Shown: positions 1 through 64,000 of the stretch, piece after piece
Position numbering within the stretch: the first letter of the stretch is position 1
Layout: every line of letters starts with the position of its first letter
NCBI GenBank assembly: GCA_040954595.2
Contig: CM082584.2
Span: 4,406,110-4,470,109, forward strand
Direction: 5' to 3'
Origin: Balanoglossus misakiensis
Lineage: Eukaryota; Animalia; Hemichordata
Length of the DNA: 64,000 nt
Program-made: the position numbers and the translations under genes
Notes under the pieces: model-generated
The model's database searches: none
What the model saw: the letters and a program-made list of their open reading frames with translations, nothing else
What the model was told of the DNA's origin: nothing

Positions 1-3000
1 TAGTAAAAACACTTCTGTTCTTTGTTCCTGACTATGCTTTTCAATTGGAAACGTCGTATCACGATCGACGCTGTTATCAGAAAAGAAAACAATAGGAGCA
101 ACTTTGTACCCGGCACACCTATATTCCTTTGTGTAAATTAGCTGTTTCCATGGTGCACTTTAAAAACAAAACAAAACAAAACAAAACAAAACATCACTCA
201 TATCTTTATTTTAAAATTTCGCTCAACAAGATTTCTTTGTTTTCTCATTTTAGTAAAAACATTTCTGTTCTTTGTTCCTGACTATGCTTTTCAATTGGAA
301 ATGTCGCATCACGATCGACGCTGTTATCAGAAAAGAAAACAATAGGAGCAACTTTGTACCCGGCACACCGATATTCCTTTGTGTAAATTAGCTGTTTCCA
401 TGGTGCACTTTAAAAACAAAACAAAACAAAACAAAACAAAACATCACTCATATCTTTATTTTAAAATTTCGCTCAACAAGATTTCTTTGTTTTCTCATTT
501 TAGTAAACACATTTCTGTTCTTTGTTCCTGACTATGCTTTTCAATTGGAAACGTCGCATCACGATCGACGCTGTTATCAGAAAAGAAAACAATAGGAGCA
601 ACTTTGTACCCGGCACACCGATATTCCTTTGTGTAAATTAGCTGTTTCCATGGTGCACTTTAAAAACAAAACAAAACAAAACAAAACAAAACAAAACATC
701 ACTCATATCTTTATTTTAAAATTTCGCTCAACAAGTTTTCTTTGTTTTCTCATTTTAGTAAAAACACTTCTGTTCTTTGTTCCTGACTATGCTTTTCAAT
801 TGGAAACGTCGTATCACGATCGACGCTGTTATCAGAAAAGAAAACAATAGGAGCAACTTTGTACCCGGCACACCGATATTCCTTTGTGTAAATTAGCTGT
901 TTCCATGGTGCACTTTAAAAACAAAACAAAACAAAACAAAACAAAACAAAACATCACTCATATCTTTATTTTAAAATTTCGCTCAACAAGATTTCTTTGT
1001 TTTCTCATTTTAGTAAAAACATTTCTGTTCTTTGTTCCTGACTATGCTTTTCAATTGGAAATGTCGCATCACGATCGACGCTGTTATCAGAAAAGAAAAC
1101 AATAGGAGCAACTTTGTACCCGGCACACCGATATTCCTTTGTGTAAATTAGCTGTTTCCATGGTGCACTTTAAAAACAAAACAAAACAAAACAAAACAAA
1201 ACAAAACATCACTCATATCTTTATTTTAAAATTTCGCTCAACAAGATTTCTTTGTTTTCTCATTTTAGTAAAAACACTTCTCTTCTTTGTTCCTGACTAT
1301 GCTTTTCAATTGGAAACGTCGTATCACGATCGACGCTGTTATCAGAAAAGAAAACAATAGGAGCAACTTTGTACCCGGCACACCTATATTCCTTTGTGTA
1401 AATTAGCTGTTTCCATGGTGCACTTTAAAAACAAAACAAAACAAAACAAAACAAAACAAAACATCACTCATATCTTTATTTTAAAATTTCACTCAACAAG
1501 ATTTCTTTGTTTTCTCATTTTAGTAAAAACATTTCTGTTCTTTGTTCCTGACTATGCTTTTCAATTGGAAACGTCGTATCACGATCGACGCTGTTATCAG
1601 AAAAGAAAACAATAGGAGCAACTTTGTACCTGGTACACCTCTATTCCTTTGTGTAAATTAGCTGTTACCACGGTGCACTTTAAAAACAAAACAAAACAAA
1701 ACAAAACAAAACAAAACAAAACATCACTCATATCTTTATTTTAAAATTTCACTCAACAAGATTTCTTTGTTTCCCATTTTAGTAAAAACACTTCTGTTCT
1801 TTGTTCCTGACTATGCTTTTCAATTGGAAACGTCGTATCACGATCGACGCTGTTATCAGAAAAGAAAACAATAGGAGCAACTTTGTACCCGGCACACCTA
1901 TATTCCTTTGTATAAATTAGCTGTTTCCATGGTGCACTTTAAAAACAAAACAAAACAAAACAAAACAAAACAAAACAAAACATCACTCATATCTTTATTT
2001 TAAAATTTCACTCAACAAGATTTCTTTGTTTCCCATTTTAGTAAAAACACTTCTGTTCTTTTTTCCGGACAATGCTTTTCAATTGGAAACGTCGTATCAC
2101 GATCGACGCTGTTATCAGAAAAGAAAACAATAGGAGCAACTTTGTACCCGGTACACCTATATTCCTTTGTGTAAATTAGCTGTTTCCATGGTGCACTTTA
2201 AAAACAAAACAAAACAAAACAAAACAAAACAAAACATCACTCATATCTTTATTTTAAAATTTCACTCAACAAGATTTCTTTGTTTCCCATTTTAGTAAAA
2301 ACACTTCTGCTCTTTTTTCCGGACAATGCTTTTCAATTGGAAACGTCGTATCACGATCGACGCTGTTATCAGAAAAGAAAACAATAGGAGCAACTTTGTA
2401 CCCGGCACACCTATATTCCTTTGTGTAAATTAGCTGTTTCCATGGTGCACTTTAAAAACAAAACAAAACAAAACAAAACATCACTCATATCTTTATTTTA
2501 AAATTTCACTCAACAAGATTTCTTTGTTTCCCATTTTAGTAAAAACACTTCTGTTCTTTGTTCCTGACTATGCTTTTCAATTGGAAACGTCGTATCACGA
2601 TCGACGCTGTTATCAGAAAAGAAAACAATAGGAGCAACTTTGTACCCGGCACACCTATATTCCTTTGTATAAATTAGCTGTTTCCATGGTGCACTTTAAA
2701 AACAAAACAAAACAAAACAAAACAAAACAAAACAAAACATCACTCATATCTTTATTTTAAAATTTCACTCAACAAGATTTCTTTGTTTCCCATTTTAGTA
2801 AAAACACTTCTGTTCTTTTTTCCGGACAATGCTTTTCAATTGGAAACGTCGTATCACGATCGACGCTGTTATCAGAAAAGAAAACAATAGGAGCAACTTT
2901 GTACCCGGTACACCTATATTCCTTTGTGTAAATTAGCTGTTTCCATGGTGCACTTTAAAAACAAAACAAAACAAAACAAAACAAAACAAAACATCACTCA

Positions 3001-6000
3001 TATCTTTATTTTAAAATTTCACTCAACAAGATTTCTTTGTTTCCCATTTTAGTAAAAACACTTCTGCTCTTTTTTCCGGACAATGCTTTTCAATTGGAAA
3101 CGTCGTATCACGATCGACGCTGTTATCAGAAAAGAAAACAATAGGAGCAACTTTGTACCCGGCACACCTATATTCCTTTGTGTAAATTAGCTGTTTCCAT
3201 GGTGCACTTTAAAAACAAAACAAAACAAAACAAAACATCACTCATATCTTTATTTTAAAATTTCGCTCAACAAGATTTCTTTGTTTTCTCATTTTAGTAA
3301 AAACACTTCTGTTCTTTGTTCCTGACTATGCTTTTCAATTGGAAACGTCGTATCACGATCGACGCTGTTATCAGAAAAGAAAACAATAGGAGCAACTTTG
3401 TACCCGGCACACCTATATTCCTTTGTGTAAATTAGCTGTTTCCATGGTGCACTTTAAAAACAAAACAAAACAAAACATCACTCATATCTTTATTTTAAAA
3501 TTTCGCTCAACAAGATTTCTTTGTTTTCTCATTTTAGTAAAAACATTTCTGTTCTTTGTTCCTGACTATGCTTTTCAATTGGAAATGTCGCATCACGATC
3601 GACGCTGTTATCAGAAAAGAAAACAATAGGAGCAACTTTGTACCCGGCACACCTACATTCCTTTGTGTAAATTAGCTGTTTCCATGGTGCACTTTAAAAA
3701 CAAAACAAAACAAAACAAAACAAAACAAAACATCACTCATATCTTTATTTTAAAATTTCGCTCAACAAGTTTTCTTTGTTTTCTCATTTTAGTAAAAACA
3801 CTTCTGTTCTTTGTTCCTGACTATGCTTTTCAATTGGAAACGTCGTATCACGATCGACGCTGTTATCAGAAAAGAAAACAATAGGAGCAACTTTGTACCC
3901 GGCACACCTATATTCCTTTGTGTAAATTAGCTGTTTCCATGGTGCACTTTAAAAACAAAACAAAACAAAACAAAACAAAACATCACTCATATCTTTATTT
4001 TAAAATTTCGCTCAACAAGATTTCTTTGTTTTCTCATTTTAGTAAAAACATTTCTGTTCTTTGTTCCTGACTATGCTTTTCAATTGGAAATGTCGCATCA
4101 CGATCGACGCTGTTATCAGAAAAGAAAACAATAGGAGCAACTTTGTACCCGGCACACCGATATTCCTTTGTGTAAATTAGCTGTTTCCATGGTGCACTTT
4201 AAAAACAAAACAAAACAAAACAAAACAAAACATCACTCATATCTTTATTTTAAAATTTCGCTCAACAAGATTTCTTTGTTTTCTCATTTTAGTAAACACA
4301 TTTCTGTTCTTTGTTCCTGACTATGCTTTTCAATTGGAAACGTCGCATCACGATCGACGCTGTTATCAGAAAAGAAAACAATAGGAGCAACTTTGTACCC
4401 GGCACACCGATATTCCTTTGTGTAAATTAGCTGTTTCCATGGTGCACTTTAAAAACAAAACAAAACAAAACAAAACAAAACATCACTCATATCTTTATTT
4501 TAAAATTTCGCTCAACAAGATTTCTTTGTTTTCTCATTTTAGTAAAAACACTTCTCTTCTTTGTTCCTGACTATGCTTTTCAATTGGAAACGTCGTATCA
4601 CGATCGACGCTGTTATCAGAAAAGAAAACAATAGGAGCAACTTTGTACCCGGCACACCTATATTCCTTTGTGTAAATTAGCTGTTTCCATGGTGCACTTT
4701 AAAAACAAAACAAAACAAAACAAAACAAAACAAAACATCACTCATATCTTTATTTTAAAATTTCACTCAACAAGATTTCTTTGTTTTCTCATTTTAGTAA
4801 AAACATTTCTGTTCTTTGTTCCTGACTATGCTTTTCAATTGGAAACGTCGTATCACGATCGACGCTGTTATCAGAAAAGAAAACAATAGGAGCAACTTTG
4901 TACCTGGTACACCTCTATTCCTTTGTGTAAATTAGCTGTTACCACGGTGCACTTTAAAAACAAAACAAAACAAAACAAAACAAAACAAAACAAAACATCA
5001 CTCATATCTTTATTTTAAAATTTCGCTCAACAAGATTTCTTTGTTTTCTCATTTTAGTAAAAACATTTCTGTTCTTTGTTCCTGACTATGCTTTTCAATT
5101 GGAAACGTCGTATCACGATCGACGCTGTTATCAGAAAAGAAAACAATAGGAGCAACTTTGTACCCGGCACACCTATATTCCTTTGTGTAAATTAGCTGTT
5201 TCCATGGTGCACTTTAAAAACAAAACAAAACAAAACAAAACAAAACAAAACATCACTCATATCTTTATTTTAAAATTTCACTCAACAAGATTTCTTTGTT
5301 TCCCATTTTAGTAAAAACACTTCTGTTCTTTGTTCCTGACTATGCTTTTCAATTGGAAACGTCGTATCACGATCCACGCTGTTATCAGAAAAGAAAACAA
5401 TAGGAGCAACTTTGTACCCGGCACACCTATATTCCTTTGTATAAATTAGCTGTTTCCATGGTGCACTTTAAAAACAAAACAAAACAAAACAAAACAAAAC
5501 AAAACAAAACAAAACATCACTCATATCTTTATTTTAAAATTTCACTCAACAAGATTTCTTTGTTTCCCATTTTAGTAAAAACACTTCTGTTCTTTTTTCC
5601 GGACAATGCTTTTCAATTGGAAACGTCGTATCACGATCGACGCTGTTATCAGAAAAGAAAACAATAGGAGCAACTTTGTACCCGGTACACCTATATTCCT
5701 TTGTGTAAATTAGCTGTTTCCATGGTGCACTTTAAAAACAAAACAAAACAAAACAAAACAAAACAAAACATCACTCATATCTTTATTTTAAAATTTCACT
5801 CAACAAGATTTCTTTGTTTCCCATTTTAGTAAAAACACTTCTGCTCTTTTTTCCGGACAATGCTTTTCAATTGGAAACGTCGTATCACGATCGACGCTGT
5901 TATCAGAAAAGAAAACAATAGGAGCAACTTTGTACCCGGCACACCTATATTCCTTTGTGTAAATTAGCTGTTTCCATGGTGCACTTTAAAAACAAAACAA

Positions 6001-7497
6001 AACAAAACAAAACATCACTCATATCTTTATTTTAAAATTTCACTCAACAAGATTTCTTTGTTTCCCATTTTAGTAAAAACACTTCTGTTCTTTGTTCCTG
6101 ACTATGCTTTTCAATTGGAAACGTCGTATCACGATCGACGCTGTTATCAGAAAAGAAAACAATAGGAGCAACTTTGTACCCGGCACACCTATATTCCTTT
6201 GTATAAATTAGCTGTTTCCATGGTGCACTTTAAAAACAAAACAAAACAAAACAAAACAAAACAAAACATCACTCATATCTTTATTTTAAAATTTCACTCA
6301 ACAAGATTTCTTTGTTTCCCATTTTAGTAAAAACACTTCTGTTCTTTTTTCCGGACAATGCTTTTCAATTGGAAACGTCGTATCACGATCGACGCTGTTA
6401 TCAGAAAAGAAAACAATAGGAGCAACTTTGTACCCGGCACACCTATATTCCTTTGTGTAAATTAGCTGTTTCCATGGTGCACTTTAAAAACAAAACAAAA
6501 CAAAACAAAACATCACTCATATCTTTATTTTAAAATTTCACTCAACAAGATTTCTTTGTTTCCCATTTTAGTAAAAACACTTCTGTTCTTTGTTCCTGAC
6601 TATGCTTTTCAATTGGAAACGTCGTATCACGATCGACGCTGTTATCAGAAAAGAAAACAATAGGAGCAACTTTGTACCCGGCACACCTATATTCCTTTGT
6701 ATAAATTAGCTGTTTCCATGGTGCACTTTAAAAACAAAACAAAACAAAACAAAACAAAACAAAACATCACTCATATCTTTATTTTAAAATTTCACTCAAC
6801 AAGATTTCTTTGTTTCCCATTTTAGTAAAAACACTTCTGTTCTTTTTTCCGGACAATGCTTTTCAATTGGAAACGTCGTATCACGATCGACGCTGTTATC
6901 AGAAAAGAAAACAATAGGAGCAACTTTGTACCCGGCACACCTATATTCCTTTGTGTAAATTAGCTGTTTCCATGGTGCACTTTAAAAACAAAACAAAACA
7001 AAACAAAACAAAACAAAACAAAACATCACTCATATCTTTATTTTAAAATTTCGCTCAACAAGATTTCTTTGTTTTCTCATTTTAGTAAAAACATTTCTGT
7101 TCTTTGTTCCTGACTATGCTTTTCAATTGGAAATGTCGCATCACGATCGACGCTGTTATCAGAAAAGAAAACAATAGGAGCAACTTTGTACCCGGCACAC
7201 CTATATTCCTTTGTGTAAATTAGCTGTTTCCATGGTGCACTTTAAAAACAAAACAAAACAAAACAAAACAAAACATCACTCATATCTTTATTTTAAAATT
7301 TCGCTCAACAAGATTTCTTTGTTTTCTCATTTTAGTAAAAACACTTCTGTTCTTTGTTCCTGACTATGCTTTTCAATTGGAAACGTCGTATCACGATCGA
7401 CGCTGTTATCAGAAAAGAAAACAATAGGAGCAACTTTGTACCCGGCACACCTATATTCCTTTGTGTAAATTAGCTGTTTCCATGGTGCACTTTAAAA
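1..7497. repeat. Satellite array of ~30 monomers of 245-260 bp, each with a variable (CAAAA)n tract; runs off the left edge
   Basis: Near-identical units recur every 245-260 bp (acgatcgacgctgttatcagaaaagaaaacaataggagc). Length differences come mainly from CAAAA copy number. Confidence 0.98.
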
Positions 7498-10400
7498 ACA
7501 GAACACACCATTGGTTCGAAATATAGTTATACACATTATATCACAATTTGGGATGCAAAATGAAAAAAAAATATGAGAGTTCATCATTTTGATTTGTTAT
7601 TCCATAAATTTGAACACTATCAATCTTTATATATCGCCGTACCGTGTGCAGCGTCAATTTCTCATGTACATTGTATATTGTTACAACGTTGGCGACTGTT
7701 GTGTTTGAAGACGTCAATTTGTCTTTAACGTTACCATTTGAGAAAAATCCGACAGGGCAGTAAAATTCCATGACAAAATTTCAAAAACGGGTATACCCCT
7801 AATGAACCCCTTGGTTTGAAAAACGATTGATTTCCCATTTTTCTTATGTACCTTCATAATGCAATAGTCAACATTGGCAATGCCTTGGATATCTTCTGAA
7901 ATTCAGTGTCTTGCAGCATTTTTATCCAGTAATATAATTTATATCGGCGCATTTTGATTACCACCCGAAATCCCATCGTCCGCTCACACGGGTTGTTGCA
8001 AGACATTGGCGGGCGAAGATGTTTCACGTTTCCGAATTGATAAAATAAATTTAAACTTGGACTCTGTCTCGGTTGTTGCATTGTCTTCGTTCACGTTTTT
8101 GTCATGAAAAGCGATCATAAATTACCAAACTGTTGAAAAATGCGCAGCAAACTAGACTGGGACTTATAAAACTTACCTGCAGTATGTCGACGTCGTCTTA
8201 GTACAAGTCAAATGAGACTTTGTTAACAATAGCACACGTTTTATGTACTAGTATCAGTGAGCAATAAATTATCTACGAACAATATGTATATTAATTATTA
8301 TGTCACATACCCGATTGGTTACTCCGAAGGATCAACCATTTTATGTAGGGTATCCAAGATCGTTTTTATAGCCCTTTATTAGGAGGAAGTTGATGTAATT
8401 ATATGTAAGTTTTTGTGGACTTGACATTTAGAAAAGAGTTGTAAGTACAGGTTTTGAATTTCACCTGATATAAGATTAAATCAATTAAACGTGAAAGGTT
8501 AGTAATACTATAGACTAAAATCCAGCTAAATTTGAAAACTTGCCATCCGTTGGTCCGGATTGGGGGTTGTCGTATTCAAATTAAGGCAGTCGATTCCATG
8601 GCTACATGTACAAACAAATTAAACAGAAATTCCATGGAAACCATGTACACTACGTGCCTACAGATTGTACGCCAAGGTTTTAAATGACTGGTGCCAGGCT
8701 AGTAACAATATGGATGTAAACAAAAACGAGGCAGTATGTGAAGTCAGTTTTATTTAGACCGTTAAATTAGACCGGGTCGCGTTTCACAGCTTAGACACCA
8801 TGTCATATGCCTTGCTCCATGTTAATCAAACAAGTAATAAAAAAATCGGGCGCAAAGGCCAAGTAGCCGACAAAATATGCAAATGATATGAAAGCTTCTA
8901 TGATGATGATGGGGTGGGGGGGGGGGGGGGGCTAGTGGGAGTTGGAGTGGGAACTGCACGGGGCCCTGCCTGTTTGTAGTTAGTTGCAAAGTTACATTTC
9001 TGTTCTTTGTTCCTGACTATGCTTTTCAATTGGAAACGTCGTATCACGATCGACGCTGTTATCAGAAAAGAAAACAATAGGAGCAACTTTGTACCCGGCA
9101 CACCTATATTCCTTTGTGTAAATTAGCTGTTTCCATGGTGCACTTTAAAAACAAAACAAAACAAAACAAAACATCACTCATATCTTTATTTTAAAATTTC
9201 GCTCAACAAGATTTCTTTGTTTTCTCATTTTAGTAAAAACATTTCTGTTCTTTGTTCCTGACTATGCTTTTCAATTGGAAATGTCGCATCACGATCGACG
9301 CTGTTATCAGAAAAGAAAACAATAGGAGCAACTTTGTACCCGGCACACCTACATTCCTTTGTGTAAATTAGCTGTTTCCATGGTGCACTTTAAAAACAAA
9401 ACAAAACAAAACAAAACATCACTCATATCTTTATTTTAAAATTTCGCTCAACAAGATTTCTTTGTTTTCTCATTTTAGTAAAAACACTTCTGTTCTTTGT
9501 TCCTGACTATGCTTTTCAATTGGAAACGTCGTATCACGATCGACGCTGTTATCAGAAAAGAAAACAATAGGAGCAACTTTGTACCCGGCACACCTATATT
9601 CCTTTGTGTAAATTAGCTGTTTCCATGGTGCACTTTAAAAACAGAACACACCATTGGTTCGAAATATAGTTATACACATTATATCACAATTTGGGATGCA
9701 AAATGAAAAAAAAAATATGAGAGTTCATCATTTTGATTTGTTATTCCATAAATTTGAACACTATCAATCTTTATATATCGCCGTACCGTGTGCAGCGTCA
9801 ATTTCTCATGTACATTGTATATTGTTACAACGTTGGCGACTGTTGTGTTTGAAGACGTCAATTTGTCTTTAACGTTACCATTTGAGAAAAATCCGACAGG
9901 GCAGTAAAATTCCATGACAAAATTTCAAAAACGGGTATACCCCTAATGAACCCCTTGGTTTGAAAAACGATTGATTTCCCATTTTTCTTATGTACCTTCA
10001 TAATGCAATAGTCAACATTGGCAATGCCTTGGATATCTTCTGAAATTCAGTGTCTTGCAGCATTTTTATCCAGTAATATAATTTATATCGGCGCATTTTG
10101 ATTACCACCCGAAATCCCATCGTCCGCTCACACGGGTTGTTGCAAGACATTGGCGGGCGAAGATGTTTCACGTTTCCGAATTGATAAAATAAATTTAAAC
10201 TTGGACTCTGTCTCGGTTGTTGCATTGTCTTCGTTCACGTTTTTGTCATGAAAAGCGATCATAAATTACTAAACTGTTGAAAAATGCGCAGCAAACTAGA
10301 CTGGGACTTATAAAACTTACCTGCAGTATGTCGACGTCGTCTTAGTACAAGTCAAATGAGACTTTGTTAACAATAGCACACGTTTTATGTACTAGTATCA

Positions 10401-13400
10401 GTGAGCAATAAATTATCTACGAACAATATGTATATTAATTATTATGTCACATACCCGATTGGTTACTCCGAAGGATCAACCATTTTATGTAGGGTATCCA
10501 AGATCGTTTTTATAGCCCTTTATTAGGAGGAAGTTGATGTAATTATATGTAAGTTTTTGTGGAGTTGACATTTAGAAAAGAGTTGTAAGTACAGGTTTTG
10601 AATTTCACCTGATATAAGATTAAATCAATTAAACGTGAAAGGTTAGTAATACTATAGACTAAAATCCAGCTAAATTTGAAAACTTGCCATCCGTTGGTCC
10701 GGATTGGGGGTTGTCGTATTCAAATTAAGGCAGTCGATTCCATGGCTACATGTACAAACAAATTAAACAGAAATTCCATGGAAACCATGTACACTACGTG
10801 CCTACAGATTGTACGCCAAGGTTTTAAATGACTGGTGCCAGGCTAGTAACAATATGGATGTAAACAAAAACGAGGCAGTATGTGAAGTCAGTTTTATTTA
10901 GACCGTTAAATTAGACCGGGTCGCGTTTCACAGCTTAGACACCATGTAATATGCCTTGCTCCATGTTAATCAAACAAGTAATAAAAAAATCGGGCGCAAA
11001 GGCCAAGTAGCCGACAAAATATGCAAATGATATGAAAGCTTCTATGATGATGATGGGGTGGGGGGGGGGGGCTAGTGGGAGTTGGAGTGGGAACTGCACG
11101 GGGCCCTGCCTGTTTGTAGTTAGTTGCAAAGTTACATTTCTGTTCTTTGTTCCTGACTATGCTTTTCAATTGGAAACGTCGTATCACGATCGACGCTGTT
11201 ATCAGAAAAGAAAACAATAGGAGCAACTTTGTACCCGGCACACCTATATTCCTTTGTGTAAATTAGCTGTTTCCATGGTGCACTTTAAAAACAAAACAAA
11301 ACAAAACAAAACATCACTCATATCTTTATTTTAAAATTTCGCTCAACAAGATTTCTTTGTTTTCTCATTTTAGTAAAAACATTTCTGTTCTTTGTTCCTG
11401 ACTATGCTTTTCAATTGGAAACGTCGTATCACGATCGACGCTGTTATCAGAAAAGAAAACAATAGGAGCAACTTTGTACCCGGCACACCTATATTCCTTT
11501 GTGTAAATTAGCTGTTTCCATGGTGCACTTTAAAAACAAAACAAAACAAAACAAAACATCACTCATATCTTTATTTTAAAATTTCGCTCAACAAGATTTC
11601 TTTGTTTTCTCATTTTAGTAAAAACATTTCTGTTCTTTGTTCCTGACTATGCTTTTCAATTGGAAACGTCGTATCACGATCGACGCTGTTATCAGAAAAG
11701 AAAACAATAGGAGCAACTTTGTACCCGGCACACCTATATTCCTTTGTGTAAATTAGCTGTTTCCATGGTGCACTTTAAAAACAGAACACACCATTGGTTC
11801 GAAATATAGTTATACACATTATATCACAATTTGGGATGCAAAATGAAAAAAAAAATATGAGAGTTCATCATTTTGATTTGTTATTCCATAAATTTGAACA
11901 CTATCAATCTTTATATATCGCCGTACCGTGTGCAGCGTCAATTTCTCATGTACATTGTATATTGTTACAACGTTGGCGACTGTTGTGTTTGAAGACGTCA
12001 ATTTGTCTTTAACGTTACCATTTGAGAAAAATCCGACAGGGCAGTAAAATTCCATGACAAAATTTCAAAAACGGGTATACCCCTAATGAACCCCTTGGTT
12101 TGAAAAACGATTGATTTCCCATTTTTCTTATGTACCTTCATAATGCAATAGTCAACATTGGCAATGCCTTGGATATCTTCTGAAATTCAGTGTCTTGCAG
12201 CATTTTTATCCAGTAATATAATTTATATCGGCGCATTTTGATTACCACCCGAAATCCCATCGTCCGCTCACACGGGTTGTTGCAAGACATTGGCGGGCGA
12301 AGATGTTTCACGTTTCCGAATTGATAAAATAAATTTAAACTTGGACTCTGTCTCGGTTGTTGCATTGTCTTCGTTCACGTTTTTGTCATGAAAAGCGATC
12401 ATAAATTACCAAACTGTTGAAAAATGCGCAGCAAACTAGACTGGGACTTATAAAACTTACCTGCAGTATGTCGACGTCGTCTTAGTACAAGTCAAATGAG
12501 ACTTTGTTAACAATAGCACACGTTTTATGTACTAGTATCAGTGAGCAATAAATTATCTACGAACAATATGTATATTAATTATTATGTCACATACCCGATT
12601 GGTTACTCCGAAGGATCAACCATTTTATGTAGGGTATCCAAGATCGTTTTTATAGCCCTTTATTAGGAGGAAGTTGATGTAATTATATGTAAGTTTTTGT
12701 GGAGTTGACATTTAGAAAAGAGTTGTAAGTACAGGTTTTGAATTTCACCTGATATAAGATTAAATCAATTAAACGTGAAAGGTTAGTAATACTATAGACT
12801 AAAATCCAGCTAAATTTGAAAACTTGCCATCCGTTGGTCCGGATTGGGGGTTGTCGTATTCAAATTAAGGCAGTCGATTCCATGGCTACATGTACAAACA
12901 AATTAAACAGAAATTCCATGGAAACCATGTACACTACGTGCCTACAGATTGTACGCCAAGGTTTTAAATGACTGGTGCCAGGCTAGTAACAATATGGATG
13001 TAAACAAAAACGAGGCAGTATGTGAAGTCAGTTTTATTTAGACCGTTAAATTAGACCGGGTCGCGTTTCACAGCTTAGACACCATGTAATATGCCTTGCT
13101 CCATGTTAATCAAACAAGTAATAAAAAAATCGGGCGCAAAGGCCAAGTAGCCGACAAAATATGCAAATGATATGAAAGCTTCTATGATGATGATGGGGTG
13201 GGGGGGGGGGGCTAGTGGGAGTTGGAGTGGGAACTGCACGGGGCCCTGCCTGTTTGTAGTTAGTTGCAAAGTTACATTTCTGTTCTTTGTTCCTGACTAT
13301 GCTTTTCAATTAGAAACGTCGTATCACGATCGACGCTGTTATCAGAAAAGAAAACAATAGGAGCAACTTTGTACCCGGCACACCTATATTCCTTTGTGTA

Positions 13401-16400
13401 AATTAGCTGTTTCCATGGTGCACTTTAAAAACAAAACAAAACAAAACAAAACAAAACAAAACATCACTCATATCTTTATTTTAAAATTTCACTCAACAAG
13501 ATTTCTTTGTTTCCCATTTTAGTAAAAACACTTCTGTTCTTTTTTCCGGACAATGCTTTTCAATTGGAAACGTCGTATCACGATCGACGCTGTTATCAGA
13601 AAAGAAAACAATAGGAGCAACTTTGTACCCGGTACACCTATATTCCTTTGTGTAAATTAGCTGTTTCCATGGTGCACTTTAAAAACAAAACAAAACAAAA
13701 CAAAACAAAACATCACTCATATCTTTATTTTAAAATTTCACTCAACAAGATTTCTTTGTTTCCCATTTTAGTAAAAACACTTCTGTTCTTTTTTCCGGAC
13801 AATGCTTTTCAATTGGAAACGTCGTATCACGATCGACGCTGTTATCAGAAAAGAAAACAATAGGAGCAACTTTGTACCCGGCACACCTATATTCCTTTGT
13901 GTAAATTAGCTGTTTCCATGGTGCACTTTAAAAACAGAACACACCATTGGTTCGAAATATAGTTATACACATTATATCACAATTTGGGATGCAAAATGAA
14001 AAAAAAAATATGAGAGTTCATCATTTTGATTTGTTATTCCATAAATTTGAACACTATCAATCTTTATATATCGCCGTACCGTGTGCAGCGTCAATTTCTC
14101 ATGTACATTGTATATTGTTACAACGTTGGCGACTGTTGTGTTTGAAGACGTCAATTTGTCTTTAACGTTACCATTTGAGAAAAATCCGACAGGGCAGTAA
14201 AATTCCATGACAAAATTTCAAAAACGGGTATACCCCTAATGAACCCCTTGGTTTGAAAAACGATTGATTTCCCATTTTTCTTATGTACCTTCATAATGCA
14301 ATAGTCAACATTGGCAATGCCTTGGATATCTTCTGAAATTCAGTGTCTTGCAGCATTTTTATCCAGTAATATAATTTATATCGGCGCATTTTGATTACCA
14401 CCCGAAATCCCATCGTCCGCTCACACGGGTTGTTGCAAGACATTGGCGGGCGAAGATGTTTCACGTTTCCGAATTGATAAAATAAATTTAAACTTGGACT
14501 CTGTCTCGGTTGTTGCATTGTCTTCGTTCACGTTTTTGTCATGAAAAGCGATCATAAATTACCAAACTGTTGAAAAATGCGCAGCAAACTAGACTGGGAC
14601 TTATAAAACTTACCTGCAGTATGTCGACGTCGTCTTAGTACAAGTCAAATGAGACTTTGTTAACAATAGCACACGTTTTATGTACTAGTATCAGTGAGCA
14701 ATAAATTATCTACGAACAATATGTATATTAATTATTATGTCACATACCCGATTGGTTACTCCGAAGGATCAACCATTTTATGTAGGGTATCCAAGATCGT
14801 TTTTATAGCCCTTTATTAGGAGGAAGTTGATGTAATTATATGTAAGTTTTTGTGGAGTTGACATTTAGAAAAGAGTTGTAAGTACAGGTTTTGAATTTCA
14901 CCTGATATAAGATTAAATCAATTAAACGCGAAAGGTTAGTAATACTATAGACTAAAATCCAGCTAAATTTGAAAACTTGCCATCCGTTGGTCCGGATTGG
15001 GGGTTGTCGTATTCAAATTAAGGCAGTCGATTCCATGGCTACATGTACAAACAAATTAAACAGAAATTCCATGGAAACCATGTACACTACGTGCCTACAG
15101 ATTGTACGCCAAGGTTTTAAATGACTGGTGCCAGGCTAGTAACAATATGGATGTAAACAAAAACGAGGCAGTATGTGAAGTCGGTTTTATTTAGACCGTT
15201 AAATCAGACCGGGTCGCGTTTCACAGCTTAGACACCATGTCATATGCCTTGCTCCATGTTAATCAAACAAGTAATAAAAAAATCGGGCGCAAAGGCCAAG
15301 TAGCCGACAAAATATGCAAATGATATGAAAGCTTCTATGATGATGATGGGGTGGGGGGGGGGGGGCTAGTGGGAGTTGGAGTGGGAACTGCACGGGGCCC
15401 TGCCTGTTTGTAGTTAGTTGCAAAGTTACATTTCTGTTCTTTGTTCCTGACTATGCTTTTCAATTGGAAACGTCGTATCACGATCGACGCTGTTATCAGA
15501 AAAGAAAACAATAGGAGCAACTTTGTACCCGGCACACCTATATTCCTTTGTGTAAATTAGCTGTTTCCATGGTGCACTTTAAAAACAGAACACACCATTG
15601 GTTCGAAATATAGTTAGACACATTATATCACAATTTGGGATGCAAAATGAAAAAAAATATATGAGAGTTCTTCATTTTGATTTGTTATTCCATAAATTTG
15701 AACACTATCAATCTTTATATATCGCCGTACCGTGTGCAGCGTCAATTTCTCATGTACATTGCATATTGTTACAACGTTGGCGACTGTTGTGTTTGATTAC
15801 CACCCGAAATTTTGATAACCACCCGAAATCCCATCGTCCGCTCACAAGGGTTGTTGCAAGACATTGGCGGGCGAAGATGTTTCACGTTTCCGAATTGATA
15901 AAATAAATTTAAACTTGGACTCTGTCTCGGTTGTTGCATTGTCTTCGTTCACGTTTTTGTCATGAAAAGCGATCATAAATTACCAAACTGTTGAAAAATG
16001 CGCAGCAAACTAGACTGGGACTTATAAAACTTACCTGCAGTATGTCGACGTCGTCTTAGTACAAGTCAAATGAGACTTTGTTAACAATAGCACACGTTTT
16101 ATGTACTAGTATCAGTGAGCAATAAATTATCTACGAACAATATGTATATTAATTATTATGTCACATACCCGATTGGTTACTCCGAAGGATCAACCATTTT
16201 ATGTAGGGTATCCAAGATCGTTTTTATAGCCCTTTATTAGGAGGAAGTTGATGTAATTATATGTAAGTTTTTGTGGAGTTGACATTTAGAAAAGAGTTGT
16301 AAGTACAGGTTTTGAATTTCACCTGATATAAGATTAAATCAATTAAACGTGAAAGGTTAGTAATACTATAGACTAAAATCCAGCTAAATTTGAAAACTTG

Positions 16401-18488
16401 CCATCCGTTGGTCCGGATTGGGGGTTGTCGTATTCAAATTAAGGCAGTCGATTCCATGGCTACATTTACAAACAAATTAAACAGAAATTCCATGGAAACC
16501 ATGTACACTACGTGCCTACAGATTGTACGCCAAGGTTTTAAATGACTGGTGCCAGGCTAGTAACAATATGGATGTAAACAAAAACGAGGCAGTATGTGAA
16601 GTCAGTTTTATTTAGACCGTTAAATTAGACCGGGTCGCGTTTCACAGCTTAGACACCATGTCATATGCCTTGCTCCATGTTAATCAAACAAGTAATTAAA
16701 AAATCGGGCGCAAAGGCCAAGTAGCCGACAAAATATGCAAATGATATGAAAGCTTCTATGATGATGATGGGGTGGGGGGGGGGCTAGTGGGAGTTGGAGT
16801 GGGAACTGCACGGGGCCCTGCCTGTTTGTAGTTAGTTGCTAAGTTACATTTCTGTTCTTTGTTCCTGACTATGCTTTTCAATTGGAAACGTCGTATCACG
16901 ATCGACGCTGTTATCAGAAAAGAAAACAATAGGAGCAACTTTGTACCCGGCACACCTATATTCCTTTGTGTAAATTAGCTGTTTCCATGGTGCACTTTAA
17001 AAACAGAACACACCATTGGTTCGAAATATAGTTATACACATTATATCACAATTTGGGATGCAAAATGAAAAAAAAAATATGAGAGTTCATCATTTTGATT
17101 TGTTATTCCATAAATTTGAACACTATCAATCTTTATATATCGCCGTACCGTGTGCGGCGTCAATTTCTCATGTACATTGTATATTGTTACAACGTTGGCG
17201 ACTGTTGTGTTTGAAGACGTCAATTTGTCTTTAACGTTACCATTTGAGAAAAATCCGACAGGGCAGTAAAATTCCATGACAAAATTTCAAAAACGGGTAT
17301 ACCCCTAATGAACCCCTTGGTTTGAAAAACGATTGATTTCCCATTTTTCTTATGTACCTTCATAATGCAATAGTCAACATTGGCAATGCCTTGGATATCT
17401 TCTGAAATTCAGTGTCTTGCAGCATTTTTATCCAGTAATATAATTTATATCGGCGCATTTTGATTACCACCCGAAATCCCATCGTCCGCTCACAAGGGTT
17501 GTTGCAAGACATTGGCGGGCGAAGATGTTTCACGTTTCCGAATTGATAAAATAAATTTAAACTTGGACTCTGTCTCGGTTGTTGCATTGTCTTCGTTCAC
17601 GTTTTTGTCATGAAAAGCGATCATAAATTACCAAACTGTTGAAAAATGCTCAGCAAACTAGACTGGGACTTATAAAACTTACCTGCAGTATGTCGACGTC
17701 GTCTTAGTACAAGTCAAATGAGACTTTGTTAACAATAGCACACGTTTTATGTACTAGTATCAGTGAGCAATAAATTATCTACGAACAATATGTATATTAA
17801 TTATTATGTCACATACCCGATTGGTTACTCCGAAGGATCAACCATTTTATGTAGGGTATCCAAGATCGTTTTTATAGCCCTTTATTAGGAGGAAGTTGAT
17901 GTAATTATATGTAAGTTTTTGTGGACTTGACATTTAGAAAAGAGTTGTAAGTACAGGTTTTGAATTTCACCTGATATAAGATTAAATCAATTAAACGTGA
18001 AAGGTTAGTAATACTATAGACTAAAATCCAGCTAAATTTGAAAACTTGCCATCCGTTGGTCCGGATTGGGGGTTGTCGTATTCAAATTAAGGCAGTCGAT
18101 TCCATGGCTACATGTACAAACAAAGTAAACAGAAATTCCATGGAAACCATGTACACTACGTGCCTACAGATTGTACGCCAAGGTTTTAAATGACTGGTGC
18201 CAGGCTAGTAACAATATGGATGTAAACAAAAACGAGGCAGTATGTGAAGTCAGTTTTATTTAGACCGTTAAATTAGACCGGGTCGCGTTTCACAGCTTAG
18301 ACACCATGTCATATGCCTTGCTCCATGTTAATCAAACAAGTAATAAAAAAATCGGGCGCAAAGGCCAAGTAGCCGACAAAATATGCAAATGATATGAAAG
18401 CTTCTATGATGATGATGGGGTGGGGAGCTAGTGGGAGTTGGAGTGGGAACTGCACGGTGCCCTGTGTGTAGTTAGTTGCAAAGTTACA
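7498..18488. repeat. Higher-order array: six copies of a ~1.5-kb unit (starts ~7498, 9641, 11781, 13934, 15585, 17003) separated by ~2.6 or ~0.6 satellite monomers
   Basis: The unit runs from aacagaacacaccattgg to gttgcaaagttaca and recurs at ~2140-bp spacing, shorter for later units. A single-copy homologue is at ~37390-39270. Confidence 0.96.
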
Positions 18489-18535
18489 CTAACTTGCAAC
18501 TACGATGTACAATGTACATGTATGCGGACAAATCC

Positions 18536-21440
18536 CTAGCACATTCTTTTAGCTTCAGGGCTGTACTGTACATCGACCAGGTCGGCATGCTGTGCGTGGA
18601 GACAAGGTTGCGACGAATACCCGTTCATTGTGATTTTGCCCACGCTTCTGGCGTCGGCCGGGCTTCCAATGTTCATTTTCAACGCATGGGGGGGGGGGGG
18701 GTGATATCGCGTTTCTTTGTCGGAGCATGCGTCATTGTAGTAATGGCACATGTTGTTAATCCCGTTTTCTGGTAGTATATAGCCGTACACGTCAACCACT
18801 TTACATAACGGTAGCATTAGTTGCACGCCTGTGGGTAAACATTTACATACATCATGAGGCTGATTTCTCCAGTATAATAGGTCATGTTAGGTCAGTTGGT
18901 CAGTAGTTCAGAGGTCACGAGATCCCACCGCCGGCAATTAAGCAATAAAACACCCCCAGCCATGGTATACCACTCGATTTTGACCAGTTCACGACATATA
19001 CGCACAAGCGATAGCGAGTGCATATATGGAGTTGAACTGGTCAAAATCGAGTGGTATACCATGGCTGGGGGTGTTTAATATATTATACCAGTATATTGAA
19101 ACTTTGCATAAAACAATTTTGAAAAGGCATTTTCTTTGACTATGAGTTTGGCGTGATATATGACTGTGGTATATGACGAATATATCATAGTCACGTGTCG
19201 TGTCTCAGCCAATAAAATAGCGTGATTTACACCATCAATATACTGGTATAATATAATATTCGATAACAGCGACGATAGCGAGAGACTTCTAAACGCTTTG
19301 CTCTTCTGACGATACTAGTGAAGAATGACAAAATGACGTGCCGAAATTAAGACTAATCACCACGTTTTGGCGATCGCAATGCCGGGTCGCGAAGCTCAGC
19401 TCTATCGTTCATCGAGTCCAATGTTTACAAGCATAAAGTAGTTCCCGTGTATAGGCCGATGCACTCATAGTGATGACCAGGTGATTAGTTTACAACGTGC
19501 CGTAAAGAAACTGTTATGAGAAAACTATCGGTATATGTGATACATGAATGTGGTTTTTATTAACATTGAATGGAATGGCAAAGGGAATATAAAATGAAGC
19601 AAAGTTTTTATTTTAACACGTTTTCAACAGGGACTATTTTATCTCATTTGCATACCTCTCGCAAAAAATGCCGGTTTCATTTTACTGGCAACAACGCCAG
19701 TTGTTTGGTACTGTGGATGTACAAACTCATTTCCGTAATGCGGCTGTAGAACAAGGCAAATGGTCAATCTCGGGTTAATTTTGACAAACGCATTTTACAC
19801 GTTCGTTAGGCTATATACATCTAAGGCGTAGATTTAATATCGTCAACCTTTGCTTTTGATGATGTGCTCTTTATTAGGAAGCCAACCACGTGTGTCACGT
19901 GCTTTCCAAAAAGAGGTGAAGCGAAATAAAATTCCTCACCAACGAATCCCGATGAAGGTGTGTGTCCAATAATTGGCCTTTCACAGTATTCCTGAATAAC
20001 GTCCCAGCCTCGCCAGAGTGATGTCGGATTGATGACGTACATAGTCTTGTCAGGGTGATTCAACCTCCAAGAGATGTACCCCTTCAGAAATTGCAAGCTG
20101 TCCCTGGCCCACTGACAAATTGAAAAGACGGAGATAAAGAAACATAAAACTATAGTCATTGGATTCCACTATTGACAGGTTCTTAGCATACAAAAATAAC
20201 ATTCATGATAATTTGGACTGTGCTCAGGTTTCATGTATGAAAATTGCTTACTTTAGCAGCGAGGTTTTAATCATATTATGAGACAAAAGTCGTCTCACAA
20301 CAAAACTGTTCCTATTTCCTCTCAATTAACGTTTCAATATTACCATCCAATATATTTAGCTTGACGACACAATAATTAATCGGTAACAGTAACGAACATC
20401 ACCATAAAACGTTACTTTCGTGGCATGGAGGAACACTGCCACGTAGAATGGAAACCCATGGGCGTACTTCAATATATATTTGGTTGGGATGTCCGCACTA
20501 TCTGGCTGAAACTTTACCCGTACACAGCTATGTCTTTATTAAACGTTTGTGGATGTTTGTGGCTGGTACGCAGTTCCTTCTGTCATCCACCAATTTATTT
20601 ATTTATTTACACATTAAAGGATTTCCTATTTACATACTCAAATAGGGGTAGAGACCCCTGTAAGGGTGTAATCTACCATGGGGTCCTACTAAAAAGTATA
20701 AAAATAAAAATTTAAAACAGAAAAATACACCCATGCGCCCATCCTATCCAACCCATTTCAACCATCGCACTAACCATCCACATAATGCCACACTAACTGA
20801 TTTTTACTTAATAATTACCCACCCTATTACGCTTACCGATTTCGGATCCAAAATTAGAATTTTTCAAACTGCGGCCACTTCCAACCACTGCGCACGTATC
20901 ATATTTGGGGACCGATCCAAGGAGATCGGCGACGGGGAAAAACTGCGCCAGGCCGAGTTCTCGTAGTGGGCTGGTATGTTGATCCAGAACACTGATGAAC
21001 GCCTTTGTCTGCATCGTACATAGGACATCGGCTGCGTTTTCAGTTCTGTTTGTGTGCACCCGGCAACCGGTGCGGTTTTGGGACTGTGGATATTTTTCAA
21101 GAGATTTGTTGAACATGTTCTCATAGTGCTCCAGGTACGACCTTATTATCTGGTTCGGGTTGTTCAGTGCTGTATCGAGGTTCTTGATGATGGTGGCCTG
21201 CCTGCCGGGTATAAACGCAGCTGAGACGACTTCGCTGACCAAACCTTGGGATTTGCGCATATGAGAATGTTTGTTGAGACTCTGTCCAACAGACGGCTGC
21301 GCACACTTGTCCGATATACTCCTTTCAGAATGATCTGTCATCGCAAAAATCAAGACGTAGCCCAGGCAAACTAGAAATCCAAGTCGTTCCAGAGTGGCAC
21401 GTCTAGTTCTGAATGTCCGCCGAGTTGATATGTTCGGCAT
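18536..21440 (-). pseudogene. ST6Gal-like sialyltransferase (GT29), copy 1: exons 21440-20837, 20111-19940, 18828-18536; exon 2 missing
   Basis: Type II anchor (LGFLVCLGYVLIFAM), start of sialylmotif L (CAVVGSGRSLKNSNFGSEI), motif S (PSSGFVGVQLMLPLCKVVDVYGY) and CHYY. Splice sites are GT-AG. The exon carrying the second half of motif L is absent, leaving a phase 1 to phase 0 mismatch. Confidence 0.88.
18938..19252. mobile_element. Double-hairpin non-autonomous element (family A), in ST6Gal intron
   Basis: Palindrome aaacacccccagccatggtataccac...gtggtataccatggctgggggtgttt followed by IR attataccagtatattg...caatatactggtataat. Four copies in the window. Confidence 0.8.
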
Positions 21441-22222
21441 AGCGAGGCAAAGCCTTAGCCTATATGGCAACGTTGCTGGAACTGTGTTGGCAATGTGACT
21501 GATTCTAGCAAATCACAACACAGCATGAGCATGGGGTGTGTTATAATGTACTTTACTAGTAGTAAGCTTCCATTAATGACTCAAACTGTAGCTACCCGTT
21601 AGTATTAAAACTCACTAACTGGTTGGTCAGGCTTTAGTGTTGTTGACACTATTTTAGCAAATATGAAGGAGATGGCATTTTGTTTTTTGTGGCTTTTGCC
21701 TTTTGAATTTCTGTGATTTTCGGTATTTTTGTGATTTGTCTGGGCACAGAAATTGTATGTATGACTGTTAGTTTTTCCGTGGGTACCCAACCTTTTGTGA
21801 CTGCACACAGCCTTGAAATGTGCAACACAACGTTTGAACATGTAGAATAGGTAGTGTTATAAACTGGCCTCTGGTGGGCCCATATTGACTAGCGGATGTG
21901 CTGTTGCAAGGGTATGAGCCATTCCACTTCTGACATGGGTAAAAGTTGGGCTGTTGAAATGTTTACAGAAAACCATACATGCAAGTACATGCTATGTAAT
22001 TTTCATTCCAATGTATTGCCAGAAAATAAAAAAAACCTCAATTTTACAATTAAACTCAGACAATTGTTTGATGGTGGTAACAATATCAGCAATAATCATG
22101 TCCTACAGTGTGTTGATATCAACTCCATGTTGACAGCAGACAGTGTGGGCTGTACATTTGTAGATTCATCAGTTTGAAATTCCATCATAAATGTCATCAT
22201 GGCATTTATAGTTAAGCTTTGA

Positions 22223-22520
22223 TTTTTTAGGTCCCATTTGTATAGGTATATATACCATGGGACCTTATGGGATCGGTTGCATATGTATGTATGTATGGAT
22301 GGATGGATGTATGTCTGTATATCCGTCCACATCAAAAACTTGAAAACCGCTGCGCGTATCACCTCAATATTTGGTGTGTAGGTGCAGGCAGGGCTGTAGA
22401 TGGGAGTTTGTTCAAATGAAGGTGTCATTGCCAAAAATTTGTAAATTAGCTGGAAAAATGTGAATTTGAGCAAAACTCAGTAACTCAAGAACTACTGGTC
22501 AGATTGCTTTGCAAAGTGGT
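22223..22520 (+). mobile_element. Helentron-associated (HINE/DINE-like) non-autonomous element fragment
   Basis: T-run, short IR aggtcccat...atgggacct, then a (GTAT)n(GGAT)n microsatellite, which is the typical HINE layout. Boundaries are approximate. Confidence 0.5.
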
Positions 22521-22659
22521 GTGTATTTACTTTATTGGGTTGTTTTAATTAGGCAAGAACTCCCCTCTGTGATTCATATAAACACAGCAAATTCCTGAAT
22601 GATTACGTAACTGGCTAAGTTTTAAAGAGGCCAGCGGTTCTATTTAGTGTATGTACAGT

Positions 22660-22820
22660 ACATATGCCATTGGCAGCTTATGGGTCAGTCAGTGTTTGCC
22701 CATTGATCTCTCGCTATGTGTGTGTGTGTCTGTCTGTCTGTAAATGGCTAGTACTCCGGTGTAGACTTTTTCTTGTGTAATCCCTCAATGGGACCACCGT
22801 GTCCTTGACGCGATTTTTTT
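22660..22820 (+). mobile_element. HINE-like repeat fragment related to ~51850-52225
   Basis: (GT)n(GTCT)n tract and a shared 3' end aatcc..tca.atgggaccac.gt.tccttgacgc.atttt. Confidence 0.45.
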
Positions 22821-25793
22821 ATCTCTGGTCTGCAAAGGTCACAGAATCAGCATGACCTGACTGTATAGCGCCCTCTATCGCCATTGCAAATTCTCTTGTT
22901 TTTCTTGCGGCAAATAAGTGGTGTACTATTCTCAAAATGAGCATACAGTAATGGTGTTTATTTGAATGTTACCATGATCTGAAATAAACTGCACTGTTGC
23001 AACAACTGGTGCAGGAAGTGGATTTTCTGCCTGTGACTTTCATTTCTTGGTTTTCTGAAATTAAACAAAAATAGGGTGCAACAGCCTGTAACCCCAATTA
23101 GGACAATGATGACATACAAATGTAAATAGATGCGGTGCATTTAATCAAGACAACTCACAAACCAAGTGGCACTCTCAGTACAATATTTTTGCACCCATTT
23201 TCCTTATTTTTAATGTTTCTCTTTGTACTTATGTGATCAAACGTCTTCTCGTGTAAAGAGTATTTTTGTTGATCAGCTTAGTCTGCAAATAAAATAGTAT
23301 TTGTCTCAAACAGTACATTATGTCATGTCATGTTATGTTTGTGATGGTGTACTGTGCTGCACTTTATTGTGCTACCATGTTGAGTTGAAAATGTACTTTG
23401 TACAAGAAGTTATCTGTGCCCATGCATAGCCACAATTTTGAAGTCAGGGTACACCAGACATCACATGCTTGGACACTCTTAAACAAAGGGAAACTCTCTG
23501 ACAAAATAAATACTAAAGAACTGTGCTTCTGATAACATGGTTTGAATAGTTAGGCTAAATGGGCAGCTAAAAATTGTGTTTTTAGAATGTGAGTCTTACT
23601 GTAACTGTTATAAGGCCATTCATAACACTTCATATTAAGGTGGTTATGTCATTGTTCTACATTTCTCTCTCTCTCTAGCTAGGTCATCCTTAAACATATC
23701 ACAATATTATTGTATTTTTGTGCTAATTCTCCAAATGTGGCTTAGAAAATTTCAAGGTCGGCCTGAAAAAATTAGGACAGACTTGCCTTGTGTACACTGG
23801 TATCCAGGCCAACCATATTGTACATCACCAACTTAGACTGTCGACAGCAACTTGTGCTGTTTCGACCTTTGTTATGCATACTATATAACTGTGAAGTTAT
23901 TTTTATACATGTACAGCTGCCACAGGCTTGCACCTTTGCTCTCAACATCCCGCTTATGCTGTGTAAATCATCTATTCTGATGATATAGTGCCTGCGTTGC
24001 AAATTTATTAGACAAAGTAGGCGTGAGCGACTGCTGACAGTCTACAAAACCTGTGCATGACCATGCATTATATTTACCTGCTACGACACCAGTTTCTGCA
24101 TGTATAACCGATCCCACGCCAGACACACCAACTTGCTTGGATGCCTCTTCACATTGAATTCTCTCCTGGCATCCCGGTCTCACTCATAGCCATAATTTAT
24201 AGCTGTTAGAAACATAGTGATTGAAATGCAATCACAGCTGGTCTCTGACAAGAACAATTGAATGCTGCCATGGACAGTTGATTTAAATGTTTAGTGGTAA
24301 AACTCGTCAAATAGAGGAATGGACATGTGAACGAAATTAAGACTTGTTCATTTCTTCTCTCTTCGGGAGTAACAGAGCAACATGTGAAAAGACTACCAAC
24401 TGATATGGCCTGAGTAATTTGGCCGCCACGCATCTTCTCATCTGAATTTGTGTGCTCCAAGTTGACCCCTTCATTCCTACATCCGTTAACATGGTATCAA
24501 CCTGACATTTAGACAGTCAGATGATGCCAAATGGCGGTTGTGAAAGAGATAAAAAAGGGCTGGGTGGACTGAAGTTCATCGTGACACGCATTGTTTCCAG
24601 GGGCGTGGTAGGAGCAACCTTTGCAATGCGTTCATAAACCAGGCGTGGAAAATTCTTTGATGTCTCTGAAGCCACCTTTCAACGAACAGACTCTGTCATC
24701 GCCATGCTACCTTCCTAGAGCACTTACCAGGAGAGACTGTTTCAGTCAATTTTGACTCTTCGGTAACTATTTGTATGGAGGCTGATTAAATTGGTGCGGC
24801 ACCGGTTAAATATAAATAACATGTTCAAATTGCAACATACAGCCATAATCGGGCGTCGATGAGATGTTCATGTATATCTATCAGTAAGTTTATTTCAATG
24901 TATCAATCAAGTTGGAAAATAAAATCATGAAAATAATGCAGAAATAGAGGCTTTAAAGTCAAACTTGAATACTTTTATTAGCAACAACGGTACATACATG
25001 AGCTTCGCTCAGAAAACAGATAATAACGAAAATTAATCATTTATATATTCAGTGGATTTCAGAATTGCTGTTTGAGTTTGTTATCAATGTCAAGGTCACA
25101 CGATGAGTGAAAGTTGGGATTTTTAACATATCATACATTGTGGTAGGCCTACGTGCTCAAATTCGATATGAAACAATTTCCTAAGACAGAACATTCGCCC
25201 CTATATATATAGTTGTGGGTTCTCAATAATTCAGGTGTTTATTTCTATGGCAACGGTTTTCACCAATACTAAGCTACATGAGATTTTTTTAAATTGAGAT
25301 TTTCTGCTTTCAAAAAATATAAGGGTGACTTTGCCCCACTTGCCTCAAATGGTACGACCTGACCATATTTGTGGTCTGGCTCATATGGTACATGAATAAC
25401 TGAAAACACACAGATGGTTGCCTTGGTAATTACCCATTACCAACAACATCCCTGATAAAAACATAATAATCTTCAAAGAGCAAACATATCAGGCTATTAT
25501 GAAACAAGTGTCTGTCTTGAAATCATATAAATATCTTTTGCCGTTCACTAGATAATCAGTTTTATACAGTGTTGTAAATTTTTAAGATTTACAGTATGGT
25601 TGCTATGACAACAACATTTTAGACAGACGGCTACTTCTGCGACATGTCCACCAAAGATTGTCAGAAAGTTCAGATTTTGAGCTTTCAAAAAATGTATGGA
25701 GGACTTTGCCGACCAAAATTTACTAATTGTCCAATTTTAGGGGTCTGGCTTGGCGCTAGAATTCTATAATTTGCTCAGTAAATAATTCTTTAA

Positions 25794-26227
25794 GGATGAA
25801 AGCGCAGAACATAAACTGAAAAACTGCGCACACTCGTCATTTTCCATAGGATTACATTGAGAATAGCTAGAAAACTCACTTCTTCTATAATTGTCATTTT
25901 CAAGAAATGTTACACAAAGCTCAGTCAAATGATAATAAATTCATTTATCAAATAAAATCGTATGGTCACCGCGCTCTATTTTGAAATAAACCTCGTTAAA
26001 TATTTTGCCCATAGACAAACCATTCGTGAAAACTGCAGACTCAGCATTTTCTTCTGATCAATTATCGACTAAATTCACGCCCTTGTATTTCGAAAACAAG
26101 TGCGGTAACAAACCCCTATATTTTATTACGGATTTTCATTATACAGACAAATGAGAAACCAAAAATCCACAATTGAAAGAAATGACTCACAGTACAATGT
26201 ACTTTCAATTTTACTGATCGTACATCC
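25794..26227. mobile_element. Kolobok-like MITE (family L), 30 bp downstream of the ART stop
   Basis: ttaa|ggatg...catcc|ttat termini. An inverted related copy is at 62610-62946. Confidence 0.7.
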
Positions 26228-26256
26228 TTATACACGTCAAATGAATATCCTCATTT

Positions 26257-28674
26257 TTAGGGGTACTCTACTTTTACAAGTAATCCATACGGCACAACGG
26301 CTCCTCTTTCTTTTGTAGACCACTCGACGTCTGCATTGTCGAAATAAGGGTCAATGGGACGACCCCTTGCGCCAATCGTTTCCGGACCTACGGAGTACGA
26401 ACCCGGTCGGATCCAAACTTGAAAAGCGACCTTTGCGCCGTATTCATGCCCTATGTGTGGTGTCACGCTAAGGAGACAAATCAAAAGTTTATTTTTAAAT
26501 AGAGGATCAAGCCCTTATAAGGTGAAAGCTTTGGGAAATTGCAAAAAATCGAGTGAACATAAGGATATTCTACCAAAAACACCTTAGCATCATTGGGGTC
26601 ACAGTATATACTGCTCTTTTATTCACAATTTTGACCCGATTTTCTCCCAAGACGTAACACAGAGAATTATTGCTGTAGTTGGAAAATTAGTACGAGAAAA
26701 TTGTTTCTACGTGACCAATATGAGTCATAAGGAAGGACAGACTGCATCCGATGGCATCAGGTAGACCCAAACACGACTGACTCACACATGTGGACGTCGC
26801 TCTAAGACATGAATTCATTGAAACTGTAATACATTTATTAGTATGAATTATGATTGGCCGAAATGCTCTATACGTATTACAAGCATCAACATGTTCATGA
26901 ATATGTACATAACTAATTGTTTACCATATTGGACGGGCATATGCATTATGACCAGCATAGTTTATAGTTGGTGATACAAAAATTTGCTTGGTATCAAAAC
27001 CACGTGGTTTCCAACCGTCGTTGAAGTGTCCAATCTGTTCGGACGTTTGCTGTCCTCCTAGGGCAACGTCTCCTGTAAAGGAAACAAATGTCCAACAAGA
27101 GCTAGAACATTTCTAGTTTTCACGAATGAACGGCTGCGTATTTCTCCGCTGTGCTCGCTATACATTTACACTACACTAAACTTATTTAGCATAAGCCTAT
27201 ATAGCTAATGGGAGTACAATACATTATAATAAATAGGCCTACAATACAATAAATACAATGCATTAAATACAATGCAATGCAATGTAATGCAGTACAGTAC
27301 AGTACAGTACAGTACAGTACAGTACAGTACAGTACAGTACAGTACAATACAATACAATACAATACAATACAATACAATACAATACAATACAATACAATAC
27401 AATACAATACAATACAATACAATACAATACAATACAATACAATACAATACAATACAATACAATACAATACAATGACATACCTGGAATAAGAAATTGTCCA
27501 TCGTCAAGTATGGGGGCGACTCTATCAAAAGTAGTACCATGATATGCAACGTGCCATATTTTATCTATTTTCAAGCTTTCCAGTTTGTGTTTCTTTACAC
27601 TGAAGAAAATAAATTATATATTGATTGATTAAAACAACGAAGATGCAGACACAACGCAGTTTTCATGTGCTTCAAAAGATACGGGAGTGACATGAAAGAA
27701 GGGATGTCTGATATGGCCAAAGAGTTAGTTCTACCGTGTCCTGTCATATTTGAAACTTCACAAATTACGGTAACCTTAACTTTATCAAGTGAAGTAGAGG
27801 GTTGAGTAAATGTCAAGTAACTGGATACCTATAATCTTTAAAACAAAATTAAAGAAAATAACTACAAGTAATCGATTTCGTCGAAAAACCTCATATATAG
27901 GGATGGAATACTTAGATGCAAAATATAGTATCGTATTGGTATTAACAACATTTTAACTCTACAATAGAAAAAAATATGTTTAAAATATGTTATCTTCCGA
28001 ACGATGCTAAGTTTAATGTGGAACCACTATTTACTCACTCTAGAGAGAAGCGTGCCCAGCCAACTGGTGGTGCGTACATCGAAGGCGGGTTTCCCCTTTC
28101 ATACGTCTGCTCGTCACCTCGTTTCCAATTGCAGGTACTACAGTAACACCGGCTGTGTTGATAATAGTCACTGAAACAAGAATCTGGAAAAGGGTATACA
28201 TGTACTATACTGAATTTGAAACTTTGTTATTTCCATTTCACGTATATGTCATTGAAGATCTTTATCACTTTAACGATACATGTATTGCACTTTAGAAGGC
28301 TGACGGGCTTTCTGCCTTCGTAGCTGTTTACTTTGGGAAGAAAATAGTTGTAGAATGGCACTGAAGCCTGTAAATTGCAAGCGGTGTTTATCAAAGGCTA
28401 CGATCGAGAATTTCTTACCAACATTCTCCAATGGTAGGTAGGTAGGTACGTACGTAGCACACGTATGTAATATTTGTACGTACGTATACAATGTTTGTTT
28501 GACCGTACGACGCGATATTACAAACTGCGCGCCTTTTTACCATCGCCAAAATAAATATGTCTTAATTACTACACCAATGTCGGTGATATGTACCTGGTAG
28601 GCGCAACAATGACACAACCATGGCACATTTTTCATAGTATCGGCAATTGATTTGGGGAGGAACACCATCTTGTC
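26257..28674 (-). CDS. NEURL4-type C-terminal ADP-ribosyltransferase domain protein, core exons 28674-28594, 28183-28039, 27599-27481, 27072-26925, 26467-26257
   Basis: The spliced, phase-consistent ORF reads CRYYEKC..RCYCSTC..RGNPPSMYAPPVGWARFSL..WHVAYHGT..IFVSPTINYA..AFQVWIRPGSY..VEWSTKERGAVVPYGLLVKVE. This matches the NEURL4 C-terminal ART-like domain as I recall it. All introns are GT-AG. Confidence 0.88.
27272..27473. repeat. Compound pentanucleotide microsatellite (CAGTA)n(CAATA)n in an ART intron
   Basis: Direct read of the sequence. Confidence 0.98.
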
Positions 28675-29150
28675 CTAAAACATAATACAAATACATGATC
28701 TTATATACTTTGATTACTTCGCATTAAGCTTACTAAACGTGATATGGTTTGATTAAATGAAAAAAAAAACAGGCCATAGTCGAATGTTTTATAGGAGGCT
28801 GTCGCCGGAAGTCCATTTGTGAGACTTATATATATAGCGTTGGTATTGCTAATACAATCCAAGAGGGCCCTGTCCATCGCCTACCGCTCATAGAACAAGT
28901 GGCGCCATCAAGCATTCTGACCTGGAGAACATGGGGGTTTGTCTGCCCCTCCGTCAATTTACTCCCAGGCTTTTCCATTCGTTTACATCACGGATCCTTT
29001 TTAGGTATCTCATTAATATATCATTTCTAATCCAAAGACTCTACAGAATCTAGAGTCAAAATATCGTATTCTGTTCATGCCCACATTTTGCAAAGGATTA
29101 CGATAACATGAAGAGTCTTCTGTAACGTCAAGCTAAATTTGAAAACTTGC

Positions 29151-32100
29151 CTCTCCCAGGTTCGTATATACGTCGTTCATGCAGCTAAAATAAAATTAAA
29201 AGTACATTTAATGAGATCCATGTGTATTACGTGCGTGCCTGTCATGAATGCCATATGGCATTTATGCCCACATGTATGTATGAGAATGTGTAAGTCGCAG
29301 CCTACACTGCAAAGTATACGCCATATAAACTCCCATAAATGCCTCGACATGGACAATGTACATCAAGGCTGACAGCAAGATTTTTTGTGTTTGAAAACGC
29401 CATTGATAAACGTGCAAAGAAGACAACAGAAAAACACTTTACTGGACGTACCGTCTGTTGACTGAACTGGGTCACCATGTTTTCCATTTCATAATAGTAA
29501 GTCCCGATCGGCTCTGTTAATCAGGAAAAGAAACAACAGGGGGGCTGCAAACATGAAAGTTATAAATGGCGGAGTACGTTCCGATCTGCATTTTCCCTAG
29601 GCGAGCCGTAACAACACAGCCCTGCCACGCAGAGCACAGGGGGCTGCAAACATGAAAGTTATAAATGGCGGAGCTTCTGCATTTTCCCCCAATAAACATT
29701 ACTTGATGAACAGTCAGTGCCTTTCACACGTGCCGTCAACTCCGCCTCAGAGGTGGCCCTAGGGCGGCGTTAATTGGTAAGTGCCACGTGTGAAAAGGTG
29801 AGAGCGGCCCTGCGCCGCACTTTTTCTGGGACGGTGTTGAGGGGTGGGACCTGGGTCGGGGCGCCGCACTAAACAGCGAATCAAATCACGTGTGAACAGA
29901 AACACCGCACTAAACGCCGATCTAAACGCCCTCTACCGACGCGGTTTGTCTCATTAAGCGCTGCATTAAAGGCTTTAAAGGTCCCATGCCATGCCCTATA
30001 CAACCACGCGTAAAATCACTCTTTGGGTCTTGAAGTTAACGTATGTTACTATCTTGCATTGCGTATTACCCTCTGTGCTTAGATAACAGGCAAGTAAAAG
30101 TGACGAGTGGGCGTGTACCCCTAACCCAACTCAGTCGATTTTTTTCGGCTTTTCGAAGTTAAGCCGAAGACTTATCTTGATGTGGACAAATAGTCTTTCA
30201 CACCTTTGTAAATCCTCTGCCTGTAATGTGAGGCAAGGGTTTCCTTTGCTTTGAACACTGTTTATGTAGCTTGCCTTTGTCTGTGGACTTAATTACTCAT
30301 GGACCGCTAATTACACTTTACTGTAAACAGAATGGTACACTACGACATAGTGTACTTGTTTGTCCATATGCAAATACCTTCGCCTGGCTCGAGTGCGAAG
30401 TGGCTCCCTGATCACAGGCATGATAAAAGGGGGCAAATTCCGGCATTCGTGCACATTTTTCGGAACCGACACAATAGGCAATGCATAGACGGGTACCCTA
30501 GGTGAGCTTTAGATGGGGAAAAATGAAAACTTTTCAAAGCATGTCATAAACCCTTTAAGCTGTAACTTTTGGGATAATTTTTATAATTTTTGTTTCAAAC
30601 TGCACTACCATTAGTCCATGCAGATGAAGGCAGTGAACTATACACAAGCATTATAAACCCTAAATATGAGTGCATATGCAAGTTTTAACCAGATAAATAA
30701 TAAAGCTTTGCCGCAAGCGATTATGGCCGCCACCGTGGGAAAATGCAAGAAACAATGAAAATGTTGCATTTCCGGTTATGAAACTTCATAAACAAAACAT
30801 GATCTCATCCACTTGAGCTCATGGAAGTAAATGTACACCACTGAGACATCAGATTTTCATTTTTCATTGCAATATTGCACTTTTTCTAAAATTGCAGGAA
30901 TTTTCGTTTTTCTTTAATTTTTGGCCATTTTGTCATAAATAAGTGTTGATCTTGATATATTATCGAGAAATATCATGTAATAGACATAATTAAAAGCATA
31001 TATGAGATTATTCAAAACTTTAATTTTTTATCCAGTTGCAGCTCATGTACCTTTAAGCGTTGAGGTTCACTTTACTAAAACAATGGCCGAAGCAGTGTCT
31101 CGACGCAACAATTGGAGTGACGCGGAAATGGCCAAGGCACATACACAGGAATTGCAAAGTCAACCTCCGACGACGATTTTGTAGCATGGACTGCAGTCTT
31201 CCAATCGCAACCTCCAATGAAAGGTTACCATAAACGGGTATCGGGTCATTCAAATGCCCATGAAATCGGCGCCGACGACGTTTAAAAAGCAAATTCAAGA
31301 GTACCATATACAGTAAACCACGGGAGTGACCGTGAGTAAACACATCACTGGATCCGCCATTGTGACCTTTAGCCACGCTGCTGTGGACGCGTAGTGGGCG
31401 ATGACCCCGTCCCTTTTATACACATGTGAATGCAAAACTATTTGAGTCGCTGATAAGAAATGTTTACCAACTTTTATAATCCCAAAAAGGGCGCCCCAGG
31501 CTAACCATGGCACGTTAATGTGTTTATTGTAGGTATATTAACCTGTGAGTGACAAAAAGATTGTTTTCCATATTTATGGACGATAGCATTATCCAAATTC
31601 TAATTCTAAGGGAGCATTCGTTTTTTACAGGGAGGGGGGGGGCGGTGGAAATCGGGGGGGGGGGGGTTTACTTTTACAAAGCAGTTTTTAGGGGGGGGGA
31701 CAAATTTTATAATCAAGGGATTATTATATAGGGACTGAAAGGGGGGGACTTGAAAACTTTGACGGCTAAATATTTATTTTGAGTCCACAAAAATGCAGTT
31801 TCGCGTCCTTTATTTTACAAAATTTTCTAATGTGGGAGGGGGACACCCCCTCCCAAACCCACCCCCTTCAATTCTCGGTTTACAATGTCTCCCAACACAG
31901 AATACAAATACTTACAAAATAAAAACAATGTTCAGTTTTACTACCCACTGATGAGGGGAAACATCGGTTTCAAATTCTTTTCATGGGAGCGCTGTGTCCA
32001 TGATATAAGTTTAATCCGGTGGATAAACTTTTTTTTTTGGGGGGGGGGGGGGTCACATTTTAGAAAAGTAATTTCCAGGGGGGGGGGGGTTGCCTTTTAC

Positions 32101-35100
32101 ATTTAGTCGGCGACTCAAATTCCACCGCCCCCCCCCCCTCCCTGTAAAAAACGAATGCTCCCTAACCTTCTTAAAATCGCCTATTAGGCCGTTCACATTA
32201 CTCAAAAAATGCTAGGACCTTGTGGTACGTGGCCGAGCAAAACAGAAGGTGTGAACGGGTCTGGCCGACCCTTGTCCGGACAATTTTTGTCCCAGTCGAA
32301 TGAGAAGGTTCGTGGTCGACTCTGGTCCGACTCTGGTCTCAACCCGGTGTGTGTGGACACGTTTCGTCCGACTCTGGTCCTAGTTGACACCTTTTACAAT
32401 GTACATAACAGTGCAGTCTATCGTTTGAATTGACAATGGTGAAAATCGAATAAACAACCAGAAGAGGACCAACAAGGTTCTGCTTTATAAGGTCAAAGGT
32501 TGGCCAGACAACGTTGGCCAGGACGGTGCCAAACAAAATGTGAACAGGAACTAACGATTGGCTTATCTTGTCACAATCATCGGGATTAGTTTTGCCCGGC
32601 CACGGGCCTAGATGTGAACCCTCTATATTATCATAATTTTCTGACTTCCGTTTGGAGTTAAAATGTCGTATTCTGTACATGTACTTACATGTTGTACAGA
32701 TTGCGATAACATGAAAAGTCTACTGTAACGTATATCTACATGTGAAAACTTACCTGCAGGAGGTGCGGATCAAGCAAAGGTTTTTAAATGGCTGGTACCA
32801 GGTTATTAACTATAAGAATGTAAAACAAATGTTACCCGGAAGTGGTGCCGGTCTCCCACGTGGTGTTACAGGAGGCGCGGATCGAGGTCTGCCGTATCCA
32901 TATAATTCAGGCTGTGGAGGCCATTGCAAAAATAAAATTAAAAATACATTAAATGAAACGCATTTAGGCCACCACAAAATCGCAAACTTGGTAACGTCAC
33001 GCTTTCAAATAATTATGATACATACGATTCATCGACCACCCTATCTGTTTGATGAGCGATATTAATTGAGCACTGTGACATTTTCATGCTGACAAATCTC
33101 ATTATGTATGGGAATGTGTAAATCGCAGCCGACATCCTCAATTATTATGTTCTACACCATATACACTCCCATTCATGGTTTGACATGGATGGTGCACATC
33201 CAGGCTGACATCTAAAAGTTTTTCCATATTTGAAAACGCTAGTGGTAAACGATTTTTAAAAGACGTGCGTATGACTATAGTGTAACACTTTATTGACATA
33301 TACCTGTCTTGCCGCGGCAAAATTACGATACCGTGTCATGCGCATGCTCGCCTCTGTTAATCAGGAAAGAAAAAAACAATATTGACAACTTTGTATATGC
33401 TAGTAATCGCTGTCACATACTGCAAGGTTTTAATTAATATTTAATCAGCAAAATTTGGTAATAAAGTTAGTATGTTTATTGTATGTGTATTTTACTGCGA
33501 GTGACAAAAAAGGACCAATTTCTACGGAAATAACGTTTTTCTTCTCTTGAAATCGCGTAATTATCATCTTCAAACTTTTCGTTTTTATCATGGTCTTTAA
33601 ACAGACATGTCGCAATGGATTCGAATTATAGTTACACAGCTTTAAGTCGGAGAATGCGAATTCATAAATTTCGCAATATTTGTGCATGTGGCCAGTAATC
33701 CGCTGCCAGAAAATGACGGTCTTCAATACAGAAATTCTACATCAAGCAAATGTTTTTAAATGGCTGGTACCAGGTTATTAACTATAAGAATGTCAAACAA
33801 ATGTTACCCGGAAGTGGTGCCGGTCTCCCACGTGGTGTTACAGGAGGCGCGGATCGAGGTCTGCCGTATCCATATAATTCAGGCTGTGGAGGCCATTGCA
33901 AAAATAAAATTAAAAATACATTAAATGAGAACCATGTGTATTACGTGCCCACACGCATTTCGGCCCATACAAAATCGCAAACTTCGTAACGTCTCGTTTG
34001 CAAACAATTATGCCACATGTTTATTAAATAATATTCCTACGACTCATCAGCCTCTCTATATCTGTTTGATGGACGATATTTTTGGAACACCGTGACATTT
34101 AGGCTGCATTCACAAACACCTCTGGAGGGGGGGGGCAGGAGAATTGAGGGGGGGGGGATTTGAAAAAATTGAGGGTATGTAAGGGGGGGATTTGAAATAA
34201 TTTAGGGACTGAAAGGGGGGGACTTGAAAACTTTGACGACTAAATATTTATTTTGAGTCCACAAAAATGCAGTTTCGCGCCCTTTATTTTACAAAATTTT
34301 CTAATGTGGGAGGGGGACACCCCCTCCCACACCCACCCCCTCCATTCATCAACACCTTTCAATCATTGACTGGTTTATCTAGTGTCCCAGGTCAGGGGAC
34401 TTGCCCCCACCCCATGATAACTTTGAGCCCCGACGGTTAAATTTGTCCTCCCTAACATACCGGTCGTTGAGTTAATTTGCTTTTGCCGGGTTCATTAAAA
34501 TGCAGCTTTGAGCTCTGTATTTTATAAAATTTTCTTACGTGGGACGGGGACACCCCCTCCCAAACCCACCCCCTTCAATTCTCGGTTTACAATGTCTCCC
34601 AACACAGAATACACATTCTTAAAAATTAAAAACAATGTTCAGTTTTAATACCCACTGATGAGAGGAAACATCAATTTCAAATTATTTTCATGGGAGCGCT
34701 GTTTTTCTTTTTTACAATATATTAGATAGATAGGTGATGTGTTTTGCTGTGTGAAAGAAAATGGGGGGGGGGATTTCAAATTTTTAGCAGTTCGGAAGGG
34801 GGGTATTTGAAAATATTTCGGGTTGTGTAGGGGGGCATGTGAAAATTAACGGTAAAAACAATTGAATTCTCCCGCCCCCCCCCTCCAGAGGTGTTTGTGA
34901 ATGCAGCCTTACCGGTATATATAAAGATGCTGACAAATCTCCTAACTGTATGTAAATGTGTACGTTGCAGTGAAGTAAAAGACTTCAAAGAATATTGTTT
35001 AAGCAATAAAACGCCCCCAGCCATGGTATACCACGAGATTTTGACCAGTTCACGACATATACGCACGAGCGATAGCGAGTGCGTATATGGAGTTGAACTG

Positions 35101-35538
35101 GTCAAAATCGAGTGGTATACCATGGCTGGGGGTGTTTTATTGCTATTATATTATACCAGTATATTGAAACTTTGCATAAAACATTTTAAAAAGGCACTTT
35201 CTTTGACTATGAGTTTTGCGTGATATATGACTGTGGTATGTGACGAATATATCACAGTCACGTGTCGTGTCTCGACCAATAAAATAGCGTGATTTACACC
35301 ATCAATATACTGGTATAATACAATGTATAATCTACAATATATATACTCGCATTAATGCCTTGACATAGGTAATGCACATCCAGACTGACAGCAACATGTC
35401 TTTCCATAATGTGAAAACGCCATTGATAAACAGCTTTAAAAATAACGTGCGTGTCTGACCATAGAGTAACACATTACTGACGTACCGGCGGTCGATAGGC
35501 CATGTCTGCCACTTGATAACGCCGTGTCTCGATTGACT
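29151..35538 (-). CDS. Putative upstream micro-exons of the ART gene: 35538-35486, 33883-33808, 33353-33304, 32911-32836, 29513-29452, 29184-29151 (GC donor)
   Basis: Each has an AG acceptor and a GT/GC donor. Phases alternate 1-0 and 0-1 and join in frame to exon 28674: ESIETRRYQVADMAYRPP|PELYGYGRPRSAPPVTPRGRPAPLP|EASMRMTRYRNFAAARQ|PELYG...|EPIGTYYYEMENMVTQFSQQT|LHERRIYEPGR|GQDG. No start codon identified. Confidence 0.6.
29970..31052. mobile_element. Kolobok-like MITE family B, interrupted in its left TIR by family C
   Basis: ttaa|agg...cct|ttaa. The body is nearly identical to the intact copy at 62136-62605. Confidence 0.8.
29979..30554. mobile_element. Kolobok-like MITE family C (nested)
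   Basis: TTAA on both sides and imperfect TIR aggtcccatgccatgc / gcatgtcataaaccct. A partial homologue is at ~60010-60267. Confidence 0.75.
31610..32162. mobile_element. PIF/Harbinger-like MITE (family I)
   Basis: Long TIR gggagcattcgttttttacagggag... with a TAA target duplication. Confidence 0.85.
32187..32623. mobile_element. PIF/Harbinger-like MITE (family D)
   Basis: ggccgttcacat...atgtgaacc ends. The first ~120 bp recur at 60281-60401. Confidence 0.65.
34102..34908. mobile_element. PIF/Harbinger-like MITE (family J)
   Basis: TIR ggctgcattcacaaacacctctggaggggg with a TTA target duplication. Confidence 0.85.
34999..35318. mobile_element. Double-hairpin element family A
   Basis: Same palindromes as 18938-19252, with different flanks. 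Confidence 0.8.
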
Positions 35539-36649
35539 CTGTTAATAAAGAAAGTAAGAATAGGGGCAACGTTGTACACGGTATCAATCGCTGTCAAATA
35601 CTGCAAGGATTTAAATACATGCATATGTACTATTTAATCAGCAAAATTTGGTTGAAATGTTTGGTCTATGTACATTTTACTGTGTTTTACAAAAAGATAT
35701 TTTTCTACGAATGAGAACACAGATTGGATGAGGTGTGTGTTTTACAATATACACATGTTGACTGGCCATGAGGGCAACAGCATATACGTCTGAAACCCTA
35801 GGGACTGTGAATCACCCTAACTAAATAATAGCACATGTTAGCGAGGGCAATATCATGATCTTTAGCCTGCTCGAGGGATGGTGATCTCTGACCATAATAT
35901 TGATGATGGCCCCATTTTTCTACATGTATCCCCTGTCTATCATTTGAAGTGGCTACGTATTCATCTATTTTATAGATAGTTTTCACATATGATTTAAAAC
36001 TGAAGCATATTCGGCAAAACATCAGACATTATTTATATCCGCGCATTTTGATTACCACCATGGCCCTTGAAATCCCGACATTTTCAGTGCATGGAATTTA
36101 GATCCACACTATATCGCAGACTTAGCAACGTCACACTTACAAAATTATGAGGTATTTACAAAAGTTCACTCAAATTTTTTGTGTTAGGAAGGGGAAGTTA
36201 CTCAGATTCCCCATGCCTGGAATTGGCTGGGGGCGGTGGTTACTCAAAATATTGGAGTTTCTTATGAAATTCCTCCCCCCCGGCCGTAAATAATGACAGC
36301 TCCCTAAGGAGTAGGCGATATCGGTGGAAGAGTATGTACAAAAACACAAACAATCGATGACTTTTCAGGGTTGGTTCGTGGACGCTTAAATCCACAGATT
36401 TCTCAATCATATTCGATTCACGCAACTAATGAATACGTATCAAGTTCGGTTTGAGGTCAAGTTGAATTCTGATTGCGCGTGCATGCGCGAATAAGTGGTG
36501 TTCCTTTTTTCTTAGAATAAATGCATCAGAGTTCCTCTTTGACGAAAAATACTGATCAACGATCAAGTGAGATTCCTTCCGAGTTGTGTGCACTAAGCAG
36601 ACACACTTCAATAATTTGGTTAACATCATGAAAGTCTGATGTTTTCATC

Positions 36650-37390
36650 TTTTCGCTCAACAAGACTTCTTTGTTGTTGTTTTCTCATTTTAGTAAAAAC
36701 ACTTCTGTTCTTTGTTCCGGACAATGCTTTTCAATTGGAAACGTCGTATCACGATCGACGCTGTTATCAGAAAAGAAAACAATAGGAGCAACTTTGTACC
36801 CGGCACACCTATATTCCTTTGTGTAAATTAGCTGTTTCCATGGTGCACTTTAAAAACAAAACAAAACAAAACAAAACAAAACAAAACAAAACAAAACAAA
36901 ACAAAACAAAACATCACTCATATCTTTATTTTAAAATTTCGCTCAACAAGATTTCGTTGTTTTCTCATTTTCGAAAAAACATTTCTGTTCTTTGTTCCTG
37001 ACTATGCTTTTCAATTGGAAACGTCGTATCACGATCGACGCTGTTATCAGAAAAGAAAACAATAGCAGCAACTTTGTACCCGGCACACCTATATTCCTTT
37101 GTCTAAATTAGCTGTTACCATGGTGCACTTTAAAAACAAAACAAAACAAAACAAAACAAAACAAAACATCACTCATATCTTTATTTTAAAATTTCACTCA
37201 ACAAGATTTCTTTGTTTTCTCATTTTAGTAAAAACATTTCTGTTCTTTGTTCCTGACTATGCTTTTCAATTGGAAACGTCGTATCACGATCGACGCTGTT
37301 ATCAGAAAAGAAAACAATAGGAGCAACTTTGTACCCGGCACACCTATATTCCTTTGTGTAAATAAGCTGTTTCCATGGTGCACTTTAAAA
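36650..37390. repeat. Three satellite monomers at the low-copy (probable source) locus
   Basis: Same monomer as 1-7497, followed by a single copy of the 1.5-kb unit and ST6Gal copy 2. Confidence 0.95.
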
Positions 37391-37711
37391 ACAGAACACA
37401 CCATTGGTTCGAAATATAGTTATACACATTATATCACAATTTGGGATGCAAAATGAAAAAAAATATGAGAGTTCATCATTTTGATTTGTTATTCCATATA
37501 TTTGAACACTATCAATCTTTATATATCGCCGTACCGTGTGCAGTGTCAATTTCTCATGTATATTGTTACAACGTTGGCGACTATTGTGTTTGAAGACGTC
37601 AATTTGTCTTTAACGTTACCATTTGAGAAAAATCCGACAGGGCAGTAAAATTCCATGACAAAATGTCAATAACGGGTATACCCCTAATGAACCCCTTGGT
37701 TTGAAATACGA

Positions 37712-38089
37712 CATCGTCGCAAACCACGGCCCTTTTACGGCAGCGCTCTGCTCCCCGCAAAAAGGCCGTGGTATAATACGGCCATGTATTCAGTATTTGG
37801 TCTAGGCGCTTTCACAGTACATCCAACAACCAATCAGATTGCTTGTTACATCCCATTCACGCATCTCATTACATCTCATTCTAAACAACATGGCGGCTTC
37901 CAGTGGCAGTGCTCTGAGTCTGAGTGAGAGCGAAGAAGGTGCACTTTGATTGGCCAGATTATAATGATGTCATCTCATGAATATGCATTACCAATATGTT
38001 CAAATACCAGCGCGGTACTCCATTTTAACCAGAGTACGTGATTTCGATAGTAAAACGAAAGAAATCCGTAGTCTGGTGGGGCGAGAATG
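37712..38089. mobile_element. ~380-bp insertion with CAT...ATG termini and 8-bp flanking repeat aaatacga
   Basis: Absent from array units, which read tttgaaaaacgattga at the empty site. Imperfect TIR catcgtcgc / gcgagaatg. Confidence 0.7.
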
Positions 38090-39318
38090 AAATACGATTG
38101 ATTTCCCATTTTTCTCATTTATCTTCATAATGCAATAGTCAACATTGGCAATGCCTTGGATATCTCCTGAAATTCAGTGTCTTGCAGCATTTTTATCAAG
38201 TAATATAATTTATATCCGCGCATTTTGATTACCACCAGGTGTTCGCGTCGCTCCCGAAATCCCATCGTCCGCTCACACGGGTTGTTGCAAGACATTGGTG
38301 GGCGAAGATGTTTCACGTTTCCGAATTGATAAAATAAATTTGAACTTGGACTCTGTCTCGGTTGTTGCATTGTCTTCGTTCACGTTTTTGTCATGAAAAG
38401 CGATCATAAATTACCTAACTGTTGAAAAATGCGCAGCAAACTAGACTGGGACTTATAAAACTTACCTGCAGTATGTCGACGTCGTCTTAGTACAAATCAA
38501 ATGAGACTTTGTTAACAATAGCACACATTTTATGTACTAGTATCAGTGAGCAATAAATTATCTACGAACAATATGTATATTAATTATTATGCCACATACC
38601 CGATTGGTTACTCCGAAGGATCAACCATTTTATGTAGGGTATCCAAGATCGTTTTTATAGCCCTTTATTAGGAGGAAGTTGATGTAATTATATGTAAGTT
38701 TTTGTGGAGTTGACATTTAGAAAAGAGTTGTAAGTACAGGTTTTGAATTTCACCTGATATAAGATTAAATCAATTAAACGTGAAAGGTTAGTAATACTAT
38801 AGACTAAAATCAAGCTAAATTTGAAAACTTGCCATCCGTTGGTCCGGATTGGGGGTTGTCGTATTCAAATTAAGGCAGTCGATTCCATGGCTACATGTAC
38901 AAACAAATTAAACAGAAATTCCATGGAAACCATGTACACTACGTGCCTACAGATTGTACGCCAAGGTTTTAAATGACTGGTGCCAGGCTAGTAACAATAT
39001 GGATGTAAACAAAAACGAGGCAGTATGTGAAGTCAGTTTTATTTAGACCGTTAAATTAGACCGGGTCGCGTTTCACAGCTTAGACACCATGTCATATGCC
39101 TTGCTCCATGTTAATCAAACAAGTAATAAACAAATCGGGCGCAAAGGCCAAGTAGCCGACAAAATATGCAAATGATATGAAAGCTTCTATGATGATGATG
39201 GGGTGGGGAGCTAGTGGGAGTTGGAGTGGGAACTGCACGGTGCCCTGTGTGTAGTTAGTTGCAAAGTTACACTAACTTGCAACTACGATGTACAATGTAC
39301 ATGTATGCGGACAAATCC

Positions 39319-42300
39319 CTAGCACATTCTTTTAGCTTCAGGGCTGTACTGTACATCGACCAGGTCGGCATGCTGTGCGTGGAGACAAGGTTGCGACGAA
39401 TACCCGTTCATTGTGATTTTGCCCACGCTTCTGGCGTCGGCCGGGCTTCCAATGTTCATTTTCAACGCATGGGGGGGGGGGGGTGATATCGCGTTTCTTT
39501 GTCGGAGCATGCGTCATTGTAGTAATGGCACATGTTGTTTATCCCGTTTTCTGGTAGTATATAGCCGTACACGTCGACCACTTTACATAACGGTAGCATT
39601 AGTTGAACGCCTGTGGGTAAACATTAACATACATCATGAGGCTGATTTCTCCAGCATAATAGGTCATGTTAGGTCAGTTGGTCAGTAGTTCAGAGGTCAC
39701 GAGAACCCACCGCCGGCAATTAAGCAATAAAACACCCCCAGCCATGGTATACCACGCGATTTTGACCAGTTCACGACATATACGCACAAGCGATAGCGAG
39801 TGCATATATGGAGTTGAACTGGTCAAAATCGAGTGGTATACCATGGCTGGGGGCCGGTGTTTTATTGCTATTATATTATACCAGTATATTGAAACTTTGC
39901 ATACAACATTTTGATAAGGCATTTTCTTTGACTATGAGTTTGGCGTGATATATGACTGTGGTATATGACGAATATATCACAGTCAGATCACGTGTCGTGT
40001 CTCGGCCAATAAAATAGCGTGATTACACCATCAATATACTGGTATAATATAATATTCGATAACAGCGACGATAGCGAGAGACTTCTAAACGCTTTGCTCT
40101 TCTGACGATACTAGTGAAGAATGACAAAATGACGTGCCGAAATTAAGACTAATCACCACGTTTTGGCGATCGCAATGCCGGGTCGCGAAGCTCAGCTCTA
40201 TCGTTCATCGAGTCCAATGTTTACAACAAGCATAAAGTAGTTCCCGTGTATAGGCCGATGCACTCATAGTGATGACAAGGTGATTAGTTTACAACGTGCC
40301 GTAAGGAAATTGTTATGAGAAAACGATCGGTATATGTGATACATGAATGTGGTTTTTATTAACATTGAATGGAATGGCAAGGGGAATGAAGCAAAGTTTT
40401 TATTTTAACACGTTTTCAAAAGGGACTATTTTATCTCATTTGCATACCACTCGCAAAAAATGCCGGTTTCACTTTACTGGCAACAACGCCAGTTGTTTGG
40501 TACTGTGGATGTACAAACTCATTTCCGTAATGCGGCTGTAGAACAAGGCAAATGGTCATTCTCGGGTTAATTTTGACAAATGCATTTTACACGTTCTTTA
40601 GGCTATATACATGTAAAGCATAGATTTAATATCGTCAACCTTTGCTTTTGATGATGTGCTCTTTATTAGGAAGCCAACCACGTGTGTCACGTCCCCTGCT
40701 TTTCAAATAAAATTCCTCACCAACGAATCCTGATGAAGGTGTGTGTCCAATAATTGGATTTTCACAGTATTCCTGAATAACGTCCCAGCCTCGCCAGAGA
40801 GATGTCGGATCGATGACGTACATAGTCTTGTCAGGGTGATTTAACCTCCAAGAGATGTACCCCTTCAGAAATTGCAAGCTGTCCCTGTCCCACTGACAAA
40901 TTGAAAAGACGGGGATCATAAAACTATAGTCATTGGTTTTCACTATTGACAGTTTGCCAGGTTCAATATCGTCTTCCGCAGAATATTACAATCCAATATA
41001 TTTAGCTTGACGACACAATAATAAATCGGTAATTTATAACTGTTGCTGCTGTCTTGCTTAATTAGTGGCTTTCTAGGGCGATGAGCAGCACATTATTTAG
41101 GGCACATCTACACGCCCCTGATCACTTTATTACTGTGTTGATGTCGGATATTCAGAATCACCCGCGCTGGACAGGAAAAGAAGTATAGGGCAAACCACCG
41201 TCTCTCCACGTGAGGGACCGTGGGCAAACTATACTACTATTAAAGGCCGAAATGACCGTCTAGATTCTTAGCCCACACAGTAAAGAACATCAACATACAT
41301 TCCCTTGCAGATTACCTGGTATAGGTTTCCATTAAACGTGGTAGTGTCCCTCCATGCCACGAAAGTAACGTTTGGGGACATATCTTCCGATCGGAGCAGC
41401 TCTTCCGTGAGTTCGGCTCTTTGTATGATTTGGTTGTTGATGAGTCGAATGGACGTCTTCGTTCCAACGTCGACTGCGAAATCTTTCACTGGCGCCACAT
41501 TGAATCTTAACACTGCTTCGTGTGAGTCTGGAAATGTCAGTGGCCAAAGTAAGCCAGAAGTGTTACTAGATCCGAAACTCGAAGTCTGTGAAACTTTGAT
41601 TTCGCTAAGCTGTAGCACCCATGCATCGGAAACATTGGTTGGGATGTCCACACTATCTGGCTGAAACTTTACCCGTTCCAAGCTATTAACAGTTTGTGGA
41701 TGTTAAGGCTGGTACGCAGTTCCTTCTGTCATCCACCAATACACCCATGCGCCAACCCTATCCAACCCAACCCGAACCAATCCAACCCATTTCAACAATC
41801 GCACTAACCATCCACATAATGCCACACTACCCACCCTATTATGCTTACCGATTTCAATTAGAATTTTTCAAACTGCGACCACTTCCAACCACCGCGCACG
41901 TATCATATTTGGGGACCGACCCAAGGAAATCGGCGACGGGGAAAAACTGCGCCAGGCCGAGTTCTCGTAGTGGGCTGGTATGTTGATCCAGAACACTGAT
42001 GAACGCCTTTGTCTGCATCGTACATAGGACATCGGCTGCGTTTTCAGTTCTGTTTGTGTGCACCCGGCAACCGGTGCGGTTTTGGGACTGTGGATATTTT
42101 TCAAGAGATTTGTTGAACATGTTCTCATAGTGCTCCAGGTACGACCTTATTATCTGGTTCGGGTTGTTCAGTGCTGTATCGAGGTTCTTGATGGTGGTGG
42201 CCTGCCTGCCGGGTATAAACGCAGCTGAGACGACTTCGCTGACCAAACCTTGGGATTTGCGCATATGAGAATGTTTGTTGAGACTCTGTCCAACAGACGG

Positions 42301-42444
42301 CTGCGCACACTTGTCCGATATACTCCTTTCAGAATGATCTGTCATCGCAAAAATCAAGACGAAGCCCAGGCAAACTAGAAATCCAAGTCGTTCCAGAGTG
42401 GCACGTCTAGTTCTGAATGTCCGCCGAGTTGATATGTTCGGCAT
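39319..42444 (-). pseudogene. ST6Gal-like sialyltransferase (GT29), copy 2: exons 42444-41849, 41527-41316, 40892-40721, 39610-39319; frameshifted
   Basis: All four exons are present, including [33 protein letters not shown]. An 8-bp deletion relative to copy 1 gives TGA at 41856-41854. The last exon is 1 nt shorter (G13 vs G14). Confidence 0.88.
39719..40048. mobile_element. Double-hairpin element family A (paralogous site of 18938)
   Basis: Same flanks as the copy-1 insertion, so it predates the duplication. Confidence 0.8.
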
Positions 42445-42878
42445 AGCGAGGCAAAGCCTTAGCCTATATGGCAAAGTTGCTGGAACTGTGTTGGCAATGC
42501 AGTACCTATCCCAATAGTGATCTGTAAGAAGTATTTATTTCATTTTCTAAAACCGGGAGAGGAACAGTATACACATGATGACTGACAATGAGGGCAACAG
42601 TGTATTTTGATGACCGAGGGCGCTGCTAGTCACAACTAAAACAGTCTTGTTTTGGTGTGACTGGCAGTCCCGAGGTCATCAAAAATAAACTGTTGCCCGA
42701 ATATGACAGTCATCATGTGTTTTATAACACACCAACACGACACACACCACATCCAGGCAACAATACCGGGCAGAAACCGATTGAACTGAAGCCTTAGGGA
42801 ACAGTTCGAAATGACTAAGGTCACGTGACGGCGTATTGACGAATCACGATCGAGGGTTTGCTGCATGGTGTGTTATAA

Positions 42879-43188
42879 TTAAGCAATAAAACACCCCCAG
42901 CCATGGTATACCACGAGATTTTGACCAGTTCACGACATATACGCACGAGCGATAGCGAGTGCGTATATGGAGTTGAACTGGTCAAAATCGAGTGGTATAC
43001 CATGGCTGGGGGTGTTTTATTGCTATTATATCATGCCAGTATATTGAAACTTTGCATAAAACATTTTAAAAAGGCATTTTCTTTGACTATGATATATGAC
43101 TGTGGTATATGGCTAATATATCACGGTCACATGTTGTGTCTCGACCAATCAAATAGCTTGATTTACACCATCAATATACTGGTATAAT
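42879..43188. mobile_element. Double-hairpin element family A
   Basis: Same palindromes, with independent flanks. Confidence 0.8.
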
Positions 43189-46031
43189 ATAATTTAGTTT
43201 AAACCACGATCGTGACGTCACACTATTCAATAGACAAGTCATTCACTGAGAGAACCTCCGTCTCACCCAAACCACAGGTTGAAAACCAAGTCCCGGGTAG
43301 TTCTAGAACTACCTCCGGGGGTTCTAGAACTACCGCAGGACTCAGTCTCACCTGTCGTAACAAAAATATAAATACACAATGCTTTATTTGCATAATTACA
43401 TTTACTTCTATACCTGTATTCAAAGTACATTTCATTTGAATAGAGTAATTGTTATGTTAATTGAAAGCGAACTGGATATGCGACAGTCTCCGGATCATTT
43501 CATTCAGTGCTTCAAAAATAGACAAAAATCAAATCACCAGAAACAAACTAACGTTGCAATAAATTCGCTACAATTTTCTAGAAAATTATACTAAATCACA
43601 TTATCCCCAGATTTGCTTGTATTACTCTAACCCGATGCTTCACTTCGATTTTGCTTCACTACCGACATGTAACAAGGTTGGCTGTTTTAGGCCTACTGTT
43701 TAACAAAACCCGCGTACCTTGCAAAATTCTGCTTACTTTTTGTTGCTGTTCACCAGATGTGGGTTTGTAATGTCGGACGGCTTCACTTCGGTATCAAGTC
43801 TTTTCGCAGATGAGTTACTCACCAATATATCCCTACCATACAGACGCGTTGCCGCTGTGGCTCGTAGAGAGTGGTTCGTTCAAAAGCCGGGGAGGCCAAT
43901 ACACAGACGGGCAGTAGTACCATGTAGAGCATTGTGACCCGGTTTTTGCTTTACCAACATGTAGCCGCTTGTTTTCGCAGATGATATAGATCGGAAGTAC
44001 ATGTATCTTCAAAAAATAAACTAAAAACGTGACACTTACATGTAGGCCTACTGCATTTGGCCTAGAAAATTTTCGCGTAAGCTTACCATGTGCACGCAAA
44101 ACCCCAATAGCTGTAACCCTTCCCATAACACACTACGTAACACACCTGTAAAGTTTAATTTGATGCAAATTGAAGTTTGAAATTAGCATATCACTCCGAC
44201 ACGTAAGCATGAACATATATATAGAGTAACACCTGTCAAGCGTGGGCGATCTTGTAAGGCCCAGCAGGGCGGTCTAGAACTACCTGCCCACGACATGATT
44301 CATTTATAGGAAGAGGGGTGGTCAACCAATTTCACAGTCAGCAATGAAGAATTAGCTTCTTTTGATAAAATGTTGTTCCTTATATTTTACTGAATCGTTG
44401 TGTAATACGACGTCTTAAAGATTCACAAAGCTCCAATGGTGACAATGTCTGTGGGGGATCGTGGTTTAAGTTAGAGAACCACCTCCCCCTCCATGGTTCT
44501 TGGTTTCCAATCGAAACCAAGAACCACCTCGGGGTCGGTGGTTCTCTATTACTTAGCGCGGGAAGTGACATGTTCGTCTCACTTCAGGAGCGGTGCACAT
44601 AGTCAGATTGTGGACATACGATATCCAAGTTTCGCTCCCGAGATCAGCGTGCATAAATGTCGCTATACCCAGGGGCACGATGGCTTTAGTTTGTCGTGAA
44701 ATAGTGTTCGTCTATTCACACCAGGATCTGGGAAGCTGACCAGGGGTTGGCAAAAACCAAGCGGAATGTTTTTTATATAAAACTCATGATACCAAAATAT
44801 CTCTGTAAGGCCAAGCATATTGTGTCGTTTCGACGACGCTTTTCAAAACATGCATGGTTGATAGATCTGGACGCAAAAAACTATAGCTTATTTCATGCTT
44901 TGCAAACTGAATTTTTTAAATGAAGTGTTATTTGAAGGAAGTACGTAGTAGTTGTCTTAACAAATAAGAAATAGAATTTCGAGGTCGTCAAAGAGATGGG
45001 AATCTGATCCCATTGAGTTGAACCTCACACAGAGAAAAAAAAAAGTTCAAGCTATAGGCGAAGAAAATAATAGGTAATCGAGACTTGGGCTTTTTTATTT
45101 GGGGAATATCATATTTATAGTGGAATTGAAGATTTCGTTACCACACAGTGTGAGAGATACCTTATGTACCTACACATCACTCGATCGAGACATTGTTCGT
45201 TGTTGCTTGGCCTCAAGAATAACTGTTGAGGACTATGGATGATATGCGTGTAGACCTGGTGGTTTGAGTGTGAAAATATTCATATGAAACAATACATACA
45301 TATGATTGCGTTTGGTTAGATATTGATATTGGAGCGATCCCGAGGCCCCGGGGGAGCGGCCCGCCATCATTGATTGGTGGTATGGGAAACATGATATTTG
45401 GGTGTGACATCGGGACAAGTGAAACTGGGTCATGTCATACTGCGCAGACTCCATTGGCTTGCCTCCACGGACAAACCTCTTAAACATACATGTACGTACA
45501 TTTTGCAAAACAATTTCACCAGACTGTTTTTCTCAAATCACTCAATTGAACAAAGCCTATAGCATGATGCAGAAGAGTTACTGGGGAATGCAAACAACAG
45601 TGCCCACCCGCTTCGCAGATTCTGTGTTGTCTGTTTCCATGATACCAACTTGGTGAAGAGCGGACAAGATAGGGGACATTTACAGCATGGAAGTAATACG
45701 CAATTACAGCTTGACAGAAAGGGAACGCGCAGTCTGATACTCTCGGGCATGTTCTGTTTAATTTAGATACCGTGTTTCCGCATGATAAACGCCGCATATA
45801 CACGAAATGTACGCCCACTTTGTAAAATAATCTGTCTGTTTTGAAAAAGTCGATTCCTGTTTCCGTATAATACTAGAACAGAACATCCTGTTATGAAACA
45901 CAACGAATACTGAACAGAACCAGGCACTTTAAGAGAATCTGGAGAAAGAGGCGCTGGCAAGACACGCAGCAGCAGCGGTGAGTTTTGATTTAAATTCATT
46001 CTGTCTGCACATTTAACTTTGCTAGTTGTTT

Positions 46032-46710
46032 ACATACATACATGTACATACATACATACATACATACATGTACATACATACATACATACATACATACATA
46101 CATACATACATACATACATACATACATACATACATACATACATACATACATACATACATACATACATACATACATACATACATACATACATACATACATA
46201 CATACATACATACATACATACATACATACATACATACATACATACATACATACATACATACATACATACATACATACATACATACATACATACATACATA
46301 CATACATACATACATACATACATACATACATACATACATACATACATACATACATACATACATACATACATACATACATACATACATACATACATACATA
46401 CATACATACATACATACATACATACATACATACATACATACATACATACATACATACATACATACATACATACATACATACATACATACATACATACATA
46501 CATACATACATACATACATACATACATACATACATACATACATACATACATACATACATACATACATACATACATACATACATACATACATACATACATA
46601 CATACATACATACATACATACATACATACATACATACATACATACATACATACATACATACATACATACATACATACATACATACATACATACATACATA
46701 CATACATACA

Positions 46711-46742
<32 letters not shown>
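46032..46742. repeat. (CATA)n microsatellite, ~710 bp
   Basis: Direct read; nearly perfect. Confidence 0.99.
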
Positions 46743-46918
46743 CGATATGACTTTCAATATGTATAAATACATTTTCTCTTTGAAAAAAAACAGGTCCAAA
46801 TAGCCTCGTTACAGAGGGGCAATCATTTTGCACGAATTTGATATAAAATTATAATAACTTCTATAAACTGTTTAATTTTTCACATCTTCTTTCCACAGAT
46901 AGACGAATTCGTTACAGA

Positions 46919-49795
46919 ATGGCAGAAAAATCGGTGTTTTGTTTAGGTATTTTCCTGTGTGCACTGTTGTTTTGCCTGACTGATGGCAAGCGAAGTCAAG
47001 AAGGTAAGCCTGTACGAATGACCAGGATGTAACGGGTCATCCAGGGGCCAATACGTGATTGTAAATGCCACATGTACCATGTACACATTACGGGAGAGGG
47101 GGGGGGGTCAATACAGGTTAGTGATATTATCTTCTTCTTTAAAACAAAGTAGTGACTTTAATCTTTCTCCCCTTGGAATGGTAGCAGATTGCGAGACCGG
47201 CTGGGACAGTTTCAAGGATAAATGCTACTATGCGTACAAGTTCCCGATGTACACCTACGACGAAGCGAGAACTGTGTGCATAGCACTTGGCGGCAGATTG
47301 GCAAAGATAAATGATGTGCAAGAGGACTTGTACTTGAAAGGTGCGTGACTTTGACTCGACAAAATGAGCAAAGGAATATCGTGTCTGTCAAACAACACAC
47401 ACTGTACCGTGAGAGGTTTTGTTTAGAGACATCATCACAAATATGTACTCAAGTTTGACATTATATAGATTCCATGATTGACAAAAACGGGATACTGTTA
47501 GACATTAAATGTTCAAACAAGTGTATTTGCCCGGTCTCTCTGATACAAAGTTTTATACTTCACTCGGCTGTTTCGTGGTGTTACCTTTTGGAATTTGAAT
47601 GATAGATACTAGTATTCATACTATTTTACCATTCTACATCGTGGGTGACATGCAACGATCGCAGAAATCAATGTAAATAGAGTATGCCAAAAAAGTTGTT
47701 CGTTGCCACGTAGAGTCGTCTACATTCGAGGAACATATTGTTTTCAAAGTTCGAGGTCATGGTTTTTATTTACGCAGGATATACAGAAGGCAGAGTGCAT
47801 ATGTGGCTGGGTGCAAACGATCTGGAAGTCGAGGGAAATTGGCAATGGGAAGATGGTACCTCGGTAAGCTAAGAATGACCGAAGACATTTTTACCAACTG
47901 CAGCGCCATCAATACTCAGTGCCTGGCTATGTGTGAAATACAAACGTGCCTGTTTTCAGTATTAGCTACATGCGAGAGTTCTTTTTCGTGTGTGCGTATG
48001 CATGGCAGAAATCTCACCTCGTTATTTAGCCCTGCATACTAGTAGTTTCTCGTTTGAAATGTGATGGACAATGTTACACCTACTCCATTCCATGACTTGG
48101 ACACGGAGTGATAGTGGTTTGTTCAAGAGCAAATACTGGAAACTCTTAATAATGTATTGTTTCCGAGATAACTTTTACTGAAAAAATGACTCTTATGGTA
48201 TTTCCAAACACTTTGCACTGCAGTCCAAGAAAATGCAGTAGATACACAAAACAAAACACTGACAATATGGCGAAAAGTTACAGATGATGGAAGGAGAGAA
48301 TGTATTCCACACACGTCAGGCATGCATACTTTTCATCTCTGCCAATTCTTGCACTCTCTTGAAGGTGCGTTACAGAAATTGGTACCCCGGCCAACCAGAT
48401 AATAACGCAGACGGCGGCGAACACTGTATGCATTTTCTACACAATCACCACGGGACATGGAACGATGGCCGCTGCGATTTATGGAACGGCTTCATCTGCG
48501 AAAAAGAAAAATGTAGGCATTGTTCTCAATGTAGGTCTCAAAGCACGATAGTGTCCTGCCCAATCTAAGTTACTTTGTTCAAAATTATCTCAACAAAACG
48601 CACACCAACCACATTCACACTTTTGATTGAAACTGTGTACAGCTTTACCAGCAGATGAATCAGCCTGCACAGTTGATCCGGTCGGATTGGAGAGCGGCGA
48701 CATACCGAACTCACAGATAACGGCCAGCAGTCACCACTCACCCAACCACATGCCCCACCAGGGGAGACTGAACTACGCCGGTGCCGGGTCGCATTCTTGG
48801 TGTGTTCTTCAGAACGTAGTCGGGGAGTGGTTGCAAATCAACCTTGGCTACGAGAGAACAGTTACTCGAGTGGCGACTCAAGTAAGTGTGGCTGAATATA
48901 TACACTGTGTGTTCATAAAATTTAATGGCAAAGATGTACAGCTCTGTTTTTTTTCCGCCAAGACTTTGTTATACTTGTTTTGTAAGTTAGCTTTAGGGGG
49001 ATGTAAAGTGCCTGTTTACTATTAAAATCATAATTGGCCTAGCATGTCTTTATCCTTGTTCTTGAAAGCATTTCCCTGAAAGGGAAAGACATTGACCCCC
49101 TTCCCCATTCAGCATTTCCAAAACAAGGTGACCCTCAACCACAAAATTCCAAAACAGGGTGACCCCCAATGAATCCACCCCAGGCCGAAGAAACTGACCA
49201 ATCCCTAAGGCAGTCCAACCTTGTGCCGATGCAATAATAATTGAATTTTTCCATGTCGTTTTTCTGCCTAGGGCCGCGGTGACTATGACCAATGGGTGGA
49301 TACCTACAATGTAAGATACCACCATGACGGAGCATGGGACTATGTTGGTGATGACAATGGCATGCGAAAGGTATCTGTGTCCACTACTTTCTGACTCCTT
49401 ATCAGTTCTCAGGTGGACCAATTGAACGGTCTTGTGACTTCACATACCACTCTGACGTATAATTCAGGACTCTGTACAGATCGTCACCTCCAATATGCGT
49501 CACACAATATCCATGAAGCCATGTTAAATTGATATGTTTGTGAAGCTATCACTAAAGTTCACCTGCACGCTGTGAATATATAATTAGGGACAATGAAAGT
49601 TTCTGCAGTGAGACGAGATGTTCAATAGAGAAAATTTCTTCATTTTTTTAGGCATTCCAAGGGAATTCCGACAGGAACACGATCGTCTACCACGAAATGG
49701 TAGAAAAGTCGTTCATCACCCAGTACGTCCGATTTTATCCTCTGTCATGGCATGGCCACATGTCAATGAGAGTGGAGGTCTATGCATGCGAATAG
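46919..49795 (+). CDS. Secreted C-type lectin + discoidin (FA58C/F5-8 type C) protein, ~315 aa; exons 46919-47003, 47188-47340, 47778-47863, 48365-48512, ~48643-48881, 49272-49370, 49652-49795
   Basis: Signal peptide MAEKSVFCLGIFLCALLFCLTDG. CTLD motifs CETGW..KCY, WLGAND, QPD, EHC, WND. FA58C motifs GLESGDIPNSQITASS, EWLQINLG, VATQGR, MRVEVYAC*. All phases are consistent. Confidence 0.92.
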
Positions 49796-49799
49796 TGCC

Positions 49800-50240
49800 A
49801 CCTAAATCACAAACCTTGTAACGCCAAGACGTGGAATTGAATGGATTACATGTACTTCAATCATGTACACCTTATCCAGCAGCGTAGATTTGAATAGAAG
49901 ACTTAATCGTATATTTACCCCCAAAGACGTACATGTACATTCGAATAGAACACCTAAATCACAACAACGAGACGTGGATTTAAATCGAATACTTCACTCA
50001 TGTACACTTTGCATCACCAAGATATGGATTTGAATATAATACATGAACTTGAATCGTACATACCCCAAAACACCTGGACGTCGATTTGAACAGAATACTT
50101 CAATTGTACACTTTATATCACCAAGATATCGATTTGAATAGATATATTGATTCAATCATATACCCTTATACCAGCAACGTAGATACAGAATATTAAAGCA
50201 TGTACCTTACACAACAAAGTGTGGATTTGTATGATCCCAG
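49800..50240. repeat. Degenerate ~50-60-bp tandem repeats between the lectin and DPH5 3' ends
   Basis: Recurring ccaagacgtggatttgaatagaa..cttcaatcatgtacac motif. Confidence 0.7.
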
Positions 50241-50378
50241 TTGTATGTCTTTCTTTGCTATTGTGACAGCTATGGGGTCTGGCATTGGTCTCAGGAGAAC
50301 TCAACACAACGGATATTATTCCCTTTCTTTTATGTTATTATTTGAACATTTAAAATCAGATTACGTCTTCTATGAGCA

Positions 50379-51598
50379 CTACACTGCATGAGCTTTGGCT
50401 TTCACATCAAATGTCTCCGGGTCGACTGCGAACAATTTCAGTATGTCCATCTCGAGGGGGTGCATGTGACCGGCAATGACCAATGAGTGAAGGGGAGCGC
50501 CCATTTCCGTGGCAACCAACTGTTTCAGGGTTCCCGCGGCAAGTCTCTGGTCCTCGGCGCCCACTCTGGCCACCCCGACGCAGATAGTGTCTTCCGTGTA
50601 AGCTGGGAGGAGAAGGCACAAAAAAACCCAGAGTTTACACTTACAAATATGATGTTGGGTATGTAGTTCTGGAGTACCGTATTTTCCCCTTGTCTGTAAA
50701 TTGGTGATTGGTCATGACTCTCACAATCAATACATGTACACCCTTGTGGCAAGACTTACCTAAACTTTCCTTCACTCCTCTTCCTCTCAATAATTTCTAA
50801 CAGTTGTGAGGCAGCCTGGCTCACTGTCATGTACCGCGGGGGTTCAAATATTTTTCTTCCTCTGGAAAAAGAAAATGACAAAAATGAAAAGGGGAAAAAC
50901 ATCTTTCAACTGTACTACATGTATTAATTAATTCACACCCACAGCTACATCAAGTCAATCAATCAACCAACCAACCAACCATCAACCAACTGGCCAACCA
51001 ACATACTATACCCTCAGCAGCCATCAAACCACCGCCAGTCAACGAATACAACAAAAGCACCCACATACACATACACCCACCTACCTCATCAAATTTTCTA
51101 TCGACTGTTCCTTGACTTTGATGTCCAATAAACACAACGTATGAAATCCAGCCTTTCTGTTGGTGGCTATCTTGTCATAAAAGCTGTCTGGTTTCCAGGT
51201 GTCCGTCCAGAACACAATCGACACTGTTTCACCAAAATTGTACAACTGTGAAAAAAAGAATGAGACATAAATTTGACAAGCAAACTTATACAGCTACATG
51301 CATTAAAATCATCATTAAAATCACATACTTTGTGTTTTGTATGAGCAGATGAGACTCTCATTGAGTCCGTTGAAAGATTTAGACGGTAATTCCACAGAGG
51401 GCGCTCTTCCGTATCTGCTGGGCTGTATACCAGGCATCACCCGCATTCTCACACAGATGAGACTGGGTTCAAAGGAATAAATAGTTGAAATGATAAAAGA
51501 GACACAAAACATTGATTTCTCACTTGTAATCTGCAGCATCCGACTGCATTCATTATGGAAGCATTGTGGATGACTTTGTAGGGAATCTCTTCTTGGAT
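50379..51598 (-). pseudogene. DPH5: Diphthine methyl ester synthase, 5'-truncated copy; exons ~51598-51524, 51245-51085, 50861-50760, 50602-50379
   Basis: IPYKVIHNASIMNAVGCC.LQ|[40 protein letters not shown]..|GRKIFEPPRYMTV..|TICVGVARVG..PLHSLVI. The N-terminal exons were not found, and there is a phase mismatch at the last intron. Confidence 0.85.
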
Positions 51599-52344
51599 CC
51601 TCGAGGGGGGGGGGGGGGGGGCATATGCTAATGGAGCTCTAAAATGTTACCATTGCTTTGAAATTTGTTTTTTCTCTGATTGCTTTGAAATTTAGGATAT
51701 AATTTCATAACACATTCATGTATATGTCATCAATTCTGATATCAGAAATATTCAATATTTAGCGAGTTTTTTTGTAAGTTTCTTTGTTTTTGGTTAGCAA
51801 ATCTTCTCTTAAACCAATTGTCCAGTTGTTTTTAAAGTTACAGTTTACAAGTTGTTACCCCCAACTTAGACATGTTTACATAACTTTAATAAGCCAGCTG
51901 TTACAGAGACCACGGGCTATTAAATTTTTAATTACCAGTGGCAGGTCAGTGTCTGTCTGTTCCAAGGCTGACTGAAAGAAGTTGCTTCTCATATGTGTTT
52001 GTACAGACAATTTTTGGTCAATTTTTTTTTCTAGCACCACTTGTAAGACTGCCATGACACATGACAGTTTATTGGGCATGTTCCTTGTTAATTTTTTTAC
52101 ATTCCATTTTTCTATATCGTTAGATCATATCTGCTTGCAATGTTACCTGTAATTTTTATTCTGGTGTGTCATTGTTTCCGCATAATCCTCAAATGGGACC
52201 ACAGTATCCTTGACGCTATTTTCTAATTATTCGTGTAATTCATGTATGCTGGAGGAATAAAGTAAAATTAAAGGAAATAAATATATAAATCTTATTTTGT
52301 GCCATTGTGTCTGTCAGTCTTTGCAGATCTCAGTCAAGGGAACT

Positions 52345-52552
52345 TACTGTAAAACGGATTATTTTTGCAACAGGAAATTTTCGCAATATCTAGAGGCAAC
52401 TGTCACGCAAGGATTAATTTTCGCATTCTCGTATTTCACTGCATCGTTATCTCTGAAAAAACATTTTACGGGACTTTTTATTTTGACTTTTGTTTGGCTC
52501 TTGCGTATTTTGCGAACATTTATTGCTCACAAAATTAACCCGTTTTACAGTA
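52345..52552. mobile_element. TA-flanked MITE family F (Tc1/mariner-like)
   Basis: ta|ctgtaaaac...gttttacag|ta. Related copies at 59271-59459 and 60817-61038. Confidence 0.8.
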
Positions 52553-52703
52553 TATGGATTGAGCTCTCTCTCTTTCTGCATATGACTTTGTGGCTACAGG
52601 CACTACTTTAGACCTGTCTGAATCAGTTTCATTCAGTGGCACAAGAACAATACTGCATGTAAAATTGTCCCATACTATGGATTCCAGGCAGCCATTTTAT
52701 TAG

Positions 52704-52884
52704 TAGTCTGGTCCCCTGCCCCAATCCCACCGAAAGGGGCCAGGTACGGCCCAATTTCATGCCCAGAAACCTGGGAAGACCACGTGATCATAAACAAGAT
52801 GGATGCCTCTGATGTCCGTATGCCAATCAAGATTCGTTTAGCATAGCGCAGCCAGCGTTGGGATTGGGGCATGGGACCAGGCTA
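52704..52884. mobile_element. MITE family H with TAG...CTA ends and 9-bp TSD (AcademH-like)
   Basis: ttttattag|tagtctggtcccctg...gggaccaggcta|ttttattag. Confidence 0.8.
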
Positions 52885-53710
52885 TTTTATTAGTTCTTTG
52901 GACCAATTGTCAGAGTCACGTGATCAATTAGCTGTTCTGTTGATGCCATTCTGACGGGTTTTTATGCCGACAACTTTTGCATCCAACTTGACCAGTTTTT
53001 CTTTTCCTCAGAAGATGGGTTAGGGGGATCATTAGGCTATGATGGCATGAAAAAGTAAGGGCTTTCATATAATCAAAAATCTGCCTCAAAAGTAAATTTG
53101 GATGAAACCATTTCAGCATTTCATTCTCTAAAACTTGAATGAATGAATAAATAAATGTTTATTCAGTATAAATATGGCCACCAGGCCCTGTAAATACAAA
53201 ATGAAGTACATAAGTGTGTCTTGCCATCTAGGCATTCTCTGATATCTACATTTGTGACAGCTTCTCTCTCTTTTGAAAGGCAAAAAAAAATGTACTTACT
53301 GAGCTGGTTCAATAATTAAATATTAATTTCTTGATGACATGAGTTTGTATTCTGCACGGGGGCTTCCAGAAAAAACTTGACAAAAATTTTAACTCGCAAT
53401 TCTGTAGAATCCAAGGAAATATTATACACTGTTCTATATGCAATGTATGACTTGACTGACGAAAACAGGTCATTACAGCCCTGAAACCTCTTTGTTGTAC
53501 AACTTGAAATGACCTGCCACTTTAATCAAGATTTCATTCATCTTTCGAATTTTCTAACAACATAAATGTCATCAGAAAGCACTTATCATACATTTCATTA
53601 CTTCACCATCATCACAGGACACTGGTTTCCATGACATCAAAGACACATCTTCTCACTGATAAATTCTGAATCACTTCAAGTAAAGTCACATACCACTCTT
53701 ACAAGAACCC

Positions 53711-53921
53711 TTTACACCAAATGTAAGATTCTGGATCCAGAACCTTACATTTGGTGTAAAGATTGATACTAGAGATGGATTGGCATATAGATTGTAATGT
53801 CTGAAAGGATGTAGGAATTTAACCTGCAATTCTGTAGAAGCCAGGTTCTGGGATCACTTTTTCTACATCCTGTCCTTTCAGACATTACAATCTATCTGGC
53901 AATCCATCTCTAGTATCAATC
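53711..53921. repeat. Two adjacent long hairpins downstream of the GTF3C3 stop
   Basis: ctttacaccaaatgtaag...cttacatttggtgtaaag, then gattgatactagagatggattg...caatccatctctagtatcaatc. Confidence 0.85.
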
Positions 53922-54137
53922 TGTCTATCTCATCAATCTGTTGTCAGTGCTGCGCAGTAGAGGTGGTCAGTTTTCCTCCAAATCTGAGACAACATGTCGT
54001 TATTGATGACAGACAAGCAGACGACAGATGCCAACTGATAAATTCAATTCCTCTTCCTGTACACGCAACAAACGGGAGCTAATGTGAGAATCCCCTCTCA
54101 TCAGATTTCAGAGAACACAACACCGTCTCTTATCAGG

Positions 54138-57100
54138 TCAGATAACACAATATTGCAGAAGAAGTTCTCTTGCTAAGTCGTATGATCCACTGTTGTGATA
54201 AATCAAAGACAAATTGTAGGCGGTTTCTGCTGTCAGATCAAAGAGTTCTGGGTTTTCTTGCATCGTGTAGGCAGACAGTGCCTTCTTGTAGAAATGAATG
54301 GCCAAATGTACCAGACCTGTGGACAGATTGAAAGATGAAAGGGCCGATATCAGTAATCCTGTAGTATTCCCGATAAGCCCAGTTTTCTGTTTGTCAACAA
54401 GTCACGTGTATGTGCCCTGATCATTGCTATTGTTGACAAACACACTTTTAAGAGTGGACTTAATAATGTTGATTTTGCATACATGGGCTCAATCTTACTA
54501 AAATCATACGTAGAGTTGGGCGCTGTCTTTACCTTGACTGATTCTTGGCTGTCCTGTTTGGAAGGGAGCGTACACCAAGAACAGCCAAGACAGAAAACAG
54601 AACAGCCAAAACGATCACCACAGCTAAAAACAGCACCTTACTCTACGTCTGATTTTAATCAGATTGGCATGGACTATGTTGAGAAGACTAGAACTATGCA
54701 TTGAACCCTGCATCATGGAGTCAAACAAGAAACCATGCTTGAAAACGGAAAATAATAGTGAAAATAAAATCTTCTGAATTATTGGTTTCTGTCCAACAAC
54801 ACTATATTCGTCATTTCTACTTGATGGAAGAAATTAATCGCACAGTACAGGTAAAAAGCAAATGACCAAACTTCATGGCTTCAATTTCTGAACTCCAAAA
54901 TCTCTCACCTAATTGATGAAATGCTCTGCCCAAATTGTAGTATGACTCCTGACACAGTCCTCTTTCATCCAAATATTTCTGAAGGAATGCAAGTCCCTAC
55001 AGAGGAGTCAAGTATAAAAGAGAAATGATTATTCAGAGCGAAACTAATTGCAAAGAATGGTGTGCAATGCTTTAGCATTACTTTCACTGAGCATGTGGGT
55101 TGCACTCTGGGCAAATTGATTTACACATCACTCAAGTTCGTTCACAATTTTCTTTAATATATAGAAAGCACATTTTATGAAGCACCTTAAGGATGGCTGT
55201 GCAATTGAATGAAGGAAATTTCCAGTTTCAACCATTCAGAATCTGGCTTTGATACTTCGTCCTTACGATGGTTCTCGCCACTGGCAATTAGAATAATCAA
55301 CTTGTTACTTGATAGTGACAGGAATAACAGTTGAGTCAATAATGAGAAAACGTCACTTTCCTATTTTATTCTACAGTTGTTAAAAGGACACAGTCTCTCT
55401 CTCGCTGCCCTTTTTCTATTAATTATGTTTGATACAAGACACCGTTTATTCTACATGTGGAGATATAGTGAATCAACGTTCGACCACACACAACTTCCAT
55501 ACCACTTGTAGACACAAAAGTGAAAAACTCACCAAAATGAATAATCGGTGTTTACCATTCATTCATTTTGGCGAGATTTTTACTCTCATATCCTACAAAC
55601 GGGTTGGAAGTTGTGTGTGGTCGAACACTGATTCACTATATATCCACATGTAGAATAACATAAACGGTGTCTTGTATCAAACATAATTAATGTAAAAAGG
55701 GCATCTAGAGAGAGACTTTATCCCTTTTAAATAAGACTCACCATCATCATTATTGCTCTAATTTATGAGATTGGAACGAACACACAATGTCTATTTGTAA
55801 GTTATTGTAAAATTCCATTAGAAGAGTCAATAGTTACCTGAGCTATCAGTGAGTGTCTCTGAACTGCATACTTCTGTGATGCCATTTGAATAAACGTCAA
55901 TCCAATACACATTGCCAACATCGGATTCTTATCATCATTTCTGTATGCTCTCATATATTCATCTGATAAAAAAAAAATGAAATATATTTTTCATGAATAA
56001 AGGTCAAAGGTCATGCACCTCTTTAGGAAGTGAAATGTCCTTTCCAGAAATGTACATTGCAAGACTTATTACAGTATAATTTGGATTGTCCTAGAATTAA
56101 TAATGATGGTGTGATTGTAAGTCACTTACCAAGGGCATGCTTAAGACTTCCAGACAAGAATGCATTGTGACCATTTAATATGCAGAGCGCTTGGTTGTCT
56201 GTGTGCTTGTAAAAGATAATTATCACAGGTAACCAATTAGCAAAATTAAAAAATGTTCGCCAAAATCACAAATTTTCACGTAACACCCCCTTAAAAATTT
56301 CAAGAAAAACAAAATTGATTGTATTTGATTTAATCCTCATGTGAGTACTTTATCAACAAACAAAATATTATATTTATTGTACAGTAATAAAGATTTTTGT
56401 TTAGGCCAGATAAAAAATATGACTGTGCTGTTCCGATTACCCGACCTACCCTAATTTTAGCCCGCTGACCCTAAATGTTTTAGAGCTTCGTAAACCGGAA
56501 GTAAAAATAACGATGTCAAATATACAAGATTTATAAAAATTGCAGGACTCACGCAAGAACTATGACGTCATTCTTCTACACTACGGCGGCCAAAGATATA
56601 AAAAAAATTGCAAAATAAAAAAATGTCCCTACCTACCTACCCTATTTTTGAAAACCATGTAATCGGAACAGCACATATTTTTTTTATTTGGCATTACCTT
56701 TAGCATTAGTCTGAGACAGAATCTATTATGTCTTGAATCGTGGGTATACATGATGATTTGTGTAAATAGATTCCAAAGTTGTACACTCTCAGGTTTCTGT
56801 GAACAAATTACAAGGAATCAAAATAAGACTACTGTATATGCAAAGTGAATGTAAAACTAACAAAGGTGGATATCAGCAATATCGAAAATAAGTGTGAAAC
56901 ATGGCATGATTACAAAGATCTGTTATATACAGGAAATACATGTCAATAAATTGTAATCAGGATTTTGTGTCCACCAAAATGACAAATGCATCTGTTAAAT
57001 GAGTTATTTAGCATATAGCAGCAGATAGACTGTATATTCTGAAGTTTGATCAAAGTTATTTCTGTCAGTTTTGAGCTATGTTCAGGTGCCTCAGAAGGCT

Positions 57101-60100
57101 ATCTGCGACCAAAAATGCGAGTCGCACTTTTGTGGCGAGTCACTATCTGCGACTGTCTATAATGGTATCTGCGACCGATTGCACAATGTATTCAGTAAAT
57201 GGTCGCACATGTTATCTGCGACTGTTGCTGTGTTGTACGACTTTCAAGGTTTATTAGACATGTGACTATACTATTTGCGTCTCCTTCCGTTCCTCTTTCC
57301 ATCTCAAAAAAAAAGTCTGACTGTTGCACCATGTAAACTAGTCTGGTCCCCTGCTCCAATCCCACCGCTGGCTGCGCTACGCTAAAGGGAAAGGGTCAGG
57401 CACGGCCTATTGTAAACATGGCTCTCATTGGTCAATACACACGAACATTAAGTTGTTAAGTTGATAAGTTGTTGTAAGATACTCATTTCCCATTCTCTCC
57501 TTCACCTCCATGAATGTTTATCATTCGATTTCCAACTTTACAACAAACGAAACAAAATAAACAGCCTGGATGAATCTTGACTGGCGTACGGACAGTGGAG
57601 GCATCCATCTTGTTTATGATCACATGGTCTTCCCAGGTTTCTGGGTATGCAATCGGGTCGTACCTGACCCCTTTCCCTTTAGCGTAGCGCAGCCAGCGGT
57701 GGGATTGGGGCAGGGAACCAGACTACATGTAAACCTGGTCTCAACCATGGTAGTATAGGTGCAAAGCACTCATTACCCTGATGGTGTTTAGATGAAAGAT
57801 TGCATATTTGCATAATTAGCTACCGCTTGTTAATTTGCCATTCTACCCTATTCTATTTTAATTATTATCCAACACATTTATTAATTTGTACCAAAATAAT
57901 GTAAATCTGAGATAAACTTACGTCCATGATCATTGGTCTGATGAAGTTGTATGCTAGTCGATGGTTACTGCTGAAATAATGGGCCAGTAAACAAACAAAA
58001 TCAAGCTCCTGTGAAAAAAATAACATTCAGTATTTAAATGTAATTGTGCAGTGTTGAAACGGCATTAGGAAACTGCATCAAGATTTGGACTGTGCAAAAA
58101 CTGGGTTGTTCAGCACCAGTGGAGAACATGGCTAGTTTGCCATGGCACAGAGACATGGCCACTTTCAGCTGAATGGTGCATACGTCCATATGGTGTATAT
58201 TAAACCACATTTCTTTTCACACACAAAAATAAACTCGGCTATAGAGGCTGAGTGAACCACATATCACAGTTGTCATTAGCATGCCACAGGAGACTGATTT
58301 GAAATACAGTCAAACCCCTGTTAGTGGCCACACATATATAGTGGTCACCTCTATATAGTGGCCACTTTGCTACCCTGGGCAATTCACATATGCATTAACC
58401 CTTTCAAGCCTGGCTTTCTGTAAACGTATTTGAATTTCTCCTATATAAAGTGTATCCGGCCAGAAAGGGGGAACCTCTATATAAAGGCCACCTGTCTATA
58501 AAGTCCAGTTTAGGAAAGTCCCTTGACTGGCCACTATAGACAGGTTTGACTGTACCTTAATCTTGACAGGATCTCTGGCAAATTGAGCAGACGAATAGCC
58601 GGTAGCTGCCAGTTGCTCCAATTGCTGGTATTGTCCAAGTTCCAACAATGCATCACAAACTTTAATGTACAACGACCACCATTCCTCTTGGCTGACTACA
58701 TTCTCATTACCACTAACTTGCACTAAAAATGCCAATGAAATGACCAGCATGTAGTTAGTCTGGATAATTTAACCTGACTGATTAAGGGACAAAGTGAATC
58801 AATGTTCGACCACATACAACTTCCATCTTGTATGAAACATCATTAAATGGATTAAAGGGCAGCGAGAGAGAGATTTTAAAAGGAACAGTAACATTATTTT
58901 AGATTTCTGGCATGTTCACTTACCTCTTCGGTGAAGTTTATCTGACTTCTGCAGATAATATTTCCTTTTCTTGTGACTTATTTTACCAACACTGTCATCA
59001 TCTTTTAAAAGAGAAAAATAAACCAGCATTTCCCAGTATATTAAATTAAAGTTAGAAAATCTCTTAATTGAGCTGTTCGTAATGTGGTGTCTATAGAGAA
59101 GAGTCTGACGGATACATTATAATACACTATGCATTTGTGCATACTGTGACCCATATTTTGAGTGAATTTTTTTGGCGCAATATTTACTATTTTATAAGTA
59201 GGAAATAAGTTCAAACTGTACGGGATTAGGCTCTTTGCGTGGTACACTATTGGTCATTGGGCTCATCCAATACTGTAAAACACTTTATTTTCGCGAGCAA
59301 GAGCCAAAATAGCATGAAAATAAATAGTCGTGTAAATTTTTTTTCAGATAACAATGCAGTGAATAAAATAAGAGAATGCGAAAATTAATACTCGCGAAAC
59401 AGTGGCCTCGTTTGATATCGCAAAAATTTCAACTCGCGAAAATAAAATGTTTTACAGTACATCACACACATGTGCAGCGGGTAGTACAATAATACTCCAT
59501 TTTTTCGAGATCCGGGACGAGATTCTCGAACAGGGCGCGTTAATAGTTCAACACGAGGCTGAGGGTGAACAACACATGGCGGGTTGTTCGCTGTCAGAGT
59601 GATAGTGAAAGCAGCTTGGACCACGAGCGTCACGGAACGATAAGTGTATGGATAATAATAAACTTATCAATCACTGAATGCGTACTCTCAGTCTGTGTGC
59701 ACAGTACATGCTCACCCTCAGCCTTGTTTTCGTATGTCTCGCGAGAATCTTGAAACTCGAGTATTAATCAAGCATTTTGTTATATACTTACTCTGATTAT
59801 CTGGTGGTTTGACATCTCGGAAATAGTACGCTAGGAGTATAAATGCATTTTCCACAAACTCTTCAATTCTCGATTGTGATAATAAAATTCGACATTTATG
59901 ATGTAATAACTGAACATCATATTTTGGTTGTTCCTCATCACTTGAGTAGTCCTCAACACCGACATCTATAAGAGTGACAGCAGAAAAAATTCTCTCCGGT
60001 GATTAAAGTTAAAGGTTCAGTGCCATGCCCATGCCCATACCCACAACACGTAAAATCGCTCATTGGGTGTTCAAGTCTCGAATCTCATATCACCTAGTAT

Positions 60101-63100
60101 GGTTGGATAATTTTCACGCAAAAATGCCAGGTGGGTGTGTACCCCAAAGCCAGTCCAGTCGACTTTTTTCACCTTTCTGGGCTTCAGGGGACAGCTTATC
60201 TTAATTCGGGTATCAAGCCATTTACACCCACTATTAAATTCCTGTTGTGGTAACTGTGAGGCAAGATTGACTTGAATAATAGGCTGTTCACATTACTCAA
60301 AAAAGGCTAGGTCCTAGCAAGGTCCGTGGCCGAGCGAAAAACACAGGTGTGAACGGGTCTGGCCGACCCTTGTCCGGACAATTTTGTGTCCCAGTCGAAT
60401 GGGGTGGTTTGTGCACCCCCCCCCCTCCCCCCACTTTTGCTACTACAACCTCATTCTGCAAATCTTGAGACATAAAGACACGACATTGAAATACCAACTT
60501 CAAGTACGTTTGATCTCATTCTACCAAACATTCTACCTTGTGAGAGAACTTTCAAGGCTTCTTCTGTATGCCCTAATTGTTGTTGAATTGCTGACAGAGC
60601 CAGTCTGGCTTCCAAATGAGATGGTGCTAACTCTATCACTTTGGTGTAACACTTGGAAGCAAGTGTTAGATCACCTAGGGAGTTCACACACTCTGCGTAT
60701 CGTAGCCATACGGCCGCCTGTCAAAATACAAGAAGAGATTTTGCTTATAAAGAAAACTTGTTCTTGCTGCGCTGGGATTTGCTAGAATCAATCACATGAT
60801 AGGAAAATAGAATGACTACTGTAAAACATGTTATTTTCGCGACAGGAAATTTTCGCAATATCAAAAGTCACAAAAGAGGCCACTGTTTCGCGAGTATTAA
60901 TTTTCACATTCTCTTATTTCATTTACTGCATCGTTATCTCCGAAAAAATGTGTACGCGACTTTTTATTTTCACGTTATTTTGGCTCTTGTGTATTTTGCG
61001 AAAATTTATTGCTCGCGAAAATAACATGCTTTACAGTATTTCAATTCCCTAGGGAAACAGGCGCATCAGTTATCCAGTCACATGACCAATGCCAGTTTGT
61101 ATCAGGTCATGAGCATGAGTTGTACATGTATTATAAAATATTCATGCATATTGCTTGGTCGAATGTAACTGTGAGTTACCAGAATTGCAGGCTATATTCT
61201 GAGACTGCAGGCCCTGCAGGGAAATAGCATACAATTCTAGTGACTCAAAGTTCCTTGAGGGTACGCTAATGATCAGGTGCTATGGCCCTCATGGTCAGGC
61301 AATATGTGTTCAATACCAATGAAGTCCCTTCATATCATGACCTCCATTTGACAATATATGTAGTTGTAAGTTAATAATAATGAGTTTCTTATTCAAACCC
61401 TCGAAAGATTCAAACTGCTATGCAGGCCACAGGCCAATAAAATATGGAAAACTTTTTTTGAATATACATGTACAAAAATGTATGTATGACCATGCATGTT
61501 TGTTTTGTAGTTATAAGATGAATAAGATTCATATTTTAGAAGACAAAAATAATGAAGGTGAAAGATCCGATAAAATACTGAAAAATATATCAAAATTATG
61601 AATGGACTCAATTTTCTGCTGATACTTAGAACTATGTACCTGAATAACTGCATGGAAATCGAGAAAAAAAAAACTTACCAGGTTATAATTGGCAGAGTTT
61701 ACCAGTGTTGCTAGAATTGGTTTGGCTTCATTATACTGACCTGTTAATTAAAAGTAAAAAAAATGATATACATGTACATCTATTTCTAGGATTTTGCTCC
61801 ATACAAATGTGTAAGTTAGGAGAATTTCTTTTTATATAAAAGTACATTTTACATTCTACTTTTGATACTAAGAGCATCCTTCCTGTCGCAACTGATTAAT
61901 GTTATTGTCAGCAGTGCATATTATTTCTGGAATAATTTCCTTGTTACAATTCCACTGAACTTACCAACATCAACTAATGCTTCAGACACATCCAAGTACA
62001 AATCTCCCATTTCATCAGGACTTTCCTCAAACAATGGAACCAACACAGTCTAAAAGCAAAAACGTTAAAAGAATATGAATACAAATTTAACGTAGGGTTA
62101 CATTTCTAAAACCTATAGGTGGGGATTCAGTTTAAAGGCACGTAAGCTGTAACTTTTGGGATTATTTTAATAATTTTTGTTTCACACTCCATGCAGATGA
62201 AGGCAGTGAACTATACACAAGCATTATAAACCCTAAATATGAGTGCATATGCAAGTTTTAACCAGATAAATAATAAAGCTTTGCCGCAAGCGATTATGGC
62301 CGCCACCGTGGGAAAATGAAAGAAACAATGAAAATGTCGCATTTCCGGTTGTGAAATTTCATAAACAAAACATGATCTCATCCACTTGAGCTCATGGAAG
62401 TAAATGTACACCACTGAGACATCAGATTTTCATTTTTCATTGCAATATTGCACTTTTTTAAAAATTTCAGGAATTTTCGTTTTTCTTTAATTTTTGGCCA
62501 TTTTGTCATAAATAAGTGTTGAGCTTGATATATTATCATGAAATAGCATCATATATGAGATTATTTAAAACATTGATTTTTTATCCAGTTGCAGCTTACG
62601 TGCCTTTAAGGATGTACGTTCAGAAAAATTGAAAGTATTGTCATTTCTTTTAATTGTGGATTTTTGGATTATCCTGTGAATGTATAATGAAAATCCGTAA
62701 TAATTAGCATTTTACACCAATGGTTTGTCAATGGGCACAATATTTAACAATATTTATCTCAAAATAGAGTGCGGTGAACCAAAAGAGTTTATTTTACCAA
62801 AGAATTTATTTTTACTTGACTGAGCTATGTGTAAAATTTCGTGCAAATGACAATAGTAGAAGTATGTTTTCTAGCAATTATCAATGTAATCCTATGGGAC
62901 AGAGACACACACACGCTGTTTACTAGTGTACATTCTGCGTACATACTTAAAGGGACAAAGTCTCTCTCTCTCTCTGCCCTTTTTTCATTAATTATGTTTG
63001 ATACAAGACACCGTTTATGTTATTCTACATGTGGATTTATAGAGAAAGTTGTGTGCAGTTGAACATTGATTTACTATATATCCACATAAACATTTTCATA

Positions 63101-63434
63101 AACAGTGTATTGTATCAAACATAATTAAGAGAAAAGGGGCAGTGTGAGAGAGACATTGTCCCTTTAATAGTAGTAACATGTATCAAAATTAACCATAAAT
63201 GTTCAGCAAGTGGGTCACATACCTGTAATGGATTGCCTTGTTTGATGAAGATTAGACAAATGGCAAATTTGACCCGCAAGTCAATCGGTATTTGAGCGGG
63301 AATTGTAATATTTTCAATCGTGGCATCAGCGTCGTCTGAGTAGCGGATTTCAATGCCGCAATGATTACCAATAATGTTTAATGCTTTCCTGTATTCTTTT
63401 TCCGTTATGTACAGCTCTGCTAACATATTTACAT
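54138..63434 (-). CDS. GTF3C3: General transcription factor IIIC subunit 3 (TPR protein), 3' part; exons 63434-63223, 62049-61965, 61740-61679, 60717-60537, 59965-59792, 59001-58924, 58722-58556, 58008-57922, 56796-56698, 56205-56130, 55962-55838, 54996-54909, 54316-54138
   Basis: PIDLRVKFAICLI, MGDLYLDVSEA, AAVWLRYAEC, RFCLRLMLK, ALCILNGHNAF.SGSLKHAL, CQESYYNLGRAFHQLGLVHLAIHFYKKAL, AYNLSLIY..SG. Phases are consistent through to TGA. The 5' part lies beyond the window. Confidence 0.95.
54483..54671. mobile_element. Small inverted-repeat MITE in the last GTF3C3 intron
   Basis: caatct..taaaatca.acgtagagt..gg.gctgt / acagcaccttactctacgtctgattttaa..agattg. Confidence 0.6.
55380..55730. mobile_element. 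Palindromic Kolobok-like MITE family E
   Basis: TTAA-bounded, with long arms attaattatgtttgatacaagacaccgtttat / ataaacggtgtcttgtatcaaacataattaat. Relatives at 58782-58880 and 62951-63163. Confidence 0.8.
56404..56693. mobile_element. PIF/Harbinger-like MITE (family K) inserted in a GTF3C3 splice donor
   Basis: tta|ggccagataaaaaatat..tgtgctgttccgattac ... gtaatcggaacagcacatattttttttatttggca|tta. Confidence 0.8.
57339..57725. mobile_element. MITE family H, 9-bp TSD catgtaaac (AcademH-like)
   Basis: Long TIR tagtctggtcccctgctccaatcccaccgctggctgcgctacgctaaaggg with a perfect TSD. Confidence 0.85.
58307..58552. mobile_element. pogo/Tc1-like MITE (family G) inserted in a GTF3C3 splice donor
   Basis: ta|cagtcaaacc...ggtttgactg|ta with internal tagtggccac repeats. 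Confidence 0.85.
59271..59459. mobile_element. MITE family F
   Basis: tactgtaaaaca...tgttttacagta. Confidence 0.8.
60817..61038. mobile_element. MITE family F
   Basis: tactgtaaaacatgttattttcgcga...tcgcgaaaataacatgctttacagta. Confidence 0.8.
62136..63163. mobile_element. Three abutting Kolobok-like MITEs: B 62136-62605, L 62610-62946, E 62951-63163
   Basis: TTAA at 62132, 62606, 62947 and 63164 bounds and separates the elements; each has its own TIRs. Confidence 0.85.
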
Positions 63435-64000
63435 CTGCAATGTAGAAAATATATGCAAAGAGCACCTCTGTCAAACTTTCTACAAGTTAGACATCGCTGT
63501 CTTTTCTATGCCTTTAGAAACAAAACCCCTGTTTTTAGGTTCAGATCAAATCAATGTCAATGGAAATATGTGGTCAAATGATTAAAGCCGCAATGGCTGT
63601 CACTTATAGCATATACTGTCTCCTCATCCTAAGTCAAAAAACAACACAATTTTGAATTTGTTGGAGATTCTAATACCCAGGTGTGCACACCACAATAGTT
63701 GTGTATTCTTTTAATGGGAGGCTGTTGTGAATAAATGGGTGTGGTACCCGTTTAATATTTCACATGTTCACATTCAAACGTACAGTACAGCCATACCGAG
63801 CGGTTGATAATAATATGTTTGTGCATATCCATCAGTATGCTCAGTATGGATGATCAGGATCAATCAAACTTTGAAAGTGAAATCTTGGAAATAAATGCAA
63901 AAAGTGGCAGCTATACTCCTTTTTCATAAAGAGGGCACCCTTCCAAGATGATGCAAAAATGAGGCAAGTAGGCGACGGAGTAAAAATTTTATCGTCTTGT

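What the first reader, a model, noticed from the sequence alone, without database searches (positions are those of the whole stretch)
1..7497. The satellite monomer is an amplified splice-acceptor + micro-exon module related to the ART gene
Seen: on the minus strand every monomer reads ttgttttcttttctgataacAG|CG TCG ATC GTG ATA CGA CGT TTC CAA TTG..., giving (A)SIVIRRFQLKSIVRNKEQ. The same acceptor context and phase-1 start occur in single-copy micro-exons at 35538 (tttattaacAG, ESIETRRYQV), 33353 (cctgattaacAG) and 29513 (cctgattaacAG, EPIGT..EMENM..QQT). Those exons keep a GTA donor. The monomer has lost ~14 bp spanning that donor and runs into TAA. Inference: a coding exon-intron unit became satellite DNA, so the window holds ~40 strong acceptors in tandem. 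They could act as poison exons or splice traps for any minus-strand transcript crossing them.
Basis: partly seen in the sequence, partly recalled or inferred. Interest (0 to 1): 0.8.

Follow-up and report, generated by a model that had tools for sequence, protein, structure and literature searches.

The report
Satellite grown from a dead micro-exon
A 255-base repeat, in what is likely an acorn worm, carries a copy of a splice acceptor and the first codons of a likely dead micro-exon of the neighbouring ADP-ribosyltransferase-like gene, 44 times over; it is a clear record of a repeat growing out of gene sequence, of a kind already described in lancelets, and is likely without function.

Summary
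All 44 monomers (30 in 1-7505) carry the acceptor and reading frame described. A profile built only from the three single-copy micro-exons finds 44 of 44 (E 3e-11 to 2e-9). Only about 85 of the 255 bases are homologous (acceptor -45 to exon +40). The donor is absent, but the ~14-bp deletion is one of two alignments. The micro-exons belong to an unbroken 11-exon model of a NEURL4-C-like ART gene whose 5' exons alternate two module types. The monomer is a further module in the gene's decayed 5' part: its upstream partner exon has an in-frame stop. It was amplified recently at three nested levels (255 bp, 1.4-2.1 kb, about 21 kb) beside two broken sialyltransferase copies. The acceptor is of median strength, not exceptional. 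A trap anatomy exists on paper (upstream consensus donor, stop, AATAAA, GT-rich run), but selection tests are not significant and the closest published cases, amphioxus 'mirages', splice normally. Likely neutral. The scan has noted this kind of array before on other DNA (TFG, mitoguardin, a dead TCR segment). Splicing itself is untested.

The parts
1..7505 (-). Main array of the ~255-bp monomer, 29.7 copies, 30 acceptors; runs off the left edge of the window; internal (GTTTT)n of 4-9 units
   Evidence: TRF period 255; acceptors listed; haplotype blocks repeat inside the array
7363..7447 (-). The gene-derived 85 bases of one monomer: last 45 bases of intron with AG, first 40 bases of exon (first exon base 7402)
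   Evidence: HMM of single-copy exons hits 7447-7362 region, model positions 107-191; segment tests
7500..18488 (-). Higher-order repeat: six units of 1.4-2.1 kb, each sialyltransferase 3' flank + B-type pseudo-exon + consensus donor + 1 or 3 monomer acceptors
   Evidence: self-BLAST; unique parts differ 0.2-0.6%; junction has a 3-base microhomology
8544..8601 (-). B-type pseudo-exon with in-frame TAA and GC donor; identical copies start at 10745, 12885, 15038, 16459, 18107, 38890
   Evidence: B-module HMM E 3e-9 to 5e-8; 7 of 7 copies carry the stop
8171..8179 (-). Consensus donor CAG|GTAAGT, 774 bases upstream of the first acceptor of the main array; copies at 10320, 12460, 14613, 16034, 17682, 38465
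18539..21495 (-). Sialyltransferase (GT29) copy 2, 5'-truncated inside its first coding exon and missing one internal exon; start of the ~21-kb duplicate
   Evidence: Pfam PF00777 below cut-off; self-BLAST; breakpoint
26257..28674 (-). Five core exons of a NEURL4-C-like ADP-ribosyltransferase, open frame, HGT / NYA / VEW motifs present
   Evidence: 63% identity over 236 aa to a Ptychodera flava protein named neuralized-like 4
29151..29184 (-). Micro-exon B3 (34 nt, phase 0 to 1, GC donor), predicted
29452..29513 (-). Micro-exon A3 (62 nt, phase 1 to 0), single-copy paralogue of the monomer
32836..32911 (-). Micro-exon B2 (76 nt, phase 0 to 1), identical to B1, predicted
33304..33353 (-). Micro-exon A2 (50 nt, phase 1 to 0), single-copy paralogue of the monomer
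33808..33883 (-). Micro-exon B1 (76 nt, phase 0 to 1), predicted
35486..35538 (-). Micro-exon A1 (53 nt, phase 1 to 0), closest single-copy paralogue of the monomer; holds an in-frame ATG
   Evidence: 59 of 85 bases identical
36070..36152 (-). Remnant of a B-module upstream intron with no B exon behind it
   Evidence: B-module HMM E 3e-6, model positions 64-151
36651..37398 (-). Three monomers in the gene's own 5' region (acceptors 37295, 37040, 36760); the last runs into unique sequence and is the likely source position
   Evidence: three haplotypes seen once each
38833..38890 (-). B-type pseudo-exon of copy 1 with in-frame TAA
39321..42521 (-). Sialyltransferase (GT29) copy 1, frame broken at the end of the first coding exon and at a C-run in the last exon
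   Evidence: Pfam PF00777 E 1.5e-9 for one exon

Best explanation
The 255-bp repeat contains 85 bases homologous to the splice acceptor and exon start of three micro-exons of the neighbouring NEURL4-like ART gene, and is likely a functionless by-product of repeated local duplication of an exon module that had likely already died. Steps: (1, shown) the gene's 5' part alternates two exon modules, A (phase 1 to 0) and B (phase 0 to 1), in one open frame. (2, shown) further upstream the same modules are broken: B with a stop, A without its donor (the monomer), B without its exon. (3, inferred) the dead A module was duplicated head to tail to three copies, the junction seeding a (GTTTT)n run. (4, inferred) a ~21-kb segment holding the sialyltransferase and the ART gene was duplicated in tandem. 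(5, inferred) unequal crossing-over or slippage in the second copy multiplied the B-plus-A block six times and the monomer at least 30 times. (6, predicted) if a transcript crosses the copies, they are mostly skipped because no proper donor defines an exon; any use would end in a stop.
For: Homology. Module order and open 350-codon frame with compatible phases at all 10 junctions. Dead neighbours: 7 of 7 B copies with TAA, B remnant at 36070-36152, best GT within 300 bases after the terminal acceptor scores 3.6 against 7.3-7.9 for the paralogue donors. Recent, nested amplification: monomers differ 2.4% on average, higher-order units 0.2-0.6%, the two long copies 1.4-2.3%, the single-copy paralogue introns about 22%. 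Turnover pattern: 18 haplotypes in 44 copies with repeated blocks. No significant coding constraint: 4 of 10 variable exon sites are silent, P=0.13, and one copy has a nonsense change. Both flanking sialyltransferase copies are broken. Equally good acceptor-like sites occur elsewhere: 26 of 2261 minus-strand and 17 of 2173 plus-strand AG sites. Amphioxus mirages carry AG/GT signals and are reported not to disturb splicing.
Against: The last 25 bases before the AG are invariant in 44 of 44 copies: P=0.024 if variable sites fall uniformly, 0.06 when matched by base, 0.31 for any such run; a weak hint of constraint. A consensus donor lies 545-1170 bases upstream of the first monomer acceptor in all 7 blocks. 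37 of 43 copies have AATAAA followed by a GT-rich run. 29 of 37 adjacent pairs define a 192-232-base candidate exon with a middling donor. The exon model is a prediction from sequence; the N-terminal modules match none of 173 fetched relatives (best E 0.46). The splice-site scores rest on 21 hand-picked sites each.
Confidence: 0.7

Rival explanations
1. Working splice trap. A transcript of the ART gene, or read-through from the sialyltransferase, splices from the consensus donor into a monomer acceptor and ends at the stop and AATAAA, or includes a ~200-base stop-containing exon that triggers decay. More copies would mean less full-length ART mRNA.
For: Acceptor at median strength; consensus donor upstream in all 7 blocks; stop, AATAAA and GT-rich run in order in 37 of 43 copies; 29 of 29 candidate exons have stops in all frames; invariant acceptor tract; an intronic repeat with a splice signal changes splicing with length in ABCA7 (PMC5954066, passages).
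Against: AATAAA appears in 461 of 2000 shuffles of the monomer. The terminal copy at 36760 has neither AATAAA nor the GT-rich run. The cryptic donor form is changed in 8 of 44 copies. No promoter upstream of the arrays was identified; sialyltransferase copy 2 lacks its 5' end. Mirage precedent is neutral.
Confidence: 0.14
2. True mirage. The terminal copy (36760) is still a spliced exon, either non-coding 5' leader or a 38-base coding exon using a weak GT, and the upstream copies are passive duplicates of its acceptor in an intron.
For: The one in-phase GT after the acceptor, at +38, would give phase 1 to 0 like the paralogues. In-frame ATGs exist downstream in exons A1-A3, so upstream stops could be in a leader. 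Homology is best kept exactly at acceptor and exon start.
Against: That GT scores 0.8 bits, below all 21 training donors (2.6-11.5); no donor above 3.6 lies within 300 bases of the terminal acceptor. The B exon that should follow is missing.
Confidence: 0.08
3. The long duplicate is an assembly artefact: two alleles placed end to end, so that 'three monomers' and 'thirty monomers' are alleles of one locus.
For: The two long copies differ by only 1.4-2.3%, a level that allelic sequences of marine invertebrates can reach (recalled).
Against: Copy 2 begins at a sharp junction inside a sialyltransferase exon, joined to unrelated sequence with a short microhomology; the copies carry different lesions; monomer haplotypes form ordered blocks. 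The gene origin of the monomer would stand either way.
Confidence: 0.06
4. The monomer is part of a transposon or structured RNA and the likeness to the exons is secondary.
For: About 170 of its 255 bases have no detectable homologue in the gene modules; the whole genome could not be searched.
Against: All 44 copies in the window lie directly behind a B module in gene order. No inverted repeat frames the array. Rfam gives only a chance-level hit, E 0.98.
Confidence: 0.02

Closest known systems
Amphioxus 'mirage' minisatellites (globin BflGb6, BflGb9; Adh3; troponin C; PGBD5). PMC3087553 and PMC3902484, passages read
   Same: Head-to-tail copies of an intron 3' end plus the start of the next exon; AG kept in the copies; variable copy number; homogenised inner copies with distinct boundary copies; invertebrate deuterostome.
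   Different: Unit 255 bp against 10-160 bp; at least 30 copies against 3-6 in BflGb6; the last copy here is not an intact exon; only a third of the unit is recognisably gene-derived; the array is nested in a higher-order repeat and a segmental duplicate.
CapA satellite of New World monkeys, from an intron of NOS1AP. bioRxiv 10.1101/213868, first 10,000 of 15,962 characters read
   Same: A tandem repeat traced to single-copy gene sequence.
   Different: CapA is purely intronic, ~1,500 bp, up to 100,000 copies on many chromosomes; this array is local as far as seen and includes a splice acceptor and codons.
ATF7IP2 fragments amplified on the W chromosome of Eremias velox. PMC8160951, abstract only
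   Same: Exon-containing gene fragments turned into a repeat of unknown function.
   Different: Chromosome-wide composite element with SINEs and three exons, away from the parent gene.
ABCA7 intron 18 VNTR. PMC5954066, passages read
   Same: Tandem unit with a splice signal; model for a length-dependent effect on splicing.
   Different: 25-bp unit with a donor in an intact, expressed gene, effect measured; here an acceptor, and no effect measured.
NEURL4 C-terminal ART domain (host gene). PMC8932523, passages read
   Same: HG and EW motifs that the paper mutated are present; 63% identity to a Ptychodera protein of this family.
   Different: No neuralized repeats seen; a short low-complexity N-terminus from repeated micro-exons is predicted instead.

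Membership tests
Mirage minisatellite | Tandem unit spans an intron-exon boundary of the host gene | tested here: met
   Acceptor -45 to exon +40 homologous to three micro-exons
Mirage minisatellite | The array abuts the authentic, intact exon it copies | tested here: not met
   Terminal copy 36760 has no paralogous donor and stops in all three frames within 75 bases
Mirage minisatellite | Array lies in an intron of an intact gene | tested here: inconclusive
   ART copy 1 is open from 35538 down but its first exon is unknown; whatever follows the main array is outside the window
Mirage minisatellite | Copy-number instability and concerted evolution, boundary copies distinct | tested here: met
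   Groups of 1, 1, 3, 3, 3, 3 and at least 30; repeated haplotype blocks; the three copy-1 monomers are unique haplotypes
Mirage minisatellite | Mature mRNA is spliced normally past the copies | not testable with these tools
   Needs transcript reads of this species
Poison exon / intronic terminal exon (gene trap) | Usable acceptor followed by a premature stop | tested here: met
   8.7 bits, median strength; stop in 43 of 44 copies, one cut by the edge
Poison exon / intronic terminal exon (gene trap) | A donor or polyadenylation signal that closes the exon | tested here: inconclusive
   Cryptic donor 6.1 bits in 29 of 37 pairs; AATAAA in 37 of 43 copies but also in 23% of shuffles
Poison exon / intronic terminal exon (gene trap) | Included in transcripts and lowers full-length mRNA | not testable with these tools
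   Needs transcript reads and decay-blocked samples
Poison exon / intronic terminal exon (gene trap) | Sequence under constraint | tested here: inconclusive
   Acceptor tract invariant, P 0.024-0.06 (0.31 post hoc); silent share P 0.13; no other species available
Satellite DNA in the strict sense | Very long arrays, heterochromatic, many loci | not testable with these tools
   At least 7.5 kb here, left end unseen; no genome held
NEURL4-C-like ART (host gene) | Homology over the whole domain with the H, Y and E motifs | tested here: met
   63% over 236 aa, E 1e-107; HGT, NYA, VEW aligned with named relatives
NEURL4-C-like ART (host gene) | ADP-ribosyltransferase activity | not testable with these tools
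   Shown for human NEURL4 only

The most novel reading that the evidence does not exclude
The amplified block is a natural, self-assembled gene trap: consensus donor, then acceptor, 22 codons, stop, AATAAA and GT-rich run, repeated at least 30 times in front of a freshly duplicated ADP-ribosyltransferase gene. It would silence or dial down the extra copy, with array length acting as a dosage knob.
Probability: 0.1. Interest if true: 0.65.

Novelty: new variant of a known kind. Interest (0 to 1): 0.27.

Why it matters
The origin of a satellite can rarely be traced. Here the single-copy relatives, a three-copy stage, a higher-order stage and a 30-copy stage lie within 40 kb, so the birth of an array from a dead exon can be read step by step. 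It extends mirage-type repeats to a likely hemichordate and to a pseudo-exon. It would matter more if transcripts used the acceptors, since a repeat would then set the dose of an NAD-consuming enzyme; nothing here shows that.

Tried and rejected
Whole-genome search for the monomer: no genome is held, so dispersal is untested. Sequencing runs for 26200-36100: no RNA holder listed, so no reads could be laid; this is no evidence either way. Exact 23-base monomer pattern in metagenome contigs: 0 matches. Earlier scan notes near this place, by the monomer's sequence, and on ART genes in this genome: nothing shown. Rfam on 6900-11200: three copies of one hit at E 0.98, far below the family threshold; no ribozyme-type satellite. 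Inverted repeats around 36000-39400: none frames the array. Search for a near-identical database protein that would reveal the real exon use: best 71% identity with the last exon; nothing with the second core exon; none of 173 fetched relatives matches the N-terminal modules or the monomer peptide. Pfam has no family for the four ART exons tried, apart from one hit at E 0.047; the PDB sequence search with the closest relative gave nothing below E 0.69. The reading that monomers are live coding repeats was rejected: no in-phase donor of usable score, stop after 22 codons. The phase-2 frame, also open for 24-31 codons, was rejected as the ancestral frame because only phase 1 joins the paralogues into one open frame. 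A first exon model had one boundary off by one base and was corrected. Literature: 8 searches; the mirage search listed 2 papers, both on amphioxus; none of the listings seen described a hemichordate case, which is not proof of absence. The original Adh3 mirage paper was not read; supplements were not consulted.
Full report
What is there. The window starts inside a tandem array of a ~255-bp unit, 29.7 copies over 1-7505. Further copies lie at 8994-9648, 11134-11788, 13274-13941, 15428-15592, 16846-17010 and 36651-37398. On the minus strand 44 copies carry the acceptor motif, 30 of them in the main array.

Is the link to the micro-exons real? Yes. An internal monomer aligned to the region of 35538 scores 78 against 38.6 +/- 5.7 for dinucleotide shuffles (0 of 500) and is the best of 440 background windows; 33353 and 29513 score 61.5 (1 of 500) and 60.0 (0 of 500), but two unrelated windows score as well as these. 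The cleaner test is an HMM built only from the three single-copy exons and their flanks: it hits 44 of 44 monomers at E 2.8e-11 to 2.2e-9, always over model positions 105-192; the next hit is a different part of the model at E 1.8e-4 and the rest are E>=0.17. The shared stretch is about 85 bases, 59 identical to 35538 without gaps. By segment: the 45 bases before the AG match all three paralogues (0 of 1000 shuffles each); the first 40 exon bases match two of three (0, 0 and 659 of 1000); upstream and downstream segments match none convincingly (best 42 of 1000 among nine tests), and an HMM of donor plus downstream intron finds no monomer. So a third of the unit is recognisably gene-derived. 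The donor is missing. The loss is certain, its form is not.

The host gene. The last exon finds proteins named neuralized-like 4 in Saccoglossus, Ptychodera and Branchiostoma at up to 71% identity. Eleven exons from 35538 to 26257 join in one open frame of 350 codons with compatible phases, AG acceptors, nine GT donors and one GC donor. The core is 63% identical over 236 residues to a Ptychodera protein and keeps the HG, Y and EW motifs; the human NEURL4 C-terminal domain is an active ART and these motifs were mutated to inactivate it (PMC8932523, passages). The organism is therefore likely an acorn worm; earlier scan notes on this genome say the same. The six 5' exons alternate type A (phase 1 to 0: 35538, 33353, 29513) and type B (phase 0 to 1: 33883, 32911, 29184). 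This part of the model is predicted from sequence only and matches none of 173 relatives.

Where the monomer fits. Upstream of exon A1 the alternation continues in broken form: a B-intron remnant without exon at 36070-36152, the monomers as an A module at 36651-37398, and a B exon at 38833-38890 with an in-frame TAA. The sialyltransferase stop codon lies about 430 bases further up, and neither module HMM hits significantly above it, so the gene's original 5' end is not recognisable. The same stop is in all 7 copies of that B exon and the donor is missing in all 44 monomers, so both lesions predate the amplification (inference).

How it was amplified. 16846-21495 matches 36651-42499 at 1.4-2.3% difference. 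Copy 2 starts at a sharp junction inside the first coding exon of the sialyltransferase, which suggests a tandem duplication of about 21 kb and predicts a second ART gene left of the window (inference; only one ART copy is in the window). Both sialyltransferase copies are broken, in different ways; the C-run frameshift in copy 1 could be a read error. In copy 2 a block from the sialyltransferase 3' flank to the first monomer was repeated six times (0.2-0.6% apart, 3-base microhomology at the junction), and the monomer itself at least 30 times. The 44 copies fall into 18 haplotypes over 20 variable columns, 2.4% apart on average, with repeated blocks in the main array and three private haplotypes in copy 1. 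The single-copy paralogue introns are about 22% apart. This is the pattern of recent unequal exchange.

Could it trap splicing? For: the acceptor scores 8.7 bits, near the 7.8 median of 21 hand-picked acceptors of the window, and only 26 of 2261 other minus-strand AG sites reach it, four of them the modelled micro-exons. A consensus donor lies 545-1170 bases upstream of the first acceptor in all 7 blocks. 37 of 43 copies have AATAAA 40 bases after the stop, followed by a GTTTT run. 29 of 37 adjacent pairs define a 192-232-base candidate exon, all with stops in three frames, closed by a donor of 6.1 bits (training range 2.6-11.5). The 25 bases before the AG are invariant (P 0.024 uniform, 0.06 base-matched, 0.31 for any such run). 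Against: AATAAA arises in 461 of 2000 shuffles; the terminal copy lacks it; the cryptic donor is altered in 8 of 44 copies; silent changes are not significantly enriched (4 of 10, P 0.13) and one copy has a nonsense change; no promoter is identified upstream of either array, and the copy-2 sialyltransferase has lost its 5' end. The scores come from small matrices and are rough.

Comparison with what is known. Tandem duplications of an intron end plus exon start are described in amphioxus as mirages; many units keep AG/GT signals, they evolve concertedly, vary in number and are reported not to disturb splicing (PMC3087553, PMC3902484; passages). I took this lead from earlier scan notes, which list larger arrays of the kind in other animals. 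The present array works like a mirage in origin and turnover but fails one defining feature, since its last copy is not an intact exon; it is a variant grown from a pseudo-exon. Satellites from gene sequence are also known from CapA and ATF7IP2 (abstract). ABCA7 shows that such a repeat can alter splicing with length, which keeps the trap reading open at low odds.

Verdict. Observation largely right, origin right with limits, function unshown and probably absent. New variant of a known kind; interest 0.27. The bolder reading, a copy-number-tuned natural gene trap on a duplicated ART gene, has about one chance in ten.

Noticed in passing
window 26257-35538 (-): The ART gene's predicted N-terminus is built from alternating duplicated micro-exons; exons B1 and B2 are identical over 76 of 76 bases while the intron just upstream of them differs by 22%, which suggests recent conversion or duplication.
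   Followed up: partly
window 32753 (-): A second consensus CAG|GTAAGT donor follows a partial repeat of the B exon inside the intron after B2; no in-frame exon for it was found by eye.
   Followed up: partly
window 18539-21495 and 39321-42521 (-): Two GT29 sialyltransferase copies with different lesions; both have a run of 12-13 C in the last exon at the place of the short C-terminal motif.
   Followed up: partly
window 18936-19257, 34999-35327, 39718-40053, 42877-43196: Four copies of a ~330-bp element with long internal inverted repeats, MITE-like.
   Followed up: no
window 46031-46740 and 27240-27473: Long pure microsatellites: (TACA) x 176 and (TACAA) x 47, the second starting a few bases after an ART donor.
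   Followed up: no
window 47000-49400 (+): Exons with C-type lectin and F5/8 type C domains.
   Followed up: no
window 50380-51245 and 54140-63434 (-): Exons of two apparently ordinary genes, used as training splice sites; they look like diphthine synthase and a TPR subunit of TFIIIC (names recalled, not from a call).
   Followed up: no
protein P0019 (Ptychodera flava): A relative with its own low-complexity, internally repeated N-terminus ahead of the same ART domain, not alignable to the one predicted here; across the family the domain sits behind many different N-terminal domains.
   Followed up: partly
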